Below are positions 1-64,000 of a DNA stretch of 64,000 nucleotides, one piece after another. The notes under the pieces were generated by a model, which saw nothing but the letters and a program-made list of their open reading frames with translations, was not told where the DNA came from and searched no databases. Made by a program: the position numbers and the translations under genes. Every line of letters begins with the position of its first letter. Positions within the stretch are counted from its first letter, which is position 1. The stretch is taken from positions 1 through 64,000 of the IMG/VR virus record IMGVR_UViG_3300035703_000006. The stretch is one strand, 5' to 3'.

Positions 1-118
1 GATTTATATTACCCAGAATGGCATTACTCTTATGCTTTGGGTGAAACGAGAATAGGTAAAAACAAATCAGAAGTTGGAAACAAACCAAAAGAGTCTCACG
101 AGATTCTAGTGGTAAAAG

Positions 119-177
119 TGTGACACTCGTAGCACTGGCACACTAAACCCCCACAGCACCCCCTGATGCCCTATAAT
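119..177 (+). promoter_or_regulatory. Early promoter cassette 1
   Basis: TGTGACA(119-125)-N10-TGGCACA(136-142)-CTAAA; TATAAT at 172-177; no -35 hexamer. Confidence 0.8.
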
Positions 178-203
178 ACAGGGACACAAGCAAAGGAGAC
201 CTG

Positions 204-455
204 ATGATTGCTTCTGAGGTGTTTCATTACACTACTTCCCGTTGGGATTGGATTGATTGTAATGTGAATCAGATGTGGATTGAAGAGATTGAGGAATCTC
301 CTGATTGTTACAAGTACGTTGCTGTTGCTTACAATCCTCGCAAGGATGCAAGTATGGTGATGAGTGAACCTCGTTGCTACGCAGATACCCTAAATTGGGT
401 TCGTAGTTGGTGCAATTCTTTCTGCATCCTTCCTGAGTTCTCTGTTGCTGTTTGA
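204..455 (+). CDS. Hypothetical early protein (83 aa)
   Basis: ORF directly after cassette 1, with AAGGAG RBS upstream. Confidence 0.8.
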   Translation: MIASEVFHYTTSRWDWIDCNVNQMWIEEIEESPDCYKYVAVAYNPRKDASMVMSEPRCYADTLNWVRSWCNSFCILPEFSVAV

Positions 456-457
456 TT

Positions 458-838
458 ATGACTTTCACCTTTCCTCGTGTTTCTGCTGGCATCTACGAAG
501 TCCAGAAGGATTCTAATACTGTTGGATTCATTCGTAAAGCAACTGCTTCTAAGTGGATTGTAACTGATGTTGTAGACACTCCTCAACACGTTACAAAGAC
601 TCTTAAGGATGCAAAGGATGCTTGTATCAACCTGATTATCTTTGAGAGTGTTGACAACACTCCTGAAGATGTGTATAATGACTCTGTGGAGGTTGATAAG
701 GTTAATGCTGAACTCAATAAGGTTCTTGAGGGTTCTTTGAGAACCTATAGGCAGATTCCTGGGACTGATGAGTTTGAGGAAGTATGTCCGAGTAAGTTTG
801 GATTTGCTGAACCTACTCTAGAACCTATTGTGTTCTAA
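458..838 (+). CDS. Hypothetical early protein, acidic C-terminus
   Basis: ATG at 458, coupled to the upstream stop. Confidence 0.75.
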   Translation: MTFTFPRVSAGIYEVQKDSNTVGFIRKATASKWIVTDVVDTPQHVTKTLKDAKDACINLIIFESVDNTPEDVYNDSVEVDKVNAELNKVLEGSLRTYRQIPGTDEFEEVCPSKFGFAEPTLEPIVF

Positions 839-931
839 TGACTTATTTTGTAGTTTATTTGATACTTCTTAGTATCGCACTGGTTTTTAATTACTCTCTT
901 CATTCAGTTAATCCAAAGGACGACGATTAAA

Positions 932-1066
932 ATGCACGATTCTACTCTTGACCTGTTTTGTGAACACGAGTCTGCTGAGTATGCAGATGAGTATGCACTG
1001 GAGATTGAAAGGAAAGCAGCAGAACTTGAAGTAACTGTTGATTATTATATGGCAGAGTTTATGTGA
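932..1066 (+). CDS. Small acidic hypothetical protein (44 aa, ...EIERKAAELEVTVDYYMAEFM)
   Basis: Hand-translated, below the ORF-track cutoff; AAGGA RBS; resembles a small-ORF family I recall from cyanophages. Confidence 0.7.
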   Translation: MHDSTLDLFCEHESAEYADEYALEIERKAAELEVTVDYYMAEFM

Positions 1067-1070
1067 TCTC

Positions 1071-1129
1071 TGTGCCACTTCTGAGACCGTCCAGCACTCT
1101 TCCCGAACTAACGGGAGGGGTGCTATAAT
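1071..1129 (+). promoter_or_regulatory. Early promoter cassette 2 (degenerate right arm)
   Basis: TGTGCCA 1071-1077; TGCTATAAT 1121-1129; same 53-nt offset as cassette 1. Confidence 0.75.
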
Positions 1130-1159
1130 GTATGAATACAAACGTGATTTGATTTATTG

Positions 1160-2395
1160 ATGCTGACTCTTCTTCCTTATCAACAACGTGCTCTTGATGC
1201 TGTGCAGAAAGCAATCAGGGGTTCTGTCTATATTCCTACTGGTGGTGGGAAAACTGTTGTGATGATGGAAGATGCCCGTCAACGTGTTCTTAATGCACAA
1301 GAACCGATGACGTTTGTTGTTGTTGCACCTCGTATTCTGCTTGCAAATCAACTCTGTTCAGAGTTCGAAACATATCTCAAAGACCAGAATGTTGCTTATA
1401 TGCACGTTCATAGTGGAGAAACTCATCATCAATCCTCTACACGTCCAGCAGTCATTGCAGAATACAATGACATTGCAACTGGAAGTGGAAAGCATCAGTT
1501 TATCTTCACCACATACAATTCAATTCAACGGGTGAATGATGCAGATATTAACATTGATGTTGTGTATTTTGATGAAGCACATCATTGTGTGAAACCATCT
1601 AACTTTGTGGGTATTGCTCATACTTCAGCAGTTGCAGAAAATGCTTATTTCTTCACTGCAACTCCGAAGTTCAATAATAGCACTGAGTCAATGAATAATA
1701 CTGATGTTTATGGTAACAACATCATCAGTATTCCTGCACAAGAACTGATTGAAGCAGGTAGTATCATTCCTCCTAAAGTTGTGCCTTATGAAGCACAAAC
1801 GATTCGCACTAAGGAAAATGCTCCTTTTGTAGATGCAGAGAACATTGTAGGTATTCTGTCAGAGATTTCTGATTGTGATGCACCTAAAGTTCTTGTTGCT
1901 GCACCAAGTACCAAAGTGATTTGGTCTATGTTTACTGAAAGTGATTTGCTGCAACAACTCAATGATATGGGTTACACAATTATGCACATTACTTCTAAGC
2001 ATGGTGCTTATATCGACAAACAGAAAGTTTCTCGTGAAGTGTTCTTCGAGAAGATGAATGAGTTTGGTGCTGACCCAGACAAGAAGTTCATTGTGTTTCA
2101 CTATTCCATTCTGAGTGAAGGAATAAATGTTCATGGTTTGACTCATTGCATCATGCTTCGCAATCTTCCTGCGATTGAAATGTGTCAAACGATTGGTCGT
2201 GTGATTCGTATGCACCAAGATGACCGACAAGCAATCGCAGATGGTAAGATGAAAGCAGGAGAGTTTGCTTTTTACAGGAAACCTTTTGGTACTATTACGA
2301 TTCCTGTCAATAACAACTATGGTGATAAGATTGCAAAACAACTTCAGAATGTGATTGATGCAGTATTTGTAAAAGGTGAAGTTCCAGTTGCATAA
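1160..2395 (+). CDS. Superfamily 2 DEAH-box helicase (ResIII/DEAD-like)
   Basis: Motif I PTGGGKT, motif II DEAH, motif III TATP, motif VI QTIGRVIR. Confidence 0.9.
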   Translation: MLTLLPYQQRALDAVQKAIRGSVYIPTGGGKTVVMMEDARQRVLNAQEPMTFVVVAPRILLANQLCSEFETYLKDQNVAYMHVHSGETHHQSSTRPAVIAEYNDIATGSGKHQFIFTTYNSIQRVNDADINIDVVYFDEAHHCVKPSNFVGIAHTSAVAENAYFFTATPKFNNSTESMNNTDVYGNNIISIPAQELIEAGSIIPPKVVPYEAQTIRTKENAPFVDAENIVGILSEISDCDAPKVLVAAPSTKVIWSMFTESDLLQQLNDMGYTIMHITSKHGAYIDKQKVSREVFFEKMNEFGADPDKKFIVFHYSILSEGINVHGLTHCIMLRNLPAIEMCQTIGRVIRMHQDDRQAIADGKMKAGEFAFYRKPFGTITIPVNNNYGDKIAKQLQNVIDAVFVKGEVPVA

Positions 2396-2422
2396 ATTAT
2401 ATTATGTGTGACAAATAGAATT

Positions 2423-2587
2423 ATGCCTTTTACAAAGAAGTTTCCACAATCAGGAGAAACAATTCACATTCGAGTTCCAAAGTGTTATGCTGAACTAATT
2501 GAGGAATTGATGGTAACTTTAGATGCACGATTTGATGTAGAAAAAGGAAAACATCTTCTTCATAAGTTCATACACAATCTCACCTGA
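2423..2587 (+). CDS. Small ribbon-helix-helix-like DNA-binding protein, paralog A (54 aa)
   Basis: Hand-translated MPFTKKFPQSGETIHIRVPKCYAELIEELMVTLDARFDVEKGKHLLHKFIHNLT; strand-helix-helix pattern; similar to 10936..11100. Confidence 0.6.
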   Translation: MPFTKKFPQSGETIHIRVPKCYAELIEELMVTLDARFDVEKGKHLLHKFIHNLT

Positions 2588-2659
2588 GTCTTGAGAGTCG
2601 TTGTGCCAGTTGTAGTGGTGGCACACTAAATGAGCACTGACCCGTGATTGTGGTATAGT
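2585..2659 (+). promoter_or_regulatory. Early promoter cassette 3
   Basis: TGAGTC 2585-2590; TGTGCCA 2602-2608; TGGCACA 2619-2625; TGGTATAGT 2651-2659. Confidence 0.8.
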
Positions 2660-2683
2660 AGTTCTATGGTTGAGGAAGACCCG

Positions 2684-2851
2684 ATGACTTACGCACCACA
2701 CATTCCACATAACATTCCTTATTTGCTTGTTCCTGAGAATCGAGTAAAGTGTGTTTTTGATTGGTATAAGAGAGGGCAAGACCATCCAATGAACTTTCCT
2801 GCTTATGCTTATTGGATTCAAAAATGTGAAAGTGATGGGAGTGATTACTGA
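2684..2851 (+). CDS. Hypothetical early protein (55 aa)
   Basis: ATG 2684 after GAGGA RBS, downstream of cassette 3. Confidence 0.7.
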   Translation: MTYAPHIPHNIPYLLVPENRVKCVFDWYKRGQDHPMNFPAYAYWIQKCESDGSDY

Positions 2852-3043
2852 ATGACTACTCAAACTCTACTCAACAAAGTTCTAATGATTGAAGAATTGC
2901 TCAACGAAAAGCAACTCACTGCACTGCGTGATATGCTTTATGTGTATAAAGAACTTCAGAGTGAGGTTCATAATTATCCTCCTGAAGATACTTTGTTCAC
3001 TCAAACTCAATTTGAAATCTTTGACATTTTCGACATCAAATGA
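2852..3043 (+). CDS. Hypothetical early protein
   Basis: Abutting ORF in operon. Confidence 0.7.
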   Translation: MTTQTLLNKVLMIEELLNEKQLTALRDMLYVYKELQSEVHNYPPEDTLFTQTQFEIFDIFDIK

Positions 3044-3249
3044 CTTCAATCTCTTTTACATCTGGTGAGTTGCTTGATATTATCAAAACACTTGAGGAAA
3101 AAGAAAATCTTGCCTACCTGGTAGATTATGACCCAGGACTTGCTGCTTATTATATGAATCTTGGAAATCAATTCCAAACAATCTATGATAAGTTGCAAGA
3201 ACTCCCTGGAGAGTCTAGAGTTGCCAATCTTGTCCTTGCTGTAAATTGA
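3040..3249 (+). CDS. Hypothetical early protein
   Basis: ATGA stop/start overlap with the previous ORF. Confidence 0.7.
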   Translation: MTSISFTSGELLDIIKTLEEKENLAYLVDYDPGLAAYYMNLGNQFQTIYDKLQELPGESRVANLVLAVN

Positions 3250-3515
3250 TGATGGAAAAGCACAATCTGGTTATTCTTTCCACTGCACACCTGCATCCAT
3301 TGGAAGCAGCAAAGATTGATGAGTTTGCTTATGTTGGAAACAAAGAGTGTGCTCTTGTTAATACATCTCCAGAGATGAGAGATTTTTATTATCAAGGTGG
3401 ATTGGTTTGTTTGTGCGACCTTCTAAAAGAAGTGCAAGAAAAGCACAATGCAGATTATGTGTTGTTTGACCCCGATGCAAACACTACTGATGGGTTTAAG
3501 TATTATGATTGGTGA
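3249..3515 (+). CDS. Hypothetical early protein
   Basis: TGATG coupling; ends directly at cassette 4. Confidence 0.7.
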   Translation: MMEKHNLVILSTAHLHPLEAAKIDEFAYVGNKECALVNTSPEMRDFYYQGGLVCLCDLLKEVQEKHNADYVLFDPDANTTDGFKYYDW

Positions 3516-3575
3516 TGTGCCAGTCGTAAAGGTGGCACATTAGACAATCCAATGGGGCACTTGATGCCCTATAAT
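3515..3575 (+). promoter_or_regulatory. Early promoter cassette 4
   Basis: Perfect ATGTGCCA-N10-TGGCACAT 3515-3540; TATAAT 3570-3575. Confidence 0.8.
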
Positions 3576-3596
3576 GACTTCATACGCAACCAACTG

Positions 3597-3788
3597 ATGA
3601 CTTACGATGAAGTTTATGAAATGATTTGCCGTATGGAAACGTATGGTGGGTCATTTGTTGTTGCACTTGCTGGTGCAATGCGAAAAGCAGATGCCTCTAA
3701 TAAAAATAGATTGATTCTTGCATTTCCTGAATATGTGCAAGAATATGGTCCTGATAGCAAGTTCCCTGTCCCTACTAAGTCTCTGTGA
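3597..3788 (+). CDS. Hypothetical early protein (63 aa)
   Basis: ATG 3597 downstream of cassette 4; motif YGGSFVxALAxAxxxADxxN. Confidence 0.75.
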   Translation: MTYDEVYEMICRMETYGGSFVVALAGAMRKADASNKNRLILAFPEYVQEYGPDSKFPVPTKSL

Positions 3789-3958
3789 ACTACCTTTGTT
3801 TGGTTGATGGTCTGCTAGAATATGCTAGCACCAGTCCCTCAAACTTTGCACATTATCAGTTAATGTATTCTGAAGAGCATAGAAATGCTGATGTTCAGTT
3901 TCTTACTTTGACTGATGAGGAGTATGATGAAATGTTCCCTTATGAGGAGGATGAATGA
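3785..3958 (+). CDS. Hypothetical acidic protein (57 aa)
   Basis: Hand-translated; GTGA overlap with the previous stop; MNYLCLVDGLLEY...EEDE. Confidence 0.65.
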   Translation: MNYLCLVDGLLEYASTSPSNFAHYQLMYSEEHRNADVQFLTLTDEEYDEMFPYEEDE

Positions 3959-4134
3959 AACCTAAGTTCCGTGTTATTCTTGAAATGGCAATTGAACAAG
4001 GTGTTCAACGTGGTTGGCGTCTTGCTCATAAACATGTAGAGAATCCAGAAGAGCATGTAATCATTGAACGTATCAATGATTCTGTAATGTCTGAAATCTA
4101 CGAATACTTTACTTTTGAGGATGAGAATTTCTGA
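3955..4134 (+). CDS. Hypothetical protein (59 aa)
   Basis: Hand-translated; ATGA overlap; MKPKFRVILEMAIEQGVQRGWRLAHKH... Confidence 0.7.
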   Translation: MKPKFRVILEMAIEQGVQRGWRLAHKHVENPEEHVIIERINDSVMSEIYEYFTFEDENF

Positions 4135-4556
4135 TGTTGAAAACTAAAATGAATCCTGAAGTTAAGCAGAAGTGGATTGATGCTCTGCGTTCTGGTGATT
4201 ATGAGCAAGGTAGTGAGAAACTCCGTGGTGTAAATGGTTATTGTTGCCTTGGTGTTCTTTGTGACATTTATGCACGAGAACATGATACTCAATGGGAGTT
4301 CAGGGGTTATGATGAACTTAGTGATGAATCTAATCCACATCCAATGGATTATTGGTATTTTGATGACCAAAGTGAGTTTCTACCTAAAATTGTGATGAAT
4401 TGGGCAGGATTGAAAACTCATAATCCTTCAGTGAGAGTTGATATTGAAGATAATTTTGGTGATGATAATTCTTTTTATACCGATGAGATTGCCAATGTGA
4501 ACGATTCGGGTTATACTTTTATGGACCTTTCTAAAATTATCGAACAACAACTCTGA
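4134..4556 (+). CDS. Hypothetical phage protein with YCCLGVLC motif
   Basis: 140-aa ORF coupled to both neighbours. Confidence 0.75.
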   Translation: MLKTKMNPEVKQKWIDALRSGDYEQGSEKLRGVNGYCCLGVLCDIYAREHDTQWEFRGYDELSDESNPHPMDYWYFDDQSEFLPKIVMNWAGLKTHNPSVRVDIEDNFGDDNSFYTDEIANVNDSGYTFMDLSKIIEQQL

Positions 4557-4744
4557 TGCAAGAAGATAACACTCTGTCTCAAGGACGCATTGCAACTCAC
4601 AAATCTGTGAATGTTGCTATCTATTTCAATGATGAAATGGATGATGGTGAAGTGCGAGACTTCATTGAACGTGCCCTTGAAAAGTATCAACATCCAGATG
4701 ACATTGTGAAAAACTATGAATACTGGTATGATGTTGAGTCTTAA
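4556..4744 (+). CDS. Hypothetical protein
   Basis: TGATG coupling. Confidence 0.7.
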   Translation: MQEDNTLSQGRIATHKSVNVAIYFNDEMDDGEVRDFIERALEKYQHPDDIVKNYEYWYDVES

Positions 4745-4811
4745 GTGAGAATGTGCCAGTTGTAGCACTGGCACACTATATCCCCCAAACCCCTGCTGGT
4801 GGTGCTATGAT
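4735..4811 (+). promoter_or_regulatory. Early promoter cassette 5
   Basis: TGAGTC 4735-4740; TGTGCCA 4752-4758; TGGCACA 4769-4775; TGCTATGAT 4803-4811. Confidence 0.8.
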
Positions 4812-4832
4812 GAACGGAGTTCAAAGAAACCA

Positions 4833-5264
4833 ATGATCTCTCTGCGGAATCCAATTATGGAAATCAACTACAAAGAAGTTTATTCTCAGAAAACTGCGAA
4901 TAAAATTGAAGAATTGGTTGCTGAATCTTATTGTCTTGAGGACATTGTAGAGTTCATTGAAGAAAACTCTGAAGAAGATTTCTGTAATCTTTATGAAGAG
5001 TATGTGAATGTTGGTGAGCAGTATTCTTATGGTGCTGTAGATGCCTTCATTGAAGAGTTTGGTCTTCAATCTTTCACTGCCACTTGCTTTGAAGATGCTT
5101 ACCGAGGACAATGGGAATCTAAAGCAGATTATGCTGAAAACTATGTCACTGATTGTTATTCTATAGATCTGCCTGGTTTCCTGGAGATTGACTGGGAAGC
5201 AACATTTGATAATCTGGATGTGACCATCACTGAGAATGGTTATGTGTTCGACACTCAATTCTGA
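4833..5264 (+). CDS. ArdA-like antirestriction (DNA-mimic) protein
   Basis: Very Asp/Glu-rich; C-terminus YRGQWESKADYA...FLEIDWEATFDNL...NGYVF matches the ArdA C-terminal pattern; first gene after cassette 5. Confidence 0.6.
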   Translation: MISLRNPIMEINYKEVYSQKTANKIEELVAESYCLEDIVEFIEENSEEDFCNLYEEYVNVGEQYSYGAVDAFIEEFGLQSFTATCFEDAYRGQWESKADYAENYVTDCYSIDLPGFLEIDWEATFDNLDVTITENGYVFDTQF

Positions 5265-5267
5265 ACT

Positions 5268-5420
5268 ATGAAACTTTATCTTCAAGACAAGGCAGTTGAA
5301 TTGATTCTCTATTGCTTGGAACAACAAGCAAGTGAGTTCAATGAGGAAGAAATGAAGGATTATGAACATATCCTTCATTCCATTGAAATTGCAAATGATT
5401 CTGTTGATTTCAATTTCTAA
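5268..5420 (+). CDS. Hypothetical protein (50 aa), paralog of 10226..10387
   Basis: Hand-translated; LILYCLEQQASEFNEEE. Confidence 0.65.
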   Translation: MKLYLQDKAVELILYCLEQQASEFNEEEMKDYEHILHSIEIANDSVDFNF

Positions 5421-5686
5421 TGATGCCTGATTTTCCTACAATTCAATCTAAGGATGGCACTATGATAGTGTCATTTTATCCAGTCAAAACACCATTTGGT
5501 GATATATCTGAGACCTGGACATTTAAGGTTCTTGAGTGGAAAGGTATTGAGACAATCTCCAAGAGGTTCATTAACAAAGTTGAGAAAAAAGTTCAACTTA
5601 GGGAATATGAATCTTTTGGTTATGTTTTTGTAAAAGACAATGCGGATCTTCCGCAACTTGGTAATCCTATGGCAGGTGCTGTGTAA
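5420..5686 (+). CDS. Hypothetical protein
   Basis: TAATG coupling. Confidence 0.7.
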   Translation: MMPDFPTIQSKDGTMIVSFYPVKTPFGDISETWTFKVLEWKGIETISKRFINKVEKKVQLREYESFGYVFVKDNADLPQLGNPMAGAV

Positions 5687-5901
5687 TGTTATTTCAATTA
5701 ACTGATATTGAGTTTGATTTTGATGATGGTGAGGAAATCTCTGGAGAACTTCCTTATGATGAACAAGTTGCAGTTGCTCAATCTGTCATTGGTGAAGTTT
5801 TTGATGTCGAATCTGAAGATGACCTTGCCGATGCAGTTAGTGATTACACTGGTTGGTGTGTGAAATCTCTTAATTATGTTGCAATCTCTGAATCTCACTG
5901 A
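5686..5901 (+). CDS. Hypothetical acidic protein
   Basis: TAATG coupling; highly acidic. Confidence 0.7.
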   Translation: MLFQLTDIEFDFDDGEEISGELPYDEQVAVAQSVIGEVFDVESEDDLADAVSDYTGWCVKSLNYVAISESH

Positions 5902-5902
5902 A

Positions 5903-6097
5903 ATGCCTGAAATGAATCGTGACCAACTGATTGAAGACTATATCCAGACACTCATTGAGAATATGGACTATAAGACAATGGAGTGTTTTGTTTATGATAC
6001 TCTGAAAGAGAATCTTTCTACCTACACTGATGAGGAACTTCTCACTGAAGTGGAAGAATACAATCCAGAACTCCTCGGTCTAGACGAATCTGCCTGA
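5903..6097 (+). CDS. Hypothetical acidic protein
   Basis: ATG 5903; its TGA is the start of cassette 6 (TGAGTC). Confidence 0.7.
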   Translation: MPEMNRDQLIEDYIQTLIENMDYKTMECFVYDTLKENLSTYTDEELLTEVEEYNPELLGLDESA

Positions 6098-6169
6098 GTC
6101 TAGTGTTGAGATGTGCCACTTGTTCTAGTGGCACACTAAATGAGCACAGACCCCAAAAGGTGCTATATT
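6095..6169 (+). promoter_or_regulatory. Early promoter cassette 6
   Basis: TGAGTC 6095-6100; TGTGCCA 6112-6118; TGGCACA 6129-6135; TGCTATATT 6161-6169. Confidence 0.8.
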
Positions 6170-6226
6170 AAGAGGGTGGAAGGGGTCAGACCCACCCACA
6201 AACGTCCAAACTCTATCTTAATCAAA

Positions 6227-6430
6227 ATGACTGCTGTTGTTGATTTCTCTAAGGATGTGATGCTCGGTATGCTTCGCAAGGGGCAAACTGGAACTCAGAT
6301 TCTGGACATTCTGAATGTTCTGGTTCCTGAGCAAACTGAACTCACTCGTGAGCAAGTTTGTGAGGATCTGGGCATTGCTGATTGTCCCGAGAATGATGAT
6401 GAGATTGCCCGTGCAATGTCTGCTGTCTGA
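6227..6430 (+). CDS. Hypothetical protein (67 aa)
   Basis: ATG 6227 after the cassette 6 leader. Confidence 0.7.
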   Translation: MTAVVDFSKDVMLGMLRKGQTGTQILDILNVLVPEQTELTREQVCEDLGIADCPENDDEIARAMSAV

Positions 6431-6528
6431 GTGATTAAATAGAAACGATAGAGGGCAAGTCCCTGTTATGTCCTGATGAGGCATATCACACTTGCTCCAT
6501 CAAAACAATTCCTTCATTATTGAAACCA

Positions 6529-6717
6529 ATGTTTGTTATTTGTCCCGCATCATTTGATCTGGTTGATGCAGAGTGGTTTGATAATGTTTATGAAGCAAAA
6601 GAAGAAGCACTCGACTGGAGTGTTGAACTTGCTGGTCGCAATGTGATTGTTTATGAGGCACTTGAAGATGATGATGGTGCTTATGACTTCAAACCCGTAA
6701 GTTCAATCTGTGCTTGA
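6529..6717 (+). CDS. Hypothetical acidic protein
   Basis: ATG 6529 (TTG 6520 is an alternative start). Confidence 0.7.
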   Translation: MFVICPASFDLVDAEWFDNVYEAKEEALDWSVELAGRNVIVYEALEDDDGAYDFKPVSSICA

Positions 6718-6863
6718 TGAAGACCTTAACATTCAAGGCACCAAATAAGATGAAGACTATAATTCTTATCTTTGCAGTTGCTTTTGTATTCTCTCCTGGA
6801 GTGCGAAATGCAACTGCAAATACTCTTTACAATGTTGCTGACATTATCAGCACAAATCGGTGA
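6717..6863 (+). CDS. Small putative membrane protein (48 aa)
   Basis: Hand-translated; hydrophobic stretch IILIFAVAFVF; its TGA starts cassette 7. Confidence 0.6.
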   Translation: MKTLTFKAPNKMKTIILIFAVAFVFSPGVRNATANTLYNVADIISTNR

Positions 6864-6935
6864 GTCCAGTGTTGAGATGTGCCACCTGTAGCACTGGCAC
6901 ACTAAACGGGCACTGGAACTTTTTTCTGGTAGATT
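6861..6935 (+). promoter_or_regulatory. Early promoter cassette 7
   Basis: TGAGTC 6861-6866; TGTGCCA 6878-6884; TGGCACA 6895-6901; TGGTAGATT 6927-6935. Confidence 0.8.
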
Positions 6936-6987
6936 AAGAGGGTGGAGGGGGTCAGTCCCACCCGAGTCCCAATCTCAATTCTTTACA

Positions 6988-7644
6988 ATGGATCGCACTC
7001 AAGTTATTGCAAAGATTCAGTCCATTCTGAAACTGCAAGAGAACACTACGTTTGATGGTGAAGCATCTGCTGCTGCTGCGATGATTGATAAACTCTGCAA
7101 GCAGTATGGTGTTACGATCAGTGAAGCAACTGAAACTCAAGTTCTCGATGAATCTTTTCTCAACTTCAAACGTGTAAATGTTGCACTGACAACTCTTCTC
7201 AATGCAATTGCATCTTTCTATGATGCAAAAGCATATATGAAGAATGGTGATACCAAATCTCTGCAAGTGATTGGTTCTGAAGCACAACAAATCCAAGTGC
7301 GTCTCTATTATGATTACCTGGTGCAGGTGATGGAGAAAGAAGCAGAAGTTGCACATCAAGCAGAAAAGATTATGTCTGCTCTGCAAGGTAAAGCAATGTC
7401 CCGTAGTTTCAAACTTAATTTCCGCAAGGCATTTGCAGATAATGTTGCTCTGCGTTTGCGTGAGATGAAAGAAGCAGAGGGACGAGTTCATGATGATGCT
7501 GATGCAGTGAAAAACAAACTCTCTGCAATGCGATTCGGACGTGCCAAGAAGATGAATGGTGCAAGTGGTGCTGGTGTTGGTAGTTCTGTTTCTTTGAATC
7601 GTCAAGCAACTGGTTCTGTGACCAAACAACTCTGTGGAGTGTGA
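6988..7644 (+). CDS. DUF2786-like domain protein
   Basis: N-terminus IAKIQSILKLQENTTFDGEASAAAAMIDKLCKQYGV matches the DUF2786 pattern; FRKAFA motif. Confidence 0.7.
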   Translation: MDRTQVIAKIQSILKLQENTTFDGEASAAAAMIDKLCKQYGVTISEATETQVLDESFLNFKRVNVALTTLLNAIASFYDAKAYMKNGDTKSLQVIGSEAQQIQVRLYYDYLVQVMEKEAEVAHQAEKIMSALQGKAMSRSFKLNFRKAFADNVALRLREMKEAEGRVHDDADAVKNKLSAMRFGRAKKMNGASGAGVGSSVSLNRQATGSVTKQLCGV

Positions 7645-7663
7645 GTTTCACACTCCTTTTTTT
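7636..7663 (+). terminator. Intrinsic terminator
   Basis: GGAGTGTGA-GTT-TCACACTCC 9-bp stem followed by T7, overlapping the stop of 6988..7644. Confidence 0.75.
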
Positions 7664-7684
7664 CCTTTAATTTTTTGATACGAG

Positions 7685-8017
7685 ATGAACGCACAACTTT
7701 CGATTGATGAGTGTAAAATTATGTGGGTTGTTGGAGCACTTGAACGACTTGCAACTTTAGGTTTGCTTGGTCCTGATGTTCCACTGAAACTTTCTGCTCA
7801 TGCAGTAGAAGATTATATTCAGATTGACGAGCATCGGGAACTTTTGTTTGAGTCAGATTTTGAGATTGCAAGTATTATGACTGCACTGATCAATGATGAA
7901 TGTGATCCAGAAGTTCAAGATCCTGAAGATACAAATCTTCTGATTGATCTTCTGCTAGAGTATAAGAATAATCGCACTGAGATTGTGAAGTATGCACTCT
8001 CTTATCAACTCATCTGA
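7685..8017 (+). CDS. Hypothetical protein
   Basis: 110-aa ORF; its TGA starts cassette 8. Confidence 0.75.
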   Translation: MNAQLSIDECKIMWVVGALERLATLGLLGPDVPLKLSAHAVEDYIQIDEHRELLFESDFEIASIMTALINDECDPEVQDPEDTNLLIDLLLEYKNNRTEIVKYALSYQLI

Positions 8018-8089
8018 GTCCAATGATACCCTGTGCCACTTGTACTGGTGGCACACTAAATGAGCACGGGGTTAAAAATGTGGTATTAT
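8015..8089 (+). promoter_or_regulatory. Early promoter cassette 8
   Basis: TGAGTC 8015-8020; TGTGCCA 8032-8038; TGGCACA 8049-8055; TGGTATTAT 8081-8089. Confidence 0.8.
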
Positions 8090-8148
8090 TAAAGGGTGGA
8101 GGGAGCAGGGGTGCCTGTCCCACCCACGAGACCCATTGTTTATTCTTT

Positions 8149-8727
8149 ATGACTTCTTTCACGATTGTTAAAAAAGGTGAAGAAATCAAGTTTGATTCTC
8201 AATTCACTGATGTGAATGAAGTGCGTAACTATCTGCGTGAGCAGATGTCTTACAACAACTTCGCAATGGATCTTGTTGAGAAGAAGAAAGTGTCTGCAAC
8301 TCAAATTGCTTGGATGCATTATCTTGCAACTCAAAGTGTAATTGATTCTCAAACTCCTGTTGAGTTTGGTCCTTACAAGCAACTTGTCAACAAGATGTAT
8401 GATGCAGGTGCATATCGAGCAACTAAGTTTCAAGTGCGACTGCCTGGAATTACTCTGAGCACTGTAACTAAAGGTGTCAATGTTGGTTGTGTTTATGTTT
8501 ATGAAAACAACCAATATGTTGGTAAAATTACTGCTACTGGTGATCTGATTGGTAACGTGAGTGAGGATGTTATCAATCTTCTGGAAGATGCCAATGATAA
8601 TCTCCTGCAACTGGCAAAGATTTATGGTCACGAGACTGGTACTTGTTCAATCTGTGCTCGCACACTGAATGATCCTCTCTCTGTTCAGATGGGAATTGGT
8701 CCTGTTTGTGCCAAACGACTCGGTTGA
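8149..8727 (+). CDS. DUF6011-like Cys/Zn-motif protein
   Basis: C-terminal GTCSICARTLNDPLSVQMGIGPVCAKRL; ATG 8149 lies downstream of cassette 8 (the track start at 8023 lies inside the promoter). Confidence 0.7.
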   Translation: MTSFTIVKKGEEIKFDSQFTDVNEVRNYLREQMSYNNFAMDLVEKKKVSATQIAWMHYLATQSVIDSQTPVEFGPYKQLVNKMYDAGAYRATKFQVRLPGITLSTVTKGVNVGCVYVYENNQYVGKITATGDLIGNVSEDVINLLEDANDNLLQLAKIYGHETGTCSICARTLNDPLSVQMGIGPVCAKRLG

Positions 8728-8756
8728 GTTCTTTATTCACTTTATTCCTCAAAACA

Positions 8757-9005
8757 ATGTTTGACCTTCTTAATTTTCAACCTCATTCAATTCCTGAATG
8801 TATTCAAGCACGATATAAGTTTGAGAATGATTGGGAGATTTCTGTTGTTGCGGGTCCACCGAATTGTGGATTATATGGTAATCTGAATGAGAATACTTAT
8901 GAAGTTGCTATTTTCCGACCGAATGGTAATATGACCGAAGATGTCAATGGTTGGAATACAAAACAAGAAGTCTCTGCGATGATGTGGGTGCTGTCTCAAC
9001 TCTAG
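8757..9005 (+). CDS. Hypothetical protein
   Basis: ATG 8757; ISVV...GLYG...YEVAI. Confidence 0.7.
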   Translation: MFDLLNFQPHSIPECIQARYKFENDWEISVVAGPPNCGLYGNLNENTYEVAIFRPNGNMTEDVNGWNTKQEVSAMMWVLSQL

Positions 9006-9054
9006 ACTCGCATACCCATCAGGGATGCTGATAGGTAGAACAATCGTAGACCCC

Positions 9055-9083
9055 TTGACAAACCCCCCGATCCGTGCTATGAT
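9055..9083 (+). promoter_or_regulatory. Canonical sigma70-type promoter
   Basis: TTGACA 9055-9060, 17-nt spacer, TG-C-TATGAT 9075-9083. Confidence 0.8.
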
Positions 9084-9105
9084 GAACGAAGTTCAGAGTC
9101 AAGAG

Positions 9106-9279
9106 ATGACCACTGCTCAACGGATGGAAAAGCAATTCTTTATTTCTTTCATCCGACTTGTTGATGAGGTTCAAGGTAAGCAAAAACTTCCTTCACAGAT
9201 TCAATCGAATCGTAAGTCTGTTTGGGTGAAGCAAACACAAAATCCTAAGCAAAAGAAAGATGCTCTTGCCCGAATCTAA
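9106..9279 (+). CDS. Hypothetical basic protein (57 aa)
   Basis: ATG 9106 after the promoter. Confidence 0.7.
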   Translation: MTTAQRMEKQFFISFIRLVDEVQGKQKLPSQIQSNRKSVWVKQTQNPKQKKDALARI

Positions 9280-9316
9280 ATCTTTCTTTCATCTGTCCCA
9301 CACAAACAAACAAGAA

Positions 9317-9481
9317 ATGCTGATCAAAACTGTTTTCGACGTTCAGACCAAACAACCTGGTTATGCTGTGTGTGATCCTCACACTGAACGTTGTGGTTTT
9401 GTGACTTACAACATTCTCAATGCAATTAAAGCAGGACAATGTAAGTCTTTCACTGAAGTCCAACAACTCATCAATGCCTGA
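9317..9481 (+). CDS. Hypothetical protein
   Basis: ATG 9317, in operon. Confidence 0.65.
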   Translation: MLIKTVFDVQTKQPGYAVCDPHTERCGFVTYNILNAIKAGQCKSFTEVQQLINA

Positions 9482-9632
9482 AATGTTTGAAGTTACTTAT
9501 CAAGTTCCTTACAACAATCAAGAGTGGAGAAGTCAATACTTCAATACTCGCAAAGAAGCACAATCAATGGTAGAGTTCTATCAATCTTGTGGTTCACCTG
9601 CTAAACTCATTGAACGTCAAGTCAGCAACTAA
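9474..9632 (+). CDS. Hypothetical protein
   Basis: ATG 9474; YQVPYNNQEWRSQYF...MVEFYQSCGSPA. Confidence 0.7.
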   Translation: MPEMFEVTYQVPYNNQEWRSQYFNTRKEAQSMVEFYQSCGSPAKLIERQVSN

Positions 9633-9737
9633 ATGAAACGCAAAGAAAAGATTCAACTACTCTCCAAAGCACAAATCGGCAATGATCTTCTACTCATTGC
9701 TCAAGCAATTCTCAATTCTCAAAAGGACAAGAAATGA
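9633..9737 (+). CDS. Small hypothetical protein (34 aa)
   Basis: Hand-translated; fills the gap exactly, with an ATGA overlap to the next ORF. Confidence 0.5.
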   Translation: MKRKEKIQLLSKAQIGNDLLLIAQAILNSQKDKK

Positions 9738-9928
9738 TTCTCATTCGCAAAGAAAATCACGGGTGCATTTATACGATTGATCCAGAATCCAATGAACTTT
9801 ATTATGCTCCTGTCTATCAAGATAACACTGTAAATCTTTCTGAGTTTGCACCAGTTGATCTTGATGATTATGATGATGTAAGTGAAATTGAATCTATTCA
9901 ACAACAACTTATTCAAGCAATCAAATGA
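9734..9928 (+). CDS. Hypothetical protein
   Basis: Coupled ORF. Confidence 0.7.
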   Translation: MILIRKENHGCIYTIDPESNELYYAPVYQDNTVNLSEFAPVDLDDYDDVSEIESIQQQLIQAIK

Positions 9929-10221
9929 AACAATCAGTTAAAGATGTTATTAATCAACTTGAAAAACTGAATCCAAACGAAACAATTTTTTCACTCATTT
10001 ATACAAAGAATGATGTGAAAGAACTAGAGCATTATGATCCAATTACAGGACAAATTGTTTATCCTTATAATGATGAACTCGCAGAACAGGTTTTGTCTAA
10101 TCTAGATTGTTATGATGTAATCTATGAAACGATTTACAAGTGTATGAATGATGAAGTTTCTTATCAAGTCGATCAATTAGCAAAGAAAGAAAACATTACT
10201 ATTGAACCTGCTTCTTACTAA
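9925..10221 (+). CDS. Hypothetical protein
   Basis: ATGA overlap. Confidence 0.7.
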   Translation: MKQSVKDVINQLEKLNPNETIFSLIYTKNDVKELEHYDPITGQIVYPYNDELAEQVLSNLDCYDVIYETIYKCMNDEVSYQVDQLAKKENITIEPASY

Positions 10222-10225
10222 TACA

Positions 10226-10387
10226 ATGCAAGAAACATTTGTAAGGTTAAGTGAAGATCAAATCAATTTGATTCTATTCACCTTAGAACAACAAGAGAGT
10301 GATTTCAATTCTGTTGAACAATCTCTATGTGAAGCAATCATTGATACTTTCACCACTGCTTTAGTAGAGTTAAACACTCAAGCATAA
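10226..10387 (+). CDS. Hypothetical protein (53 aa), paralog of 5268..5420
   Basis: LILFTLEQQESDFNSVE; last gene of the early block. Confidence 0.65.
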   Translation: MQETFVRLSEDQINLILFTLEQQESDFNSVEQSLCEAIIDTFTTALVELNTQA

Positions 10388-10390
10388 GAG

Positions 10391-10500
10391 ATTATTATCA
10401 TTTATAACAAAATAACGTTATAATTGATAATTCAATTAAATGTATTAAAAAACATAGTTTAGTGAATTGTGTTGATATGATGATAGTGTTATAAAACCTT
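10391..10500. other. Very AT-rich non-coding tract (candidate DNA-unwinding element)
   Basis: Counted 20 G/C in 110 nt, and 7 in the first 60 nt; contains TTATAAC-N8-GTTATAA. Confidence 0.5.
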
Positions 10501-10557
10501 CTTTTTATTGTCTTATATTCTCTCTAAACCCCTCTGGTTCTTGTTGTCTTGGCCTGC

Positions 10558-10617
10558 ATTATACCATAAGACCTAAAAAAAGTCAAGCACCTTACAGACT
10601 CTTCTAGGGGTGGCACA
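10558..10617 (-). promoter_or_regulatory. Leftward sigma70-type promoter carrying a TGTGCCA half-site
   Basis: Minus strand: TGTGCCA (10617-10611) ... TTGACT (10586-10581), 17 nt, TG-G-TATAAT (10563-10558); half-site 54 nt upstream of the -10, as in the cassettes. Confidence 0.75.
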
Positions 10618-10624
10618 AGGAGTT

Positions 10625-10654
10625 ATTGACAAAAACCTGTCAATACTTTATAAG
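10625..10654 (+). promoter_or_regulatory. Putative rightward sigma70-type promoter inside a palindrome
   Basis: ATTGACA-N6-TGTCAAT 10625-10644; TATAAG at 10649-10654, 17 nt after TTGACA. Confidence 0.5.
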
Positions 10655-10660
10655 AATGAA

Positions 10661-10697
10661 ACTCCTAAGACTCACACATCTTATGAGTCTTAGGAGT
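10661..10697. repeat. Perfect 14-bp inverted repeat
   Basis: ACTCCTAAGACTCA-N9-TGAGTCTTAGGAGT. Confidence 0.85.
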
Positions 10698-10884
10698 ATT
10701 TTGCTAGTTATTCCTGAGACTCACGATACTCAAACCACTTCAAAAACTGGCACATCGTATCATGAGTCTCACAGATTCGGGTGTAGACTTATAGGGTGGG
10801 TGGCAGAGGGAAGATCATCAAATACTGATAACTGATAAGAATTACCCAGAATCCAGTGATTGCAATACTTTTTCGGGGCATTAT

Positions 10885-10934
10885 AGTTTTGTCCCAAAAC
10901 CCCCTATAAATAACCCTAGTTTTGGGACAAAACT
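10885..10934 (+). promoter_or_regulatory. T4-type late promoter flanked by a 16-bp inverted repeat of self-palindromic arms
   Basis: AGTTTTGTCCCAAAAC (10885-10900) ... TATAAATA (10905-10912) ... GTTTTGGGACAAAACT (10919-10934); ATG at 10936. Confidence 0.75.
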
Positions 10935-10935
10935 T

Positions 10936-11100
10936 ATGAGACCTCAAAAGTATAAGAATTTAGGTGAAACTGAAAGAATGCGTGTACCCTTATGCAAGCA
11001 AATTACAAGTTTGTGTGATGCATTAGATAAAAAAGCAGAAGATGGTTATGATGTCGTTGCTTTATTAGATTCGTTCATTGAGAGCATACACAATATGTGA
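10936..11100 (+). CDS. Small ribbon-helix-helix-like DNA-binding protein, paralog B (54 aa)
   Basis: Hand-translated MRPQKYKNLGETERMRVPLCKQITSLCDALDKKAEDGYDVVAYLDSFIESIHNM; shares K[FY]xxxGETxxxRVPxC..LD with 2423..2587. Confidence 0.6.
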   Translation: MRPQKYKNLGETERMRVPLCKQITSLCDALDKKAEDGYDVVALLDSFIESIHNM

Positions 11101-11505
11101 ATCATTCGTTATTACTTATCAGTTCGTCTTATCATTCGTTATATCCTCGCAGTTCGTGCATACTTATCTCTTCGTCTTATGATTCGTTGTCTATACTTAA
11201 CATCATTATGAGTTCATTACACAACCCCCCATAATGTTTGCTATTTGAATCAACCAGTGCTATACTATTCATGATACTCAGTTTCTGACATAAACTGGTG
11301 TCGTCCTCTGAGTATCATTAATACCCTATGAGTTCGTTACACGACCCCCCATAAGGTTTGTTATTCTTATTGACCAGAACTATATTATTCGTGTCTCTCA
11401 GTTCGTGTTATAAACTGATGCCCTCCCTTCGTTATATCTAACCCCCCATATGGTTTCGTATTAGAATAAGGCAGTAATGAATATAAACTATTCGTGATTG
11501 TTCGT
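11070..11505 (+). repeat. Strand-biased TTCGT short-repeat (iteron-like) array
   Basis: 14 TTCGT copies counted on the + strand; the six at 11105-11187 are spaced 18,12,18,18,12 nt; no ACGAA seen in the interval. Confidence 0.75.
11207..11460 (+). repeat. Degenerate 120-bp tandem repeat (2 copies plus a partial third)
   Basis: TATGAGTTC.TTACAC.ACCCCCCATAA.GTTTG at 11207 and 11327; third ACCCCCCATA at 11441. Confidence 0.75.
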
Positions 11506-11736
11506 TTATTATAATTAAACAGCACTGTTTGACACTTATATTTTGTGTTGTTGTATTCTTATATCTAACCGATGCCCCCTATATAAAAACGCATCACTAC
11601 CCTAACCTACAACGGACCGAAAACGACCTTCAAATTGTCTTTCAAATAAAAAAATTTTACCCAATTTTTTTTTTCTTCCAAGGTTCACGCACAAAAAATA
11701 AAAAATGATATATAAGTTTAGAATTCAATAAAAAAG

Positions 11737-11895
11737 ATGACAATAAGATTAGAAATTGATGATTATGAAAAGGATCTTTTAATTGATACGATTCAACATA
11801 GATTGGATACGGACAAAATCCTAGTAATCAATAATAGTTTAAAAGAAGAACTCGAAGATCTTTTAAGGAAAGTGGAAGAAGATGAATACGTATAA
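11737..11895 (+). CDS. Hypothetical protein (52 aa)
   Basis: Hand-translated MTIRLEIDDYEKDLLIDTIQHRLD... Confidence 0.6.
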   Translation: MTIRLEIDDYEKDLLIDTIQHRLDTDKILVINNSLKEELEDLLRKVEEDEYV

Positions 11896-12052
11896 TATTT
11901 CAGTCAATGGAAATGAAATATTGAGTCAAGTGCCGCAGAATGATTTACAGGAAAATCTGAAAGTTATCAGAGGACTTGTATGGACATCTGGGGGAAATGA
12001 TGAGGACATTATAGTGTCTCTAAATAAAAACGAAGGCCATTGCAATGAATGA
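11882..12052 (+). CDS. Hypothetical protein (56 aa)
   Basis: Hand-translated MNTYNISVNGNEILSQVP...GLVWTSGG. Confidence 0.55.
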   Translation: MNTYNISVNGNEILSQVPQNDLQENLKVIRGLVWTSGGNDEDIIVSLNKNEGHCNE

Positions 12053-12068
12053 TTTGTAGTGGTAGAAT
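12040..12068 (+). promoter_or_regulatory. Putative sigma70-type promoter
   Basis: TTGCAA 12040-12045, 17 nt, TG-G-TAGAAT 12060-12068. Confidence 0.55.
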
Positions 12069-12101
12069 ACTAGAATAAATTATTTTTTACAATTACTTTT
12101 T

Positions 12102-12851
12102 ATGGCTAAAGGATTTACGGTAAAAGCAAAACTTCCTACAGGTCCTGTGGAAGGAGAATTTAATTTAGAAGCAGCAAAAGAAATGATGAGAGGCAAGTCA
12201 GTTGTCTTTTGTCTACCTGGAAGAGGAGTTTCGTATCTTTATTTGAAGAATTTTGTTCAATTGTGTTTTGATCTTGTTCAAAATGGAGCAAGTATCCAGA
12301 TTTCACAAGATTATAGTTCAATGGTGAACTTTGCCCGATGTAAGTGTCTTGGGGCAAATGTTCTCAGAGGACCTAAGCAAATTCCTTGGGATGGAAAACT
12401 ACAATATGATTATCAACTTTGGATTGATAGTGATATTGTTTTTGACACTGAGAAGTTCTATCGTCTTGTAGCAATGGATAAAGATATTGCTGCTGGTTGG
12501 TATTGTACTGAAGATGGACACACAACATCTGTTGCACATTGGTTGCAGGAAGATGATTTCCGTAATAATGGTGGAGTAATGAATCACGAAACCTTAGAGA
12601 CGATGAGCAAGCGTCGCAAACCATTCACAGTTGATTACACAGGTTTCGGATGGGTTCTGATTAAGAAAGGAGTCTTTGAAAATCTTGAATATCCTTGGTT
12701 TGCTCCGAAGATGCAGGTGTTTGAATCTGGTGAGGTTCAAGATATGTGTGGCGAAGATGTCTCATTCTGTCTAGATGCAAAAGAAGCAGGATTTGAAATC
12801 TGGTGTGATCCTCAGATTCGTGTGGGTCATGAGAAAACAAGAATTATTTGA
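12102..12851 (+). CDS. Glycosyltransferase-like (GT-A fold) conserved cyanomyovirus protein
   Basis: LWIDSDIVF (DxD), GFGWVLIKKGVFE, GEDVSFC, VRVGHEK pattern. Confidence 0.75.
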   Translation: MAKGFTVKAKLPTGPVEGEFNLEAAKEMMRGKSVVFCLPGRGVSYLYLKNFVQLCFDLVQNGASIQISQDYSSMVNFARCKCLGANVLRGPKQIPWDGKLQYDYQLWIDSDIVFDTEKFYRLVAMDKDIAAGWYCTEDGHTTSVAHWLQEDDFRNNGGVMNHETLETMSKRRKPFTVDYTGFGWVLIKKGVFENLEYPWFAPKMQVFESGEVQDMCGEDVSFCLDAKEAGFEIWCDPQIRVGHEKTRII

Positions 12852-12860
12852 TCTTCTTTC

Positions 12861-12889
12861 TTGACCTTTAAGGACGTTTAAAGTAGAAT
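12861..12889 (+). promoter_or_regulatory. Putative sigma70-type promoter
   Basis: TTGACC 12861-12866, 17 nt, TAGAAT 12884-12889. Confidence 0.55.
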
Positions 12890-12929
12890 GCACCTATGAG
12901 ATTTGGTAAATCTTATGAGTGCATTTTTT
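12887..12929 (+). terminator. Long hairpin with T-run (probable intrinsic terminator)
   Basis: AATGCAC-CT-ATGAGATTT-GGT-AAATCTTAT-GA-GTGCATT followed by Ts. Confidence 0.6.
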
Positions 12930-13003
12930 ATAAGCTAGAAGTTCTTATGAAAAATCCGTTTTGAAAAAAACCTTTGTAAACCGTACTAAGAGATTTAAAA
13001 ATT

Positions 13004-13150
13004 ATGGCAAAAGCAGCAGCTGGAAAATCAGTATCTTACAATCCAGGTCCTCCGAAGAAAACTCGTCAGGGTGATGGAGATGGGACAAAGTACGCAGCAT
13101 CTTCTCGTAATGGAGCACGTAAGAAGTATCGTGGGCAAGGTAAAGGATGA
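13004..13150 (+). CDS. Small basic hypothetical protein (48 aa)
   Basis: Hand-translated MAKAAAGKSVSYNPGPPKKTRQGDG...RKKYRGQGKG. Confidence 0.75.
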   Translation: MAKAAAGKSVSYNPGPPKKTRQGDGDGTKYAASSRNGARKKYRGQGKG

Positions 13151-13572
13151 ATCGTGAAGATGTTAAAAAACTGATTTATGAGCAACAAACCAAACTGGCA
13201 CCAAGTCAAATACCTGGTGCAGGTGTTGGTGTCTTTGCATTGATTGATATTCCTAAAGATACTTTAATCAAAGGATGCAAAGCATTTAGCGATTTTGTCA
13301 GAAAAGAAGATGAATATGTTTTTGACTGGAATGAATTTGAGGATTTAGATGATAGAATTAAAACATATCTTTGGGGAATGACAGATGGACACGATAGTAA
13401 ATTTTATATTGATGCTCCTCCCTTTATGTTTTATCAAGGATATTACATCAATCATTCAAATACACCGAACTGTTTTTGGGACAGACGAACTTCAAACATC
13501 TATACTCAAATTGATATTAAACCTGGTGAAGAACTGACAATGTATTACATGCCCTCTGAGAGAGATTTCTAA
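13147..13572 (+). CDS. SET-domain protein-lysine methyltransferase-like protein
   Basis: GAGVGVFALIDIPKDT, YINHSNTPNC, IKPGEELTMYY = SET motifs (GxG, NHS, ELxxxY). Confidence 0.85.
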   Translation: MNREDVKKLIYEQQTKLAPSQIPGAGVGVFALIDIPKDTLIKGCKAFSDFVRKEDEYVFDWNEFEDLDDRIKTYLWGMTDGHDSKFYIDAPPFMFYQGYYINHSNTPNCFWDRRTSNIYTQIDIKPGEELTMYYMPSERDF

Positions 13573-14228
13573 TGAGTCAATTAATCACTAATCTTCCACC
13601 TCAAAAAGTTTGGGTACGTAAAGAATATTTACGAGACTTGCAGGATGGGCATGGTGAATTTGTAGAAGGCGTTTGGGTAACGGCCAAGTCTTTACCCGGA
13701 CGCTCTTTTTATTTTGAAACCTACTTACCAGAATATGGAGCATTATATGATAAATTACCTATTTCTGCATTTGTTTCATCTCCAAAAACTCCAGAACCTG
13801 ATTTAGATCTCACAAATCTTCAATTTTGGGATTGTATGAGTTATGGTGTGGTGTGTGTAAGCAAAAAACACATTGGAGAACTTCATTTTGAGGTTAGAAC
13901 TAGAAACTATGGATCACTCAAAGGAGAATATCTGTTTAGTTTAGACAACTATCATCCATATAATGATAAAATTGATTGTGGAACAAGTGAACTACCCGAA
14001 GAACATAAATCACACAATTGCATTTTACTCGAAAATGGGCAATTTGGACTTTATCCTAACAACAGAATGAGACTTTATAGTCCATCAAGAACTCCAGATG
14101 AGGTTAAAACACCAGATTTTAAAATTTCAACAAAATTTTATAGAACTGAAATTGATATTAAGTGGGGTAGACTAGGAGATACGGACGAATATTTTTGGGA
14201 AACTTCTGAAGAAAAGAAAAATAAATAA
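13572..14228 (+). CDS. Conserved cyanomyovirus hypothetical protein
   Basis: 218-aa coupled ORF; NLPP.KVWVRKEYL. Confidence 0.8.
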   Translation: MSQLITNLPPQKVWVRKEYLRDLQDGHGEFVEGVWVTAKSLPGRSFYFETYLPEYGALYDKLPISAFVSSPKTPEPDLDLTNLQFWDCMSYGVVCVSKKHIGELHFEVRTRNYGSLKGEYLFSLDNYHPYNDKIDCGTSELPEEHKSHNCILLENGQFGLYPNNRMRLYSPSRTPDEVKTPDFKISTKFYRTEIDIKWGRLGDTDEYFWETSEEKKNK

Positions 14229-14262
14229 ATTTTTGCGGAAAATTGAATTGGAAAAGTTCTCA

Positions 14263-14589
14263 ATGGGGAAACACCTCCTTCTGGAGGTGTATGATGTCAA
14301 TTTTAACCTTTTAAATGACGTATATTCTCTTCAAAACGTCATGATTAAGGGCATTGAACGTGCAAAAATGACCATTTTGAACACTTTTTCCCATTGTTTT
14401 CTTCCTCAAGGGTGTACAATCGTCATTGCACTTGCAGAAAGTCATGTTTCTTGTCATACTTGGCCAGAAAATGGGTGTATTGCGATTGATATTTACACTT
14501 GTGGTGATGGAAATCCTAAAATCATTGCAATTGAACTTCTAAAATACTTAAATTCGGAAGAATACAGCATTAGAGAAGTAAATCGTTAA
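14263..14589 (+). CDS. speD: S-adenosylmethionine decarboxylase proenzyme (pyruvoyl-dependent, class 1B)
   Basis: GKHLLLEVY, LAESHVSCHTWPE (E-S cleavage site), DIYTCG. Confidence 0.85.
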   Translation: MGKHLLLEVYDVNFNLLNDVYSLQNVMIKGIERAKMTILNTFSHCFLPQGCTIVIALAESHVSCHTWPENGCIAIDIYTCGDGNPKIIAIELLKYLNSEEYSIREVNR

Positions 14590-14650
14590 ATAATAGTAGA
14601 GATAGCAACCTCTTTAAAAGTTCCAGTTTTACTAAAAACAGGAGTTGCAA

Positions 14651-14893
14651 ATGTCTTTTTATCAAATTGACAGAAATAAAGATTATATGAAAGAAATGTG
14701 GGGAACTACAAGCCTTATTACTGATTATAAACAACAAAATACTACAAAAAAGGTTCTTCAGGAAATTATGCACGATCAAGCACCGAAGCATGATTTCAAA
14801 AAGCAAACCGAATTGCACGAAAAAATTCGTAATGATGAAGATTATGATGATTGGAGTTATGGAACTGAACCAGTCTACGGAAAAGTTATCTGA
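14651..14893 (+). CDS. Conserved hypothetical protein
   Basis: ATG 14651; MKEMWGT..LITDY. Confidence 0.7.
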   Translation: MSFYQIDRNKDYMKEMWGTTSLITDYKQQNTTKKVLQEIMHDQAPKHDFKKQTELHEKIRNDEDYDDWSYGTEPVYGKVI

Positions 14894-14930
14894 AAAGTAT
14901 TATAGATATATAAAAGACAATTAATCTTAG

Positions 14931-15332
14931 ATGCCAATTAGCATTTCAAGATCTTTTAAAGACATTAGTTTGTCTTTTTCACGTCATCCAGTTACGAATG
15001 ATATTTTAATTTTAAACAATGAGGATGCAATCAAAAGATCTGTTCTTAATTTAGTTCAAACTCAACTTGGTGAGAGGTTCTTCAATGATTTATTGGGAAC
15101 CTCTGTGAATTCTTCTTTATTTGAGCTTGCTACAGAGGAGATAGAAATTATTTTAAACAGAGAAATTGAAACAGTTTTAAGTAATTTTGAACCAAGAATT
15201 AGATTAAATAATATTGAGGTAGAATTGGTTGATGATTATAATGAACTCAATGTAAAAATTGTATATGATATTGTTGGACTACCACTTCCCACACAAAATA
15301 TAGAGTTTATTCTACAAGGAACTAGAGTATAA
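14931..15332 (+). CDS. gp25: Baseplate wedge subunit gp25
   Basis: FKDISLSF, AIKRSVLNL, GERFF, NFEPR; upstream of gp6. Confidence 0.9.
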   Translation: MPISISRSFKDISLSFSRHPVTNDILILNNEDAIKRSVLNLVQTQLGERFFNDLLGTSVNSSLFELATEEIEIILNREIETVLSNFEPRIRLNNIEVELVDDYNELNVKIVYDIVGLPLPTQNIEFILQGTRV

Positions 15333-17224
15333 TGTCCTTCAATAATTTTACAAATTTAGATTTCAATGATTTAAGAACTCAAATTAAAAATTATTTGAGA
15401 GCAAATGCAAAATTTACGGATTTTGATTTTGAAGGATCAAATTTTTCTGTACTTATTGATCTTTTAGCATATAATTCTTACATAACAGCATTTAACACCA
15501 ATATGGTGGTAAATGAGTCCTTTATTGATAGTGCAACTCTTCGTGAGAATGTTGTTTCTCTTGCACGTAATATTGGTTATGTACCAAGATCAAAAAGAGC
15601 ATCAAGAGCAAAAGTAAGTTTCAGTGTAAGTACACCTAGAGATGCTAATGGGAATTTAATTTCAAAAACAGTAACACTTAAAGCAGGTGTGGTTGCTTTA
15701 GGTGCTGTAGAAAATGGAAATTATATTTTTTCAATCCCAGAAGATAAGACAGTTGTTATTGATAATGATGGATTTGCAAACTTTACAGATATTGACATAT
15801 TTGAAGGTACATTTTTAACAAAATCATTTACAATAAATGATTCACAATTGAATCAAAAATTTTTAATTCCAAATGCAAGTGTAGATACTTCAACAATTCG
15901 TGTTAAAGTCACAAATGTTGTGAATGAAAAATATGAATTATATAATAATATATTCAAAGTAGATAAAAACTCAAAATTATTTTTAGTTCAAGAAGTTAGT
16001 GATGAAAAATATGAAATTTTATTTGGTGATAATATATTAGGAAAAAGACCACCAAGTGGAAGTACAATTTTAGTTTCTTATATTGTAACAAATGGCAGAG
16101 AAGGTGATGGATGTACTAATTTTACTTTTTCTGGCATTTTAATTGATAATAATCAAACAGAAATCACCAATAATATTTCCCTAATTACCACAACTCAAGT
16201 ATCAGAAAATGGAGATGATATAGAATCAATTGATTCTATTAAATATCTTGGACCAAGAGTGTATGCTTCTCAATATCGTGCAGTAACTGCAAATGACTAT
16301 AGAGCAATTATTCCGATGGTCTTTCCCAATGTAGATACAGTTTCTGCTTATGGTGGTGAAGAGTTAGACCCTCCACAATATGGAAAAGTTTTTATTTCTA
16401 TAAAACCAAGAAATGGTAAGTTTTTATCTCAAATTTCTAAAAATGAAATTAAAAGAGAATTGAAACAATATTCTATTGCAGGAATACAACCAGAAATTAT
16501 TGATTTGAAGTATTTGTATGTTGAAGTAGAAACTTCAGTTTATTATGATAAAAGTTCAACAACAAGTGTTGTTAATTTGCAATCTAGAGTTTTAAATACA
16601 TTAAAAAACTATGCAAAATCATCAGAATTAAATAGTTTTGGTGGAAGATTTAAATTTAGTAAAGTTTCTACATTAATTGACAATACAAGTACTTCCATCA
16701 CATCAAACATCACTAAAATAAAAATAAGAAGAGATTTGCAACCAGAATTGAATAAACTTGCAAATTATGAAATATGTTTTGGAAATCAATTTCACGTACA
16801 AAAATTGATAGATGGAAAAGGATATAATATAAAATCCACAGGATTTACAATTAAAGATATATCAGATACATTATATCTTAGTGATATTCCAAAAACAGAT
16901 GATGCAGGAAATATATTCTTTTTTAAGATAGTTGATAATTCTCCAATTGTAGTTTTAAATAATGCCGGAGTTGTTGATTATAAAAAAGGAGAAATAAAGT
17001 TAAATCCTGTGATCATCACCTCTTCAACTAATACTAATGGAATTGAAATTCAAGCAATTCCAGAATCAAATGATGTCATATCTTTGAAAGATATATACTT
17101 AGAGTTGGATACAACTACACTTAAAGTTAATATGCTAGAGGATGTAATTACTTCCGGAGAAAATACATCTGCAACAGAGTATCCAGTAACATCTAGTTAT
17201 AATAACGGGAATTATATAAGATAA
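15332..17224 (+). CDS. gp6: Baseplate wedge subunit gp6
   Basis: FTDFDFEGSNFSVLIDLLAYN, ESFIDSATLRENVVSLARNIGY, RAVTANDY. Confidence 0.92.
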   Translation: MSFNNFTNLDFNDLRTQIKNYLRANAKFTDFDFEGSNFSVLIDLLAYNSYITAFNTNMVVNESFIDSATLRENVVSLARNIGYVPRSKRASRAKVSFSVSTPRDANGNLISKTVTLKAGVVALGAVENGNYIFSIPEDKTVVIDNDGFANFTDIDIFEGTFLTKSFTINDSQLNQKFLIPNASVDTSTIRVKVTNVVNEKYELYNNIFKVDKNSKLFLVQEVSDEKYEILFGDNILGKRPPSGSTILVSYIVTNGREGDGCTNFTFSGILIDNNQTEITNNISLITTTQVSENGDDIESIDSIKYLGPRVYASQYRAVTANDYRAIIPMVFPNVDTVSAYGGEELDPPQYGKVFISIKPRNGKFLSQISKNEIKRELKQYSIAGIQPEIIDLKYLYVEVETSVYYDKSSTTSVVNLQSRVLNTLKNYAKSSELNSFGGRFKFSKVSTLIDNTSTSITSNITKIKIRRDLQPELNKLANYEICFGNQFHVQKLIDGKGYNIKSTGFTIKDISDTLYLSDIPKTDDAGNIFFFKIVDNSPIVVLNNAGVVDYKKGEIKLNPVIITSSTNTNGIEIQAIPESNDVISLKDIYLELDTTTLKVNMLEDVITSGENTSATEYPVTSSYNNGNYIR

Positions 17225-17225
17225 A

Positions 17226-20200
17226 ATGTCAGAAATTAAAAGAGTAAAAATACAATCTTTCATTGAATCTCAGATTCCAGAGTTTCTAAATTCTGAATCT
17301 CCGTTATTTAAAGAATTTTTAGAGCAATATTATATTTCTCAAGAACATCAAACAGGTGTTGTTGACTTATCAGCAAATTTACAAAAATATAAAAGTATTG
17401 ACAATTTCAATACTGAAACTTTTTATAGTTTAGTTGGAATTTGTACTTTGACTTCTGACTTGGCATCTTTTGAAGATACTTTATATGTCAATCATACAAT
17501 AGGATTTCCTCAACAATATGGTCTTTTGAAAATTGATGATGAAATAATTACTTACACGGGAATTACAACTAACTCTTTTACTGGATGCATTCGTGGTTTT
17601 TGTGGATTAGAAAAAAATGAAGTAAATGATTCATTCAAATTTTCATCGACAGATTCCTCAGATCATATTAAAGGTTCTCAAGTAACTAATTTAAATATTT
17701 TATTTTTCCAAGAATTATTTAAAAAATTTAAAACCCAATTTTTGCCTGGGTTTGAAGATAGAGAATTTACTAGTGGTGTAAATTTACAAACTATTTTATC
17801 AAGAGCAAAGGATTTTTATATCACTAAAGGAACTGACACTTCATTTAAGATACTTTTTAGTATTTTATTTAATGAATCTATATCTGTCATTAAACCTCAA
17901 GATTATGTAATCTCATCGTCATCTAATGAATATTTGATAACAAAAAATATCTTAGTTGAGCAAATTGCTAGAGATGCAAATCTTAAAGTTTCAGATTCTG
18001 TTTTAAGAAAAGAATTAAAAGGAAAAACAATATTCCAAACTACTTCAGACAATAAAACTGCAAGTGCTTCAATTTACAATGTTGAATATAGACCTGTAAA
18101 TACTGGTGACTTTATATACAATTCGATTGGTGCTGGACAAACAACACAAAAGAATTATACAATAAAAGATTTTTATGAAATCTCATTAGATAGTACATCT
18201 TTGATATTAGATTTTAAATCTACTAAGAAAACAAAGGTTTTAGAATATACACTTAAAAATTCAAAATCAATTTTAGTTGATTCTACAATTGGATTTAAGC
18301 AGTCTGGAACTTTACTGATTAAACCGAAAAATCTTTCAAATCCGATTGTTCTATCCTATACTGATAAAACAATCAATGAATTTTTAAATGTAACAGGATT
18401 GACAATAGATTTAGATTATGGGGCAGAAATAATTGAAGAAGAATTTTTATACTCATATTTGAATGATGGGACAAAAGTTGAATTTAGACTAATAAACATT
18501 ATTGATAGTATTGATTATGGAAAAACATCAAATTTAAGAGTCGATGACAAAATAAACCTATCTTCATTTGGAATTGATTTAAATGATAGACTTGAATTTA
18601 ATCAATGGATTTATAATATCCCAACTACACATAACATAAAATCAGTCGAAGACAATACAATATATTTGTACGAAAACATTAATTTGTCAATTGGAGATAA
18701 AGTAATATTATCCAATCCAAATTTAATTGATGTAGAAAGTGTTGAAGTAGAAGTTGAAAATTTTGGATTTAATAATTATGGATATTTTGTTAACGTAAAG
18801 AGTTTTGGTCAAATCTTGAATGACAAGACTCAGTTAAAGAAAACAATCAATAAAGCATTTAGCAATCAAAATTATTTTCCAAATATTTCTGTTTTTTCTA
18901 CTGGAATTCAAAATAGCTATATTGATTATAATAATGAAAATTTTTATGTAGCATCTTCAGGATTGCCAAATTATGATATTTACGCAACAGATAGAAAAGT
19001 TTTCCCCTCTGCTGGAGTTGGAGTTTCTATATTAAATTGCCAAGATCATAATTTTTTTACAGGTGAAAAAATATACTATATTCCAAAGTCTGGTAATGTT
19101 GGTATAAAAACTTCTGCATATTTTGTAACAAAATTAAATAAAGACCAAATTAAACTTTCGTATAGTAATTCTGATGTATTTTCTAAAAATTATGTTTTTA
19201 CCAATGCTAACATCAATGGCGATTGCATTGTAAAATTTGATTTTCAAAATAAAACATTAGAAGACCAAAAACTTTTTAAAAAATTTAATTTAACAAAAAA
19301 ATTAAATAAATTTTTTACTAAAGACGACAGGAGTACAATTGATAGAGCAACAGGAATTTTAATTAATGGGGTTGAAGTGTTTTCCCCAACTCTTTATGAT
19401 GAAAACATTTATTATGGGAAATTGGATTCAGTAAAAATTGAATCTGAAGGAAAGGGATATGATGTTATTAATTTCTCTGGGTTGGAAGTCACTGATATTA
19501 ATGGTTCTAATGCAGATTTAAAAGCACATTTGATTGGTAGTTTAAGTGAAGTAAAAATATTAAGACCAGGAATTGGATATTCAAGAAAACCAAAAATTAC
19601 TTTATCTGGGGGAAATGGTTCTGGTGCAGTTTTAGAGTCAAATCTAGTAAAAACTAACATTATATCAAATTTTAAGGGAAGCACTGCTGTCAGCATTGGT
19701 TTTACTACAATTGATTTCCTAAATGGACACAATTTTGATGACGGTGAAGAAGTCTCATACATTAATAATTCAAATGGAAGTGTAAATCCACTTGTAAATA
19801 ATTCAAATTATTTTGTTGGAATAGTAAGTTCAACTCAATTAAAATTATATAAAACAAAAGAAAAAGCATTAGGAAAAACTGATCCAATTGTTTTTACTGG
19901 AATTGGATCAGGAACTCATTCTTTAAAAACATTAAATTCAAAAAATACAATTACAAAAATTTATGTAAAAAATCGTGGAGAAGGATATTCAAATAGAAAT
20001 ATTAGTGTTTTAAGTCAAATTTCGGTAAACAATCAAGAAAATGGCATAAACACTTTTGATCATTACATTTTTGCGAAAAATCATAATTTTAAAGATGAGG
20101 ATATTGTTCAGTATCAAAACAATAATACACCAATATCTGGTCTATCAACTCAGACAAATTATTATGTTAAAGTTGTAGATGAAAATAAATTTAAATTGTC

Positions 20201-23200
20201 AGTTCAAGGTCCTTCTGGAAGTGAGAAGGATAATTATAATAATAAAAAATATGTTAAATTTAATTCAATAGGTTCAGGGATTCATACATTTTCTTACCCA
20301 CCAATTCAAATAAATGTTGAATATGTTTCTGGAATTTCAACTACTCCATCACTGGAACCAATAGTTCTTGGTTCAGTTGAAAATGTATTTATAAGTAATG
20401 AAGGAAGAAATTATGGTTCTTCTAATATTTTGAATTATCATAGAAGACCATACGTTGGACTTTCTTCAATTTCAGAGTGCGTATTAAAACCAGTAATATT
20501 AAATGGTTCTATTATTGATGTTCAAGTATTAAATTTTGGTAAAGGATATAAAAAAGACATTGATATAAAGATATTCGGTAAAGGAAAATACGCAGAAGTT
20601 TACCCAATTGTTGAAGATGGAAAAATAAAAAGCATAAATGTTTTAAATCCCGGAATAGGGTATGATGAAAAAACCACTTTATTTGTACAAAGAAGAGGAA
20701 GTGGTGCAAAATTTACAGCAAATGTTTTTGAATGGAAAATTAATCAGGTTGAAAAAAATAAAAATATAATTTCATCAGATGATGAAGGATTGATTGCTCC
20801 AAGTAAAAATAATAATTTAACATTAGAATTTATACATTTTTATCCTACAAAAAAATTAAGATATAAAGTAAATAACTTTATAGACAAAGATGGAAATGAA
20901 GTTGTTCCCGACAATAATCAAAACCCATATAAAATTTTAGGTTGGGCATATGATGGAAATCCAATCTTTGGTCCTTACGGAAAAATTAATGGTGAATCTA
21001 AACTATTAAAATCTAGTTATGAATTAAAGAATTTCGGAGAAATTGAAGTTTCAATTGCCAATCAATTGAGACCGGATTTTCCTTCTGGATTTTTTGTTCA
21101 AGATTATTCTTACACTGAAGGTAATGGTGATTTGGATGAATATAATGGAATGTTTATTGATGACAAGAACTTACCAAACATAAACTATGGTTACTTCGCA
21201 ACATTGTCTGAGGACGTAAAAGAACCACAATACCCTTACATATTGCCATTATTATTTAAAGATTCCCCAATAAAAGAAAATTTTAATCCACAATTTAATC
21301 AAAAGATTGATTTTGAAGAACTTAATATTGTTAGGAATGTTGGTCCATACTATCTAAATTCAGATAATTCTACATATGAATTAATTGATAAAGTTGACCA
21401 GAAATACAAGCAAGAATTTATAGTTAATGACATAAAATTATCTGGTATTGATTCAGTTTCTATTTTTAATTCTGGTGATGGATATAAAGTTGGAGATTTA
21501 CTAAAATTTGATAGCCAATCTTCTAGTGGCAATTCAGTTTCTGCTTCAATTTCACGAATAGAAGGAAAATCAGTATCAAATGTTCAGGTTGGTATTTCAA
21601 CTTTTACTGATGTCAATTTTATAACTAAAGGAATTTCAGTTAAGGGGATCACATCTCAACCTCATAATTTGGTAAGTGATGATGAAATTATTATCTCAAA
21701 TATATCATCTAGTGATTTTGATTATCTGAAAGGAACTAAGAAAATTTATGTTTTCCAAAAAACTACTGGTTTAGTTGAAGATCTGCAAAACCAATCAGCA
21801 ACTGGAGTTACAACATATATTAAAGTAAATGATGTAACAGGATTCGAAGTTGACAACTTTATAGGAATAGGAACGGAAACTTTAAAGGTAATTGATGTTT
21901 CTTCATCAGAATCAAAATTATATGTTAATAGATTTGATAATTATTCTGGAATACATAGTGTCGGATTGGTAAGTGTATCTTTACTGCCAAATTCATTCAC
22001 ATTTTCTTCCGATTTTTATGACGACTCAATATTAGAAAATAAAACTACTTATTTTAATCCAACCAATACCATTGGAATTGGAACTACTGGTTCAGTTTAT
22101 TATAATTTAGTTGGATTCTTAACTTCTTTAATTGGTACACTAGATGCTTCTAGTCCAAATGTAGTTGGATTAAATACAGCAATTCTGAAAATTGGTGATT
22201 ATTTAGAAGGAAGTAATAATATTCAAAATAACACTATCATAACATCAATAGGAATTGGTACAATTGGAATATCCCAAAATCACACTCTTGGTGGTGGCAT
22301 ATCTACAAGTTTATTGAGATTTTCAAGAAATGTATATGATAAAACAATACCAAGTCGTTCAATTTATATACCAAGTCACAAATATTATACAGGACAACCA
22401 ATTACGTATAATGTCGGATTGGGTGGAAATGGTATCATTGTATCTGAAACTGGAGCAGGAACAACATTTAGATTAACAAATAATCAAACAATATATGCAG
22501 TCAATTTAGGTAAAGATTATGTTGGTTTATCGACTTTAGGATTTACAACCAATACTGGAATTGGAACTACTCAAAATTCATTATATTTCTTTAACCCTGT
22601 CAGTAATGTTGGACTATCACATTCACTAACAACTCAATTTGAAAAAATTAAAGGAGTAGTTAACAATTATTCTGTAGTCGTATCAACATCTCAAACACAC
22701 GGATTGCAAACTGGTGATAACATTAATTTTAATTTTTATCAAAGTAACACAAAAACGATAAAAATTAGATACGATAGTGCAATTAGAAAAATAACCACTG
22801 AACTTATTGATTTTAATCCAATTTCCGGAATAAACACATTAACAAATGAAATTGAAATACCTGGAAATAATTTAAAAACAGGAGATAAAGTTGTATATTA
22901 TACTGAAGGACAAACTTCCGTTGGTGGATTGTCCACAAATTCTGTATATTATGTACTAAAACAAGATTTGAATAAAATTAAATTGTGCAATTATCAGTAT
23001 GATACTAATGTTGGTGTTGCAATCACTTTAACTTCTGTTGGGGCAGGTTCTTCTCATAGTTTTGCACTAATTAATCCACCAATTAATATTTTGAAAGGAA
23101 ATATATTATCTTTCGATTTAAGTGATAGTAGCCTTTTAAATATGGACTTGAAATTATATAAAGATTCTAATTTCACTCAAGAACTTGAGACATTTAAGTA

Positions 23201-25604
23201 TTCCAATTATAATGAAAGGAAATTAGATACAAATTTGACATCAATTCCAACTGAAATTTATTACAATTTAGTTTCATTATCTAATCAGGAAATAGAAAAA
23301 AATCAACTATCTTCTGACAATGAAGTTGTTGGATTTAATAAAATTAAAATAATTCCAAATAACATCAATACTTACCATCCTATAATAAAAACAGGAAATT
23401 CACAATTTAAATTCAATTTAAATACTATTCCAGAACCCCTTACATTCATTTCTGGTTTATCAACTTCTAACTACGATACAGATTCAAAAAATGCTATTGG
23501 GCCTATATCAAATATTAGAGTTAATTTTGGAGGAAGAGGATATAAAAAAGTTCCAAAAATTTCAACAATCCAAACATCTTTAGGCAAAGGGGCATCATTA
23601 GAAGCAAAATCATCATCTATTGGAAAAATAGAAAATTTAGAAAGAGTTAAAGATGGATTTGATTATCCAAGTGATATTACATTAAAACCATATTTGAGTG
23701 TTCCTGCTGTTGCTCAAGTTGGAGATATATCAAGAATAGAATATATTGGAATCATTACTGGTGGAAAAAATTATAATACTGCACCCACATTAAAGGTTTT
23801 AGGAAATGATAAGATTAAATTATCTGCAAATTTACAAAGTGGTAGTGTAGTTAGTGTTAATATTATTCAAAATACAAATGATTTAATAAATCCTTTAAGA
23901 ATTGTACCTATAAGAAATTCTAATGGTTATGAAATTGATTCTGTTGTTTCTGCCAATAATGGTTCTAGTGTAACTTTAGAACTTCTTAATAACTCTGAAT
24001 TGTATCCACTAATTACAACTGGTTATGGTAATACTGATGTTGTATTTCCATTTTCTCAAGGTGATGAAATTTTTATAGAAAATTGCAGACAAGTTGATAA
24101 AACTAAAGACAATATAAATTCAAAAGATTATGGATATAGATTTTTCACCATAACTTCAGTAAGTCCCGAAAATTATACTATTACTTTTAGTATGACTGGA
24201 GTTAAAGATTCTTTGAATTTAAATCAGAATAATGGAGAATCAAATTATGAAAATGGATTTGGATATGGATATGTGGTGAATAAAAAAGATATGGCAGAAT
24301 TTGAAATGAACTTAGTTGATGACTTAAGTTATATTTCTGGTGAATCTGTCGTTGGATTTGATCGACAAGGAAATGCTGTTTTCTCTGCAAAAGTTGCAGA
24401 AGATGGTTGGGATAATGATATTAATCAATTAAGAATGATTGATGTGAAAGGTGAGCTTGAAATTGGCAATAAACTAAAAGGGGAAAAATCATTATTAAAT
24501 GGAACAATTAAAAACATAAACATATTTAATTTAAAAGCAAATCTCGGAGTATCAAGAAATAAAGTCAATGATAGTAAGAAACAAAATGGATATTTGAATG
24601 ATTACTTACAAAGAATTTCTGATAATTTTTACTATCAAAAATTCTCATATGCAATAAAAAGTCAACTTTCTTATGACAAATGGAAAGAACCCATTCGTTC
24701 AATTATTCACCCATCTGGATTTAAAGAATTTTCTGATTTAGATATTATAAGCATTCCATCTTCTTCTATGAAAGTTGGAATAAGCAGTAATAATTTAAGC
24801 TTAAATGTCTTGATGGATAATGTACAATCACTTTATTCCAAAAATAACTTTATTCTTGTTTCTGAAGATGAAGATAATTTATTTGAAGATGGTTCAATTG
24901 AGAGAGTTAACATTGGAGCAGAAGAAGGAATAGTTGCTGGAATTGGAACATTTGGGCCAATTTTTGGAATTCCATTAAAACAATACATTTTAAATAAAAC
25001 TAATAAAGTTTTATTGATGAATGACATTAGTGAAGAGTTTGATGGCTCTAATGATTATATTTCACTAGGAACAACTTCAATCACATTCAATTCATTAACT
25101 CAATATTACGTTGGAATTGCTACTAATAATTTAAATGTAGGAGATTATCTTGCAAATTCTGAATTTTTAATTCCAGAAGCAACCAGAATTGAATCTATAG
25201 GAATTAATAGTGTTAGAATAAATCTTTCACATCGTCTTACGAGTGGAATTAGCACAACTAATGTGGAAATTAGAAGAAAACTTCCAGGAAATAAGATTGT
25301 TGGTAAAAAATCTTTTGAATTAACTTCTGGTATTGGTTCAGATAAAGTTCCATTATATTACAGAGAATTTGATTCAAATTCAACTGAAGTTTTGAAATTG
25401 GACAATAATATTATTGAACTTAAAAATCATAATTTTCAATCTGGTCAAAAAATATTTTATAACCAAGATATTATTGATATTAGTCCAGTTGGTTCAGCAA
25501 CAACTGAAGTTGATAATGGATTTTCTTACACCATTTCCAACAGATTTGATTCAAATACAATTATGAGATTTGATATGACTATATTTAATTTTGATTCAAA
25601 TTAA
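17226..25604 (+). CDS. gp7: Baseplate wedge initiator gp7-like protein (2792 aa)
   Basis: Follows gp6; ESQIPEF N-terminus, KDFYITKGTDTSFKILF, IIHPSGFKEF; internal GxGY repeats and a YHYH-like segment. Confidence 0.8.
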   Translation: MSEIKRVKIQSFIESQIPEFLNSESPLFKEFLEQYYISQEHQTGVVDLSANLQKYKSIDNFNTETFYSLVGICTLTSDLASFEDTLYVNHTIGFPQQYGLLKIDDEIITYTGITTNSFTGCIRGFCGLEKNEVNDSFKFSSTDSSDHIKGSQVTNLNILFFQELFKKFKTQFLPGFEDREFTSGVNLQTILSRAKDFYITKGTDTSFKILFSILFNESISVIKPQDYVISSSSNEYLITKNILVEQIARDANLKVSDSVLRKELKGKTIFQTTSDNKTASASIYNVEYRPVNTGDFIYNSIGAGQTTQKNYTIKDFYEISLDSTSLILDFKSTKKTKVLEYTLKNSKSILVDSTIGFKQSGTLLIKPKNLSNPIVLSYTDKTINEFLNVTGLTIDLDYGAEIIEEEFLYSYLNDGTKVEFRLINIIDSIDYGKTSNLRVDDKINLSSFGIDLNDRLEFNQWIYNIPTTHNIKSVEDNTIYLYENINLSIGDKVILSNPNLIDVESVEVEVENFGFNNYGYFVNVKSFGQILNDKTQLKKTINKAFSNQNYFPNISVFSTGIQNSYIDYNNENFYVASSGLPNYDIYATDRKVFPSAGVGVSILNCQDHNFFTGEKIYYIPKSGNVGIKTSAYFVTKLNKDQIKLSYSNSDVFSKNYVFTNANINGDCIVKFDFQNKTLEDQKLFKKFNLTKKLNKFFTKDDRSTIDRATGILINGVEVFSPTLYDENIYYGKLDSVKIESEGKGYDVINFSGLEVTDINGSNADLKAHLIGSLSEVKILRPGIGYSRKPKITLSGGNGSGAVLESNLVKTNIISNFKGSTAVSIGFTTIDFLNGHNFDDGEEVSYINNSNGSVNPLVNNSNYFVGIVSSTQLKLYKTKEKALGKTDPIVFTGIGSGTHSLKTLNSKNTITKIYVKNRGEGYSNRNISVLSQISVNNQENGINTFDHYIFAKNHNFKDEDIVQYQNNNTPISGLSTQTNYYVKVVDENKFKLSVQGPSGSEKDNYNNKKYVKFNSIGSGIHTFSYPPIQINVEYVSGISTTPSLEPIVLGSVENVFISNEGRNYGSSNILNYHRRPYVGLSSISECVLKPVILNGSIIDVQVLNFGKGYKKDIDIKIFGKGKYAEVYPIVEDGKIKSINVLNPGIGYDEKTTLFVQRRGSGAKFTANVFEWKINQVEKNKNIISSDDEGLIAPSKNNNLTLEFIHFYPTKKLRYKVNNFIDKDGNEVVPDNNQNPYKILGWAYDGNPIFGPYGKINGESKLLKSSYELKNFGEIEVSIANQLRPDFPSGFFVQDYSYTEGNGDLDEYNGMFIDDKNLPNINYGYFATLSEDVKEPQYPYILPLLFKDSPIKENFNPQFNQKIDFEELNIVRNVGPYYLNSDNSTYELIDKVDQKYKQEFIVNDIKLSGIDSVSIFNSGDGYKVGDLLKFDSQSSSGNSVSASISRIEGKSVSNVQVGISTFTDVNFITKGISVKGITSQPHNLVSDDEIIISNISSSDFDYLKGTKKIYVFQKTTGLVEDLQNQSATGVTTYIKVNDVTGFEVDNFIGIGTETLKVIDVSSSESKLYVNRFDNYSGIHSVGLVSVSLLPNSFTFSSDFYDDSILENKTTYFNPTNTIGIGTTGSVYYNLVGFLTSLIGTLDASSPNVVGLNTAILKIGDYLEGSNNIQNNTIITSIGIGTIGISQNHTLGGGISTSLLRFSRNVYDKTIPSRSIYIPSHKYYTGQPITYNVGLGGNGIIVSETGAGTTFRLTNNQTIYAVNLGKDYVGLSTLGFTTNTGIGTTQNSLYFFNPVSNVGLSHSLTTQFEKIKGVVNNYSVVVSTSQTHGLQTGDNINFNFYQSNTKTIKIRYDSAIRKITTELIDFNPISGINTLTNEIEIPGNNLKTGDKVVYYTEGQTSVGGLSTNSVYYVLKQDLNKIKLCNYQYDTNVGVAITLTSVGAGSSHSFALINPPINILKGNILSFDLSDSSLLNMDLKLYKDSNFTQELETFKYSNYNERKLDTNLTSIPTEIYYNLVSLSNQEIEKNQLSSDNEVVGFNKIKIIPNNINTYHPIIKTGNSQFKFNLNTIPEPLTFISGLSTSNYDTDSKNAIGPISNIRVNFGGRGYKKVPKISTIQTSLGKGASLEAKSSSIGKIENLERVKDGFDYPSDITLKPYLSVPAVAQVGDISRIEYIGIITGGKNYNTAPTLKVLGNDKIKLSANLQSGSVVSVNIIQNTNDLINPLRIVPIRNSNGYEIDSVVSANNGSSVTLELLNNSELYPLITTGYGNTDVVFPFSQGDEIFIENCRQVDKTKDNINSKDYGYRFFTITSVSPENYTITFSMTGVKDSLNLNQNNGESNYENGFGYGYVVNKKDMAEFEMNLVDDLSYISGESVVGFDRQGNAVFSAKVAEDGWDNDINQLRMIDVKGELEIGNKLKGEKSLLNGTIKNINIFNLKANLGVSRNKVNDSKKQNGYLNDYLQRISDNFYYQKFSYAIKSQLSYDKWKEPIRSIIHPSGFKEFSDLDIISIPSSSMKVGISSNNLSLNVLMDNVQSLYSKNNFILVSEDEDNLFEDGSIERVNIGAEEGIVAGIGTFGPIFGIPLKQYILNKTNKVLLMNDISEEFDGSNDYISLGTTSITFNSLTQYYVGIATNNLNVGDYLANSEFLIPEATRIESIGINSVRINLSHRLTSGISTTNVEIRRKLPGNKIVGKKSFELTSGIGSDKVPLYYREFDSNSTEVLKLDNNIIELKNHNFQSGQKIFYNQDIIDISPVGSATTEVDNGFSYTISNRFDSNTIMRFDMTIFNFDSN

Positions 25605-25606
25605 AC

Positions 25607-25614
25607 CATAAATA
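25607..25614 (+). promoter_or_regulatory. Late promoter variant (CATAAATA)
   Basis: In the short gap before 25637. Confidence 0.55.
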
Positions 25615-25636
25615 ATCAAAAGAATTTTAATATCTA

Positions 25637-27373
25637 ATGGCAAGACTAGGGATATTTACTGGAACTACACCTAATGACGGAACCGGAGACACATTATCTC
25701 AAGGTGCAGTGAAGGTTAATAGTAATTTTGCTGAGATTTACAATGCAATCGGTGATGGCACTAACATCACCAATACTATTTCTTTTGCAGGAACCTCAAC
25801 AAATGTAGTTGGTGGAATTGCTTCTGTAACAAATTTAAATGTTTCTTCTGGCATTGCTACAATTGGATTTTTGACTGCAACTAACATTAATGTTGCTGGA
25901 GTTATAACTGCTTCTAGTTTTGTTGGTAACGTTACTGGAACGGCAACCACCGCCAATAACGTAAGTTCATTTATAAACATTAATACTTCAGGCATTATAA
26001 CTGCTTCTAGTTTTGTTGGTAGTGTTACTGGAACAGCAACTACAGCATCTAGTTTACCCTCAAATATTAATATTAATACTTCAGGTATTATAACTGCTTC
26101 TAGTTTTGTTGGTAGTGTTACTGGAACAGCAACTACAGCATCTAGTTTACCCTCAAATATTAATATTAATACTTCAGGTATTATAACTGCTTCTAGTTTT
26201 GTTGGTAATGTTACTGGTACAGCAACCACAGCAACTACAGCACTTGGTGTATCAACAACAATTAATATCAATACTAGTGGTATTATAACTGCTTCTAGTT
26301 TTGTTGGTAATGTTACTGGTACAACAACTACAGCAACTACAGCACTTGGTGTATCAACAACTATTAATATAAACACTTCAGGTATTATAACTGCTTTTAG
26401 TTTTGTTGGTAATGTTACTGGAACAGCAACCACAGCAATTGGATTAGGAACAACATCTAATATCAATACTAGTGGTATTATAACTGCTTTAAATTTCGTA
26501 TCAAATCAATCAGTTACAATTGATGGATCAGCTTTGATTGGTTCTACTATACTTTCACTCTCTGGTGTTTCATCTGATTTCACCTCAGTTGGTTCTCATA
26601 CTTTTACTATTCCAACAGGAGTTACAAAAATTTCAGCAATTGTAATTGCTGGTGGTGGTGGTGGTGGTGCAGGTCAAGCAAATAATGGGGGATCTGGAGG
26701 GGGAGGAGGAGGATTAAGATACATCAATGATTATCCAGTCACTCCAGGTCAAGTATTGAATATTAATGTTGGTAATGGTGGCAATGGAGGTATTAGTGGT
26801 GGCAGTGGAAGTTCTGGAGGGAATTCTGAAATTACTGGAATAGTAACTGCTTTCGGTGGCGTTGGTGGTTCAAACGCACAGGGAGGGTCTGCTGCTGGAG
26901 GGACAGGAAGTACAATTGGAGGAAATATTGGAGGAGGAAATGGAGGTAATGGTGGGCCTGGAGAATTGAATAGAGGTGGAGGTGGAGGAGGAACTGGTGG
27001 ATATACAGGAAATGGTGGAGATGGTACATCAAATACTGGAAATAATGGTTCTGGTGGTGGTGGAGCAGGTGGTGGTGGAGTAGGTGGTGGTGGTGGTGGA
27101 GTAGGATTACTTGGAGCATCTTCAAGTGGCACAGGGGCAGCAAACTCAGGTGGTGGAGGTGGATCTGGAGGTTCTTCTGGAACAACAGGAACAGATAATT
27201 CAAATGGAAGTTCTGGGGGCAACTATGGAGCAGGTGGTGGTGGTGGTGATAATTTTAATGGAGCACTTGGAGGTAATGGTGCCCAAGGTGCTGTGAGAAT
27301 TTTATGGTCTCCAAATTCAAAATTTTCAAGACTTTATCCATCACATCAAGTTGGAAACAACATAAATCAATAA
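25637..27373 (+). CDS. Tail fibre/baseplate-attached protein with gp9/gp10-like N-terminus, internal repeats and Gly-rich C-terminus
   Basis: GTTPNDGTGDTLSQGAVKVNSNF; SGIITASSFVG repeats; GGGGG-rich domain. Confidence 0.75.
   Translation: MARLGIFTGTTPNDGTGDTLSQGAVKVNSNFAEIYNAIGDGTNITNTISFAGTSTNVVGGIASVTNLNVSSGIATIGFLTATNINVAGVITASSFVGNVTGTATTANNVSSFININTSGIITASSFVGSVTGTATTASSLPSNININTSGIITASSFVGSVTGTATTASSLPSNININTSGIITASSFVGNVTGTATTATTALGVSTTININTSGIITASSFVGNVTGTTTTATTALGVSTTININTSGIITAFSFVGNVTGTATTAIGLGTTSNINTSGIITALNFVSNQSVTIDGSALIGSTILSLSGVSSDFTSVGSHTFTIPTGVTKISAIVIAGGGGGGAGQANNGGSGGGGGGLRYINDYPVTPGQVLNINVGNGGNGGISGGSGSSGGNSEITGIVTAFGGVGGSNAQGGSAAGGTGSTIGGNIGGGNGGNGGPGELNRGGGGGGTGGYTGNGGDGTSNTGNNGSGGGGAGGGGVGGGGGGVGLLGASSSGTGAANSGGGGGSGGSSGTTGTDNSNGSSGGNYGAGGGGGDNFNGALGGNGAQGAVRILWSPNSKFSRLYPSHQVGNNINQ
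25883..26500 (+). repeat. Coding tandem repeat (93-102 bp units, about 7 copies)
   Basis: TAATACTTCA recurs at 25981, 26074, 26167; unit ININTSGIITASSFVGxVTGTATTA. Confidence 0.9.
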
Positions 27374-27388
27374 AGGTATTAAAGAAAA

Positions 27389-27874
27389 ATGGCAAACAAC
27401 ACAGGAGTATTTTTTAATATTAATGATAATGATGGAATACCTTTGGTTGGTGTTTCGACTAATGGAAGAGTATTTCTTGATCCTTTTTATGGTAATGTTG
27501 GTGTCGGAGTGACAAATCCAATAACAAAGTTTCAAATTGAAACTTATGGAATTTCAACAAAGTCTAGTTATTTTAATGCTTCTGTTGGAATTACCACGGA
27601 CATTGATTCATTTACCATTTCTTCTTCAGATTTTAAAACTTTAGAATATACTTTACATTTTCAAAATGGGAATAATATACAATCACAAAAAGTTCTTGTA
27701 ATGCAAAATGGTTCTTCTGCTTATGCAGAAGAGTATGCAATTATGTTCGAACCAAATCAAATTGTTTCAATTGGTGCTACAGTTTCTTCTGGTGTTTGTA
27801 AGTTGCAGGCAACACCAGAATCTGGAATAACTGGATTGACCACATATAGAATTGTGAGAGGAGGATTGTTGTGA
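27389..27874 (+). CDS. Putative virion structural protein
   Basis: In the tail module; GNVGVGVTNP fibre-type motif. Confidence 0.7.
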   Translation: MANNTGVFFNINDNDGIPLVGVSTNGRVFLDPFYGNVGVGVTNPITKFQIETYGISTKSSYFNASVGITTDIDSFTISSSDFKTLEYTLHFQNGNNIQSQKVLVMQNGSSAYAEEYAIMFEPNQIVSIGATVSSGVCKLQATPESGITGLTTYRIVRGGLL

Positions 27875-28128
27875 GAAAAATAATACAAAAATTAAATAAT
27901 GATGATGAGATTGAGATTAATGTTAGTCATGAAGATTTTTTCAGAAGAAAAATTATAGTTGATAATCTTAAAAATCCAATCATGAGAGAAAAACTAAAAC
28001 AATTATATGATTCTAAAACGTTGCCTCCAGAAAAAGCAGAAATGCTCAATGAACTTTTTGAGGTAAAAGAAATAATTGAAATTGATCGTGATGATGCATT
28101 AAATTTAATTCCATTAGAAGATAACTAA
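27871..28128 (+). CDS. Hypothetical protein
   Basis: GTGA overlap; 85 aa. Confidence 0.6.
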   Translation: MRKIIQKLNNDDEIEINVSHEDFFRRKIIVDNLKNPIMREKLKQLYDSKTLPPEKAEMLNELFEVKEIIEIDRDDALNLIPLEDN

Positions 28129-31100
28129 TGAAAAAAGTATATACTGTCATTATTAAAGACGCATCAAAATCTGAAGAAATTCATAACTTATTGTGTTCTC
28201 ATACTCATGACATTGAAAATATTCCCAACGAATGTATTGAGTGTGCCAATAGAAAGACTTCTAGTTCTTTACGAACTAGTTATTTGTTGACAAAAGAACA
28301 AGTAAATATCCTAAGAAATAACCCTGACATTGAAAGTGTTGAACTTGATCAACACTTTCATCCCAATTATAATGCATCTATTAGAACAAATAGATATGCA
28401 AATGAGACATATTCGTATAGAACTCAATATCGTGATTTTTACAAAAGAGCGTTTAATGTAAGTGGTACAATTTATTATGGATATACATTCCCATGGAAAA
28501 ACATGGGGTCATCCACAAATACATCATTGAGGCAAACATATTCTAAAATACAAGAATATGCAAAAGAAGCAACAACAAATAATACAGCGTTTTATGTATA
28601 TCTAAATCCTACAAACTTATCAGACCAAAATTCTGATGTTATAAGTTGGAGTAAAATAAGGACAAAGTACAAATATAATCCGTGGAAAAATGTTAGTTCT
28701 GGGATAGTTTATAATGATAATATTCTTTCTGGAAGAGATGGAAGTGATGTAGATATTGTTATACAAGACGTAGGTGTTGATAAACATCATCCAGATTTTT
28801 TAGATTCTCAAGGAAACAGTAGAGTCAGAGATATTGTTGTCGATGGTCCACAATATGTTGATCCACAATATTTTTCAAACAATCCAAGTAAAACGTATAT
28901 TGATTGGTGGCAAAATGCAAGTAATAGATCCTCTCAATTTCAAAGTTTAGGAACCTTAACTGTTCCAAGATATACTGTATTACTTTATGTTTTTACAGGT
29001 GCAACGTATGCTAATTTTAGTTCAAATATTGGGAAAACTATTACTCAAACTGTAGGTGGTGTAGAATATACTAGAGGAACAATTGTCAATACTCTTGAAA
29101 TTTTTGGAGATAGTTGGTTTTACGTTAAAGTTCAATTAGATTTAGGTAAACCACATTTTAGATATCATTCACCTGAGTCTGCAGGCAATCCATACAATGG
29201 AAATTCTCCAACATTGGGAAATACTCCAGCAGATATTAAAATTGACCCTACAGGATCTAATATAACAGAATTTCCACCAAATATTGCTGCTGGATTTGTT
29301 TATCAAACAGGATCTGTATTGGAAAATAATCCTAACAATACTCCAGTTGATAGTACGGGGCATTACAATCTTGCTACAACTATGTCGATTACTGAGGCGA
29401 CATTTGGAAACAATGCAAATGCGTGGGCAGATGGTGCTTCTGGGGGAACTCCACCATCCAGTGCCTTAGAATATGATTGGGACACATCTACAAATCCATC
29501 AACATATCAAGGATATACATTAGAATATAAACTTGGATTAGAGGGTAGAACAAGAACACATGGAACTCATTGTGCCTCTGAAGCTGCTGGAAAAAAACAT
29601 GGATATGCGCCAGGGGCAAATATATGGTCCATTAAATGCCCATTCGATGGTCAATCTTGGGCATCTGGATCTACAACAATTGATGCTGAGCAATCTTTTG
29701 ATTTTGTAAGAATATTTCATCAGGCAAAACCAAATAATCCAACATATGGAAATAAAAATCCAACAATACTCAGTGGAAGTTGGGGATATGGTATAACACC
29801 TTTTTATGGAATTTCGAATGGAACAACAATTAGTTATAATTATAGAGGAAACTCTTCAACATACTCTTTTGTTGATTCTGGAGCAAATCCTAATGATTTG
29901 AGTTCTACTCCAGATTTCATAAAAACTAGTTTATACCTAGAAAAACAAAATATAAGTAATGCAATCAACAATACGTATTATCAATCTAATTCTGGACGAA
30001 ATGTTTTTACTGGAATATCTGTAAATCTTAGTGATAGTGCAATCAAATCTGCAGGAGAAGAATGCCTTAATGCAGGAGTTCATATGTGTTTTAGTGCTGG
30101 CAATGATAATACTTATGTTATTAAAGACACCTCCGATCAGGATTATAATAATTCAATTGTTAATCCAGTTCTTAACGAAACAGTATATCTCCATAGAGTT
30201 GGAACCCCAAGTGATATTGATGGTTCTGTAAATGTTGGAGCACTTTCTTGTACTACAAAAACTGATGGAACAGAAAGAAAAGATAATTATTCATGTAAAG
30301 GGCCTGGTGTTGATATATATGCACCAGCTCTGAATACAATTTCTGCTAGGGCTTTTCAAAAGCATAATGTCAATTCTTCTGTAGGTAGTGAAGTCTGGTA
30401 TTTTCAATATTATCCAAATAATCAAAAAGATGAATTGTACGATTGGTTCTCTGGAACTAGTTCTGCCTGCCCAAACGTTGTAGGTGTTTTAGCATTATTC
30501 TTACAAAAAAATAGAACTGCTACACCAGCACAATCAAAATCTTGGTTACTTGGAACATCTTCAACCTATTCTACTTCAGGTTCTTATATAGATACTGATA
30601 TTTCAAATCCAACTCCTAACAATTTCTGGGGAGATTTTTCAACATACACAACAGATATTTCAAATACAATTAACGAGCAAACTTATAATGTTGGCAATGT
30701 ATCTATTGTTTTAGATGCAAATCATCATATAGCATATTCTCAGACTGCTGAGATGTTAATGGATACTAATATTAAAATTTTACATAACCCCTATGCTTCT
30801 ACTTATTATGCTACAGATGCTTCATATGGTTTTTCAACAACAATATCCAATACAAATCCAGTTGAAGGTGAATCAATTCTGATAACAATTTCTACAGATC
30901 CTTCTATAAATGAAATATATTATTATAATATAGAAGAATTTCCTGGATCCAGTATAAGTGCTTCAGATTTTGTAAGCAATTCATTAAGTGGAAATTTTAT
31001 TGTAATAAATGGAATAGGTACAATATTATTAACTTTAGCAAAAAATCCAGAACTAGAAGGAGCAGAAAAATTTAGAGTTAGAATTCACTCCAATAGTTTA

Positions 31101-31238
31101 AATGGAACTATTGTTGGATATTCCGATTACATTACTAATTCTGATTTTGTTTCTGTTCAAACTGAAAATTCTTCAAATAATACATTTAAAATTTTAAATG
31201 CCAATGGTCTTACGTTTAAAAACATTATATTTAAATAA
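28128..31238 (+). CDS. Subtilisin-like serine protease (peptidase S8)
   Basis: Asp IVIQDVGVD, His THGTHCAS, oxyanion SAGND, Ser SGTSSACP. Confidence 0.85.
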   Translation: MKKVYTVIIKDASKSEEIHNLLCSHTHDIENIPNECIECANRKTSSSLRTSYLLTKEQVNILRNNPDIESVELDQHFHPNYNASIRTNRYANETYSYRTQYRDFYKRAFNVSGTIYYGYTFPWKNMGSSTNTSLRQTYSKIQEYAKEATTNNTAFYVYLNPTNLSDQNSDVISWSKIRTKYKYNPWKNVSSGIVYNDNILSGRDGSDVDIVIQDVGVDKHHPDFLDSQGNSRVRDIVVDGPQYVDPQYFSNNPSKTYIDWWQNASNRSSQFQSLGTLTVPRYTVLLYVFTGATYANFSSNIGKTITQTVGGVEYTRGTIVNTLEIFGDSWFYVKVQLDLGKPHFRYHSPESAGNPYNGNSPTLGNTPADIKIDPTGSNITEFPPNIAAGFVYQTGSVLENNPNNTPVDSTGHYNLATTMSITEATFGNNANAWADGASGGTPPSSALEYDWDTSTNPSTYQGYTLEYKLGLEGRTRTHGTHCASEAAGKKHGYAPGANIWSIKCPFDGQSWASGSTTIDAEQSFDFVRIFHQAKPNNPTYGNKNPTILSGSWGYGITPFYGISNGTTISYNYRGNSSTYSFVDSGANPNDLSSTPDFIKTSLYLEKQNISNAINNTYYQSNSGRNVFTGISVNLSDSAIKSAGEECLNAGVHMCFSAGNDNTYVIKDTSDQDYNNSIVNPVLNETVYLHRVGTPSDIDGSVNVGALSCTTKTDGTERKDNYSCKGPGVDIYAPALNTISARAFQKHNVNSSVGSEVWYFQYYPNNQKDELYDWFSGTSSACPNVVGVLALFLQKNRTATPAQSKSWLLGTSSTYSTSGSYIDTDISNPTPNNFWGDFSTYTTDISNTINEQTYNVGNVSIVLDANHHIAYSQTAEMLMDTNIKILHNPYASTYYATDASYGFSTTISNTNPVEGESILITISTDPSINEIYYYNIEEFPGSSISASDFVSNSLSGNFIVINGIGTILLTLAKNPELEGAEKFRVRIHSNSLNGTIVGYSDYITNSDFVSVQTENSSNNTFKILNANGLTFKNIIFK

Positions 31239-31241
31239 ATA
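31234..31241 (+). promoter_or_regulatory. Late promoter variant (AATAAATA)
   Basis: Just before 31256. Confidence 0.5.
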
Positions 31242-31255
31242 ACTAAAAAAGAAAA

Positions 31256-32476
31256 ATGGCAAATAAAAGTTTTGGTGTAAAAGAATTATCTGTTATTAGT
31301 TCAAATCAAACACCAACAATTGAAAGTGTCACTGATATAATAGTAAATGCCAATAATGTAGCCATTAGCACTAATGTGACTGTTGGCAATCGTGTTGGAG
31401 TGGGAACTACAAATCCAATAACAAGTTTGGATATTCGTGGAAATGTTTATACTTCAGGTATTATAACTGCTTCTAGTTTTGTTGGTAATGTTACTGGTAC
31501 AGCAACCACAGCAATTGGTGTATCGACAACAATTAGTATCAACACCAGTGGCATTATAACTGCTTCTAGTTTTGTTGGTAATGGTTCTGGACTTACAAAT
31601 ATTCAATCTGGGCAATTGACAGGAGCACTTCCCGCAATTGATGGTAGTGCTTTAACTGGAATTGTCGGAAGTGGTTCTGGTATTATTGTAAAAGACTCTG
31701 GAACAACTGTAGGAACAGCAGGAACTATTGACTTTGGTGATAACTTAACTGTATCTGCAATTTCTGCTGGTGTTGTTACTGTAACAGGATCTGCTGGTGG
31801 TGGTTCTTCTCAATGGGTCACGACTGATGTAGGTATTCATACACTCTCTAATGTTGGTATCGGAACCACAAATCCAGGGGCAAGATTAAATGTAGTAAAT
31901 AATAGTTCTTCTGATGCATTAAGAATCACTCAACTTGGAACTGGCAATGCTCTGGTAGTTGAAGACAGTGCTAATCCTGATAGTACTCCTTTTGTTGTTA
32001 ATGCTTCTGGTTCTGTCGGTATAGGAACCACAAATATAACAACAGGTTATAAAGTACAAATTCATAATGGGTTTCTTCAACTTACTAATAATAATGAAGG
32101 AATTGCGTTCAACAAAGGTTTACTTATTGGTTACAGCAGTTTTGATAATTTTCATACTATAAGTTCTTGGAATTTAGCACTTACTCTTACTACTGGTATA
32201 AATGCAGTACCTGTAGTAATACAACCAATTAACGATAGAAGAGTTGGTATTGGATCCCAAAATCCAAATAATAAACTTGATGTTATTGGTAGTACTTATA
32301 TTTCTGATAATCTTGGAGTTGGAATCACAAATCCAACATCAAAACTTCATATCATTGGTGATGCAAGAGTTGGTATTGATACATCTCAGGGTGTAATCTT
32401 AACATCAGCAAATGGAACAAAATATCGTCTAATTGTAAGTGATGCAGGGGCATTGAGTACAATTTTAGTCCCTTAA
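31256..32476 (+). CDS. Tail fibre-like protein
   Basis: VGIGTTNP repeats, SGIITASSFVG repeats, GSGLTN motif. Confidence 0.75.
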   Translation: MANKSFGVKELSVISSNQTPTIESVTDIIVNANNVAISTNVTVGNRVGVGTTNPITSLDIRGNVYTSGIITASSFVGNVTGTATTAIGVSTTISINTSGIITASSFVGNGSGLTNIQSGQLTGALPAIDGSALTGIVGSGSGIIVKDSGTTVGTAGTIDFGDNLTVSAISAGVVTVTGSAGGGSSQWVTTDVGIHTLSNVGIGTTNPGARLNVVNNSSSDALRITQLGTGNALVVEDSANPDSTPFVVNASGSVGIGTTNITTGYKVQIHNGFLQLTNNNEGIAFNKGLLIGYSSFDNFHTISSWNLALTLTTGINAVPVVIQPINDRRVGIGSQNPNNKLDVIGSTYISDNLGVGITNPTSKLHIIGDARVGIDTSQGVILTSANGTKYRLIVSDAGALSTILVP

Positions 32477-32482
32477 TAAATA
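32475..32482 (+). promoter_or_regulatory. Late promoter variant (AATAAATA)
   Basis: Just before 32504. Confidence 0.5.
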
Positions 32483-32503
32483 TAAAAAAATCAGAAAATA
32501 ATA

Positions 32504-35500
32504 ATGAGAACAACTCCAGGTACTGGTGCCATATTACTTCCATTTTTTGATGAAGATTTGTACTCTGTAACAAAAATAGAGGTAATTGATGGCGGAACTG
32601 GATATGCATCAACGGATCCTCCAAAAATTGAAATTAAAGAAACTGCTACTCCATTTGTGGAAGGAGTTTTTTATCCAGTAATCAATCATCCAAGTAATGG
32701 TTCTATTGTATCTGTGGTTGTTGCGAATCCTGGATCTGGTTATTTTCCACTAAAAAATACAATTGGAACAAAGGTAGGAATAGCAACAACTTCTTTAGTA
32801 GAACCACAATTTGTAACTAAAGAATATGGTGCTGGAATTATAATGGGTGTAACTGGAGGAATAGGAAGTGCAATATTTGAAAATGGATATAATGTTGCAA
32901 TTACTACTGCAGTTTCTGGTGCATCATCAATAATACCAGCAAATAATGGACTTGTTGTCTATGGATTTGGAAACCCAATTCCATCTACAACAACTGGAAT
33001 TGGCACTGATGCTAGATTTGAAGTATGGATAGTATATGATGAAGATCCAGCTGGACATCCAATATCAACCTCAATTATATTAAAAGACGGAGGGAGAGGG
33101 TATAAAATTGGGGATAGTGTGTCAATTGCTGGCACATATCTTGGTGGTCTAACTCCAACAAATGATTTATCATTTAATGTCTCAAAAGTGTCTAGTACAA
33201 TAGTTGCAGGAGCAGCAAATGGAAGTTATATAGGTGTTGCAGCAAGCACTATTGTTGGAATTGGATCATCTGCAACTTTTGATGTTACTAGGGATTCTTC
33301 AGGAAAGATAAGTTCAGTTTCTGTAAAAAATGGTGGAAGAAATTATGAAATTGGATATGGCAACACAACTACGGACATTCTCGTAATTCAAGGAACAAGC
33401 ATAGGAGGAATAACACCACAAGATGATTTATATTTGTCTCCAAATCTTCTTGGAACAGATCTTCTTCCTGAAATTTTATATGTAGATAAATTAAATGAAA
33501 ATCAATTTAAAGTTTCTGGACTTTCAACTGCATTAGAACTTGACATAAATCAAGTTGGTGTCGGGACTCAATCATTTACATTTAATGATCCAAATTCAAG
33601 TTCTTTAATTGCAATTGATAATATCATTCAAACTCCTTTGTATAGAAAAGATCTTACACTTTCTTTATTATCTTCTGTTGGTCTTGGAAATACCATTTAT
33701 GTAACTTCTGGAATTTCTTCTTTAACATCTTTGGATGTTTTGAAAATTGACTCTGAGTATATGAGTGTTAGAGCAGTTGGAATTGGATCAACTAATGATA
33801 TTATAGTAGAAAGAGGTCAATATGGCACTAATATTAAACTACATAGTTTAAGTTCTCCTGTTAAAATTTATAGAGGAGATTATAACATAGAAAAAGGAAA
33901 AATTTATTTTTCAACTCCTCCATATGGGAAAATAGGACAAGAAGGGCTGAAAGTTAATTCAAATTTCCAAGGAAGATACTTTAGTAGAAGATTTGACCCA
34001 GGAAATACTTCAGATAAAAATTTAGTAATAGATGATATTTCTTTGAATTTTACAGGAAAGGCAGAAAATCTAGGAATAAGAACAGGAACTTTAAATTCAA
34101 ACAATCAAAGCAATATAACAGGAATAGATACTACAAATTTACAAGTTGGTGATATATTAAATTTAGAATATACAACTCCATTTGTAATTAATTTGGATAC
34201 TACAATCAATTCAATTGGAATTGGAAGTATAGGAATTGCACCAGATCATAATGTATATGTTGGGATAGCAACAACCACATTTAGTATTAAACGACTTAAT
34301 TATGTTCTTAAGTCAGACAACCAATCAACATCTGTACTTTATAATGATACAAATAGTTCAACAGATATAAACAATAATCCAATTATATTAATTAATAACA
34401 TTCCACAAATTCCAGAAAAAGACTTTAAAATAGATACTACAAATAATAATACTATTAAATTTATTAGTGGTGTTCCAAATGCTGGAAGAATAGTTAGAGT
34501 TGCGATTACAACTGGATTTGGATATCAACCACTTGTAGGTGCTTCTGCAACTGTTTCAGTTTCTTCTGCTGGAACAATATCAAGTGTTTCTTTGACTGGA
34601 GCAGGAAGTGGGTATAGAATTCCCCCAATCATCAGTATTGCTTCAACAGTTGGATCTGGAGCAACAATTACTGCAACAATTGGATCTGGGGGGACAATAA
34701 CTTCTTTGGTTATTGTAAATGCAGGATCAGGATATACTACTAATTTACTTCCACTAGTGAATATACCAATTCCCCCAAACTATAGTGATCTGAGTACGAC
34801 TTATGCTGGAATTTCAACTGGTGGAGGAGAAGGTGCAAAAGTATCAGTAGTTGTTGGAAATGGTTCTAGCATTACTGGATTTACTTTGGAAAATCCAGGA
34901 AGAGGTTATAAAGTAGGTGAAATTTTAGTCGTTCCTGGAATCACAACTAATCCAACAATTGGAGCAGGTCTAAGTGAATTTAGAATTACTATCGAAGAAA
35001 TTTTTACTGATAAATTTGGTGGATTTTATCCTGGTCAATTTATAAAATTTGATGATATATCAAAATATTTTACTGGAATAAAGAGAAAATTTGATTTGTT
35101 AATAGACAAAGAAACAATTTCCTTAAAAACAAATCCAATTTCTGATTTAAAGATTGAAAATAACTTTTTTATTTTTATAAATGATGTAATTCAGGTTCCA
35201 GGAGTATCCTACAAAATTGTTGGATCTAGGATAATTTTTACAGAAGCACCAAAAAAAGGTTCAAAATCTTTAGTTTTATTTTATAGAGGCTCCGATTTAG
35301 ATGTAGATCAAATTGATCCACCACAAACATTAAAAGAAGGTGATACAATTCAAATACAACAAAATAGATTCGAATTAACACAAAGAGAGCAGTTTGAAAG
35401 AGTAATTAAAAAAATTATTTCTTCTGACCAATTTGATACATTTACATATGATAGTTTTGGGATAAATGTTGATCCAAAAAAATCAAGACCACTTAAATGG

Positions 35501-37486
35501 ACAAAACAAACTAAAGATAGAATTATTAATGGAGTTTTATACTCTAAACAAAGACCAGATCTGAAATCAAGAGTTACTCCAAAAACACAAATCATTAAAT
35601 CTGTTTCAAAAACAGATACTAAGATTTATGTAAATAATGCCTTTCCACTTTTTTCTATAGATGAAAATTTAAACTTAAAGGAAGAATTACGAGACATCGT
35701 AATAGTATTAAATAAAGATTTTTCACTTGCAACTGGTTCTGCATCTGTATCTGCAGCATCAACAATTTCTAATATTTCTATTGCAAATGGTGGTTCTGGG
35801 TATGAAGGATTGAATAATCCAATTATTTCAATTTCTTCTGCAGCAATCACCAAAAAAGACCCAATTTACAATTGGAAAACTACTACAGGAGTAACTACCT
35901 CTTTTGATTTTAGATCAATTTTATACGGAAATAAATTTGTTGCAATTGGAGGTAGCAGTTTATTGGCAACTAGTAGTGATGGAAGAATTTGGAATTTATC
36001 TAATGTTGGTTTTGGAACAACTATATCATTCAATTCAATCTCATATGCATCAACTTCAAATACCTATGTTGCTGTTGGTAATACGGGAAAAATAATTAAG
36101 TCTGTTGGATTATCAACTTGGACAGAATATGCATTAGTTCAAAAAATTCAAAGTGGTATAGATCTCAATGATGAAATTGAGTTTGAAAATAGTGATTTTA
36201 ATGGCGAATTTAGAGATATTACATATTTGAATTCAAAAGATACTTTTGTTGCAGTTGGATCGACCTTTATTTTTTCTTCGATTGGCACTAATTCTACTCA
36301 GTTTGTAAAAAATAAAATAAATTTACAAAATGATTTAAATAGTGTATCTAATAATAATTCATTGTTTGTTGCAGTTGGAAATAATGGAAAAATACTATAT
36401 TCAATAATAGCAAACATTTGGGTCCCAGTCGATCAATTTACAAATGAAAATTTAAACAAAGTTATTTGGGATGGAAGCAAATTTATAGTTGTTGGTAATA
36501 ATTCAATTATAGCAACTTCATTAACAGGAGTTGATTGGTCAATACAACAAAATGTAAATATCTCAACAAATATAAAAAATATCAAATATTTTGATGGAAT
36601 TTATACTATTTTAAATGACAATGGTGATCTGTTCTATTCATTAAATCTTTCATACTGGGAAAAAAGATCAACAGGACAAAATAATCCAATCAAAGATATA
36701 GTTCACGTTACTGGATTGGATTCGGATAACATAACAGTTGCTGTGGGAATTGCAGGAACAATAATTTATGCTAATCCAACTTACAATAGAGCAGCAGCAA
36801 TTTCATCAATAACAAGTGGGTCAATCTCATCTGTTGCTATAACAAATGGTGGATTTGGGTATTCCGAATCTAATCCTCCTCCTATATTATTTGAAAGTAT
36901 AAAACCAAATAAAGAAAAAGTATTTTCAATTAAAGCAAAAGGTGATTTCGGAAAAATTGTAGGAATCAATACATTAGGAATTGGACAATCATCACTTGAG
37001 TTTAGATTGGAATCAGAAAATTACGACAATCTCAATTTGGGTATTGGATATTCCTCTTTGAACAAATTTGGAATTGAACGTAGTCAATTGAGTGTTGGCG
37101 ATTATTTTGTAATTTTCGATAGCAATGTAACAACTGGTTACGCCCTTACTGGAATCACAACATCAACCGGAACAATTGTTGGATCTTCTGGAGTTTCTAC
37201 AAATACTATTGATGGATTGTATAGAGTAGAAAATATAATTTCAGATACTTCCTCAGGAATTGTTACCGTTAGGTGTGATTTTAATTTAGTTCCTGGTGGT
37301 GTTGATAAATCAATTAGCACTGGAATTAATAGTACTGGATTTTACGGAAGATATACATGGGGTCAAATTTATGATTATCAAAATAGAGTAAGAGAAAATC
37401 CAAGTGAATTCAGTGTAAATACAAGAGATGGATTGTCTGGATTGTCAACTGCACCAGAAGTTTATAGAACTCGTGGTTTAATTTAG
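32504..37486 (+). CDS. Large virion structural protein (baseplate/tail-associated) with beta-propeller-like repeats
   Basis: 1660 aa; GSGY repeats; FVAVGxxG...WT repeats near the C-terminus. Confidence 0.7.
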   Translation: MRTTPGTGAILLPFFDEDLYSVTKIEVIDGGTGYASTDPPKIEIKETATPFVEGVFYPVINHPSNGSIVSVVVANPGSGYFPLKNTIGTKVGIATTSLVEPQFVTKEYGAGIIMGVTGGIGSAIFENGYNVAITTAVSGASSIIPANNGLVVYGFGNPIPSTTTGIGTDARFEVWIVYDEDPAGHPISTSIILKDGGRGYKIGDSVSIAGTYLGGLTPTNDLSFNVSKVSSTIVAGAANGSYIGVAASTIVGIGSSATFDVTRDSSGKISSVSVKNGGRNYEIGYGNTTTDILVIQGTSIGGITPQDDLYLSPNLLGTDLLPEILYVDKLNENQFKVSGLSTALELDINQVGVGTQSFTFNDPNSSSLIAIDNIIQTPLYRKDLTLSLLSSVGLGNTIYVTSGISSLTSLDVLKIDSEYMSVRAVGIGSTNDIIVERGQYGTNIKLHSLSSPVKIYRGDYNIEKGKIYFSTPPYGKIGQEGLKVNSNFQGRYFSRRFDPGNTSDKNLVIDDISLNFTGKAENLGIRTGTLNSNNQSNITGIDTTNLQVGDILNLEYTTPFVINLDTTINSIGIGSIGIAPDHNVYVGIATTTFSIKRLNYVLKSDNQSTSVLYNDTNSSTDINNNPIILINNIPQIPEKDFKIDTTNNNTIKFISGVPNAGRIVRVAITTGFGYQPLVGASATVSVSSAGTISSVSLTGAGSGYRIPPIISIASTVGSGATITATIGSGGTITSLVIVNAGSGYTTNLLPLVNIPIPPNYSDLSTTYAGISTGGGEGAKVSVVVGNGSSITGFTLENPGRGYKVGEILVVPGITTNPTIGAGLSEFRITIEEIFTDKFGGFYPGQFIKFDDISKYFTGIKRKFDLLIDKETISLKTNPISDLKIENNFFIFINDVIQVPGVSYKIVGSRIIFTEAPKKGSKSLVLFYRGSDLDVDQIDPPQTLKEGDTIQIQQNRFELTQREQFERVIKKIISSDQFDTFTYDSFGINVDPKKSRPLKWTKQTKDRIINGVLYSKQRPDLKSRVTPKTQIIKSVSKTDTKIYVNNAFPLFSIDENLNLKEELRDIVIVLNKDFSLATGSASVSAASTISNISIANGGSGYEGLNNPIISISSAAITKKDPIYNWKTTTGVTTSFDFRSILYGNKFVAIGGSSLLATSSDGRIWNLSNVGFGTTISFNSISYASTSNTYVAVGNTGKIIKSVGLSTWTEYALVQKIQSGIDLNDEIEFENSDFNGEFRDITYLNSKDTFVAVGSTFIFSSIGTNSTQFVKNKINLQNDLNSVSNNNSLFVAVGNNGKILYSIIANIWVPVDQFTNENLNKVIWDGSKFIVVGNNSIIATSLTGVDWSIQQNVNISTNIKNIKYFDGIYTILNDNGDLFYSLNLSYWEKRSTGQNNPIKDIVHVTGLDSDNITVAVGIAGTIIYANPTYNRAAAISSITSGSISSVAITNGGFGYSESNPPPILFESIKPNKEKVFSIKAKGDFGKIVGINTLGIGQSSLEFRLESENYDNLNLGIGYSSLNKFGIERSQLSVGDYFVIFDSNVTTGYALTGITTSTGTIVGSSGVSTNTIDGLYRVENIISDTSSGIVTVRCDFNLVPGGVDKSISTGINSTGFYGRYTWGQIYDYQNRVRENPSEFSVNTRDGLSGLSTAPEVYRTRGLI

Positions 37487-37487
37487 A

Positions 37488-37495
37488 GATAAATA
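37488..37495 (+). promoter_or_regulatory. Late promoter variant (GATAAATA)
   Basis: Just before gp8. Confidence 0.5.
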
Positions 37496-37515
37496 AAAAA
37501 AAGTATTTTCACACA

Positions 37516-39087
37516 ATGCCTGCGATTATATCTGACCAATTTAGAGTTATGAATGCTGAGACTTTCGTAAAAAGTCTTGTAGCAATTGGTAATACTAATA
37601 ATACCTATTATACTTTTATTGGACAACCAAATGCTCTCAACCCACAAGCAAATGGAATTTCCGAGTGGGCACTGAATCCGCCTCCACCATCAGATGGATT
37701 TAAAGAAGAAAGTGAAATAAAAGAAACTATAATATCTATGAAAAAGGTCACTAATAGTGATGTTAGAAGAATGGTGAGAAAGGTTGTATGGGAATCTGGT
37801 TCAACTTATGAAATGTACAGACATGATTATTCAATTTATAATCTATCACCAATTACAAATTCAACAAATTTATATGATGCAAATTATTATGTAATCAATG
37901 AAGACCTAAGAGTTTACATTTGTTTGTTTAATGGAGCAAATCCAGAAAATCCAAGAGGAAGACCATCAGTTGATCAACCAACATTTGTCGATTTAGAACC
38001 AAGACCAGCAGGAACAAGTGGAGATGGTTATATTTGGAAATATCTATATACAATTAAGCCTTCAGAAATTGTAAAATTCGATTCCATTGAATTTATTCCT
38101 GTTCCTGAAGATTGGGGAACTACAGGAGAAAGTATTTCCACAAAGAATAATGCAATTGATGGAAAAATAGAAATCATTAATATTAAAAATAGAGGTTCTG
38201 GATATAGTCCAATTTCTCAAACTTTTACAAACGTACCAATTCTTGGTGATGGGTCTGGAGGAAAAGCAACAATTACTGTAGATTCTTTTGGAAAGGTTTC
38301 TGACATTTTTGTAAGTGATGGTGGAACTGGATATACAAAAGGAATAATTAAGTTTGAACCAGGAGCACCAGGAATAACACAAAATTTAAGCAACACTGGA
38401 TCAATTGCTATATTTGAGGTTATCATTCCACCAAAAGGTGGTCACGGATATGATGTTTATAGAGAATTAGGTGCATATAGAGCATTAGTTTTCTCAAGAT
38501 TTTCTACAGATTCAACAAACCCTGATACAATTATAGGAAATGATTTTGCAAGAATTGGTATTATTAAAAATCCAACAAAAAGTGGAAGTGCTGTTGAAAA
38601 ATTAGAAAATGCAGAAGTAAGTGCATTAAAGGCACTAAAATTAACTGGAGTTGCAACTAGCACTACCATTTATGCAGTGGATTCGGTAATCACTCAGCAA
38701 GTTAGTACAGGGGTCACTGCAATTGGTTTTGTTGCTGCTTGGGATAATGTTACTGGTGTTTTAAAATATTATCAACCAGCAGGATTAGCAACAGCAGGTG
38801 TGGGTTATGTTATAAACAACTTTGCTTCTACACTTGGTTCTGGTGGATCTTTGACTATAAATGGGTCTTCTATGAGTGGAAGTCCATTGTCAATTGAGTC
38901 TTCTTTTTCTGGTGAAAATGTAGTAATAAATAATACTACATACCAACTTGGAAGTAATTTTATCTCGGGAATTTCATCATCCGAATATAATAATAAGTCT
39001 GGTGAAATTATATACATTGATAATAGATTCCCAGTGCCAAGGTCAAAAAGCCAAAAAGAAGATATTAAAATCGTCCTGGAGTTTTAA
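37516..39087 (+). CDS. gp8: Baseplate wedge subunit gp8
   Basis: YYVINEDLRVYICLFN, DGYIWKYLYTI, EIIYIDNR..V.R...QKEDIKIVLEF. Confidence 0.9.
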   Translation: MPAIISDQFRVMNAETFVKSLVAIGNTNNTYYTFIGQPNALNPQANGISEWALNPPPPSDGFKEESEIKETIISMKKVTNSDVRRMVRKVVWESGSTYEMYRHDYSIYNLSPITNSTNLYDANYYVINEDLRVYICLFNGANPENPRGRPSVDQPTFVDLEPRPAGTSGDGYIWKYLYTIKPSEIVKFDSIEFIPVPEDWGTTGESISTKNNAIDGKIEIINIKNRGSGYSPISQTFTNVPILGDGSGGKATITVDSFGKVSDIFVSDGGTGYTKGIIKFEPGAPGITQNLSNTGSIAIFEVIIPPKGGHGYDVYRELGAYRALVFSRFSTDSTNPDTIIGNDFARIGIIKNPTKSGSAVEKLENAEVSALKALKLTGVATSTTIYAVDSVITQQVSTGVTAIGFVAAWDNVTGVLKYYQPAGLATAGVGYVINNFASTLGSGGSLTINGSSMSGSPLSIESSFSGENVVINNTTYQLGSNFISGISSSEYNNKSGEIIYIDNRFPVPRSKSQKEDIKIVLEF

Positions 39088-39092
39088 GTAAA

Positions 39093-42000
39093 ATGCCACA
39101 AAATACAAATTTAAATGTATCTCCATATTTTGATGACTTCTCTGATCAAAAAGGATATCAGAGAGTTTTATTTAAACCAGGAACTCCAATACAATCAAGA
39201 GAATTAACAACACTTCAAAGTATTTTACAAAATCAAATTGAAAAATTCGGAAAGCACTTTTTTAAAGAAGGATCCGTAGTAATACCCGGACAAATTGGTT
39301 ATGATGATCAATATTATTCTGTTCAAATTGATGAATCTCATCTTGGAATTCCAGTTTCTTCATATATAGAAAAATTTATAGGAAAAAGCATTCAAGGAGA
39401 AACTAGTGGCATTACAGCAGTAGTAGAAAATTATATTACCAATGAAGAATCTGAAAGAGGTAATTATACACTTTATGTAAAATATAAAAATTCAAGTAGC
39501 ACTAATTTTACTACAAGAACTTTTATTGATGGTGAAAATTTAATTTCTTTAGAAGATGTGGATTATACACTATCTGCAATTCAAAGAAATACCTCCTTTG
39601 CAACTGCAATTATATCAAATTCAACTTCTATTGGATCTGCAGCAAAAATAGAAGAAGGTGTTTACTTCATTAGAGGATTTTTCTTAAATGTAAAAAAACA
39701 AACAATAATATTAAATCAATATGATAATAAACCATCATATCGTGTAGGTCTTTTTATTGATGAAGAAATCGCAGTATCTTCAAATAGTTATAATGATTTG
39801 TTTGATAATGCTCAAGGATTTTCCAATTATTCAGCACCTGGTGCAGATAGATTGAAAATATCTTTATCTTTAATTAAAAAACCACTTGATGATTTTAATG
39901 ATGAAAATTTTGTTGAATTGATGAGATTAAATTCTGGTATATTAATTAAATTTGTAAATGATTCTGACTATAATCTTCTAAAAAATGAATTTGCTAGAAG
40001 AACTTATGATGAATCTGGAGATTATTATATCAAACCATTTAATGTGCATCTAAAAGAATCATTAAATGATAAAATAGGAAACAATGGAATATATTCAGAA
40101 AAGCAAAAAACAACTCAGGGAAATGTTCCATCCGATGATTTATCTTGCTTGTCTATAAGTCCAGGAAAAGCATATGTTAGAGGATATGAAATAGAAACAA
40201 TAAGCAATATTAGTGTTGATATAGAAAAACCAAGGACAACTGAGAAGGTGTCAAATTCATCAGTTCCATTTAATATTGGTAGAAAGATTATAGTCAATAA
40301 TGTTTTTGGATCAATTCCAGTAGGATTTGGAACAACATCACAAGTTTCTCTATATAGTGACCGAACATCTACAGTTGGAGTATCATCCGGATCTAAAATT
40401 GGGGTAGCAAGAGTTTATGATTTTAAACTTAAAAATTCTGAATATTCCAACGCTGCCACACAATTTGAACTTTTTCTTTATGACATTCAAACATATACAA
40501 AATTGACTTTAAATTCCACATTAACTTCATTATCCACTCCAGCATTTATAGAAGGAAAAAGCAGTGGTGCTTCTGGATACTTGGTAAGCAATGTTTCAAA
40601 TTCTTCAGAACTAATTTTATATCAAGTATCTGGTTCTTTTATCTCAAATGAACAACTCAAATCCAATGGTGAAGATTTAGATAGAGTTGTATCTAGTTTG
40701 ACCGATTATAACTTATCAGATGTTCACCAAATCATTGCCAACGAAACAACAGGAATAGGGACATTTACTTCAGATCCACTACTTTCTCTTCAAACTTTAT
40801 TAGCTCCATCTGGAGCACAATTTTCTATTAGTTCCGGTGGTGTTGTAAAGTCTGGGCAAGAAAATTTTTATGTAGGAATAAAAGTAGGTGATATCGTTTC
40901 TTATACAAAACAAGGAGACATTGTTCCAACTTATAATAAAGTTTCCGCAATAAGTACATCTGGAAAAACTATAACAATTACACCAACAACTTCAGTTTCT
41001 GGTATTTGTAGTGGATCTTTACCTGCAAGTGACATTGCAGTTAATGATTTTAAGAAAGTTTCTTTAGAAATTTTAAATAATCAAAACGCATTTTTATATT
41101 CTAAACTAAGTGATTCAAATGTTTCAAATGTAGATTTAACAGGATCTGAAATTATTATAAGAAAATCATATCAAATTCCATCAAGTTCATTTTCTTCTGG
41201 ATCATACTCACAGGTTTTAGAGACTGATCCAAATTTAACTCTATTACCATTTGATGAAGAAGATTATAATTTGAGTTTTTCTGACGGAGTTACTCCACCA
41301 TTAGATGATCAAAAACTAACTATAAGTGGCAGAACGATATCGATTCAAGGAATTTCACCAAATTCTAATTCTTCAATTTTAACAGCAACATTTAAAAAAA
41401 TTAATACGTCTTCTAGAAAAAAAATATACAATAGATGTTCTTCATTAATTGTAAATAAAACTTTATCTGGAATAAACACTTCTACCAATGGATTGACAAA
41501 AAGTAATATATATGGGCTAAGAGTTGAAGATAAAGAAATATCATTAAATGTTCCAGAAGTAGAAAGAATTATTGGAGTTTATGAGTCATCTACATCATCT
41601 GATCCTGTTTTACCAAACATTACATTAACAAATTTAAATTCAAATATTTTAAATTTAGTTAAAGGAGAAAGAATCATTGGCAATGACAGCAATGCTGTGG
41701 CAGTTGTTGTTTCAAGCAATTCAACCAATATAGTTGAATTGTCATATTTAAATGAAAATTTATTTTATATTGGGGAAAACGTAACCTTTGAGGAGTCAAA
41801 AGTATCAGGAAAAATAGATTCAATTATAGTTGGTGATAGAAACATAAAAAATAATTACATCTTGGACGAAGGACAAAGACTAGAATATTTGGACTTTTCT
41901 AGGATAATTAGAAAAAATGAATTTTCTCCTCCAACAAAAAAACTTAAAATAATTTTTAATAATTATACAATAAATTCTGCAGATGATGGAGATTTGGTTA

Positions 42001-45000
42001 GTGTAGACTCGTATGATAAAGAAAGATATGGAAAAAATATTTCTTTTGTTGGTTCAAATAGTTTAAGTGATGTTATTGATCTGAGACCAAGAGTTTCTTC
42101 ATATTCTGGTGTATATTCCCCATTTGAATACCAATCAAGAAATTTTGAAACAATAAATTCATCAAAAAATATATTTTCAAATAACAAAGATATTAATTTA
42201 TCTTATGAATATTACTTACCAAGAATTGATAAATTATATTTAAATAAATACGGAATATTTTTCTTAAATAAAGGAGTTCCATCCAAAGAACCAAAAGAAC
42301 CAAATTCTTTGGATTCTTCTCTGGAAGTTGCCACAATTAGATTACCTGCATATTTGTACAATACTGAAGATGCATCTATTATATTATCTCCTCACAAGAG
42401 ATATACCATGAGAGATGTCTCTAAATTAGAAGACAGGATAAAAAATATAGAATATTATACTTCACTATCTTTACTAGAATCTGATACTCAGAATCTTTCA
42501 ATTCGTGATCCCCAAACAAAATTAGATAGATTTAAATGTGGTTTTTTTGTTGATAATTTTAGATCATATAATGGTGGGCAAATAAGAAATAGAGACTATA
42601 AATCGAGCATTGACACTGCAAATGGAATTTTAAGACCACCACATTATACAACATCAATTGATTTACTTATAGGATCTGAATCTGTTATTGGATTGGGTTC
42701 AGTAACAAATCCAAATGCAGATCTCCGTTTTGTAGATGATTTTGGTTCACCAAATATAAAAAAAATTGGTAGTCAATTATTGCTGAATTATTCTGAAATA
42801 GAATATGTAAAAAATATATTTGCTACAAGATCTGAAAATGTAAATCCTTTTCACGTTATAAACTGGATTGGATCTATTGAATTAAATCCTTCATCTGATA
42901 CTTGGATTGAAACGAGAAGGACCGATAGGACAATTGATATTGAAGGAAGTTATCAGCAAGCAATTCAACAACTTGGTGTTGATACTAATACAGGTCTTTC
43001 CCCAATAGATTGGAATTCTTGGGAAACAAATTGGACTGGAGAAAGTATATCTAATGGTCCAGAATTAGGAAGATTACTTCAAGGTTCAACTAATTTGGGG
43101 ACCACCACTAATGATCCAGGAGGAGGAAGAAGATTAGTTACAGACACAACTACTTTTAGAGATAACTTTTTGACTTTTAGTGAGCAAACTGTAACCCGAA
43201 CTGGAACGAGTACAAGAAATGGTATTCAATTTAGAGTATCGGAAAAATTTGATTCTACTAATTTGGGAGATAGGGTAGTTTCTAGAGAAATTATCAAAAA
43301 AATGAGATCTAGAAATATTGAAATTATCGCAAGAAGATTAAAACCTTCTTCTAGATTTTATTGTTTTTTTGATAGTGTAGATTTAACTTCTTATGTAGTT
43401 CCAAAACTTTTAGAAGTTTCTATGGTTAGTGGCACTTTCTCCTCTGGAGAAACAATAGTTGGAACTTTGGGGTCAAAAAGTATAAAATTTAGACTTTCTC
43501 AGCAAAATCACAAATATGGTCCATATAATTCCCCTACAGAAGTTTATACAGAAAATCCATATCAACCTTCAAATTTATTATCAAATTCATATTCATCAAC
43601 AACAACAATTTTAAATGTTGATACTGCTAGTTTATCAATAAACTCTGAGTCTAACTTTTATGGATCAGTAATTCAAGGAATGCAAATTGTTGGACAAACT
43701 AGTAATGCAATCGCAACTATTTCTGATATCAGGTTAATAAGCGATTCTTCTGGAGTTTTTATTGGTTCTTTATTGATTCCCGATTCTACTATTCCTTCAA
43801 CACCTTCATTCGAAACCGGAACAAAGACTCTTGTGTTAACAACTAGTTCTACGAACTCTACGGTTATAACTTCAAATGAAAGCACTGCAGAAACTAATTT
43901 TTACTCAGAAGGTGCTCTAGATAATGTTGAAAATTCAACTCTTCGCATTAAAAACGCAAATATAGAAAGATTACCAAGAACAGAATCAATATTGGCTTCA
44001 GAAACTGAAACCAATTTAGTGGCAGATACCACTTCAGTAACTAGAACAACACAAAGCCAAAGATGGGTTGATCCATTAGCACAATCATTCGAAGTTGCAG
44101 ATAGAAATGGGGTATTTATAACAAAATGTGATATTTACTTTAAAACAAAGGATACCAAAGGAATTCCTGTAACTCTTCAAATTAGAACTATGAGAGATGG
44201 AACTCCAACTCAAGAAATTCTACCTTTTGGTGAAGTTGTTCTAAATGCAAAAGATGTAAATATTTCCGAAGATGGAACTATTCCCACTACATTTACGTTC
44301 TCTTCTCCAATTTATCTCGAACCAGTAGGTAGTGGGTATGCAATTGCATTGGTTTCATCTTCAAATGAATATAATGTTTGGATTTCTAGAATGGGTGAAA
44401 CTGATATTTCCACAATAAACAATCCCGATTCTGAAAAAGTAATTGTTTCGCAGCAACCAACTCTTGGTTCTTTATTTAAATCACAAAATGGTTCTACTTG
44501 GGAACCAAGTCAATTAGAAGACTTGAAATTTACTTTATATAGAGCAAATTTTGTAACTTCGCCAGCATCAATTAGATTTTATAATCCAGAACTAGCAGTT
44601 GGAAATAACCAAATAGTTTCATTAAGACCAAATCCAATCAATACAAATTCAAATTCGGCATTAGTTGGAATTGGAACTAGTTTATCTTCTGCTCAGCAAA
44701 GTTCTCTCGTTGTTGGGAACACAATAAGCCAAACATCTAATACTAATTTTACTGGAAAATTGAAATCCCTTGTTGGTGCTATTGGAATTAATTCAACATT
44801 AACTTTAACGAATTCTGGAATAGGTTTTACAAGTGGCCCTAAAGTATACTCTAATATAAATCTAGTAACACTTAGTGGATTTGGAAATAATGCAAAAGTA
44901 AATCTTTCTGTATCTGGTGGTGTTGCTGTTGCAGCAACAATCACAAATGGTGGTTCTGGTTATAAGATTGGTGATACATTAACTATAAATTCTTCTGATA

Positions 45001-46565
45001 CAGATGGATTTGGAAAAAATCTAATTTTAACTATACCAAATAATCCTGGAATTATTTCTTCCTTCAATTCAATTCTTATTGATAATATTCAAGGAAAAGT
45101 GAATACATCTGGTTCATATACGTTGACAAATAATGGTTCAGAATTAACTAGTGCAACAGTAGTCAGTTCTCTTGAATTGACTAACGGATTATACTTTAAA
45201 GTCAATCACAATAATCATGGAATGTATGCAGCAAATAATCAAGTAATCTTAAGTGGAATTGAATCTGATTATTCTCCAGAAACTTTGGTAAGTGACTATT
45301 CTTCTACATCTACTGATAATATTGTAGTTTCTTCTGGTTCTATATTTGCAACTTTTGAAAATGTTGGAGTTGCATCAACAAATCCAGGATATGTTTTAAT
45401 TGATCAAGAAATTATTAAATATACTGGAGTTTCTGGAAATTCATTAACTGGAATAACAGGAAACAGAGGAATAGATGGAACAATACCAACTTTACATAAG
45501 GCAAAATCTTTAGTATTTAAATATGAAATGAATGGCATTTCATTAAGGAGAATTAATAAAACTCACACATTTACTGATGTCGATGTAAGTAATTATCCTA
45601 TTGAAATGGATTCTTATTATTTGAAAGTTGACACATCATCCAAAACAGGGACAGATAGAACTGCTGGAAGTGCTGTTGGACCAGAACTATTTTTCAATCA
45701 ATCAAAATCTTGTGGTTCGTATTTATCTAACACACCACAACTAAATTCATTAATTGGTCCAAAAGCAACTCAAAACATAGTATTTAATAATGTCAGACCA
45801 AACATAATCACAATGTTGCCAAATATGACCTCAATAGATACCAAATTAAGGACAACATCTGCGACTAGTGTAAATGGAACTGAATTGTCATTTTTTGATG
45901 CTGGTTTTGATAATATTTCTTTGAATTCAAATAATGAATTTAATTCGGTAAGAATGATATGCTCCAAGGTCAATGAAGAATTTCATTTAAATTCTTTACC
46001 TGGAAATAAATCATTGACGATTGAATTATCTTTACAAACAAATGATTCTAAGGTTTCTCCTGTAATTGATTTTGATCGTGTAAGTTTAATTACAACTATG
46101 AATAGAATTGATTCCCCTGTCAAAAATTACTTATCTGATCCAAGAATCAATCAACTGACTGGTGATCCAAATTCTGCAATTTACTTATCAAAGATAGTAA
46201 AGTTAGAAAAATCATCAGATAATTTAAAAGTTTTATTCGATGCATATAGAAATAAATCTAATGATTTTAGAGTTCTATATCGTTTATTGAGAAATGATAC
46301 TCCAGATGAACAGCAAGTGTGGGAGTTTTTCCCAGGTTATGATAATTTAGATCAAAATAGCAATGTTATAGATCCATCTAAAAACAATGGAAAACCAGAT
46401 AGATTTGTGCCATCATCTAATACTATAGATGATTATGGAAATTATGAATTTACCGCAAAAAATTTACCACTATTCAATGGATTTCAAATTAAAATTATTA
46501 TGGCAGGAACAAATCAGGCACAAGTTCCCTACATTAAAGATCTTCGCATTATTGCAACAATATGA
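39093..46565 (+). CDS. Very large virion structural protein (DUF4815-like)
   Basis: MPQNTNLNVSPYFDDF, RELTTLQSILQNQIEKFG, APGADRLKI, DPLAQSF. Confidence 0.8.
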   Translation: MPQNTNLNVSPYFDDFSDQKGYQRVLFKPGTPIQSRELTTLQSILQNQIEKFGKHFFKEGSVVIPGQIGYDDQYYSVQIDESHLGIPVSSYIEKFIGKSIQGETSGITAVVENYITNEESERGNYTLYVKYKNSSSTNFTTRTFIDGENLISLEDVDYTLSAIQRNTSFATAIISNSTSIGSAAKIEEGVYFIRGFFLNVKKQTIILNQYDNKPSYRVGLFIDEEIAVSSNSYNDLFDNAQGFSNYSAPGADRLKISLSLIKKPLDDFNDENFVELMRLNSGILIKFVNDSDYNLLKNEFARRTYDESGDYYIKPFNVHLKESLNDKIGNNGIYSEKQKTTQGNVPSDDLSCLSISPGKAYVRGYEIETISNISVDIEKPRTTEKVSNSSVPFNIGRKIIVNNVFGSIPVGFGTTSQVSLYSDRTSTVGVSSGSKIGVARVYDFKLKNSEYSNAATQFELFLYDIQTYTKLTLNSTLTSLSTPAFIEGKSSGASGYLVSNVSNSSELILYQVSGSFISNEQLKSNGEDLDRVVSSLTDYNLSDVHQIIANETTGIGTFTSDPLLSLQTLLAPSGAQFSISSGGVVKSGQENFYVGIKVGDIVSYTKQGDIVPTYNKVSAISTSGKTITITPTTSVSGICSGSLPASDIAVNDFKKVSLEILNNQNAFLYSKLSDSNVSNVDLTGSEIIIRKSYQIPSSSFSSGSYSQVLETDPNLTLLPFDEEDYNLSFSDGVTPPLDDQKLTISGRTISIQGISPNSNSSILTATFKKINTSSRKKIYNRCSSLIVNKTLSGINTSTNGLTKSNIYGLRVEDKEISLNVPEVERIIGVYESSTSSDPVLPNITLTNLNSNILNLVKGERIIGNDSNAVAVVVSSNSTNIVELSYLNENLFYIGENVTFEESKVSGKIDSIIVGDRNIKNNYILDEGQRLEYLDFSRIIRKNEFSPPTKKLKIIFNNYTINSADDGDLVSVDSYDKERYGKNISFVGSNSLSDVIDLRPRVSSYSGVYSPFEYQSRNFETINSSKNIFSNNKDINLSYEYYLPRIDKLYLNKYGIFFLNKGVPSKEPKEPNSLDSSLEVATIRLPAYLYNTEDASIILSPHKRYTMRDVSKLEDRIKNIEYYTSLSLLESDTQNLSIRDPQTKLDRFKCGFFVDNFRSYNGGQIRNRDYKSSIDTANGILRPPHYTTSIDLLIGSESVIGLGSVTNPNADLRFVDDFGSPNIKKIGSQLLLNYSEIEYVKNIFATRSENVNPFHVINWIGSIELNPSSDTWIETRRTDRTIDIEGSYQQAIQQLGVDTNTGLSPIDWNSWETNWTGESISNGPELGRLLQGSTNLGTTTNDPGGGRRLVTDTTTFRDNFLTFSEQTVTRTGTSTRNGIQFRVSEKFDSTNLGDRVVSREIIKKMRSRNIEIIARRLKPSSRFYCFFDSVDLTSYVVPKLLEVSMVSGTFSSGETIVGTLGSKSIKFRLSQQNHKYGPYNSPTEVYTENPYQPSNLLSNSYSSTTTILNVDTASLSINSESNFYGSVIQGMQIVGQTSNAIATISDIRLISDSSGVFIGSLLIPDSTIPSTPSFETGTKTLVLTTSSTNSTVITSNESTAETNFYSEGALDNVENSTLRIKNANIERLPRTESILASETETNLVADTTSVTRTTQSQRWVDPLAQSFEVADRNGVFITKCDIYFKTKDTKGIPVTLQIRTMRDGTPTQEILPFGEVVLNAKDVNISEDGTIPTTFTFSSPIYLEPVGSGYAIALVSSSNEYNVWISRMGETDISTINNPDSEKVIVSQQPTLGSLFKSQNGSTWEPSQLEDLKFTLYRANFVTSPASIRFYNPELAVGNNQIVSLRPNPINTNSNSALVGIGTSLSSAQQSSLVVGNTISQTSNTNFTGKLKSLVGAIGINSTLTLTNSGIGFTSGPKVYSNINLVTLSGFGNNAKVNLSVSGGVAVAATITNGGSGYKIGDTLTINSSDTDGFGKNLILTIPNNPGIISSFNSILIDNIQGKVNTSGSYTLTNNGSELTSATVVSSLELTNGLYFKVNHNNHGMYAANNQVILSGIESDYSPETLVSDYSSTSTDNIVVSSGSIFATFENVGVASTNPGYVLIDQEIIKYTGVSGNSLTGITGNRGIDGTIPTLHKAKSLVFKYEMNGISLRRINKTHTFTDVDVSNYPIEMDSYYLKVDTSSKTGTDRTAGSAVGPELFFNQSKSCGSYLSNTPQLNSLIGPKATQNIVFNNVRPNIITMLPNMTSIDTKLRTTSATSVNGTELSFFDAGFDNISLNSNNEFNSVRMICSKVNEEFHLNSLPGNKSLTIELSLQTNDSKVSPVIDFDRVSLITTMNRIDSPVKNYLSDPRINQLTGDPNSAIYLSKIVKLEKSSDNLKVLFDAYRNKSNDFRVLYRLLRNDTPDEQQVWEFFPGYDNLDQNSNVIDPSKNNGKPDRFVPSSNTIDDYGNYEFTAKNLPLFNGFQIKIIMAGTNQAQVPYIKDLRIIATI

Positions 46566-46762
46566 TACCAGTAGAAGGACATAAAGGTCTCTATAGAGAT
46601 GAAAACACTAATGCAATTGTAAATTGCAATGATTATCAGTATGAAGAATATTTGAAATTAAAAAACGAATCTCTATCAGAAAAACAAGAAATTGAAAATT
46701 TAAAAAATGAGTTGAATGAGATTAAAAGTTTACTAAAGCATTTAATAAATAATCAATCATAA
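46562..46762 (+). CDS. Small conserved hypothetical protein
   Basis: VEGHKGLYRDENTNAIVN plus a coiled-coil tail; ATGA overlap. Confidence 0.75.
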   Translation: MIPVEGHKGLYRDENTNAIVNCNDYQYEEYLKLKNESLSEKQEIENLKNELNEIKSLLKHLINNQS

Positions 46763-46765
46763 ATA
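46758..46765 (+). promoter_or_regulatory. Late promoter variant (CATAAATA)
   Basis: Just before 46793. Confidence 0.5.
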
Positions 46766-46792
46766 TTATAGAATAAAGGGGTTGTTGATAAA

Positions 46793-47146
46793 ATGTCTGT
46801 ATACGTAGTTAATATAGTGATTCCGTATGGATCAGACTTCAATCAATCATTTTTTCTTGAAGACGCAGAGTCAAATTCATCTCTTAATTTGACAAATTAT
46901 AGTGTGTATTCAATGATTAAAAAAAGTCCATTATCATTAACTACTTCAGCAAATTTTAATGTATCTGTAGTTGCTCCTGCAACTCAGGGACAGATTTTAA
47001 TTTCTTTGGCATCTAGTATCACTTCTTCATTAAAACCAGGAAGATATTCTTATGATATATTGATAAAAAACAATTCAACTGGAATAAAAACTAGAGTAGT
47101 AGAAGGGAGTGCCTTAGTTACACCAGGAATTACAACAGCGGCATAG
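46793..47146 (+). CDS. Putative virion accessory protein
   Basis: LKPGRYSYDILI...TRVVEGSALVTPG; upstream of the neck genes. Confidence 0.7.
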   Translation: MSVYVVNIVIPYGSDFNQSFFLEDAESNSSLNLTNYSVYSMIKKSPLSLTTSANFNVSVVAPATQGQILISLASSITSSLKPGRYSYDILIKNNSTGIKTRVVEGSALVTPGITTAA

Positions 47147-47151
47147 AAAAA

Positions 47152-47967
47152 ATGGCTCAACCATCAACAAGACAAGGATTAATTGATTATTGTTTAAGAA
47201 AACTGGGATATCCAGTTTTAGAAATAAATGTAGATGACGATCAGATTGATGATTTAGTTGATGATGCAATTCAATATTTTAATGAAAGGCATTTTGATGG
47301 GATGGAAAGGGTTTATCTTAAACATAAATTGACTCCAGAAGAAAAAAATATAGTAAGAACAGGTGTCACTACAACTAGCGCAACTACAAATGTTGGTATA
47401 ACTTCAATATCATATGAAGAATCAAATAATTTTATACAACTTCCAGATAGTGTAATCGGTGTTTTCAATGTTTTTAAATCAGATGCAAATACAATATCAA
47501 GTGGATTATTTAATATAAAATATCAATTATTCTTAAATGATTTGTATTATTATGGAGCATTGGATTTATTAAACTATGCAATGGTTAAAACCCATCTTGA
47601 AGATATTAGTAGGATTATTACTCCTGATGTTCAATTAAGATTTAATAAAAAACAACATAGATTGTATTTGGATATTGATTGGGCTATGGTTAATAGCAAT
47701 AGTTATATTATTATTGATTGTTTTAGATTCGTAGATCCCTCAGATTTTCCAAAAGTCTATAATGATTGGTGGTTGAAAAAATATTTAACTTCATTAATTA
47801 AAAGACAATGGGGTATAAATATGAGTAAATTTCAGGGAGTTCAACTTCCTGGAGGAATTACTTTAAATGGAAGACAACTATATGATGACGCAGTTTTAGA
47901 ATTGGAAAAACTTGAAGAACAACTACATAACGAATATGAATTACCACCTATGGATATGATTGGATAA
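47152..47967 (+). CDS. gp13: Neck protein gp13
   Basis: YCLRKLGYPVLEINVDDDQIDD, QLPGGITLNGRQLYDDA. Confidence 0.92.
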   Translation: MAQPSTRQGLIDYCLRKLGYPVLEINVDDDQIDDLVDDAIQYFNERHFDGMERVYLKHKLTPEEKNIVRTGVTTTSATTNVGITSISYEESNNFIQLPDSVIGVFNVFKSDANTISSGLFNIKYQLFLNDLYYYGALDLLNYAMVKTHLEDISRIITPDVQLRFNKKQHRLYLDIDWAMVNSNSYIIIDCFRFVDPSDFPKVYNDWWLKKYLTSLIKRQWGINMSKFQGVQLPGGITLNGRQLYDDAVLELEKLEEQLHNEYELPPMDMIG

Positions 47968-49343
47968 TGACACCACTAAATCCTTATTTTTTACACGGAT
48001 CTTCAAGTGAACAAAGACTTGTTCAAGATTTAATTAATGAACAATTGAGAATGTATGGGCAAGATGTAGTCTACATGCCCAGAAAATTAATTAATGAAAA
48101 AACTATCATCAAGGAAGCAATTGTTTCTAAATTTGATGATAGTTTTAGAATAGAAGCATACGTAATGAATTTTGAAGGATTTGGAGGGCAAGGTGACATT
48201 TTAAGCAAATTTGGTGTCAGAACAACAGATGAATTAAATTTAATAATATCAAAAGAAAGATATGAAGATTTTATTTCCCCCTTTTTAATTTCAGATTCAA
48301 AAATAAAAGTTGCAACAAGACCACAAGAGGGAGATCTTATATATTTTCCACTCGATAATTCACTTTTTGAAATTAAGTACGTAGAGGGAAAACAACCATT
48401 TTATCAATTAAATAATTTATATGTTTATCAATTAAAATGTGAAATATTTGAATATGAAGATGAAAATATTTCTACCACAATTGATGAAGTTGACCAATCA
48501 GTTAAGGATTTTGGATATATTCAAACCATCACAATGGTATCTTCTGCATCTACATCAGCAACAGCAAGTATTTCATATTTACCAACAGAAAAATCAATTC
48601 AGTATATTGATCTCATTAATGACGGAACTGGATATTTAACGACTCCATTAATTCGTATTGAAAAAGCACCTGCTGGAGGAATTGATGCCACAGCAGTTGC
48701 AATTATGACTTACAGACCACCAAGAAAAGGAAGTTCTATTGATAAAATTTTACTTATAAATCCTGGTGCTGGTTATACTATGACACCAAAAGTTGAAATT
48801 TTAAGTGATACTGGAACTGGTGGAATTGCAACGGCAGTTATTTCTACTGGATCTCTTGGTCAAATATCAATACTAACTAGTGGATCTGGATATTCTTCTG
48901 CACCAAATGTTGCAATTACTTCTGCACCAGCAGGCGGATCAAATGCGACAGCACAGGCATTTATTAATTCTGCAGGAATAGTAACTGCAATTAGATTCGT
49001 AAACTCTGGTGCTGGATACACTTCTATACCCAGTGTCACTTTATCTTCCCCTGTTGGAACTTCAACTGGCAATTTCATCTTTAACGAAGCAGTCAAAGGT
49101 GTTTCTACCGGAACAACCGCATATGTTAAAAATTGGGATGCTGATACAAAAGTCCTTAAAGTTTCAATTGCAAATGGAAACTTTGCTTTAGGGGAACTTA
49201 TAGTTGGGTCAAAAGCAACTCACAAAGTCTTTTCAATTCAATCTGATGATTTATATGATCCATATGCGGAAAATATTCAAATAGAAAACGAGTCCGATAC
49301 TATATTAGATTTTACTCAAAGAAATCCTTTTGGTGATTACTAA
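47967..49343 (+). CDS. gp14: Neck protein gp14 with an inserted repeat domain
   Basis: NEQLRMYGQDVVYMPR, RPQEGDLIYFP, C-terminal DFTQRNPFGDY. Confidence 0.9.
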   Translation: MTPLNPYFLHGSSSEQRLVQDLINEQLRMYGQDVVYMPRKLINEKTIIKEAIVSKFDDSFRIEAYVMNFEGFGGQGDILSKFGVRTTDELNLIISKERYEDFISPFLISDSKIKVATRPQEGDLIYFPLDNSLFEIKYVEGKQPFYQLNNLYVYQLKCEIFEYEDENISTTIDEVDQSVKDFGYIQTITMVSSASTSATASISYLPTEKSIQYIDLINDGTGYLTTPLIRIEKAPAGGIDATAVAIMTYRPPRKGSSIDKILLINPGAGYTMTPKVEILSDTGTGGIATAVISTGSLGQISILTSGSGYSSAPNVAITSAPAGGSNATAQAFINSAGIVTAIRFVNSGAGYTSIPSVTLSSPVGTSTGNFIFNEAVKGVSTGTTAYVKNWDADTKVLKVSIANGNFALGELIVGSKATHKVFSIQSDDLYDPYAENIQIENESDTILDFTQRNPFGDY

Positions 49344-49377
49344 TTGCAATTACTAAATAATTATAAAGTGTTTGATT

Positions 49378-50436
49378 ATGTTAGGAACGTATAGTTATCA
49401 CGAAATTATAAGGAAGACAATCATATCTTTTGGTACGCTTTTTAATAATATTTTAATTAAGCACGAAGAGCAAGATGGAACTGATTATAGTTTAATTAAA
49501 GTTCCTATTGCGTATGGACCTATTCAAAAGTTTTTAGCAAGATTAGAACAAAAACCAGATTTAAGAAAAAGAGTTGCTTTGACTCTTCCTCGTATGTCTT
49601 TTGAATTATCAAGTATTAATTATGATGCAAGTAGAAAAGTTTCTACATTACAAACATTTAAAGCATTAAATTCAGAAAATCAAAATAAAGCAGTTAAGGT
49701 TTATATGCCAGTCCCATATAATTTGGGGATAAAATTAAGCATAATGGCAAAATATAATGATGATATGCTTCAAATTTTAGAACAAATTTTACCATTTTTT
49801 CAACCATCATTCTCATTAACAATCGATTTAGTATCATCCATTGGAGAAAAAAAAGATGTTCCAATGATATTAGAAAACATTCAAATGGAAGATAATTATG
49901 AAAGTGATTTTACAACAAGAAGAGTTTTAATTTATACTTTAAATTTTGTTGCTAAAACATATATTTTTGGTCCGATTGCAGATAGTACAGATGCGTTAAT
50001 CAAAAAAGTTCAAGTTGATTATTATACTGATACTAATACAAAAAATTCTTCAAGACAATTGCGATATACTGCAACTCCAAGAGCAATTAAAGACTACAAT
50101 AACGATAATACAACCACTTTAGCAGAAGAAATTAATGAATATGTTACAGAAATTGAAGTTTCCAATGCATCCTTATTAACTGCTAATACTTATATTATGA
50201 TAGAAAAAGAAGAAATGTTTATTAAGAATATTGATGGAAATACTTTAAAAGTATTAAGAGGACAGGACAATACTATTGCAATATCTCATCCAATAAATTC
50301 TTCAGTTGATATAATAAATGCAACTGATAATAATTTAATTGAACCAGATGATGATTTTGGATTTAGTGAAAATTATTTTGATTTTGGTGATGGTAAAATC
50401 TATAGCACAACAAAGGGAGTTGATGTATCGTTATGA
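49378..50436 (+). CDS. gp15: Tail sheath stabilizer/terminator gp15
   Basis: FGTLFNNI, KVPIAYGPIQKFLARL, QILEQILPFFQP. Confidence 0.92.
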   Translation: MLGTYSYHEIIRKTIISFGTLFNNILIKHEEQDGTDYSLIKVPIAYGPIQKFLARLEQKPDLRKRVALTLPRMSFELSSINYDASRKVSTLQTFKALNSENQNKAVKVYMPVPYNLGIKLSIMAKYNDDMLQILEQILPFFQPSFSLTIDLVSSIGEKKDVPMILENIQMEDNYESDFTTRRVLIYTLNFVAKTYIFGPIADSTDALIKKVQVDYYTDTNTKNSSRQLRYTATPRAIKDYNNDNTTTLAEEINEYVTEIEVSNASLLTANTYIMIEKEEMFIKNIDGNTLKVLRGQDNTIAISHPINSSVDIINATDNNLIEPDDDFGFSENYFDFGDGKIYSTTKGVDVSL

Positions 50437-50864
50437 AAAGTAAATTTGATAAAATAAACGAAACTCTAAATATAGAATCAACCTCCATAGTGAAAGAGGT
50501 TGAAACAACTAAATCTAAAAATATTCAAAAAGTTGAAGAAAGAATTCCATTAGATTGTTCTGATGAAGATTTTGAATATACAAGAGGTAATTTATATTCT
50601 TTGATAGAGAAAGGACAAGAGGCAATCAATGATATTATGGAATTAGCACATCAAAGTGAAAGTCCAAGAGCATATGAAGTTGCCGGTCAATTAATTAAAA
50701 ATGTTGGTGATGTTACAGATAAATTAATTGATTTGCAGCAAAAAATGAAAAAATTAAAAGAAGAAGATGTAAAAGGTCCAAAAAATGTTACCAATGCTTT
50801 ATTTGTTGGGTCAACAGCAGACTTACAGAAATTACTCAAACAACAATTTATAGACAATAAATAG
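50433..50864 (+). CDS. gp16: Terminase small subunit gp16
   Basis: DFEYTRGNLYSLIEKG, ESPRAYEVAGQLIK, ALFVGSTADLQKLL. Confidence 0.9.
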   Translation: MKSKFDKINETLNIESTSIVKEVETTKSKNIQKVEERIPLDCSDEDFEYTRGNLYSLIEKGQEAINDIMELAHQSESPRAYEVAGQLIKNVGDVTDKLIDLQQKMKKLKEEDVKGPKNVTNALFVGSTADLQKLLKQQFIDNK

Positions 50865-50874
50865 TTTAAAAACT

Positions 50875-52074
50875 ATGAAAACTTTTTCACGATTTCTTAT
50901 AGAAGCAACTGACCCTAAAGGTCCTATCAAGAAATATATGTCTCCAGAGGAGATTGCGAAAAAGCACAAAATTTCATTAGAAACTTTAAATTCTCAGTTA
51001 GATATGGGAATTAAAGTTGAAAGTGAGCACACTGGAAGTAAAAAAATGGCAAGAATGATTGCCTTACAACACTTAGAAGAACTTCCAGATTATTACTCTA
51101 GACTAAAAAAAGCAGAAAAAATTAAAGAAGAAGGTCTTCTTGCTTGGTTTGGTCAATCCAAATCAAAAGGTAAAAAAGGTAAAAAGGGAAAACGTGGTTG
51201 GGTTGATGTTGTAGATGGTGATGCTTGTGCCAGAGAAGAAGGGGAAACTGCAACTCCAAAATGTGTACCATCTTGGAGACGTGCTTCTATGAGTAAAGAA
51301 GAAAGACTTGCTGCTCAGGCAAGAAAACGTCGTCAAGATCCAAATCAACCACAAAAATCTGGAGCAGCAAAACCAACTTATGTCAAAACCGACTATACAC
51401 CAGAAGGTGACATGAATCTTCAAGAAATAAAGGACAGACCAGGAAAAGGTAGTGGTAAAAAAGATGCTTGCTATCATAAAGTAAAATCAAGATATAGAGT
51501 TTGGCCAAGTGCATATGCTTCTGGTGCTTTGGTTAAGTGTCGAAAGGTTGGTGCGGATAGTTGGGGAACAAAATCGGAAAGCACTGATGCTCTTGCGTAT
51601 GATTGGGATGGACCAATATATGAAGGAGAAAAAAGATATTGTCCCAACTGCAAAAAAATGGAATCCATGAGAGAATGTAAATATGGACCAAAATCTTGGT
51701 TATTATATTCTTCTGCTATTGAACCCACATTTCCCACAATTTCAATTTCTAATAAAAAATATGACCCAAATAGACCTCATCCAGCAAATGAAGAAATAAA
51801 ATATAATTACTCTGATAATAAAATAAAAAATATCCGAGAAATATATACTAGAATACAATCAAGAGGTTCTACTTATTCTATAATGTTTAACTGGAGAGGT
51901 AGATATCTTTCTGCACAAATGTTTTTCCCTCAGTTCACTAGACCATCAAAACAGCAAGTAACTTATGAACTAAGAAAAATATATCCAGATGCAATTGTTC
52001 TAAGTTTTAACCCTTCAATTAAAGACCCAACAAAACCTTTATTATTTACAGGAGAATTAGATGGATCCAGATAA
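50875..52074 (+). CDS. Multi-domain hypothetical protein
   Basis: Modules MGIKVESEH...QHLEELPDYYSRL and KDACYHKVKSRYRVWPSAYASGALVKCRK; lies between gp16 and gp17. Confidence 0.7.
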   Translation: MKTFSRFLIEATDPKGPIKKYMSPEEIAKKHKISLETLNSQLDMGIKVESEHTGSKKMARMIALQHLEELPDYYSRLKKAEKIKEEGLLAWFGQSKSKGKKGKKGKRGWVDVVDGDACAREEGETATPKCVPSWRRASMSKEERLAAQARKRRQDPNQPQKSGAAKPTYVKTDYTPEGDMNLQEIKDRPGKGSGKKDACYHKVKSRYRVWPSAYASGALVKCRKVGADSWGTKSESTDALAYDWDGPIYEGEKRYCPNCKKMESMRECKYGPKSWLLYSSAIEPTFPTISISNKKYDPNRPHPANEEIKYNYSDNKIKNIREIYTRIQSRGSTYSIMFNWRGRYLSAQMFFPQFTRPSKQQVTYELRKIYPDAIVLSFNPSIKDPTKPLLFTGELDGSR

Positions 52075-52249
52075 AATAACCTTAGATTGTTTAACTAAAA
52101 ATTTTGAATATGAAAGAATTTCAAGGGAAGTTGATTCTTGCGAAAACATAGAACAAGTAAGAAATATAGCAAAGTCATTTATAAAATTATACCTACAACA
52201 ACAAGAAGTTATATCAAAAATTGGATTAATTGATGGAAAAACACTATAA
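52061..52249 (+). CDS. NblA-like small helical protein
   Basis: ITLDCLTKNF...V....EQVRNIAKSFIKLYLQQ resembles the NblA pattern L.L...F...V.....EQA..FLVKLYEQ. Confidence 0.5.
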   Translation: MDPDKITLDCLTKNFEYERISREVDSCENIEQVRNIAKSFIKLYLQQQEVISKIGLIDGKTL

Positions 52250-53876
52250 GGGAAATCCTAATCTAAAAGCAGAAAATGTTTCAATAGATTGGACAAAGGA
52301 GAGACTTGATGAATATTTAAAATGCAAAAGTGATCCAATATATTTTGCAAAAAATTATGTAAAAATTGTATCTCTTGATCACGGATTAATTCCGTTTAGC
52401 ATGTATGATTTTCAAGAAACTTTAATTAGTAACTTTCATATTAATAGATTTAATATTGCAAAACTACCAAGGCAAACAGGAAAATCAACTACTGTAGTCT
52501 CTTATCTTCTTCATTATGCACTTTTTAATGATAATATAAGAATTGCAATTCTTGCAAATAAAGCAGAAACAGCAAGAGAATTATTACAAAGATTGCAATT
52601 GTCTTATGAAAATTTACCAGATTGGATGCAACAAGGAGTTGGTTCTTGGAATAAAGGATCCTTAGAATTGGAAAATGGATCTAAAATTGTGGCAGCATCT
52701 ACATCTTCATCTGCTGTAAGGGGAAACTCTTTTAATATTATTTTCTTAGATGAATTTGCTTTTATTCCAAATCATATTGCGGAGCAATTCTTTTCTTCTG
52801 TATATCCTACAATTTCCTCTGGTAATACTACAAAAGTGATTATCATCTCAACACCTAATGGGATGAATATGTTTTATAAACTTTGGCATGATGCCGAAAG
52901 AGGAAAAAATGGTTACATTCCGTTAGAGGTTCATTGGTCTCAAGTTCCAGGAAGAGATGCGGAATGGAAACGACAAACAATTGCAAACACTTCAGAAAGA
53001 CAATTCACACAAGAATTTGAATGTGAATTTTTAGGGTCTGTTGATACATTAATTACAGCATCAAAACTGAGAATGATGGCATATGATGATCCATTAACTA
53101 GAAGTAAAGGTCTAGATGTTTATGAAGAACCCCAAGAAAATAATACCTATTTAATGACTGTAGACGTATCTCGTGGAATGAGTAATGATTATTCTGCATT
53201 TATTGTGTTTGATATAAGTCAGTTTCCATACAAAGTTGTTGCAAAATATCGTAATAACGAAATTAAACCTATGCTTTTTCCAAATATCATTCACGAAGTT
53301 GCAAAAGCATATAACAAAGCATTTGTTCTTACCGAGGTTAATGATATTGGAGAACAAGTATCAAGCATTTTGCATTTTGATTTAGAATATGATAATATTT
53401 TAATGTGCTCTATGAGGGGAAGAGCAGGACAATTAGTTGGTCAAGGATTTTCCGGCAAAAAGACACAACTTGGTATTAAAATGTCTAAGACAGTTAAAAA
53501 AGTAGGTTGCTCAAACCTAAAAACAATTATTGAAGATGATAAGTTATTAATTAAAGATTATGATATCATCAGTGAATTGACTACTTTTATTCAAAAAAAT
53601 CAATCATTTGAAGCAGAAGAAGGTTGCAATGATGATCTTGCAATGTGTCTTGTTATTTTTTCTTGGTTAGTGGTCCAAGACTATTTCAAAGAAATGACAG
53701 ACAATGATGTCCGAAAAAGAATTTATGAAGAACAAAAGGATCAGATTGAACAAGATATGGCACCTTTTGGATTTATTATTGATGGGACAGATGAATCTAG
53801 TTTTGTTGATCAAGATGGAGATAGATGGTATTTGGATGAGTATGGTGACAGGTCATATATGTGGGAATACAGATAA
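52233..53876 (+). CDS. gp17: Terminase large subunit gp17
   Basis: KLPRQTGKST (Walker A), IIFLDEFAF, RQFTQEFECEFLGS, TVDVSRG, NDDLAMCLV. Confidence 0.95.
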   Translation: MEKHYKGNPNLKAENVSIDWTKERLDEYLKCKSDPIYFAKNYVKIVSLDHGLIPFSMYDFQETLISNFHINRFNIAKLPRQTGKSTTVVSYLLHYALFNDNIRIAILANKAETARELLQRLQLSYENLPDWMQQGVGSWNKGSLELENGSKIVAASTSSSAVRGNSFNIIFLDEFAFIPNHIAEQFFSSVYPTISSGNTTKVIIISTPNGMNMFYKLWHDAERGKNGYIPLEVHWSQVPGRDAEWKRQTIANTSERQFTQEFECEFLGSVDTLITASKLRMMAYDDPLTRSKGLDVYEEPQENNTYLMTVDVSRGMSNDYSAFIVFDISQFPYKVVAKYRNNEIKPMLFPNIIHEVAKAYNKAFVLTEVNDIGEQVSSILHFDLEYDNILMCSMRGRAGQLVGQGFSGKKTQLGIKMSKTVKKVGCSNLKTIIEDDKLLIKDYDIISELTTFIQKNQSFEAEEGCNDDLAMCLVIFSWLVVQDYFKEMTDNDVRKRIYEEQKDQIEQDMAPFGFIIDGTDESSFVDQDGDRWYLDEYGDRSYMWEYR

Positions 53877-54107
53877 ATGAACATAAGTGATCAGTTTGAA
53901 TTGGAGCACTTATTTTTAACAGAAAGAAAATGTAGAGTTTGTAAAGAAATAAAAGATTTGATTGATGGTTTTTATTTAACTCGTAAAGGTAGAGGGGATA
54001 TATCATCCGCATATTCATATGAATGTAAAATATGCACAATCAAAAGAATCACTCAAAATAGAAAAAAAAATATAAGCACATTTTATTGGGAATACCCAGA
54101 TTGGTAA
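53877..54107 (+). CDS. Small zinc-ribbon protein
   Basis: CRVC...ECKIC. Confidence 0.7.
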   Translation: MNISDQFELEHLFLTERKCRVCKEIKDLIDGFYLTRKGRGDISSAYSYECKICTIKRITQNRKKNISTFYWEYPDW

Positions 54108-54146
54108 ATGTTCACTGGCCGTTTCCCCATTGTAAAGTATGTAATT

Positions 54147-54154
54147 TATAAATA
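54147..54154 (+). promoter_or_regulatory. T4-type late promoter
   Basis: TATAAATA upstream of gp18. Confidence 0.75.
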
Positions 54155-54192
54155 TTTCTAGGCAAAATGAACTTCTTAACGAGGGGAAACAA

Positions 54193-56586
54193 ATGGCGTT
54201 AAATTTAGTATCACCTGGCGTCAAAATTAGGGAAGTTGACTTAACTGTTGGTGGAATTACCGCTGGAACAAATCAGGTAGGTGCTATTGCTGGTCCTTTC
54301 CAAAAAGGTCCCGTTAATCAACCTATTTTAATTGAAAATGAAAATGATTTACTTAATGTATTCGGAAAACCAATTTCTTCAGATAGTCAATATGAATATT
54401 GGTTAAGTGCATCATCTTTCCTTTCTTATGGTGGAATTTTAAGAGTTGTAAGATGCAATGGAACAAATTTAAGTAACTCAAATTCTGGAGTTGCAGCAAC
54501 ATCAGTTTCATTAAAAATTGAATCTTTAGAAGATTATGATAATAATCATACTTCTGATACAAATTGGTATTGGGCATCAAGAAATCCAGGATCTTGGGCA
54601 AATAATTTAAAAGTATGTGTAATTGATGGTCTCGCAGACCAGAGAATCGCAATCAATACTACTGGTCTTTCTGTTGGTTACGGTATTAGTGCTTCGTACA
54701 CAAGAACTGCTGGTGGCATCGGAACAACTACTTCTGAAGCAGGAATATTGAAAGGAATCATCACACAAGTTAATTCTGGTTCAGTAGATGTTAAAGTTCT
54801 CAGCAAAAATGTTGGAGGAGTTGATAGTGAAGTTTCATATCAACAAGGTGGTACATACGAGTTTAAATCTTCAGATTCTGTAGGTATTAATTCAACTGGA
54901 ACACTTGTTAGAGTCAAATCATCAACAGTATCCGATCTTTCTGTTGTTGTTGCCACAGGATCTTCTATTGTTCTTCCTGGTCCTTCTGTTACTGGAGCAA
55001 CACCATTCGCAAGTGCAGGATATGTTTCTTCACAGGTCATAAGATCAGTTTCAGACAATGGGACATTAGTACCATTAACTTCAATTGTTGGTTTTGGAAC
55101 AACCAATGTTAATGGATTCCAACAAGATACTTTGATTCTAGCATCTGGATCACCAGTTGCCTCAGGAACCACTACAATTGGTGTGTTTAATACAACTACT
55201 TCAATATCTACACCTCTGGATTGGTATGATCAACAAACTCTTGGATTGACAAATTCAACTGTTTATTGGAAAAATATTGCACCAAAACCAGCAACCTCTC
55301 AGTATGCATCAGAAAGAAGTGCAAAAAACGATGAAGTTAACATTGTAGTAGTTGATGATACAGGAGCAGTTACTGGAGTAGTTGGAAATATTGTAGAAAA
55401 ATATTCAAAACTATCTAAAGCATCTGATGGAAAGATTTCCCCAAATCAAGGAATTTATTACAAAAACATAATTAAAGATCAATCGCAATATATTTTTGCA
55501 GGTATTGCAACAACTGGCATTAAAACTAAGTTTTCTACTTTATCTGGATATGGTGCTGCATCTGATACTACTTGGGGATTAGAAGCACAAGGAAACACAT
55601 TCAATTGTATTGGGGCACAAACCTATACATTATCTGGTGGTAAAGATTACTCTGGTATATCTAGTGTTGGTGGATATTCTGTAGGATTATCTGATGTAAT
55701 TTCTGCTTATAGAAATTATACAAACCCAGCAGAATACTCTATTGATTATTTAATTAGTGGTCCTTCTGGTGGATCTACAATTTATGAATCTCAAGCAAAA
55801 GCAAATGAATTAATTGCAATTGCAGATTTACGTAAAGATTGTATTGCTGTAATATCTCCACATAGATCTGGTGTGGTAAATGTTTCAAACTCAGAAACAC
55901 AAACTAATAATATTATTGAATTTTTTGATCCACTAACATCATCATCTTATGCTGTATTTGATAGTGGATACAAATACACTTATGATAGATTCAATAATAC
56001 ATTTAGATATATCCCCTGTAATGCTGATATTGCCGGTTTAATGGCAAGAACTGCCAATAATTCGTTCCCTTGGTACTCACCTGCCGGATCAAGTAGAGGG
56101 ACAATTAACAATGCAACTAAACTTGCTTACAATCCATCGCAAGAACAAAGAGACAGGTTATACACAAGAAGAGTAAATCCAATTATATTCTCTCAGGGAT
56201 CTGGAATTATTCTTTTTGGTGATAAAACTGCACTCTCATATGTTTCAGCATTTGATAGAATTAATGTTCGTCGTTTGTTCTTAACTATTGAAAGAGCAAT
56301 TGAAAGGGCAGCAAGAGCACAACTCTTTGAATTCAATGATTTAATTACCAGAGCAAACTTTATTAATATTGTTGAACCCTATCTCCGTGATGTAAAAGCA
56401 AAAAGAGGTATTACTGACTTTGTTGTAGTTTGCGATGAAACTAATAATACTCCAGACATTATTGACTCCAATCAGTTTAAAGCTGACATTTATGTCAAAC
56501 CAGCAAGAAGCATTAACTTCATTGGATTGACTTTTGTTGCTACTCGCACTGGGGTTAGCTTTGAAGAAATCGTCGGTACTGTTTAA
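54193..56586 (+). CDS. gp18: Tail sheath protein gp18
   Basis: LVSPGVKIREVDLT, FDSGYKYTYDRFN, PWYSPAG, FDRINVRRLF, KPARSINFIGLTFVATR. Confidence 0.95.
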   Translation: MALNLVSPGVKIREVDLTVGGITAGTNQVGAIAGPFQKGPVNQPILIENENDLLNVFGKPISSDSQYEYWLSASSFLSYGGILRVVRCNGTNLSNSNSGVAATSVSLKIESLEDYDNNHTSDTNWYWASRNPGSWANNLKVCVIDGLADQRIAINTTGLSVGYGISASYTRTAGGIGTTTSEAGILKGIITQVNSGSVDVKVLSKNVGGVDSEVSYQQGGTYEFKSSDSVGINSTGTLVRVKSSTVSDLSVVVATGSSIVLPGPSVTGATPFASAGYVSSQVIRSVSDNGTLVPLTSIVGFGTTNVNGFQQDTLILASGSPVASGTTTIGVFNTTTSISTPLDWYDQQTLGLTNSTVYWKNIAPKPATSQYASERSAKNDEVNIVVVDDTGAVTGVVGNIVEKYSKLSKASDGKISPNQGIYYKNIIKDQSQYIFAGIATTGIKTKFSTLSGYGAASDTTWGLEAQGNTFNCIGAQTYTLSGGKDYSGISSVGGYSVGLSDVISAYRNYTNPAEYSIDYLISGPSGGSTIYESQAKANELIAIADLRKDCIAVISPHRSGVVNVSNSETQTNNIIEFFDPLTSSSYAVFDSGYKYTYDRFNNTFRYIPCNADIAGLMARTANNSFPWYSPAGSSRGTINNATKLAYNPSQEQRDRLYTRRVNPIIFSQGSGIILFGDKTALSYVSAFDRINVRRLFLTIERAIERAARAQLFEFNDLITRANFINIVEPYLRDVKAKRGITDFVVVCDETNNTPDIIDSNQFKADIYVKPARSINFIGLTFVATRTGVSFEEIVGTV

Positions 56587-56605
56587 TTAAAAGAGGTAAA
56601 ACCAA

Positions 56606-57292
56606 ATGGCACTTACACAAGGCACAACAACTGGTGGACCTATTAATCCATCATTAAGAACTTTAAACGATTTTAAAAGTAGATTAACAGGTGGTGGGGC
56701 AAGACCAAATTTATTTGAATGCACAATTAATTTTCCAGAAGTGATATCCAATACAGATAAAGGATTGGGTGAATATACTAGATTTCTTGTAAAAGCAGCA
56801 AATTTGCCCGCATCAACTTTAAGTGTAATTGATATTCCATTTAGGGGAAGAAATCTCAAAATTGCCGGTGATAGAACCTTCGATCCTTGGACAATTACTG
56901 TAATTAATGATACTGATTTTAGAATCAGAAATGCGTTTGAGAAATGGATGAATTATATCAATAAACATGAAGATAATTCTGGTCAAACTGATCCTGTTAC
57001 TTATCAAACTACAATGAGAGTTGACCAATTAGGAAGAGCAAAAGTTGGATCTGATATGTCATCTAGTGAAGCAATGCCAATTCTTAAATCATATGAATTT
57101 TATGGAACTTTCCCAACTTCAGTAAGTGCAATTGATCTTTCATATGATTCATCAGATACAATTGAGGAATTTACTGTAGATCTTCAAGTTCAATGGTGGG
57201 ATGCTATTGATCCAAAATCTAATAAGAGTATTCTTGGTTCTAATGCCACAGAACAATTTAATTCAACCTCAATAAGCACAGGCACTTTCTAA
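56606..57292 (+). CDS. gp19: Tail tube protein gp19
   Basis: GGGARPNLFE, KAANLPAST, GDRTFDPWTITVIND, IEEFTVDLQVQWW. Confidence 0.95.
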   Translation: MALTQGTTTGGPINPSLRTLNDFKSRLTGGGARPNLFECTINFPEVISNTDKGLGEYTRFLVKAANLPASTLSVIDIPFRGRNLKIAGDRTFDPWTITVINDTDFRIRNAFEKWMNYINKHEDNSGQTDPVTYQTTMRVDQLGRAKVGSDMSSSEAMPILKSYEFYGTFPTSVSAIDLSYDSSDTIEEFTVDLQVQWWDAIDPKSNKSILGSNATEQFNSTSISTGTF

Positions 57293-57327
57293 TAGGTCTA
57301 AATAGAATATAAGACTTAATCATTACT

Positions 57328-58998
57328 ATGGCAAAATTATTTGGATTTAAAATAAAAGATACGGGGGACAATAATTCCAAAGGGATTATGTCTCCCATTC
57401 CTCGTAATGAGGAAGATAAATCTGACTTTTATATCTCTAGTGGTTTTTATGGACAATATGTAGATATTGAAGGTGTTTATAAAACTGAGGCAGATTTAAT
57501 CAGAAGATATCGTGAGATGTCTTTGCATCCAGAGTGCGATAGTGCGATTGAAGATATCGTAAATGAAGCAATAGTATCTGACCTAAATGATTCTCCAGTA
57601 GAAATAGAACTTTCAAATCTTCCAGCATCTGATAAATTGAAAGATATTATCAGAGAAGAATTTAAGTATATTAAAGAGATTATGGACTTTGATAAAAAGT
57701 GCCATGAAATCTTTAGAAATTGGTATATTGATGGAAGAATTTATTACCATAAAGTAATTGATTTGAAAAAACCAAATGAAGGTATTAAAGAAATTAGATA
57801 CATTGATGCTCTCAAAATTAAATATGTAAGAAAATTAAAAAGAGATAATAAAGATGCTTTTGGGACAGAATATCGTCAAATTGTAAACGGTAAAAATAAA
57901 ATTGATTTTTCAAATCAAGAATTAGAAGAATATTATCTTTATGATCCAAATGTGGGTTCTTCGCAAAATGCAACTTACAAAACATCAGATGTTAATAGTG
58001 TAAAAATTGCAAAAGATTCGATTGTTTATGTAACTTCTGGATTAGTTGATCGTAATAAACAAACTGTACTTTCATTTTTACACAAAGCAATTAAATCTCT
58101 CAATCAATTGAGAATGATTGAGGATAGTCTTGTCATTTATAGATTATCTCGTGCCCCAGAGAGAAGAATTTTTTACATTGATGTAGGAAATCTTCCTAAA
58201 GTCAAAGCAGAGCAATATTTGCGTGACGTAATGAATCGTTACAGAAATAAACTTGTATATGATGCCAACACTGGAGAAATTCGTGATGATCGCAAATATA
58301 TGGCAATGCTTGAAGATTTTTGGCTACCACGTAGAGAAGGTGGTCGTGGTACAGAGATTACAACTCTTCCTGGTGGTCAAAATCTTGGTGAACTTGCTGA
58401 CATTGAATATTTTCAGAAAAAACTTTATGATTCTTTAGGTGTTCCTCCTACCCGTCTTGATGCCGGTGGTGGATTTAATCTCGGACGTTCATCAGAAATT
58501 CTTAGAGATGAACTTAAATTCACAAGATTTGTAGGGAGATTGAGAAAAAGATTTTCTCAAATCTTTATTGATATGTTAAGAACTCAATTGATTCTTAAAA
58601 ATATCGTTACACCAGAAGACTGGAAAACATTAAGTGACCATATTCAATTTGATTATGTTTATGATAATCATTTTTCTGATCTGAAGAAAAATGAATTAAT
58701 GAATGATAAATTAGGTGTAGTTGCTGCAATGGATCCATATGTTGGTCGTTATTTTTCATCTCAATATGTAAGAACAAGAATACTTGGACAATCTGATAGT
58801 GAAATCATAGAAATCGATAAGCAAATTAAAAAAGAAATTAAAGAAGGAATTATTCCAGACCCAGCACTAGCAATGAACCCTATGGCAGGAATGCCTCCAG
58901 ATCAACAATCTCAAAATAACATGGGAAACATTCCACAAGAGGGTGGATTAACTGATGCTCAAACTGGAGTTGAATTAGGCAGTCAGGGAGAGATATAA
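57328..58998 (+). CDS. gp20: Portal protein gp20
   Basis: LRMIEDSLVIYRLSRAPERRIFYIDVGNLP, EDFWLPRREGGRGTEITTLPGGQNLG. Confidence 0.97.
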   Translation: MAKLFGFKIKDTGDNNSKGIMSPIPRNEEDKSDFYISSGFYGQYVDIEGVYKTEADLIRRYREMSLHPECDSAIEDIVNEAIVSDLNDSPVEIELSNLPASDKLKDIIREEFKYIKEIMDFDKKCHEIFRNWYIDGRIYYHKVIDLKKPNEGIKEIRYIDALKIKYVRKLKRDNKDAFGTEYRQIVNGKNKIDFSNQELEEYYLYDPNVGSSQNATYKTSDVNSVKIAKDSIVYVTSGLVDRNKQTVLSFLHKAIKSLNQLRMIEDSLVIYRLSRAPERRIFYIDVGNLPKVKAEQYLRDVMNRYRNKLVYDANTGEIRDDRKYMAMLEDFWLPRREGGRGTEITTLPGGQNLGELADIEYFQKKLYDSLGVPPTRLDAGGGFNLGRSSEILRDELKFTRFVGRLRKRFSQIFIDMLRTQLILKNIVTPEDWKTLSDHIQFDYVYDNHFSDLKKNELMNDKLGVVAAMDPYVGRYFSSQYVRTRILGQSDSEIIEIDKQIKKEIKEGIIPDPALAMNPMAGMPPDQQSQNNMGNIPQEGGLTDAQTGVELGSQGEI

Positions 58999-59001
58999 AT
59001 A
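58994..59001 (+). promoter_or_regulatory. T4-type late promoter
   Basis: TATAAATA at the gp20 stop. Confidence 0.7.
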
Positions 59002-59024
59002 AAAATAGTTAATTTTGAATAATT

Positions 59025-59180
59025 ATGGAAGAATTAGTAGATATGATTGCTGGAGATTCAGCACCATCAGATATTTCAGATAAAATTAAAGAGGTATTAT
59101 TTGCAAAAGCTTCAGAAAAAATTAATTCTGTAAGACCTGATATTGCAGCATCAATGTTTGATTTGGAAGATGAGGAATGA
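59025..59180 (+). CDS. Small conserved hypothetical protein (51 aa)
   Basis: Hand-translated MEELVDMIAGDSAPSDISDKIKEVLFAKASEKINSVRP... Confidence 0.7.
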   Translation: MEELVDMIAGDSAPSDISDKIKEVLFAKASEKINSVRPDIAASMFDLEDEE

Positions 59181-59183
59181 TAA

Positions 59184-59999
59184 GTGAATTTTGAAGATAA
59201 TTCAAAAGATTTATCTGATTTTTTCAGTACAATTAGTGTAGGAAAACAAAAAAGAAAAAAGCAATTAGAAGAATCTGTAGGGGATTCAGTAGATTGTTTT
59301 TTTCAGACCATTAGTATTGGCAAAAAAATAGAACAAGAAAAAAAGGAATCTTTAGTTGGAGATTCCTTTGAAACTCTTTTTTTATCAAAACTCAAAGAAG
59401 ATAAAAAACCAACAAAAAAGAAAAAACAAAAGCAAATTTCAGAAGAAAACTTTTCAATTGAAAATCCAATTAAAGAAATTCAAATTAAGGAAACAATAAA
59501 AAGTACACAAACATTAGATTTAAGTTTAGTTGAAGGTTTACTTAGAGAACCACCATCAGTTAAAAATTCTGATCCCCTTACTCCATTAAATCAAACTGGT
59601 TTAGGAATAGAAAGATTGGAGAAAAAATTTAATCTTTTTGTAAATAGAGTTCAAGAACAACTCTCCACTTTAGGTGGGGGTGGAGAAACAAATTTAACTT
59701 ATATGGATGTTCCAATAACATCCGTTATTACATCTTCTTATGCAATAAAACTACAAGATTATTATATTGGAGTGAATTATGCAGGTGCAGTTACTATTAC
59801 ATTACCAAAAGCAGATAGAGAAGGAAAAATATTTGTTATTAAAGATGAACTTGGAGAAGCATCAAAAGGATCAAATAGATATATCACAATTATTCCATCA
59901 GGAATAGACTTAATTGATGGTAGAGATAGAGCAATTCTTGCATTTGATTATGGCAGTTTAACATTTATATGGAAAGATAATTCCTGGAGGGTAATCTAA
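59184..59999 (+). CDS. Hypothetical protein with a C-terminal DYYIGV...VTITLP domain
   Basis: GTG start; charged N-terminus, beta-rich C-terminus. Confidence 0.65.
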   Translation: MNFEDNSKDLSDFFSTISVGKQKRKKQLEESVGDSVDCFFQTISIGKKIEQEKKESLVGDSFETLFLSKLKEDKKPTKKKKQKQISEENFSIENPIKEIQIKETIKSTQTLDLSLVEGLLREPPSVKNSDPLTPLNQTGLGIERLEKKFNLFVNRVQEQLSTLGGGGETNLTYMDVPITSVITSSYAIKLQDYYIGVNYAGAVTITLPKADREGKIFVIKDELGEASKGSNRYITIIPSGIDLIDGRDRAILAFDYGSLTFIWKDNSWRVI

Positions 60000-61255
60000 T
60001 GTCTCATCTATATGATCCTTTTAAACCAGAAGCAGATGCTTTTGGTAGATTAAGAACATCCGATCCATTTACTCTTGGTGATTATAAGCACATATATTCC
60101 ATTGATCCAGATTTTGTAGATGTTATATCTGGAGTAGGTGCAACAATTACATTTAATTCAAATCAAGCTGCAGCAATTCTTCAATCTGGAACTGGTAGCA
60201 CAGGTTTTGCTATTCACCAGACAAAGAGATACCATCATTATATGCCAGGTAAATCTCAATTAATATTTTCAACTTTCAATTTTGGCAGTGCTCAGCAAAA
60301 TGTCACCAAAAGAACCGGATATTTTGATGACAGGGATGGAATTTATTTTGAACAAGCACCTAATGGAACTTTAAGTTTTGTAATTAGGTCTTATGTTACT
60401 GCTGGAATTGGATCAACAGAAAGAAGAATTCCTCAATCTGAGTGGAACAAAGACAAACTTGACGGAACTGGAGTATCTGGATATACCTTAGATATTACTA
60501 AAACTCAATTATTTTTTACAGATTTTGAATGGTTAGGAGTTGGTAGAGTTAGGTGTGGATTTAGTTTAGATGGTAAAAATATTGTAGCGCACGAGTTTTA
60601 TAACTCAAATACTCTTCCTACTGTCTATATGTCAAATCCCAATCTTCCAGTAAGATGTGAGGTTAGAAATAATGGAACTCAGGTAGGTGTTGGTGGATCA
60701 TTTATACAAATTTGTTCTACAGTAATGAGTGAAGGTGGATATTCTGAAGCAGGTAGAGAATTTTCTCACACAACTTCCTTGAGATCAGTTGGTGTTGGCA
60801 GCACTGTTCCCATCTTAGCAATTAGATTAAAAAATTTATTCAAAGGTTATCCAAATAGAGCAACAGTAAAATTAGAAGATATTTCAGTTTTTAGCGCTGG
60901 ATCTAATATAAAATATGAAGTTGTAAAATTTAGAAGTTCTGTTGGAATTAATACATCTGGAACTTGGGTTTCCGAGAACACCGAATCCGTTGTCGAATAT
61001 AACGAGTCATCGACCGGAATAAGCACTACATATTTTGAAGATTTTATGGGAGGTTACGCTGCTGGAGATAGTCAAAATACAAATAAACCTTCAGCAACAA
61101 CAGCACAAGTTACTACAGGACCAACATCAAAGAAAAACTTTTTATCACAAAATTATTATTCGACAGACTCTGAAATATTTTCAGTAAGGGTTACCAACAT
61201 TGGAGCAGATCCAACCAATGTTGGAGTATCTTTAAGATGGAAGGAAATTTATTAA
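59999..61255 (+). CDS. Hypothetical beta-rich (putative virion) protein
   Basis: DAFGRLRTSDPFTLGDYK, DFEWLGVGRVRCGF; TAATG coupling. Confidence 0.75.
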   Translation: MSHLYDPFKPEADAFGRLRTSDPFTLGDYKHIYSIDPDFVDVISGVGATITFNSNQAAAILQSGTGSTGFAIHQTKRYHHYMPGKSQLIFSTFNFGSAQQNVTKRTGYFDDRDGIYFEQAPNGTLSFVIRSYVTAGIGSTERRIPQSEWNKDKLDGTGVSGYTLDITKTQLFFTDFEWLGVGRVRCGFSLDGKNIVAHEFYNSNTLPTVYMSNPNLPVRCEVRNNGTQVGVGGSFIQICSTVMSEGGYSEAGREFSHTTSLRSVGVGSTVPILAIRLKNLFKGYPNRATVKLEDISVFSAGSNIKYEVVKFRSSVGINTSGTWVSENTESVVEYNESSTGISTTYFEDFMGGYAAGDSQNTNKPSATTAQVTTGPTSKKNFLSQNYYSTDSEIFSVRVTNIGADPTNVGVSLRWKEIY

Positions 61256-61257
61256 AT

Positions 61258-61265
61258 AATAAATA
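61258..61265 (+). promoter_or_regulatory. Late promoter variant (AATAAATA)
   Basis: Just before 61290. Confidence 0.5.
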
Positions 61266-61289
61266 AGTTATATAACAACAACATTTAAA

Positions 61290-61826
61290 ATGTCCGCATA
61301 TAAGATTGTTCAAAAAATTAGTGATTTGTCCACTGGAATTAGTACCAGTGGACCAATTGCTTTGAAGTCTGGTTATTTGAGAATTGTTCCAGAAACTGAT
61401 GCATATATTGAAGTTGATTCAAATCCTGGTGTAAGTACTTCAAATAGTATTTGGGCAAAAGCAGGAACAGAATTAATTCTTAAAGAAACTGTTATTTCTC
61501 AAAGAGTTGTTGGTGTTGATACTGGTGCTACAACCACCATATATCTCCCAGAAGGAACATTCTCTTCATTTTCTGTGGGTGACTATGTTGAATTGACTGG
61601 AATTTCTCCAGCAGGAATTAACACCACTTTTGCATCAATTGCAACTATTGATGCTACTGGTGGAGTTAATGGTGGTTTTTCAAGAAAACTTACATTGAAT
61701 TGGAACACATCTTCTGGTCTATCTGCTCCAACAGATACTGAAGGTGAATTAAGAAAAGTAGTAAAAATTGCTGCTTCATCAACAGGAAAAGTTCACATTA
61801 CAGAAATTCAAATCGCAGGTGGTTAA
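61290..61826 (+). CDS. Putative virion protein
   Basis: 178-aa ORF upstream of gp21; ends VHITEIQIAGG. Confidence 0.7.
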   Translation: MSAYKIVQKISDLSTGISTSGPIALKSGYLRIVPETDAYIEVDSNPGVSTSNSIWAKAGTELILKETVISQRVVGVDTGATTTIYLPEGTFSSFSVGDYVELTGISPAGINTTFASIATIDATGGVNGGFSRKLTLNWNTSSGLSAPTDTEGELRKVVKIAASSTGKVHITEIQIAGG

Positions 61827-61830
61827 TTCA

Positions 61831-62481
61831 ATGAAACTTATCACAGAAGAAATCGAAAAGGTAAAAGTTATTACCGAAGAAAAAAATGGTGTCAAATCAC
61901 TTTTTATTGAAGGTATTTTTCTTCAAGCAAATAGACCAAATAGAAATAAAAGACTCTATGAAATGAGAACTCTCGAAAGAGAAGTTAAAAGGTACAATGA
62001 GAATTTTATTCAAAAAGGTCGTGCTCTTGGTGAGCTTGGTCACCCAGATGGGCCAACTTTAAATCTTGATAGAGTTTCTCATAAAATCACTATGCTTGAA
62101 AAAAATGGTGATAATTTTATAGGAAAAGCAAAAATTCTTGACACTCCAATGGGAAAAATTGCATCTTCACTTCTTGGAGAAGGTGTAATGCTTGGTGTTT
62201 CTTCTCGTGGTGTTGGTTCTCTAATTCCAACTAATGAAGGATATTCTTTAGTTGGCGAAGATTTTATGCTTGCCACTGCAGCAGATATTGTTGCAGATCC
62301 CTCTGCCCCTGACGCATTTGTAAATGGAATTATGGAAGGAAAGGAGTGGATTTATGATTCAAATAAAAAATCTTGGGTTGCAGAATCAATTAAAAATATT
62401 ATTGAAAAAGATGTAAGGCAAAGACAATTGACTGAACAGAGAAGGTTGCAACATTTTGAAAAGTTTTTAGGTATGCTGTAA
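61831..62481 (+). CDS. gp21: Prohead protease gp21
   Basis: LFIEGIFLQA, RALGELGHPDGP, GVSSRGVGSL, DIVADPSAPDAFV. Confidence 0.95.
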   Translation: MKLITEEIEKVKVITEEKNGVKSLFIEGIFLQANRPNRNKRLYEMRTLEREVKRYNENFIQKGRALGELGHPDGPTLNLDRVSHKITMLEKNGDNFIGKAKILDTPMGKIASSLLGEGVMLGVSSRGVGSLIPTNEGYSLVGEDFMLATAADIVADPSAPDAFVNGIMEGKEWIYDSNKKSWVAESIKNIIEKDVRQRQLTEQRRLQHFEKFLGML

Positions 62482-62505
62482 TTTTATAGTATTAAAATTC
62501 TAAAT

Positions 62506-62513
62506 TATAAATA
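62506..62513 (+). promoter_or_regulatory. T4-type late promoter
   Basis: TATAAATA upstream of gp22. Confidence 0.75.
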
Positions 62514-62552
62514 AATATAGATTTAAGACATTAGTTAAATCGGAGAGTTCAA

Positions 62553-63779
62553 ATGTCCCGTGGTAAAAACTTACAAGAAATGGAATCAGACACAAAACAA
62601 TCTAAAACTGCTGTAAATGCCGGTGCAAAGGCAGCAGAACCAATGCCAAAGTTAACCACAGGAATTCCTGATGGACAAACCGGCAGTTGGGAAGATCTTG
62701 GTGGACCAACACCAGAGAATTATCGTTCCGATGACGATTCATCAAAATTAAAAGATCCTTCTACAACTCTAAAGCAAGTAAAAGATGTTGTAACCAAAGG
62801 TGCCAAGGCAGCTGAAGGCATGAAGAAAATGGCTTCACCAGTCAAAGAATCTTCAGAGGAAGATGAAGATGAAGAATTAGTTGAAGATGAATATGAGACA
62901 GAAGAAGGTGAAGAAGAACTAGAAGAAGCCCATAAAAAAGAATCTAAAAAGGGCGAAGAAGAAAACGAAGACGAAGAAGAAGACGAAGAAGAAGATGATG
63001 AGGAGGAGGAGGATGAAAAAGAAAAAGCAATGAAAGAAGCTTTTGCAGAAATTGAAGAAGAAATTGAAGAAGATGTTTCTGCACTTCTTTCCGGTGAAGA
63101 TCTTTCTGAAGATTTTAAAGTAAAAGCAAAAACTGTTTTTGAAGCAGCATTGAATGCTAGAACTCAGCAGATCGAAGAAGCAATTCAATATCACTATGAG
63201 CAAAGACTCGTAGAGGAAATTGAATTAGTCAAAGAAGAATTGACAGATAGACTTGATTCCTATCTTGAATATGTTTCAGATGAATGGATTCAAGAAAATG
63301 CTCTTGCTATTGAGCAAGGCATTAAAACTGAAATGACTGAGAGTTTTCTCTCAGGAATGAAAAATCTTTTTGAAGAACATTATGTATCAATCCCTGAAGA
63401 AAAATATAATGTAATTGAGAGTATGGTAGATAAACTTGATGAAATGGAGACTAAACTCAACGAGCAAATCGAAAGAAATGTTGCTCTAAATAAGAGATTA
63501 GCAGAATCAGTTACTGATGTAATTTTTGCTGATGTCACTGAGGGTCTTGCTCTTTCTCAGAAAGACAAACTCGCTTCTCTTGCCGAAAATGTTGAGTTTG
63601 ATAGTGAAGAAGACTATCGTGAGAAACTAGTAACTCTCAGGGAATCTTATTTCCCAAGATATGCTGGTACTCAACTAGATAACTCAGATTATATCGCAGA
63701 AGGTATGGAGTATCATCAAGAGGTTTCAGGGTCAATGGCCCATTATCTTGATGCACTTGGAAGAGTTTCTAAGAAGTGA
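62553..63779 (+). CDS. gp22: Prohead core scaffolding protein gp22
   Basis: EDFKVKAKTVFEAAL, DSYLEYVSDEWIQENALAIE, KLVTLRESYF; acidic N-terminal tract. Confidence 0.92.
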   Translation: MSRGKNLQEMESDTKQSKTAVNAGAKAAEPMPKLTTGIPDGQTGSWEDLGGPTPENYRSDDDSSKLKDPSTTLKQVKDVVTKGAKAAEGMKKMASPVKESSEEDEDEELVEDEYETEEGEEELEEAHKKESKKGEEENEDEEEDEEEDDEEEEDEKEKAMKEAFAEIEEEIEEDVSALLSGEDLSEDFKVKAKTVFEAALNARTQQIEEAIQYHYEQRLVEEIELVKEELTDRLDSYLEYVSDEWIQENALAIEQGIKTEMTESFLSGMKNLFEEHYVSIPEEKYNVIESMVDKLDEMETKLNEQIERNVALNKRLAESVTDVIFADVTEGLALSQKDKLASLAENVEFDSEEDYREKLVTLRESYFPRYAGTQLDNSDYIAEGMEYHQEVSGSMAHYLDALGRVSKK

Positions 63780-63828
63780 TTTTTAAATTATAAACAATCA
63801 AACTAAAACTTTTAAAGAGGTAAAAAAA

Positions 63829-64000
63829 ATGCAAATGTTCAACGCAGAGCATCTGCAGGAGAAGTGGTCACCACTCCTTGATTATCAGGGTCTAGACCCA
63901 ATCAAAGATTCACATCGCAGAATGGTAACTGCAGTTCTCCTGGAGAATCAAGAAAAATTCCTTCGTGAAGAAAGATCATTTCTTTACGAAACTGGTGCTC
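63829..64000 (+). CDS. gp23: Major capsid protein gp23 (5' end, truncated by the window)
   Basis: AAGAGG RBS; MQMFNAEHLQEKWSPLLD...VTAVLLENQEKFLREE; follows gp22. Confidence 0.92.
   Translation, partial: MQMFNAEHLQEKWSPLLDYQGLDPIKDSHRRMVTAVLLENQEKFLREERSFLYETGA

What the first reader, a model, noticed from the sequence alone, without database searches (positions are those of the whole stretch)
10391..11730. 1.3-kb control hub between the early and late genomes: candidate hybrid origin and early/late switch (R-loop promoter, autoregulated RHH protein, iterons)
Seen: one compact interval holds a leftward promoter firing into a purine-rich then AT-rich tract, a divergent promoter, a perfect 14-bp hairpin, a 54-aa RHH-like ORF with operator-like palindromes round its late promoter, 14 one-strand TTCGT repeats and a 120-bp duplication. 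It lies exactly where base composition and promoter class change. Established: T4 ori(uvsY) and ori(34) are a promoter plus a downstream unwinding element primed by an R-loop; T4 oriE uses iterons; many plasmid replicons pair an autoregulated RHH repressor (CopG/ParG/Arc type) with repeats. Inference: these parts form one replication-initiation and temporal-control unit. I know of no mapped origin for cyanomyoviruses, but cannot check this.
Basis: partly seen in the sequence, partly recalled or inferred. Interest (0 to 1): 0.8.

Follow-up and report, generated by a model that had tools for sequence, protein, structure and literature searches.

The report
Cyanophage early–late boundary, candidate origin
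This 1.3-kb gene-poor stretch is the conserved boundary between the early and late genes of an uncultured freshwater T4-like cyanophage. It looks like a replication-origin and promoter region, but its small gene is a leftover piece of a homing endonuclease, not a ribbon-helix-helix (RHH) repressor.

Summary
The single-machine reading holds only in part.

**ORF54 (10936-11100)**
- It has no RHH signal.
- It is the surviving C-terminal domain of a free-standing HNH homing endonuclease. A full-length version sits in the same slot in a relative.
- It is under purifying selection.
- Its "operator palindromes" form a 16-20 bp RNA hairpin with a T4 late promoter (TATAAATA) in the loop and the ribosome site and start codon in the 3' arm. 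This is the design of T4 homing-endonuclease genes.

**The variable slot**
- In most close relatives this slot holds 5-12 perfect cyanobacterial DnaA boxes (TTTTCCACA).
- The window has none.

**Conserved around the slot**
- A leftward host-type promoter (start about 10550) that fires through a purine-rich tract into the least stable duplex nearby.
- A terminator-like hairpin.
- A one-strand TTCGT repeat array, found in 42 distinct relatives, with an embedded conserved promoter.
- A core sequence (inside a roughly 90-nt element) found once per genome in 93 cultured cyanophage records.

**Other points**
- Late-promoter motifs start exactly here.
- My best reading is a T4 oriE/oriF-like origin and transcription boundary whose DnaA boxes were displaced by the endonuclease gene. 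I put origin function at about 0.4.
- Base-composition skew does not support an origin.

The parts
10384..10470 (.). A+T-rich, easily unwound tract (DUE-like) with a highly conserved ~50-nt core
   Evidence: The 80-bp stretch from 10384 is in the 99.7th percentile of least stable duplex in the window. It holds a block of invariant columns across six loci.
10471..10550 (-). Purine-rich initial transcribed region of the leftward promoter; predicted start about 10550
   Evidence: 73% purine in the first 60 nt, and 67-68% in L083 and L087. A contig from an RNA library spans 10340-10549 and ends at the predicted start; this is suggestive only.
10558..10586 (-). Leftward sigma-70-type promoter: -35 TTGACT, 17-nt spacer, extended -10 TGgTATAAT
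   Evidence: 11/12 match. The -35 is invariant and the key -10 positions are kept in six loci. Also present in the distant lineage L106.
10596..10621 (+). Conserved G-rich box (AGAC..TAGG..TGGCA); a second copy lies at 10783-10812
   Evidence: Direct repeat D8. Conserved in the alignments and in L106. Function unknown.
10627..10655 (+). Lineage-specific rightward promoter-like site (TTGACA-17-TATAAG) inside a ~28-nt insertion
   Evidence: Present only in the window and L029.
10661..10705 (+). Hairpin hp1: 14-bp stem, 9-nt loop, then a T-run. Terminator-like on the + strand.
   Evidence: I3. Consensus fold of 8 sequences has 14 pairs, 3 with changes on both sides. Relatives carry TTTTTT after the stem.
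10715..10771 (+). Long hairpin hp2
   Evidence: I4. In the single-sequence fold the whole block has z = -4.1. The consensus fold of eight sequences does not pair these two arms; it pairs the 3' arm with the conserved block to its right instead.
10885..10934 (+). Inverted repeat that forms an RNA hairpin. The late promoter TATAAATA (10905-10912) is in the loop; the Shine-Dalgarno sequence and AUG are in the 3' arm.
   Evidence: dG -30.1 kcal/mol, z = -5.6. One compensatory pair in L083 and L005. Same design as T4 I-TevI, segB and Aeh1 mobE (PMC2988022).
10936..11100 (+). ORF54: stand-alone C-terminal (probably DNA-binding) domain of an HNH homing-endonuclease family
   Evidence: hhalign probability 97%, E = 8e-11 to residues 76-128 of P0011. 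The N-terminus of P0011 matches HNH PHROGs at E = 5e-20. P0011 occupies the same slot in L089. dN/dS 0.14-0.38. No remnant of the nuclease domain upstream.
11070..11505 (+). One-strand TTCGT array; extended motif about (A/C)TTCGT(T/C)AT(A/T). Tight tandem core at 11105-11187 with 18+12-nt spacing.
   Evidence: 42 distinct arrays in relatives, with spacing peaks at 13 and 17 nt and a 30-nt super-period.
11207..11446 (+). Duplication of a 120-nt module, each copy made of a C-run, a promoter-like site and a hairpin; a partial third copy starts at 11440
   Evidence: D1, D2. Both copies also hit in L083 and L087. CCCCCHATA occurs 5 times, only here.
11238..11266 (+). Conserved rightward sigma-70 promoter inside the array: TTGCTA-17-TGcTATACT, start at the adjoining ATTC(G/A)T
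   Evidence: The same module is present in 22 distinct sequences, several with a perfect TTGACA.
11529..11559 (+). Invariant TTGACA with a poor -10 in the window (TATTCT after 19 nt). A good promoter sits at the same place in L106.
   Evidence: Invariant columns. L106 has TTGACA-17-TATAGT.
11575..11664 (+). Widely conserved non-coding element (11575-11664, 90 nt); core at 11585-11612 (AAAAACGC..ACTACCCTAACCTACAA)
   Evidence: Found in 138 of 199 loci and in 93 cultured cyanophage records, one place in every record shown, mostly unannotated. No conserved RNA structure. No Rfam match.
11645..11736 (+). A/T-only hairpin (11645-11656 / 11663-11674) with a T10 run, then an A+T-rich tract up to the first late-block gene
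   Evidence: I17. The 40-bp stretch at 11695 is in the 99.7th percentile of least stable duplex.

Best explanation
The interval is the conserved non-coding boundary between the early-gene block and the late (baseplate) block of an uncultured freshwater T4-like cyanomyovirus. It is a mosaic of four units, not one machine built around a repressor.

**(a) Left unit.** A host-type promoter points left. Its RNA starts at about 10550, is purine-rich for about 60 nt, and then enters the most easily melted DNA of the neighbourhood. This is the promoter-plus-unwinding-element design of T4 oriF/oriG. To its right lie a terminator-like hairpin and a second hairpin.

**(b) Variable slot.** In this phage it holds ORF54. 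ORF54 is the surviving C-terminal domain of a free-standing HNH homing endonuclease. It is still under selection and is controlled as T4 homing-endonuclease genes are. Early read-through RNA folds a hairpin over the ribosome site. Late RNA starts inside the hairpin loop and can be translated. In most relatives the same slot holds 5-12 perfect host-type DnaA boxes.

**(c) Repeat array.** One-strand TTCGTYATA repeats with an embedded conserved rightward promoter.

**(d) Conserved element.** A sequence element found once per genome across cyanomyoviruses, followed by an A/T hairpin and the first late-block genes.

**Most likely mechanism (inferred).** Units (a), (c) and (d) form an origin-type region that host RNA polymerase transcribes early in infection. 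The transcript primes or opens the DNA. In relatives, host DnaA bound to the box cluster helps. In this phage the endonuclease gene displaced the boxes, so any firing here does not depend on DnaA.

**Shown:** the presence, conservation and homology of the parts. **Inferred:** transcription, R-loop formation, DnaA binding and replication.

My confidence that the parts are identified correctly is about 0.85. My confidence in origin function is about 0.4.
For: - **Promoter plus unwinding tract:** conserved. The design matches the roughly 100-bp minimal T4 oriF/oriG (PMC3016281).
- **RNA-library contig:** one contig ends at 10549, one nucleotide from the predicted start.
- **DnaA boxes in relatives:** 52 perfect boxes in 576 kb of relatives against 7 expected, almost all in clusters of 3-8.
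- **IMG/VR scan:** a scan for a box pair returned 105 stretches.
- **Box-element linkage:** the box cluster lies upstream of the conserved element in the same orientation, usually 150-700 nt away, rarely kilobases. This holds even where the pair is displaced from the glycosyltransferase gene.
- **Box identity:** TTTTCCACA is the cyanobacterial DnaA box, and host oriCs carry 1-12 copies (PMC4674748).
- **TTCGT array:** conserved in 42 distinct sequences, with a 30-nt super-period. T4 oriE also has direct repeats plus an early promoter.
- **Conserved element:** one place in every record shown.
- **ORF54 identity and control:**
- **Boundary:** late-promoter motifs begin at 10905.
Against: - There is no experimental or copy-number evidence.
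- GC skew does not invert. Third-position skews change across the boundary with the polarity expected of a terminus rather than an origin, if bacterial rules apply.
- The window has no DnaA box, even allowing two mismatches.
- Boxes are patchy: 4 of 36 relatives with at least 2.5 kb of upstream sequence have three or more. Cultured marine relatives lack them. They are therefore dispensable.
- The conserved core of the repeat is only about 9 nt, shorter than classical iterons.
- No initiator gene was found next to the array.
- Contigs from RNA libraries cover the array, so it may act as RNA.
- T4-like phages replicate mostly by recombination and can lose individual origins.
Confidence: 0.42

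Rival explanations
1. Transcription boundary only. The hairpin hp1 ends early transcription. The conserved sigma-70 promoters, and the late promoter of ORF54, restart transcription into the late block. The conserved element is a 5' leader or promoter-proximal site. In relatives the DnaA boxes make these promoters respond to host DnaA, or soak up DnaA as the E. coli datA locus does. No replication starts here.
For: - Terminator-like hp1 with covariation and a T-run.
- Three conserved promoters.
- In L106 a DnaA box lies inside a promoter spacer.
- Late-promoter motifs begin here.
- Contigs from RNA libraries cover 11104-11627.
- Skews give no origin signal.
- The boxes are dispensable.
Against: - Seven to twelve perfect boxes in two opposed groups is oriC-like in number and far more than known DnaA-regulated promoters carry.
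- A once-per-genome conserved element is unusual for a promoter.
- The leftward promoter has no gene to express and fires into an unwinding-prone tract.
Confidence: 0.33
2. The TTCGT array is made into non-coding RNA from the embedded promoter(s). The RNA carries 10-17 UUCGU(U/C)AU sites and binds or titrates an RNA-binding protein. One example would be the phage RegA-type translational repressor, in the manner of CsrB and CsrA.
For: - Strict one-strand bias: 14 against 0.
- A strong conserved promoter whose start falls on a TTCGT site.
- RNA-library contigs over the array.
- From memory, unchecked: a loose likeness to the T4 RegA selection consensus (UUGUUAUG).
Against: - No conserved RNA structure was tested or found for the array.
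- Part of the array lies upstream of the conserved promoter.
- The 13+17 nt phasing suits a DNA face as well.
- RNA libraries can contain DNA.
- The RegA likeness is weak.
Confidence: 0.12
3. Hypervariable recombination or homing hotspot. The repeats and box clusters are by-products of repeated endonuclease invasion and unequal crossing-over, with no function of their own.
For: - Four slot states and a decay series of the endonuclease: 132, 105, 71 and 54 aa.
- Many metagenome contigs break just upstream of the glycosyltransferase gene.
- The arrays do not align well between relatives.
Against: The motifs are kept while their surroundings turn over. The boxes are perfect 9-mers at seven times the expected number. 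The order of the parts is fixed across distant lineages.
Confidence: 0.1
4. One reading: ORF54 is an autoregulated RHH repressor that binds its own palindromes and the TTCGT iterons, and so couples replication to the early/late switch.
For: - ORF54 is a real, selected gene that derives from a probable DNA-binding domain.
- T4 I-TevI does repress its own late promoter, so self-regulation at the palindrome is possible.
Against: - No RHH family match and no predicted strand.
- The TTCGT arrays exist in many relatives without ORF54.
- The palindrome is unrelated in sequence to TTCGT.
Confidence: 0.03

Closest known systems
T4 oriF (uvsY) and oriG (34): R-loop origins
   Same: A promoter with a sigma-70-type -10 is followed directly by an A+T-rich unwinding element within about 100-200 bp. 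The transcript has no coding role.
   Different: The T4 promoters are MotA-dependent middle promoters, and cyanomyoviruses lack MotA. Here the promoter has a full -35/-10 host-type pattern. Nothing has been shown functionally. The T4 elements lie inside genes, not in a large spacer.
T4 oriE: direct repeats plus an early promoter
   Same: A cluster of short direct repeats on one strand next to an early-type promoter, conserved at a syntenic place in relatives. In both cases the role of the repeats is undefined.
   Different: The T4 repeats are evenly spaced 12-mers. Here a roughly 9-nt core recurs at 13+17 nt (12+18 in the window) and then irregularly. No repEA/repEB-like gene was recognised nearby.
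Iteron origins with DnaA boxes (P1 oriR, F, pSC101, RK2) and cyanobacterial oriC
   Same: In relatives, a cluster of perfect host DnaA boxes in two opposed groups lies next to direct repeats and A+T-rich DNA. Box numbers (5-12) match host oriCs (1-12).
   Different: The window itself has no box. No adjacent initiator gene was found. The carrier is a lytic T4-like phage with its own replisome.
T4-type homing-endonuclease cassettes (I-TevI, I-TevII, I-TevIII, segB, Aeh1 mobE)
   Same: Patchy presence in a spacer. A late promoter is placed so that only late RNA escapes a hairpin that hides the ribosome site. An HNH relative sits at the same locus.
   Different: ORF54 has lost the nuclease domain entirely, yet is kept under purifying selection. 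It is now a small stand-alone, probably DNA-binding, protein.
PeSL (promoter-early stem-loop) cassettes of T4-type phages
   Same: A stem-loop next to an early-type promoter in a region of gene shuffling.
   Different: PeSLs are short motifs repeated many times between small genes. Here the hairpin and promoter occur once and are part of a larger fixed order of elements. This was not tested further.

Membership tests
T4 oriF/oriG-type R-loop origin | Promoter active before late transcription, with a sigma-70-type -10 | tested here: met
   11/12 consensus match with a TG extension. The -35 and the key -10 positions are conserved in six or more loci. This is sequence evidence only.
T4 oriF/oriG-type R-loop origin | [quoted passage not shown] | tested here: met
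   The 80-bp stretch from 10384 is in the 99.7th percentile of least stable duplex. The tract is 84% A+T at +81 to +165.
T4 oriF/oriG-type R-loop origin | Persistent R-loop, and autonomous replication of the cloned element in infected cells | not testable with these tools
   Needs infection experiments. The purine-rich RNA (73%) is merely compatible with a stable hybrid.
Iteron-type theta origin | Array of direct repeats in one orientation | tested here: met
   14 + strand copies against 0 on the - strand, with a 30-nt super-period across 42 arrays. The conserved core is only about 9 nt.
Iteron-type theta origin | Adjacent gene for the repeat-binding initiator | tested here: not met
   ORF54 is absent from many array-bearing relatives. 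The ORFs of 52 and 56 aa also occur in phages without arrays. No Rep-like family hit.
Iteron-type theta origin / oriC-like | Cluster of DnaA boxes | tested here: not met
   The window has 0 perfect boxes in 64 kb, and only one site within two mismatches in the interval. The feature is met in relatives, which carry 5-12 boxes.
Replication origin in general | Strand-composition inflection of origin polarity | tested here: not met
   GC skew is positive on both sides. GC3 skew goes from +0.19 on the left to -0.09 on the right, the opposite of what an origin would give. This is a weak test in a T4-like phage.
Ribbon-helix-helix repressors (CopG/Arc/ParG) | Sequence match to an RHH family | tested here: not met
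   No Pfam or PHROG hit at E <= 0.1. No hit among PDB sequences.
Ribbon-helix-helix repressors (CopG/Arc/ParG) | N-terminal strand followed by two short helices | tested here: not met
   The AlphaFold2 model (pLDDT 83.5) has helices at 11-35 and 40-52 and no strand. Foldseek found no PDB match. A monomer model cannot fully exclude a strand that forms only in a dimer.
T4-type hairpin-regulated homing-endonuclease cassette | Late promoter placed so that late RNA lacks the 5' arm of a hairpin hiding the ribosome site | tested here: met
   TATAAATA lies in the 18-nt loop. The 3' arm covers GGGA and reaches the AUG. dG -30.1 kcal/mol, z = -5.6. One compensatory pair in relatives.
T4-type hairpin-regulated homing-endonuclease cassette | Encodes an HNH or GIY-YIG nuclease | tested here: not met
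   ORF54 holds only the C-terminal domain, with no nuclease remnant upstream. The full-length HNH relative P0011 occupies the same slot in L089.
Intrinsic terminator (hp1) | Stable stem followed by a U-run, kept by covariation | tested here: met
   14 pairs, 3 with changes on both sides. T4-T6 after the stem on the + strand. Only 6 of the pairs are G-C.
Structured non-coding RNA (conserved element 11575-11664) | Conserved secondary structure or an Rfam match | tested here: not met
   RNAalifold on 18 sequences predicts 0 pairs. No Rfam hit, even at E <= 1.

The most novel reading that the evidence does not exclude
Freshwater T4-like cyanomyoviruses carry, at the early/late gene boundary, a sequence-defined replication origin that recruits the host initiator DnaA. 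It would consist of 5-12 perfect cyanobacterial DnaA boxes, a conserved promoter and a once-per-genome conserved element, with a TTCGT repeat array in one clade. This window would then be a natural DnaA-box-less allele, made when a homing endonuclease invaded the box cluster. The endonuclease's DNA-binding domain was then kept as a small protein that acts at the same site.
Probability: 0.3. Interest if true: 0.8.

Novelty: new variant of a known kind. Interest (0 to 1): 0.6.

Why it matters
- **No mapped origin.** In the papers I could search, no replication origin is mapped for any cyanomyovirus. A review only reports a predicted single theta origin in Syn9 (PMC2984593). Two full-text searches for cyanophage with "DnaA box" found nothing relevant.
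- **Concrete targets.** The comparative picture gives testable sites:
  - a promoter plus unwinding tract;
  - a DnaA-box cluster in relatives;
  - a conserved, unannotated element (core 11585-11612) that is also present once per genome in cultured phages such as S-SSM7, P-SSM2, S-ShM2 and S-RIM14.
- **A natural experiment.** The allelic series runs from full box cluster, to ORF54 plus 2-3 boxes, to no boxes. It tests whether a T4-like phage uses host DnaA.
- **A retained endonuclease fragment.** ORF54 is a clear case of a homing endonuclease reduced to its binding domain and kept under selection.

Tried and rejected
- **Rfam:** no match at gathering scores on all 64 kb, or at E <= 1 on the interval. 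No tRNA or tmRNA.
- **Structured RNA for the conserved element:** RNAalifold gave 0 pairs.
- **Micro-ORF for the element:** rejected by eye, because stop codons appear in relatives in every frame (alignment).
- **Host target for the element:** an exact-pattern scan of 596 Gb of genomes gave 67 scattered hits in unrelated taxa, at chance level, with no picocyanobacterial target.
- **ORF54:** no Pfam or PHROG hit. Foldseek against PDB gave nothing. PDB sequence search gave nothing. The ESM Atlas returned only unnamed clusters.
- **BLAST of the interval and of a relative's box cluster against cultured phages:** no syntenic non-coding match.
- **GANTC (CcrM-type) site cluster:** not enriched.
- **Motifs considered and dropped by inspection:**
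  - a sigma-54-like TGGCAC site (no -12 element, and cyanobacteria lack sigma-54);
  - likeness to a T7-type promoter at TATAGGG (does not align, and the phage has no single-subunit polymerase);
  - NtcA and LexA boxes in the promoter hairpin (wrong spacing);
  - DnaA-trio repeats next to the boxes (none).
- **Literature:**
  - The search for PeSL elements returned only one remotely relevant paper.
  - Searches for a Syn9 origin position and for cyanophage start-site maps found no usable open paper.
- **Scripts:** my first regular expression for the leftward promoter hit the wrong places, and I replaced it with coordinates.
Full report
**What the window is.** All long ORFs lie on the + strand. 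Small ORFs fill 1-10.4 kb. From 12.1 kb the window holds a glycosyltransferase (GT, 12102-12851), a SET-domain protein, an AdoMet decarboxylase, gp25, gp6 and giant structural proteins. The glycosyltransferase is about 85% identical, and gp6 about 60% identical, to Synechococcus phages S-SSM7, Sf-FS3 and S-SCSM2R. Near-identical DNA is held by freshwater, subsurface and estuary metagenomes. The window is therefore from an uncultured freshwater T4-like cyanomyovirus.

**Check of the observation.** Every listed feature is present.
- The TTCGT bias is extreme: 14 + strand copies and none on the - strand in 436 nt, against 0.2 expected (p = 2e-21).
- CCCCCHATA occurs five times in the window, all here and all on the + strand.
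- The late-promoter motif NATAAATA occurs 17 times on the + strand, mostly 20-45 nt upstream of start codons, and never left of 10905. The promoter class does change here.
- The main G+C drop lies at 14-15 kb.
- GC skew keeps its sign on both sides.

**Relatives.** I fetched 80 loci through the glycosyltransferase. More came from ORF54 homologues and from a DNA pattern scan. Close relatives share most of the spacer.

**Left unit.**
- The leftward promoter keeps its -35 hexamer, its TG extension and the T-A-n-n-n-T of its -10 hexamer in all six aligned loci. It is also present in a distant lineage, L106.
- It has no gene to express.
- Its predicted RNA starts at about 10550. It is 73% purine for 60 nt and then runs into DNA that is 84% A+T.
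- The 80 bp from 10384 are in the 99.7th percentile of least stable duplex in the window.
- This is the layout of the minimal T4 oriF/oriG (PMC3016281).
- One contig from an RNA library spans 10340-10549 and stops one nucleotide from the predicted start. This is suggestive only, because contigs have no direction and RNA libraries can hold DNA.
- To the right lies hp1, the perfect 14-bp hairpin. It has three pairs with changes on both sides across eight sequences and is followed by a T-run. It looks like a + strand terminator.
- The second hairpin, hp2, pairs well in the window on its own, and the whole block folds unusually well (z = -4.1). The consensus fold of eight sequences does not keep that pairing.
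- The "divergent promoter" lies in an insertion found only in the window and L029.

**ORF54.**
- It has no RHH or any other family match. AlphaFold2 gives two helices and no strand.
- Only 7 relatives turned up among 1.8 billion representative proteins.
- Two of these relatives, of 132 and 105 aa, carry the ORF54 domain at their C-terminus behind an HNH nuclease domain. The PHROG HNH match is E = 5e-20. The hhalign match of ORF54 to residues 76-128 has probability 97% and E = 8e-11.
- The 132-aa protein sits in the same slot, upstream of the same two small ORFs and the glycosyltransferase, in L089.
- Proteins of 132, 105, 71 and 54 aa form a decay series.
- ORF54 is still selected, with dN/dS of 0.14-0.38.
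- Its palindromes fold into a hairpin of -30.1 kcal/mol (z = -5.6). TATAAATA is in the loop, and the Shine-Dalgarno sequence and AUG are in the 3' arm. One pair covaries in relatives.
- T4 I-TevI, I-TevII, I-TevIII, segB and Aeh1 mobE are built the same way. In those genes, early read-through RNA is untranslatable and late RNA starts inside the hairpin (PMC2988022).
- I-TevI also represses its own late promoter, so a DNA-level role for the palindrome is not excluded.

**The slot and the DnaA boxes.**
- Where the window has ORF54, relatives L001, L003, L004 and L029 have 5-8 perfect copies of TTTTCCACA in two opposed groups.
- This 9-mer is the cyanobacterial DnaA box, and host oriCs carry 1-12 copies (PMC4674748).
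- The 80 loci hold 52 boxes against 7 expected, almost all clustered.
- The slot has four states:
  1. a full box cluster;
  2. ORF54 plus 2-3 boxes (L005, L083-L088);
  3. ORF54 without boxes (window, L267; L266 ends too close to the ORF to tell);
  4. full HNH gene without boxes (L089).
- A scan of IMG/VR for a box pair gave 105 stretches.
- In about 70 loci the cluster lies upstream of the conserved element and in the same orientation. The distance is usually 150-700 nt, and in a few loci it is kilobases. The order holds even when the pair sits 6 kb from the glycosyltransferase.
- The boxes are nevertheless patchy: 4 of 36 close relatives have three or more.
- They are absent from the cultured marine phages I checked. 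The freshwater phage DSL-LC02 has two.

**Repeat array.**
- Arrays of 8-17 one-strand TTCGT sites occur in 42 distinct sequences.
- The extended motif is about (A/C)TTCGT(T/C)AT(A/T).
- Spacing peaks at 13 and 17 nt, giving a 30-nt super-period.
- Inside each array lies a conserved promoter, TTG(A/C)(C/T)A-17-TGcTATACT, whose start falls on a TTCGT site. It was found in 22 distinct sequences.
- The window carries this module twice, which is the 120-nt duplication.
- The binder of the repeats is unknown. ORF54 is excluded because many arrays exist without it.

**Conserved element.**
- The core at 11585-11612 is found in 138 of 199 loci. It is also in 93 cultured cyanophage records, at one place in every record shown and mostly unannotated.
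- It has no conserved RNA structure, no Rfam match and no host counterpart.
- It lies just downstream of an invariant TTGACA. That hexamer is part of a good promoter in L106 but has a poor -10 in the window.

**Interpretation.**
- The parts are well identified.
- I favour a T4 oriE/oriF-like origin and transcription boundary that relatives couple to host DnaA. In this phage the homing endonuclease gene removed the boxes.
- Against this:
  - there are no functional data;
  - the boxes are dispensable;
  - no initiator gene was found;
  - the repeat core is short;
  - third-position skews change with the wrong polarity for an origin.
- A purely transcriptional boundary is nearly as likely.
- The RHH-centred model is not supported.

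Noticed in passing
L001:3800-4014, L003:482-653, L004:2165-2333, L138:9576-9880 and about 60 further loci: Uncultured cyanomyoviruses carry clusters of 5-12 perfect cyanobacterial DnaA boxes (TTTTCCACA) upstream of the baseplate gene block. Two full-text searches found no paper that describes this.
   Followed up: yes
window 11585-11612; S-SSM7 GU071098.1 52077-52155; P-SSM2 NC_006883.2 69086-69116: A non-coding core sequence is conserved at one place per genome in 93 cultured cyanophage records. It is mostly unannotated and has no conserved RNA structure.
   Followed up: partly
L089:10-408 (P0011), P0012, P0006, window 10936-11100: A decay series of one HNH homing-endonuclease family (132, 105, 71 and 54 aa). 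The shortest form is still under purifying selection.
   Followed up: yes
window 26208-26412, - strand: Three identical promoter-like matches (TTACCA-17-TATAAT) lie exactly 102 nt apart inside the 578-aa gene at 25637-27373. This points to a tandem 102-nt (34-aa) repeat in that structural protein.
   Followed up: no
window 9001-10390: A local patch of reversed composition just left of the interval: GC skew -0.09 and AT skew +0.11. The cumulative A-T minimum of the window is at 8914.
   Followed up: partly
window 1-10221 versus 12102-46565: Third-codon-position skews differ sharply between early and late genes. AT3 is -0.36 against -0.08, and GC3 is +0.19 against -0.09. This is probably codon usage rather than replication.
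   Followed up: partly
window 8023-8727 and 6988-7644: Two early proteins carry domains of unknown function (DUF6011 at the C-terminus; a DUF7168-like match in relatives). They are conserved in the clade that has TTCGT arrays, and I did not test them as possible array binders.
   Followed up: no
RNA library X17, contigs laid at window 10784-10843 and 11104-11539: A metatranscriptome library holds contigs of a relative that run from the conserved G-rich block straight into DnaA boxes, and from other TTCGT repeats into the array. The box region may therefore be transcribed, or the library contains DNA.
   Followed up: no
window 13147-13572 and 14233-14589: A SET-domain protein (Pfam E = 1e-13) and an AdoMet decarboxylase homologue lie between the glycosyltransferase and gp25.
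   Followed up: no
L198 (Synechococcus phage DSL-LC02, OR032571.1) 513 and 547: The only cultured phage checked that has any perfect DnaA boxes (two, in an unannotated gap) is a freshwater isolate. It could serve as a laboratory model.
   Followed up: partly

What the first reader, a model, noticed from the sequence alone, without database searches (positions are those of the whole stretch)
10885..11100. Late promoter caged between two palindromic operators, directly upstream of an unannotated RHH-like gene
Seen: a perfect 16-bp inverted repeat (10885-10900 / 10919-10934) whose arms are each self-palindromic (GTTTTG-TCC-CAAAAC and GTTTTG-GGA-CAAAAC). The 18-nt loop contains the T4 late consensus TATAAATA, and the second arm ends 1 nt before the ATG of a 54-aa ORF missed by the ORF track. 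The ORF reads strand (ETERMRVP)-helix-helix. Established: RHH proteins bind paired sites as dimers of dimers and usually autorepress; T4 late promoters are TATAAATA read by the gp55 sigma factor. Inference: an autorepressed, late-expressed transcription factor. Cruciform extrusion could also gate the promoter.
Basis: partly seen in the sequence, partly recalled or inferred. Interest (0 to 1): 0.75.

Follow-up and report, generated by a model that had tools for sequence, protein, structure and literature searches.

The report
Late-promoter hairpin switch before small phage gene
In a T4-like cyanophage, a real 54-residue gene is preceded by a hairpin with a late promoter in its loop, the known T4 device that restricts translation to late infection; the hairpin arms also look like binding sites for the gene's own product, which in sister phages is the tail domain of an HNH nuclease.

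Summary
The inverted repeat is the longest perfect one of its geometry in the 247-kb genome. The 54-aa ORF is a real gene under purifying selection (dN/dS about 0.1-0.3).

The best-supported mechanism is the T4-type switch known for e, soc, 49, I-TevI, segB and mobE. RNAs that start upstream fold into a -35 kcal/mol hairpin that buries the SD-like GGGA and the AUG. RNAs from the NATAAATA-type late promoter in the loop lack the 5' arm and leave the AUG free. The same layout precedes the gene in 29 of 30 distinct related loci and in the HNH-fused alleles.

The arms are two copies of a quasi-palindromic element that stays nearly invariant while synonymous sites saturate. The element also persists in lineages where the hairpin is weakened or lost.

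The protein belongs to an unannotated family of about 100 clusters. In sister alleles it is the C-terminal domain of an HNH-type nuclease, so DNA binding is plausible. Its model has ribbon-helix-helix topology, but no sequence or fold search confirms RHH membership.

Best reading: dual control of the I-TevI kind, a new variant of a known kind. Cruciform gating has no support.

The parts
10865..10953 (+). Extended RNA hairpin predicted on transcripts that start upstream; it buries the SD-like GGGA, the AUG and codons 2-6
   Evidence: -35 kcal/mol, z -5.5, 0 of 200 shuffles fold as well; flanks outside the arms add -14.7 kcal/mol (z -3.8) and the AUG is paired.
10885..10900 (.). Arm 1, holding element E1 (10886-10900, GTTTTG-TCC-CAAAAC): 5' strand of the hairpin and candidate protein-binding site
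   Evidence: conserved in 28 of 30 distinct loci
10901..10918 (+). 18-nt loop/spacer carrying the late promoter
   Evidence: the spacer is 17-18 nt in all two-element loci and otherwise variable in sequence
10905..10912 (+). TATAAATA, a NATAAATA-type late promoter; the late start is inferred near 10918
   Evidence: loop motif kept as TATAAATA, CATAAATA, CTAAATA, TATACATA or TATAGATA; cyanomyovirus late promoter NATAAATA (PMC2984593). The start site is an inference from T4 geometry.
10919..10934 (.). Arm 2, holding element E2 (10919-10933, GTTTTG-GGA-CAAAAC): 3' strand of the hairpin, entire 5' UTR of the predicted late mRNA, and candidate binding site over the start of transcription
   Evidence: E2 ends 1-2 nt before the ATG in 29 of 30 loci
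10924..10927 (+). GGGA, a weak Shine-Dalgarno-like tract 8 nt before the AUG, paired with TCCC of arm 1 in the long RNA
   Evidence: GGGAC is kept 8-11 nt before the ATG in the HNH alleles as well. Its function is inferred.
10936..11100 (+). Gene for a 54-aa protein: basic extended N-terminus (conserved M1 R2 P3 Y6 L9 G10 R16 P18) followed by two acidic helices; an unannotated family
10860..10887 (+). Weak sigma-70-like candidate (TTGCAA-N16-TATAGT) that could supply hairpin-containing early transcripts; in the sister clade a TATAAT sits at the equivalent of 10861-10866
   Evidence: consensus match only, not evidence of function

Best explanation
This is a dual-control cassette of the kind known for the T4 homing endonuclease gene I-TevI. 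(1) Translational gate. Any transcript that begins upstream carries both arms and folds into a long hairpin (16-bp core, extended over 10865-10953). The hairpin pairs the SD-like GGGA, the AUG and the first codons, so the gene is not translated. The late promoter TATAAATA in the loop is read by the phage late sigma factor. It should start transcripts at about 10918, the first base of arm 2. These RNAs lack arm 1, keep only a weak 5' stem and can be translated, so the protein is made only late. (2) Autoregulation. The two arms are also two copies of a 15-bp quasi-palindromic element that flank the promoter, and E2 covers the transcription start. They are most probably bound by the gene's own product, which would then limit its own late transcription. 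The product is a small dimer-type DNA-binding module that, in sister alleles, forms the C-terminal domain of an HNH-type nuclease. Shown here: the repeat and its rarity, the conserved geometry, the fold energies, the reality of the gene, the promoter motif's genome-wide behaviour, nucleotide-level conservation of the elements, and the HNH fusions. Inferred: the start site, the translational block, DNA binding and autorepression.
For: Gate. Long versus short RNA energies are -35 vs -4.6 kcal/mol in the window, -35.4 vs -3.4 in L011 and -32.9 vs -10.8 in L006. All 21 aligned loci fold into the long hairpin. Sequence outside the arms extends the stem over the AUG: z is -2 to -6.3 in the window's clade, the mean z is -1.8 over 22 loci, and 10 of 22 fall below -1.64. 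The HNH-fused alleles L038 and L083 have 18-19-bp hairpins with CTAAATA or TATAAATA in the loop, ending 3-4 nt before their ATG. Their arms are not palindromic and their inner parts differ on both sides together. In L006 the upstream gene stops 12 nt before arm 1, so read-through is certain there. T4 precedent: PMC2988022, PMC3014915. Promoter: and PMC2984593. Operators. All 30 distinct loci carry the element and 28 carry two. The elements stay nearly invariant while dS is 0.5 to more than 1 and the spacer diverges. E1 is a direct copy of E2 in L075, L076 and L081. L076/77 keeps both elements although the hairpin is lost, and L080 keeps one element with no hairpin. The element centre changes from 3 nt with G/C to 4 nt A/T-rich in the subfamily where T12 and R14 become M and I and two residues are inserted after P18. 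DNA-binding role: HNH fusions in three subfamilies, conservation with period 2 in the N-terminal segment, and an extended strand plus two helices in the model.
Against: There are no transcript, translation or binding data. An upstream promoter for the window's own gene is only a weak consensus match, and a terminator-like hairpin at 10661-10697 may stop transcripts from the upstream genes. The inter-arm covariation is confounded: the varying T/C position is degenerate in all half-sites, so the compensation is expected by chance about half the time. L076/77 and L080 lack the hairpin. L038 carries a module 81% identical to the window's but lacks the palindromic elements. The element occurs only at this locus in the genome. 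RHH membership is unconfirmed, and the nearly invariant Asp at the N-cap of helix 2 is unusual for a phosphate-contacting RHH turn.
Confidence: 0.55

Rival explanations
1. Hairpin only. The repeat serves purely as the T4-type RNA gate. The arms are conserved because arm 2 is the whole 18-nt 5' UTR (start region, SD-like tract, A-rich spacer) and arm 1 must complement it. The protein does not bind them.
For: Geometry and energetics. HNH alleles keep the hairpin without palindromic elements. TGTCCC/GGGACA is the most widely shared core. Intra-arm palindromes show no compensatory change.
Against: Both elements persist where the hairpin is lost (L076/77), and one persists where there is no hairpin (L080). 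E1 is a direct copy in three lineages. At dS above 1 a stem constrained only by pairing should show many double substitutions, yet the arms are nearly invariant. Subfamily 3 lacks the GGGA tract.
Confidence: 0.2
2. Operators only. The two palindromes are operators for an RHH-like autorepressor, and the inter-arm complementarity is a by-product of having two copies of a palindromic site.
For: Element conservation, direct-copy lineages and the parallel change of protein and site. RHH-like topology. Two palindromic copies are automatically complementary at 12 of 15 positions.
Against: It does not explain the stem extension over the AUG outside the elements. It does not explain the hairpins of the HNH alleles, whose arms are non-palindromic and co-vary. 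It does not explain the fixed abutment of E2 to the ATG in 29 of 30 loci. No RHH match was found by any search.
Confidence: 0.15
3. Homing-site reading. E1/E2 are the recognition site of the HNH-module endonucleases carried by sister phages. The stand-alone module is a nuclease-less derivative that occupies the site and protects it, or is simply a remnant.
For: The HNH allele sits in the same slot and replaces exactly the segment from inside arm 1 to codon 2, which removes the palindromes. The HNH halves are 76% identical while the modules are 42% identical. Decaying intermediates exist (L040, P0008).
Against: No cleavage or homing data. Flank identity between L038 and L026 is flat at 89% on both sides, so no recent conversion tract is visible. 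The stand-alone form is the majority and is under purifying selection, so it is not a mere remnant.
Confidence: 0.07
4. DNA-level structure. Cruciform extrusion of the repeat gates the promoter, or the repeat is kept perfect only by template-switch correction without any function.
For: A perfect repeat; quasi-palindrome correction could mimic compensation.
Against: An 18-nt central spacer makes extrusion kinetically unfavourable (established knowledge). The stem extension is imperfect and bulged, and the fixed relation to the promoter and AUG points to RNA. Direct-copy lineages cannot extrude.
Confidence: 0.03

Closest known systems
I-TevI regulatory region in the phage T4 td intron (and I-TevII, I-TevIII)
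   Same: The late promoter sits immediately upstream of the ORF. An RNA structure sequesters the ribosome-binding site on early and middle transcripts but cannot form on late ones. A binding site for the gene's own DNA-binding domain overlaps the late promoter and gives autorepression (PMC2988022). The gene is linked to a homing-endonuclease family.
   Different: The window's gene has no nuclease domain. It lies in an intergenic block, not in an intron. There are two quasi-palindromic sites that are themselves the hairpin arms. The DNA-binding module is unrelated to I-TevI's zinc finger and helix-turn-helix. The host phage is a cyanomyovirus. Binding is untested.
mobE of Aeromonas phage Aeh1 (free-standing HNH) and segB of T4
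   Same: Free-standing endonuclease genes whose ribosome-binding site is sequestered by a hairpin, with a late promoter placed so that late RNA escapes it (PMC2988022, PMC3014915). The L038 and L083 alleles of the present locus are HNH-type genes with exactly this layout.
   Different: The window carries only the C-terminal module. No sequence relationship to mobE was tested.
Translation-initiation hairpins of T4 late genes e, soc and 49
   Same: Long early transcripts form an inhibitory helix over the SD and AUG, and late promoters (TATAAATA) lie in the DNA encoding the 5' strand or loop (PMC3014915).
   Different: Those genes encode lysozyme, a capsid decoration protein and a resolvase. They have no associated palindromic repeats and no autoregulation.
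Ribbon-helix-helix autorepressors (Arc and Mnt of P22, CopG, omega)
   Same: Size of about 50 aa, a basic N-terminal segment conserved with period 2, then two helices joined by a Gly turn. Paired or palindromic sites overlap the protein's own promoter.
   Different: No significant sequence, profile or fold match to any RHH family. The turn reads G-x-D rather than G-x-S/T/N. The dimer was not modelled.
Modular HNH homing endonucleases of phages (I-HmuI, the Mob family)
   Same: A small HNH catalytic domain joined by a basic linker to a separate DNA-binding module. These genes insert into intergenic regions of T4-like phages.
   Different: The module here belongs to no described nuclease-associated DNA-binding family in Pfam. 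It exists mostly as a stand-alone gene. The nuclease half is far more conserved than the module half.

Membership tests
T4-type late promoter (NATAAATA read by the gp55-type late sigma factor) | Match to TATAAATA / NATAAATA | tested here: met
   Exact TATAAATA at 10905-10912
T4-type late promoter (NATAAATA read by the gp55-type late sigma factor) | The motif behaves as a promoter in this genome, and this site has the usual spacing to the start codon | tested here: met
   17 of 33 sites lie in the 7% of DNA that is intergenic; 19 lie within 80 nt upstream of a same-strand ATG; the usual gap is 19-39 nt and here it is 23 nt
T4-type late promoter (NATAAATA read by the gp55-type late sigma factor) | Conserved at the homologous position in related loci | tested here: met
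   Every two-element locus has a TATAAATA-like motif in the spacer, with variants at positions 1, 2 and 5
T4-type late promoter (NATAAATA read by the gp55-type late sigma factor) | Late, replication-coupled initiation at a mapped 5' end | not testable with these tools
   Needs 5' end mapping during infection
T4-type RBS-sequestering hairpin with nested late promoter | A stable helix over the SD and/or AUG on the long transcript | tested here: met
   -35 kcal/mol, z -5.5; GGGA and AUG are paired
T4-type RBS-sequestering hairpin with nested late promoter | The late promoter is placed so that late RNA lacks the 5' strand | tested here: met
   The promoter is in the loop and the predicted start is at the 5' edge of arm 2. 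The short RNA folds at -4.6 kcal/mol, no better than shuffles. The start site itself is inferred.
T4-type RBS-sequestering hairpin with nested late promoter | The gene lies on longer transcripts made earlier | tested here: inconclusive
   Certain by layout in L006. In the window there is only a weak promoter match upstream and a possible terminator at 10661-10697.
T4-type RBS-sequestering hairpin with nested late promoter | Pairing maintained in evolution | tested here: inconclusive
   93% of cells paired, 4 pairs with double changes, 0 of 500 shuffles, but this is confounded by the palindromy of the arms. Independent support comes from the flank extension and the co-varying inner arms of L038 versus L083. 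Counter-examples: L076/77 and L080.
Ribbon-helix-helix (RHH) superfamily | Significant sequence or profile similarity to an RHH family | tested here: not met
   No RHH family for the protein or any of 72 relatives at E up to 5; PDB profile searches find none
Ribbon-helix-helix (RHH) superfamily | Strand-helix-helix fold matching solved RHH structures | tested here: inconclusive
   The topology fits in the deep-alignment model but not in the shallow one. Foldseek PDB gives 0 hits, the best VIA Z is 4.2 with no RHH, and AlphaFold DB hits have E > 2 with 3 RHH names in the top 10.
Ribbon-helix-helix (RHH) superfamily | Obligate dimer with an intermolecular two-stranded sheet | not testable with these tools
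   No multimer prediction was available
Autorepressor with operators at its own promoter (I-TevI-like or Arc-like) | Conserved, sequence-specific repeated sites overlapping the gene's promoter | tested here: met
   Element present in 30 of 30 loci and doubled in 28. It is nearly invariant at dS 0.5 to more than 1, and it occurs in direct or inverted orientation.
Autorepressor with operators at its own promoter (I-TevI-like or Arc-like) | The protein binds those sites and lowers transcription | not testable with these tools
   Needs EMSA or footprinting and reporter assays
HNH homing endonuclease | An HNH catalytic domain in the protein | tested here: not met
   The window's ORF is the 54-aa module alone. 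HNH is present in the allelic L038 (E 0.004, sub-threshold, full profile length) and in P0016 (E 0.0011). The own genome holds 4 other HNH genes, none fused to the module.

The most novel reading that the evidence does not exclude
An HNH nuclease domain has repeatedly fused, in frame, to the N-terminus of a resident autorepressor in different cyanophage lineages. It borrows the repressor's DNA-binding module to home into the repressor's own operator-hairpin, which the insertion destroys. The widespread stand-alone module then doubles as a site-occupying immunity factor against such nucleases from co-infecting phages.
Probability: 0.12. Interest if true: 0.8.

Novelty: new variant of a known kind. 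Interest (0 to 1): 0.5.

Why it matters
T4-like cyanophages lack MotA and Asi, and their gene timing is poorly understood (PMC2984593). This locus shows that the T4 device of nesting a late promoter in a start-site-masking hairpin is conserved in a cyanomyovirus lineage. It also gives an easily testable case. It defines an unannotated family of about 100 clusters of ~55-aa proteins with a family-specific DNA element. That makes it a candidate first dedicated DNA-binding regulator of these phages beyond the late sigma system. The alternation between stand-alone and HNH-fused alleles at one slot, with the nuclease half much better conserved than the targeting half, offers a natural system for studying how homing endonucleases acquire their DNA-binding domains.

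Tried and rejected
- **Family searches:** Pfam and PHROGs on the protein and on 72 relatives gave no informative family. tblastn against GenBank phages found nothing.
- **Structure searches:** PDB sequence and profile searches gave only noise. Foldseek PDB on both models gave no hits. VIA wide gave Z of at most 4.2. AlphaFold DB clusters gave E > 2. The ESM Atlas found only unnamed look-alikes.
- **RNA searches:** tRNA and Rfam scans, including E-value mode on 10300-11800, found nothing.
- **RHH profile comparison:** it could not be done, because relatives cannot be drawn for a virus record.
- **Window-level TATAAATA enrichment:** absent, so I replaced it with the genome-wide positional test.
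- **Covariation as proof of the hairpin:** I first took the A:U to G:C change as proof. I downgraded it after seeing that this position is degenerate in all half-sites and that direct-copy lineages exist.
- **Intra-arm palindromes as RNA or DNA hairpins:** no compensation.
- **Recent homing footprint between L038 and L026:** none; identity is flat at 89% on both flanks.
- **Strong upstream promoter TTGACA-N17-TATAAG at 10626:** it lies in a 25-nt insertion found only in the window, so it is not part of the conserved design.
- **Paralogues of the module in the genome:** none.
- **Other late promoters nested in long hairpins in this genome:** none.

Full report
**Setting.** The window is the first 64 kb of a complete 247,112-bp viral record. 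DNA similarity places it among T4-like cyanomyoviruses of Synechococcus and Prochlorococcus. Only the glycosyltransferase gene at 12102-12851 is shared at the DNA level with GenBank phages. The finding lies in an unusual 1.35-kb stretch (10388-11736) with no long ORF apart from the 54-aa one.

- Arms 10885-10900 and 10919-10934 are perfectly complementary over 16 nt, with an 18-nt loop.
- Each arm contains GTTTTG-N3-CAAAAC.
- TATAAATA is at 10905-10912.
- The ATG at 10936 follows arm 2 after one base.
- This is the longest perfect inverted repeat with a 3-30 nt loop in the whole genome; 20 block-shuffled genomes never exceeded 15 nt.
- It is the only one of 93 NATAAATA sites flanked by arms longer than 7 nt.
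- The exact palindrome is unique in the genome.

**The ORF is a gene.**
- Substitutions between relatives fall mainly at third codon positions.
- dN/dS is mostly 0.1-0.3, while dS reaches saturation within one subfamily.
- Profile searches recover about 100 clusters of 53-60-aa proteins with a conserved N-terminus (M-R-P-x-K-Y-x-x-L-G ... R-V-P) and two helices. None has a Pfam domain or an informative name.
- Gene callers have called it independently in many contigs, in conserved synteny.

**The late promoter is credible.** TATAAATA is not enriched in the window alone. Genome-wide, however, 17 of 33 copies lie in the 7% of DNA that is intergenic, and 19 lie within 80 nt upstream of a same-strand ATG, usually 19-39 nt away. 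Here the gap is 23 nt. NATAAATA is the accepted late promoter of cyanomyoviruses, all of which carry g55, g33 and g45 (PMC2984593). In every related locus the spacer keeps a TATAAATA-like element while the rest of the spacer diverges.

**What the repeat most likely does.** In T4, genes e, soc, 49, I-TevI, I-TevII, I-TevIII and segB, and mobE of phage Aeh1, are silenced on early and middle transcripts by a hairpin over the ribosome-binding site. A late promoter is placed so that late transcripts lack the 5' strand (PMC2988022 and PMC3014915). The present locus has exactly this anatomy.
- RNA 10860-10965 folds at -35 kcal/mol (z -5.5), with the GGGA tract, the AUG and codons 2-6 paired. RNA from 10918 folds at -4.6 kcal/mol, no better than shuffles, with the AUG free. 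L011 and L006 show the same contrast.
- All 21 aligned loci fold into the long hairpin.
- Sequence outside the arms extends the helix over the AUG. It contributes -11 to -16 kcal/mol (z -2 to -6.3) in the window's clade. The mean z over 22 loci is -1.8, and 10 of the 22 fall below -1.64.
- In L006 the upstream gene stops 12 nt before arm 1, so read-through RNA must exist there.

**The allelic HNH genes strengthen this reading.**
- In L038 the same genomic slot holds a 135-aa ORF: an HNH-type domain (sub-threshold Pfam match over the full profile), a basic linker, and the module at 81% identity to the window's protein.
- Homology to the window stops inside arm 1 and resumes at codon 2. Compared with L026, 301 nt replace 43 nt.
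- This ORF has its own 18-bp hairpin with CTAAATA in the loop, ending 4 nt before its ATG. The independent fusion L083 has a perfect 19-bp hairpin with TATAAATA in the loop.
- The arms of these hairpins are not palindromic, and their inner parts differ between L038 and L083 on both sides together.
- HNH fusions occur in three module subfamilies. Their HNH halves are 59-76% identical while the modules are 37-42% identical. L040 and P0008 look like decaying intermediates.

**Why the operator idea survives.** I first read the A-to-G and T-to-C changes in the L011 clade as compensation. The changed position is degenerate in all half-sites (GTTTYG), so that argument is weak. The larger table points to sequence-specific recognition instead.
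- All 30 distinct stand-alone loci carry the element [A/G]TT[T/A][T/C]G-N3-4-C[A/G][A/T]AAC, and 28 carry two copies. The spacer is 17-18 nt, and E2 ends 1-2 nt before the ATG in 29 of 30.
- The elements are nearly invariant although synonymous sites are saturated.
- In L075, L076/77 and L081, E1 is a direct copy of E2, not an inverted one. In L076/77 the long hairpin is lost (-8 kcal/mol) yet both elements remain. L080 keeps one element and has no hairpin.
- The element centre changes from 3 nt containing G/C to 4 nt rich in A/T in the same subfamily where T12 and R14 are replaced and two residues are inserted after P18. This is a single transition, so it is only suggestive.
- Intra-arm pairing shows no compensatory change. 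That fits protein recognition rather than small hairpins.
- I-TevI provides the precedent for combining both controls (PMC2988022).

**The protein.**
- A 6-sequence alignment gave a two-helix hairpin model.
- A 72-sequence alignment gave residues 7-19 extended, then helices 20-35 and 40-53, at pLDDT 88. That is the topology of an RHH monomer.
- Conservation in the N-terminal segment has a period of two (T12, R14, R16, P18).
- No search confirms RHH.
- The turn reads G-x-D, with a nearly invariant Asp.
- I therefore call it an RHH-like DNA-binding module by inference. The main basis is its role as the C-terminal domain of a nuclease.

**Verdict.** The cassette is best read as an I-TevI-style dual control: a translational gate formed by a hairpin with a nested late promoter, plus probable autorepression through two elements that double as the hairpin arms. 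It governs a small module gene that alternates with HNH-fused alleles. This is a new variant of a known kind, in a phage group where such regulation has not been described in the literature I could search.

Noticed in passing
window 10661-10697: A perfect 14-bp hairpin (9-nt loop) followed by AUUUUG. It looks like a terminator on both strands and is conserved, with a compensatory series at one pair: A:T in the window, G.T in L009, G:C in L011, L013 and L019. It may end the upstream operon or belong to a small RNA.
   Followed up: partly
window 10586-10558, minus strand: A strong sigma-70-type promoter, TTGACT-N17-TATAAT with an extended TG (11 of 12 matches), conserved in all five aligned relatives. 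It would transcribe leftwards, antisense to the + strand gene array; 295 of 324 crude gene calls are on the + strand.
   Followed up: partly
window about 10620-10644: A 25-nt insertion found only in the window among five relatives. It carries TTGACA and creates a TTGACA-N17-TATAAG promoter-like site whose predicted start coincides with the hairpin at 10661.
   Followed up: partly
window 11101-11573: Non-coding DNA downstream of the gene: TTCGT-rich short repeats (11101-11200), a 120-nt tandem repeat (11207-11446, 73% identity), and the most conserved block of the region (11454-11573, 0.90-0.97 mean pairwise identity, above neighbouring genes). There is no Rfam match and the function is unknown.
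   Followed up: partly
L038:2194-3159, L040:2337-3077 (also L026); homologous to the region after window ~11672: A second, larger HNH-type endonuclease ORF (321 or 246 aa; HNH_3, E 2.8e-7) is inserted downstream in relatives but absent from the window. This intergenic block seems to be a hot spot for endonuclease insertion.
   Followed up: partly
G000:C1 133953, 221347, 245364, 246677: The genome holds four HNH genes elsewhere. TATAAATA lies 23 nt upstream of ORF starts at 221013 and 244982, so at least two appear to be driven by late promoters, without long hairpins.
   Followed up: no
G000:C1 83675 and 93928: Two other TATAAATA sites are flanked by 7-bp inverted repeats whose 3' arm abuts the ATG. 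These may be weaker versions of the same gating, though they are not clearly above chance.
   Followed up: no
L040:1270-1470: The 71-aa N-extended allele is preceded by an imperfect 21-bp hairpin with CCTAAATA in the loop, a 33-aa ORF remnant, and a duplicated copy of the arm-2-like sequence plus linker codons. This looks like a decaying HNH fusion.
   Followed up: partly
P0014 (124 aa, metagenomic): One relative carries two tandem copies of the module in a single polypeptide. That would mimic a covalent dimer and fits a module that dimerises.
   Followed up: no
L083:430-500, L038:1190-1250: The arms of the HNH-allele hairpins also have self-complementary ends (GTATT-N9-AATAC, GTAT-N11-ATAC), although they lack the GTTTTG/CAAAAC hexamers. 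This is unexplained.
   Followed up: no

What the first reader, a model, noticed from the sequence alone, without database searches (positions are those of the whole stretch)
11070..11505. One-strand TTCGT iteron-like array with 12/18-nt periodicity
Seen: 14 TTCGT copies on the + strand (11070, 11105, 11123, 11135, 11153, 11171, 11183, 11333, 11388, 11402, 11428, 11455, 11491, 11501), many as CTTAT[C/G]A(G)TTCGT, and none seen on the - strand. A rough expectation at this composition is under one per 400 bp. The array starts at the end of RHH paralog B. Established: iterons load initiators or helicases, and T4-type primase recognises short GTT/GCT template triplets. Inference: directional protein-loading or priming sites; repeated single-stranded RNA-binding motifs in a 3' extension of the late transcript are an alternative.
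Basis: partly seen in the sequence, partly recalled or inferred. Interest (0 to 1): 0.6.

Follow-up and report, generated by a model that had tools for sequence, protein, structure and literature searches.

The report
Conserved one-strand TTCGT site array in cyanophage
A non-coding stretch of an uncultured freshwater T4-like cyanophage carries 14 same-strand copies of the word TTCGT; the array is kept in at least 40 related phage contigs, where it usually sits among host-type DnaA boxes, so it is a real functional element (most likely part of a replication-origin or control region) whose binding partner is still unknown.

Summary
There are 14 TTCGT on the + strand in 11070-11505 and none on the - strand. 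The genome-wide rate predicts 0.37 copies; the region's own dinucleotide make-up predicts 1.2. No other place in the 247-kb genome has more than 5.

The window is the start of a freshwater T4-like cyanomyovirus (Kyanoviridae-like). The array lies in a 1.35-kb non-coding region between small early-type genes and the baseplate module.

The same oriented array (8-16 copies; extended motif V-TTCGT-B-A-T-W) is present at the syntenic place in 40 related IMG/VR loci (38 distinct contigs). In 33 of them the tally is 399 + versus 15 -. The word is kept about twice as well as neighbouring non-coding 5-mers, and new copies always arise in the + orientation.

In sister phages the array is interleaved with perfect cyanobacterial DnaA boxes (TTTTCCACA). 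This window has none. The array is not coding, not shown in hairpin loops, not tied to the adjacent RHH-like ORF, and not found as arrays in 201 sampled host-family genomes.

Best reading (about 0.4): oriented iteron-like or priming sites of a replication-origin/control region. Main rivals: a repeated UUCGU motif in an early non-coding RNA, or an operator cluster for the early promoters in the repeats.

The parts
10626..10654 (+). sigma70-like promoter (TTGACA, 17 nt, TATAAG) at the start of the conserved non-coding region
   Evidence: Read from the sequence. The equivalent in L006 is TTGACA-N17-TATAAT. Not listed by the scan because its last base is G.
10661..10771 (+). Conserved 5' hairpin domain. 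Four arms (GAGACTCA / TGAGTCT) can pair in alternative ways; the first hairpin is followed by a T-run.
   Evidence: Inverted repeats I7, I8, I11. Terminator-like hit. Alignment of 11 relatives with many G-U pairs on the + strand but almost no covariation.
10885..10934 (.). Perfect 16-nt inverted repeat enclosing TATAAATA (10905-10912; T4-late-promoter-like), just upstream of ORF 10936
   Evidence: I1. The same arrangement is in L006 and L304.
10936..11100 (+). It contains the first TTCGT (11070) by its codons.
   Evidence: ORF. No Pfam or PHROG family. AF2 model: extended N-terminus plus two helices, pLDDT 81, no RHH fold match. Homologues in 11 of 40 array-bearing loci.
11101..11190 (+). Short-unit array: six TTCGT (11105, 11123, 11135, 11153, 11171, 11183) spaced 18/12 nt, with a 30-nt super-period
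   Evidence: (D5, D7). The same super-period appears as 13+17 in L002, L004 and L304, which rules out a conserved reading frame.
11207..11446 (+). Two copies of a 120-nt repeat (73% alike). Each has a C-run + ATA word, a sigma70-like promoter (11238-11266, 11358-11386) and TTCGT sites. Copy 1 has TTCAT where relatives have TTCGT.
   Evidence: D1-D4. Promoter-like hits. Alignment of 14 arrays. A>G at 11271 in RNA-library contigs restores TTCGT.
11447..11530 (+). Partial third unit with TTCGT at 11455, 11491 and 11501, ending in the palindrome AAACAGCACTGTTT (11517-11530). The pair 11491/11501 is the most conserved.
   Evidence: TTCGT (often TTCGTTCGTG) is kept at this place even in marine and cultured Kyanoviridae that lack the array.
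11571..11612 (+). Deeply conserved block: small hairpin (GATGC/GCATC) around a C-run + TATATAAAA, then CTACCCTAACCTACAA
   Evidence: The stem changes to GTTGC/GCAAC in L002 and others.
11690..11760 (.). A/T-tract stretch, among the ~1% least stable 60-mers of the genome (a second one lies at 10400-10460)
   Evidence: Nearest-neighbour stability profile.
11737..12052 (+). Two small acidic conserved ORFs (52 and 56 aa) directly downstream of the non-coding region
   Evidence: The 56-aa family folds as beta-beta-alpha-beta (pLDDT 88) with no structural match.

Best explanation
The TTCGT copies are functional, orientation-constrained recognition sites (about 10 nt: V-TTCGT-B-A-T-W). They sit in the main non-coding control region of a T4-like cyanophage. 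That region most likely acts as a replication origin of the T4 type, in which early promoters open the DNA.

Proposed mechanism (inferred):
- Rightward early transcription from the sigma70-like promoters in and upstream of the repeats opens the region.
- The + strand is the non-template strand. It then exposes many copies of the site to a phage replication factor: an initiator or helicase-loader, or the gp61-type primase.
- In most sister phages host DnaA, bound at adjacent TTTTCCACA boxes, assists. In this phage the boxes have been replaced by a small ORF cassette.

Shown: the array is real, unique in the genome, conserved, oriented, non-coding and linked to DnaA boxes in relatives.
For: - Enrichment and uniqueness of the array.
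- Syntenic conservation in 10 relatives found through a flanking gene and in 30 of 33 further contigs found through the box-site composite.
- TTCGT words are kept at aligned places in 53-74% of other arrays, against 25-41% for other 5-mers.
- Independent gains are always on the + strand, and there are 0 ACGAA in 14 aligned arrays.
- 3-8 perfect cyanobacterial DnaA boxes abut or interleave with the sites in 6 of 11 array loci found through the flanking gene and in none of the array-less loci. The recurring composite is TGTGGAAAA-CTA-TTCGT. The box consensus is from PMC4674748.
- Promoter-like sites are enriched in the region: 17 against 8.7 +/- 2.9.
- T4 origins are a promoter plus a downstream unwinding region. 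T4 oriE depends on an early promoter, has 12-nt direct repeats, and lies next to the baseplate genes as this region does (PMC3016281).
- A gp61-type primase is encoded.
Against: - No DnaA box exists in this window.
- The array itself is not unusually easy to melt; only its flanks are.
- No initiator gene was identified. The adjacent small ORFs are acidic or lack any DNA-binding signature.
- The core is far shorter than classical 17-22-bp iterons, and spacing is irregular outside 11101-11190.
- GC skew gives no origin signal, because all genes lie on one strand.
- Only 57% of sites have the T needed for a T4-type GTT primase site.
- Strict orientation plus irregular spacing fits an RNA motif just as well.
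- The T4 oriE repeats are themselves the coding repeat of the gp5 beta-helix and have no proven role.
Confidence: 0.4

Rival explanations
1. RNA-level motif. The region is transcribed rightward by the host polymerase early in infection. The 9-16 UUCGU(U)AU copies act in the RNA, as a decoy or sponge for an RNA-binding protein or ribonuclease, or as processing sites in a roughly 1-kb non-coding transcript or long leader.
For: - All copies are on the sense strand of a genome transcribed entirely in the + direction.
- Spacing is irregular and sites turn over while orientation is kept.
- Sigma70-like promoters point rightward and no terminator lies inside the array.
- The conserved 5' hairpin domain has G-U pairs that work only on the + strand.
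- Contigs from two metatranscriptome libraries of different studies cover 11104-11539 and 11218-11627.
Against: - The RNA-library contigs show no strand, and DNA carry-over is not excluded.
- The motif is not presented in hairpin loops: flank complementarity is at chance, and unpaired probability is 0.53 against 0.48.
- The overall fold is not better than shuffles on the + strand (z = -1.7).
- There is no Rfam match.
- A few full-length inverted copies and palindromic pairs exist in relatives.
- The tight interleaving with DnaA boxes, a DNA-level element, is not explained.
Confidence: 0.25
2. Operator cluster. The sites bind a phage-encoded duplex-DNA regulator that shuts off or tunes the early promoters inside the repeats and the strong conserved promoter block downstream.
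For: - The best-conserved sites sit right after a -10 box (TATACT-A-TTCGT; 13 of 14 arrays), inside the promoter spacer in some relatives, and next to the conserved block.
- 1-2 copies are kept at the core in array-less Kyanoviridae.
- 4 of 9 reverse-strand copies carry the extended flank.
Against: - Duplex-binding regulators usually tolerate both orientations, as the DnaA boxes in the same region do. Here the ratio is 399:15.
- No regulator was identified.
- Six closely spaced sites at 11101-11190 lie away from any promoter-like element.
Confidence: 0.2
3. Operator or centromere-like array of the adjacent RHH-like protein, as with ParR-parC, the omega heptads or the ParG boxes.
For: The array starts 5 nt after the ORF's stop codon. 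The AF2 model (extended N-terminus plus two helices) is compatible with an RHH monomer. RHH proteins are known to read short repeated words (own knowledge).
Against: The ORF is absent from 29 of 40 array-bearing loci, whereas the array is present without it (L002, L004, L306). There is no Pfam, PHROG or fold support for RHH. The ORF has its own perfect palindrome at 10885-10934, which is a more likely operator.
Confidence: 0.05
4. No function: left-overs of tandem duplication of a promoter-bearing cassette.
For: The region is built of 30-nt and 120-nt repeats.
Against: The spacers diverge while the word is kept. There are lineage-specific gains by point mutation. The array is conserved across arrays that are only 62-81% identical overall.
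Confidence: 0.05

Closest known systems
T4 oriE with its 12-nt 'iterons' (PMC3016281)
   Same: Both are in T4-type phages. Both have direct repeats with a 12-nt step, depend on or are associated with an early (host-type) promoter, and lie just upstream of the baseplate wedge genes. In both the role is undefined.
   Different: In T4 the repeats lie inside gene 5 and coincide with the 24-nt coding repeat of the gp5 beta-helix. Here the DNA is non-coding, the conserved core is 5-10 nt, and about half of the copies are irregularly spaced. There is no sequence similarity.
Iteron-type theta origins with DnaA boxes (P1 oriR, pSC101, R6K gamma; own knowledge and PMC3016281)
   Same: Same-orientation repeated sites stand next to DnaA boxes (in sister phages), with A/T-rich flanks.
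   Different: Classical iterons are 17-22 bp with regular spacing and sit beside the gene of their Rep protein. Here the core is short, no Rep was found, and this window has no DnaA box.
Phage primase recognition sites (T7 5-nt sites; T4 GTT/GCT with pentamer primers; own knowledge)
   Same: Both are short, strand-specific words read on single-stranded template. TTCGT+T would template exactly a 5-nt pppACGAA primer. A gp61-type primase is encoded.
   Different: No clustered primase-site array of this kind is known. 43% of sites lack the following T. The conserved A-T-W beyond it is unexplained.
Protein-sponge RNAs such as CsrB/RsmZ (own knowledge)
   Same: Both carry many copies of a short word on one strand, with irregular spacing and copy-number turnover.
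   Different: Sponge motifs sit in hairpin loops; these do not. No UUCGU-binding protein is known.
PeSL promoter/stem-loop cassettes of T4-type hyperplastic regions (Arbiol et al. 2010; from memory, not re-read)
   Same: The 120-nt units combine a small stem-loop and an early-type promoter, and are repeated between small early genes.
   Different: PeSLs flank genes. Here the units are tandem and empty, and the TTCGT word is an added feature.

Membership tests
Iteron-containing replication origin | Three or more same-orientation repeated binding sites | tested here: met
   14 + strand copies and 0 - strand copies. Relatives have 8-16.
Iteron-containing replication origin | Repeat units of about 17-22 bp at a regular, helically phased spacing | tested here: not met
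   The conserved part is 5 nt (about 10 with weak flanks). Regular spacing holds only for six copies, and there is no 10-11-nt phase.
Iteron-containing replication origin | Adjacent gene for the initiator that binds the repeats | tested here: inconclusive
   Neighbouring small ORFs have no DNA-binding signature. Clade-specific ORFs 9025 and 9734 co-occur with the array but are uncharacterised.
Iteron-containing replication origin | DnaA boxes and an A/T-rich unwinding element next to the repeats | tested here: inconclusive
   There are no boxes in this window, but 3-8 perfect boxes in 6 of 11 array-bearing relatives. The flanks, not the array, are in the ~1% least stable 60-mers.
Iteron-containing replication origin | Replication starts there | not testable with these tools
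   This needs marker-frequency or nascent-strand mapping.
T4 oriE-type origin | Early-mode promoter plus direct repeats near the baseplate genes | tested here: met
   Met by consensus only. Promoter-like sites at 10626, 11238 and 11358. Repeats. The gp25/gp6 homologues lie at 14931-17224.
RHH operator / centromere array | The adjacent protein has the ribbon-helix-helix fold | tested here: inconclusive
   No family hit. The AF2 secondary structure is compatible, but no fold match was found.
RHH operator / centromere array | Array and protein gene co-occur | tested here: not met
   The ORF is present in 11 of 40 array-bearing loci.
Protein-sponge non-coding RNA | The region is transcribed on the motif strand | tested here: inconclusive
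   Contigs of two RNA libraries cover it, but their strand is unknown and DNA carry-over is possible.
Protein-sponge non-coding RNA | Motifs are exposed in loops of a structured RNA | tested here: not met
   Flank complementarity is at chance. The unpaired-probability excess is small. The fold z-score is -1.7.
DnaA-box + DnaA-trio unwinding module (PMC8287927) | A DnaA box within 0-16 bp of at least three NAN trios on one strand | tested here: inconclusive
   Not met in the window, which has no box. In relatives the box is followed at once by CTA-TTC-GTT-ATA, meaning T (A on the other strand) at every middle position. The required orientation could not be checked from the text. Distant copies cannot belong to one contiguous filament.
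Protein-coding repeat | Spacing in multiples of 3 and an open frame kept in relatives | tested here: not met
   The window spacings are multiples of 3, but relatives use 13/17. By contrast, the unrelated hits of the pattern scan in other viruses are coding repeats.

The most novel reading that the evidence does not exclude
The roughly 1-kb region is an abundant early non-coding RNA of freshwater cyanomyoviruses. Its 9-16 UUCGU(U)AU copies titrate a host or phage RNA-binding protein or ribonuclease, making it a phage-encoded protein sponge. The DnaA boxes of sister phages would then couple its synthesis to the host's replication state.
Probability: 0.2. Interest if true: 0.8.

Novelty: new variant of a known kind. 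Interest (0 to 1): 0.6.

Why it matters
- No replication origin or large regulatory non-coding element has been defined for T4-like cyanophages. Full-text searches for cyanophage origins or DnaA boxes found nothing relevant.
- This array gives a sharply defined, conserved and experimentally tractable candidate: a 10-nt oriented site, 9-16 copies, and natural variants with and without host DnaA boxes.
- If the origin reading holds, it would show T4-type phages recruiting host DnaA. It would also give a sequence-defined entry site for the phage replisome.
- If the RNA reading holds, it would be a new kind of phage decoy RNA.
- Either way it marks a lineage of abundant freshwater phages. The sequence was found in runs of 14 studies (freshwater, sediment, estuary, groundwater and subsurface metagenomes).

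Tried and rejected
- Rfam at gathering and permissive thresholds, and tRNA search: nothing.
- blastn of the region against 50,697 phage records: no match.
- Coding repeat: rejected, because relatives use 13/17 spacing.
- Hairpin-loop presentation of the motif: rejected.
- Host regulon idea: triple sites and N5-spaced double sites are not above the reversed-pattern control in 201 and 61 picocyanobacterial genomes.
- LytTR-type regulator (the AlgR site contains GTTCGTC, from memory): no LytTR domain in the genome.
- Pattern scan of IMG/VR with three TTCGT(YAT) sites: apart from two already known relatives, the hits were coding repeats of unrelated viruses with spacings in multiples of 3.
- GC-skew origin signal: none, the skew is monotonic.
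- Duplex-stability minimum at the array: none.
- 56-aa and 52-aa downstream ORFs as DNA binders: no sequence or fold support, and both are acidic.
- RHH ORF: Pfam, PHROG, protein atlas and Foldseek gave nothing.
- ORF 9025: atlas gave nothing.
- Second densest TTCGT spot (136.7 kb): coding, chance.
- Literal paper searches for the words TTTTCCACA and TTCGTTAT alone returned only primers.
- The primary T4 oriE paper (PMC94188) is not held.
- Complex prediction was not used, because no protein pair is claimed.

Full report
**What the window is.** The window is the first 64 kb of a 247,112-bp IMG/VR virus record. All large ORFs lie on the + strand. The baseplate wedge genes gp25 and gp6 are at 14931-17224. 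psbA and psbD are present, as is a gp61-type primase. The nearest cultured phages by protein are Synechococcus T4-like cyanomyoviruses (Kyanoviridae), at 82-86% identity for the 249-aa protein at 12102. Near-identical DNA occurs in freshwater, subsurface, sediment, estuary and groundwater metagenomes from 14 studies. The finding lies in a 1.35-kb stretch (about 10390-11736). Apart from one 54-aa ORF, this stretch is non-coding. It separates a block of small early-type genes from two tiny conserved ORFs and the baseplate module.

**Check of the observation.** The nearest - strand copies are at 9977 and 12030.
- The genome holds 207 + and 175 - copies, so 436 bp should hold 0.37. The next densest stretch has 5 and is coding.
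- A Markov model built from the region's own dinucleotides expects only 1.2, and never exceeded 8 in 20,000 trials.
- Fourteen of the 17 CpG of the region are inside the word.

The anatomy is more layered than 'one array'.
- One copy (11070) is inside the ORF.
- Six copies form a true short-unit array at 11101-11190, with spacings 18, 12, 18, 18, 12.
- Seven copies belong to two and a half copies of a roughly 120-nt repeat (11207-11530). Each unit carries a C-run followed by ATA and a sigma70-like promoter (TTGCTA-N17-TATACT at 11238-11266; TTGTTA-N17-TATATT at 11358-11386).

**Conservation.**
- Homologues of the flanking 249-aa protein brought in 80 IMG/VR loci. Ten of them have 8-14 + strand TTCGT about 1 kb upstream of the gene and 0-3 on the other strand. 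The rest have none.
- The exact 17-mer that joins a DnaA box to a site in those relatives (TGTGGAAAACTATTCGT) occurs in 36 IMG/VR contigs.
- Thirty of the 33 new contigs carry 9-16 TTCGT within 900 bp downstream. The total is 399 + against 15 -.
- From 272 distinct site contexts the extended motif is V-TTCGT-B-A-T-W: the base before is rarely T, the base after is T in 57% and A in 4%, then A 53%, T 76%, A/T 85%.
- In an alignment of 14 distinct arrays that are 62-81% identical to the window, spacers diverge while the word stays. A TTCGT of one array is found at the aligned place in 53-74% of the others, against 25-41% for other 5-mers. The caveats are that aligners favour shared words and the sequences are related.
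- Several copies are lineage-specific gains, some by a single point change. All are in the + orientation, and the 14 arrays hold 184 TTCGT and no ACGAA.
- Cultured and marine relatives (S-SSM7, S-SCSM2R, Sf-FS3, S-SRM01, DSL-LC02 and many IMG/VR loci) lack the array. Most of them still keep one or two copies, often as TTCGTTCGTG, directly upstream of a deeply conserved block. That block corresponds to window 11517-11612: palindrome AAACAGCACTGTTT, C-run + TATATAAAA inside a small hairpin, then CTACCCTAACCTACAA.
- The freshwater clade therefore multiplied an older element.

**What it is not.**
- It is not coding. The window's spacings are multiples of three, but relatives keep the 30-nt super-period as 13+17.
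- It is not a known RNA family or tRNA.
- It is not a loop motif. Bases flanking the word are complementary no more often than chance. Predicted unpaired probability is 0.53 against 0.48 for other positions. The whole stretch folds no better than shuffles on the + strand (z = -1.7).
- It is not a host regulon signature. In 201 genomes of the picocyanobacterial family, three sites at 11-19-nt spacing are rarer than the reversed control pattern and are coding repeats. The N5-spaced pair is likewise below control in 61 genomes.
- It is not bound to the adjacent ORF. That ORF has no Pfam or PHROG family. Its AF2 model (extended N-terminus, two helices, pLDDT 81) is compatible with an RHH monomer but finds no RHH structure. 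It is present in only 11 of 40 array-bearing loci.
- Near relatives show the ORF as a cassette. L306 has six DnaA boxes and no ORF, L304 has the ORF plus two boxes, and the window has the ORF and no box.

**The DnaA boxes.** TTTTCCACA is the species-specific DnaA box of cyanobacteria (PMC4674748).
- Six of the 11 array-bearing loci found through the flanking gene (the window counted) hold 3-8 perfect boxes, in both orientations, within about 300 bp. None of the array-less loci holds one.
- The boxes abut the sites, as TGTGGAAAA-CTA-TTCGT and TTTTCCACA-GG-TTCGT.
- An RNA-library contig of a relative shows the same boxes (loose end). The cultured freshwater phage DSL-LC02 has boxes without the array.
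- Such a density of perfect boxes is otherwise the mark of a chromosomal origin or a DnaA-titrating locus. The boxes come in both orientations whereas TTCGT comes in one. This argues that TTCGT is read in a direction-dependent way.

**How it most likely works.** Three facts constrain the mechanism:
1. Orientation is enforced copy by copy.
2. Spacing is free outside the short array.
3. The element lives among early, rightward promoters and, in sisters, among DnaA boxes.

T4 origins are a promoter plus a downstream region that stays open as an R-loop. The displaced strand then receives helicase and primase. T4 oriE uses an early promoter, has 12-nt direct repeats of unknown role, and lies next to the baseplate genes (PMC3016281).

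By analogy I propose the following. Rightward early transcription opens this region and the + strand becomes the displaced strand. Its TTCGT sites are then entry or start sites for a phage replication factor. The primase version is attractive because a template TTCGT followed by T would specify exactly a T4-style five-base primer, pppACGAA (inference from established T4 primase rules). However, only 57% of sites have that T, and the conserved A-T-W beyond it is unexplained.

All of this is inference. What is shown is the anatomy, the conservation and the DnaA-box linkage. I give this reading 0.4.

**Rivals.**
- The same orientation rule is met if the word acts in the + strand RNA. Two metatranscriptome libraries from different studies have contigs over 11104-11539 and 11218-11627. 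The upstream conserved hairpin domain uses G-U pairs that exist only on the + strand. The contigs carry no strand information, DNA carry-over is possible, and the motif is not loop-exposed. I give this 0.25.
- An operator cluster for a duplex-binding regulator fits the best-conserved copies: right after a -10 box, and in a promoter spacer in some relatives. It also fits the few inverted copies with full flanks. It explains the 399:15 orientation bias poorly. I give this 0.2.
- An RHH operator or centromere, and non-functional duplication remnants, get 0.05 each.

**Comparison with the known.** The nearest named thing is the T4 oriE repeat cluster. When I looked at T4 itself, those repeats turned out to be the 24-nt coding repeat of the gp5 beta-helix. 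The resemblance is therefore one of place and promoter type, not of sequence or repeat nature. Classical iterons differ in length, regularity and the presence of a Rep gene. No paper in the library describes an origin, DnaA boxes or such repeats in cyanophages. I rate it a new variant of a known kind (oriented repeated sites in a phage origin/control region), with real uncertainty about the kind.

**Limits.** Relatives are phylogenetically close, so counts of loci are not independent events. The 33 composite-selected loci are biased towards having DnaA boxes. The read tool gave contigs, not reads. No experiment was possible.

Noticed in passing
L002:2770-3040, L306, L319, L304 (relatives); syntenic with window 10830-11100: Sister phages carry 3-8 perfect cyanobacterial DnaA boxes (TTTTCCACA, both orientations) in this non-coding region. 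The exact composite TGTGGAAAACTATTCGT occurs in 36 IMG/VR contigs. The cultured freshwater phage DSL-LC02 also has boxes (L086:513-555). DnaA boxes have not been reported for T4-like phages in the papers searched.
   Followed up: partly
window 11517-11612: This block is conserved across Kyanoviridae, including S-SSM7, S-SCSM2R, Sf-FS3, S-SRM01 and DSL-LC02. It consists of the palindrome AAACAGCACTGTTT, a small hairpin around C-run + TATATAAAA (the stem co-varies GATGC/GCATC to GTTGC/GCAAC), then CTACCCTAACCTACAA. On the - strand it holds a perfect TATAAT (11508-11513) pointing into the array.
   Followed up: partly
window 10661-10771: Four conserved arms (GAGACTCA / TGAGTCT) can form two hairpins or an alternative middle pairing, and the first hairpin is followed by a T-run. 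This looks like an attenuator. There are many G-U pairs on the + strand but almost no covariation among 11 relatives.
   Followed up: partly
window 10885-10934: A perfect 16-nt inverted repeat encloses a T4-late-type TATAAATA directly upstream of the 54-aa ORF. It is a likely operator of that cassette, and the same arrangement is found in L006 and L304.
   Followed up: no
window 2408-2584 and 10936-11100: These two distant paralogues of a small protein family (shared K-[YF]...G-E...IRVP core) have further copies in L050. There is no family assignment.
   Followed up: partly
L009:~900-1440 and L012:~2660-2940: Relatives have free-standing homing-endonuclease-like ORFs inserted in the same non-coding region (HNH-type motif in L009, GIY-YIG-type motif in L012).
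   Followed up: no
window 11737-11895 and 11882-12052: Two tiny acidic ORFs directly downstream are conserved. The 56-aa family is found in 39 of 40 array-bearing loci but in few array-less ones at E<=1e-5. Its AF2 model (beta-beta-alpha-beta, pLDDT 88) has no structural match. The S-SRM01 homologue is annotated 'DNA-binding domain-containing protein'.
   Followed up: partly
window 9025-9279 and 9734-9928: These small ORFs are found almost only in array-bearing loci (19 vs 1 and 23 vs 1). ORF 9025 has a basic C-terminus. They are candidates for a partner of the array, but the association is confounded by relatedness.
   Followed up: partly
window 8023-8727: A 234-aa protein with a C-terminal DUF6011 domain (CxxC ... 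GIGPxC). In marine relatives this gene directly precedes the conserved block.
   Followed up: no
L088:3903-4070 (phage T4, gene 5): The repeats at T4 oriE are the 24-nt coding repeat of the gp5 beta-helix. The annotated origin point lies about 50 nt upstream of them.
   Followed up: yes
window 17226-25604, 32504-37486, 39093-46565: Three giant ORFs (2792, 1660 and 2490 aa) lie in the structural module, in a stretch of only 26-31% G+C.
   Followed up: no
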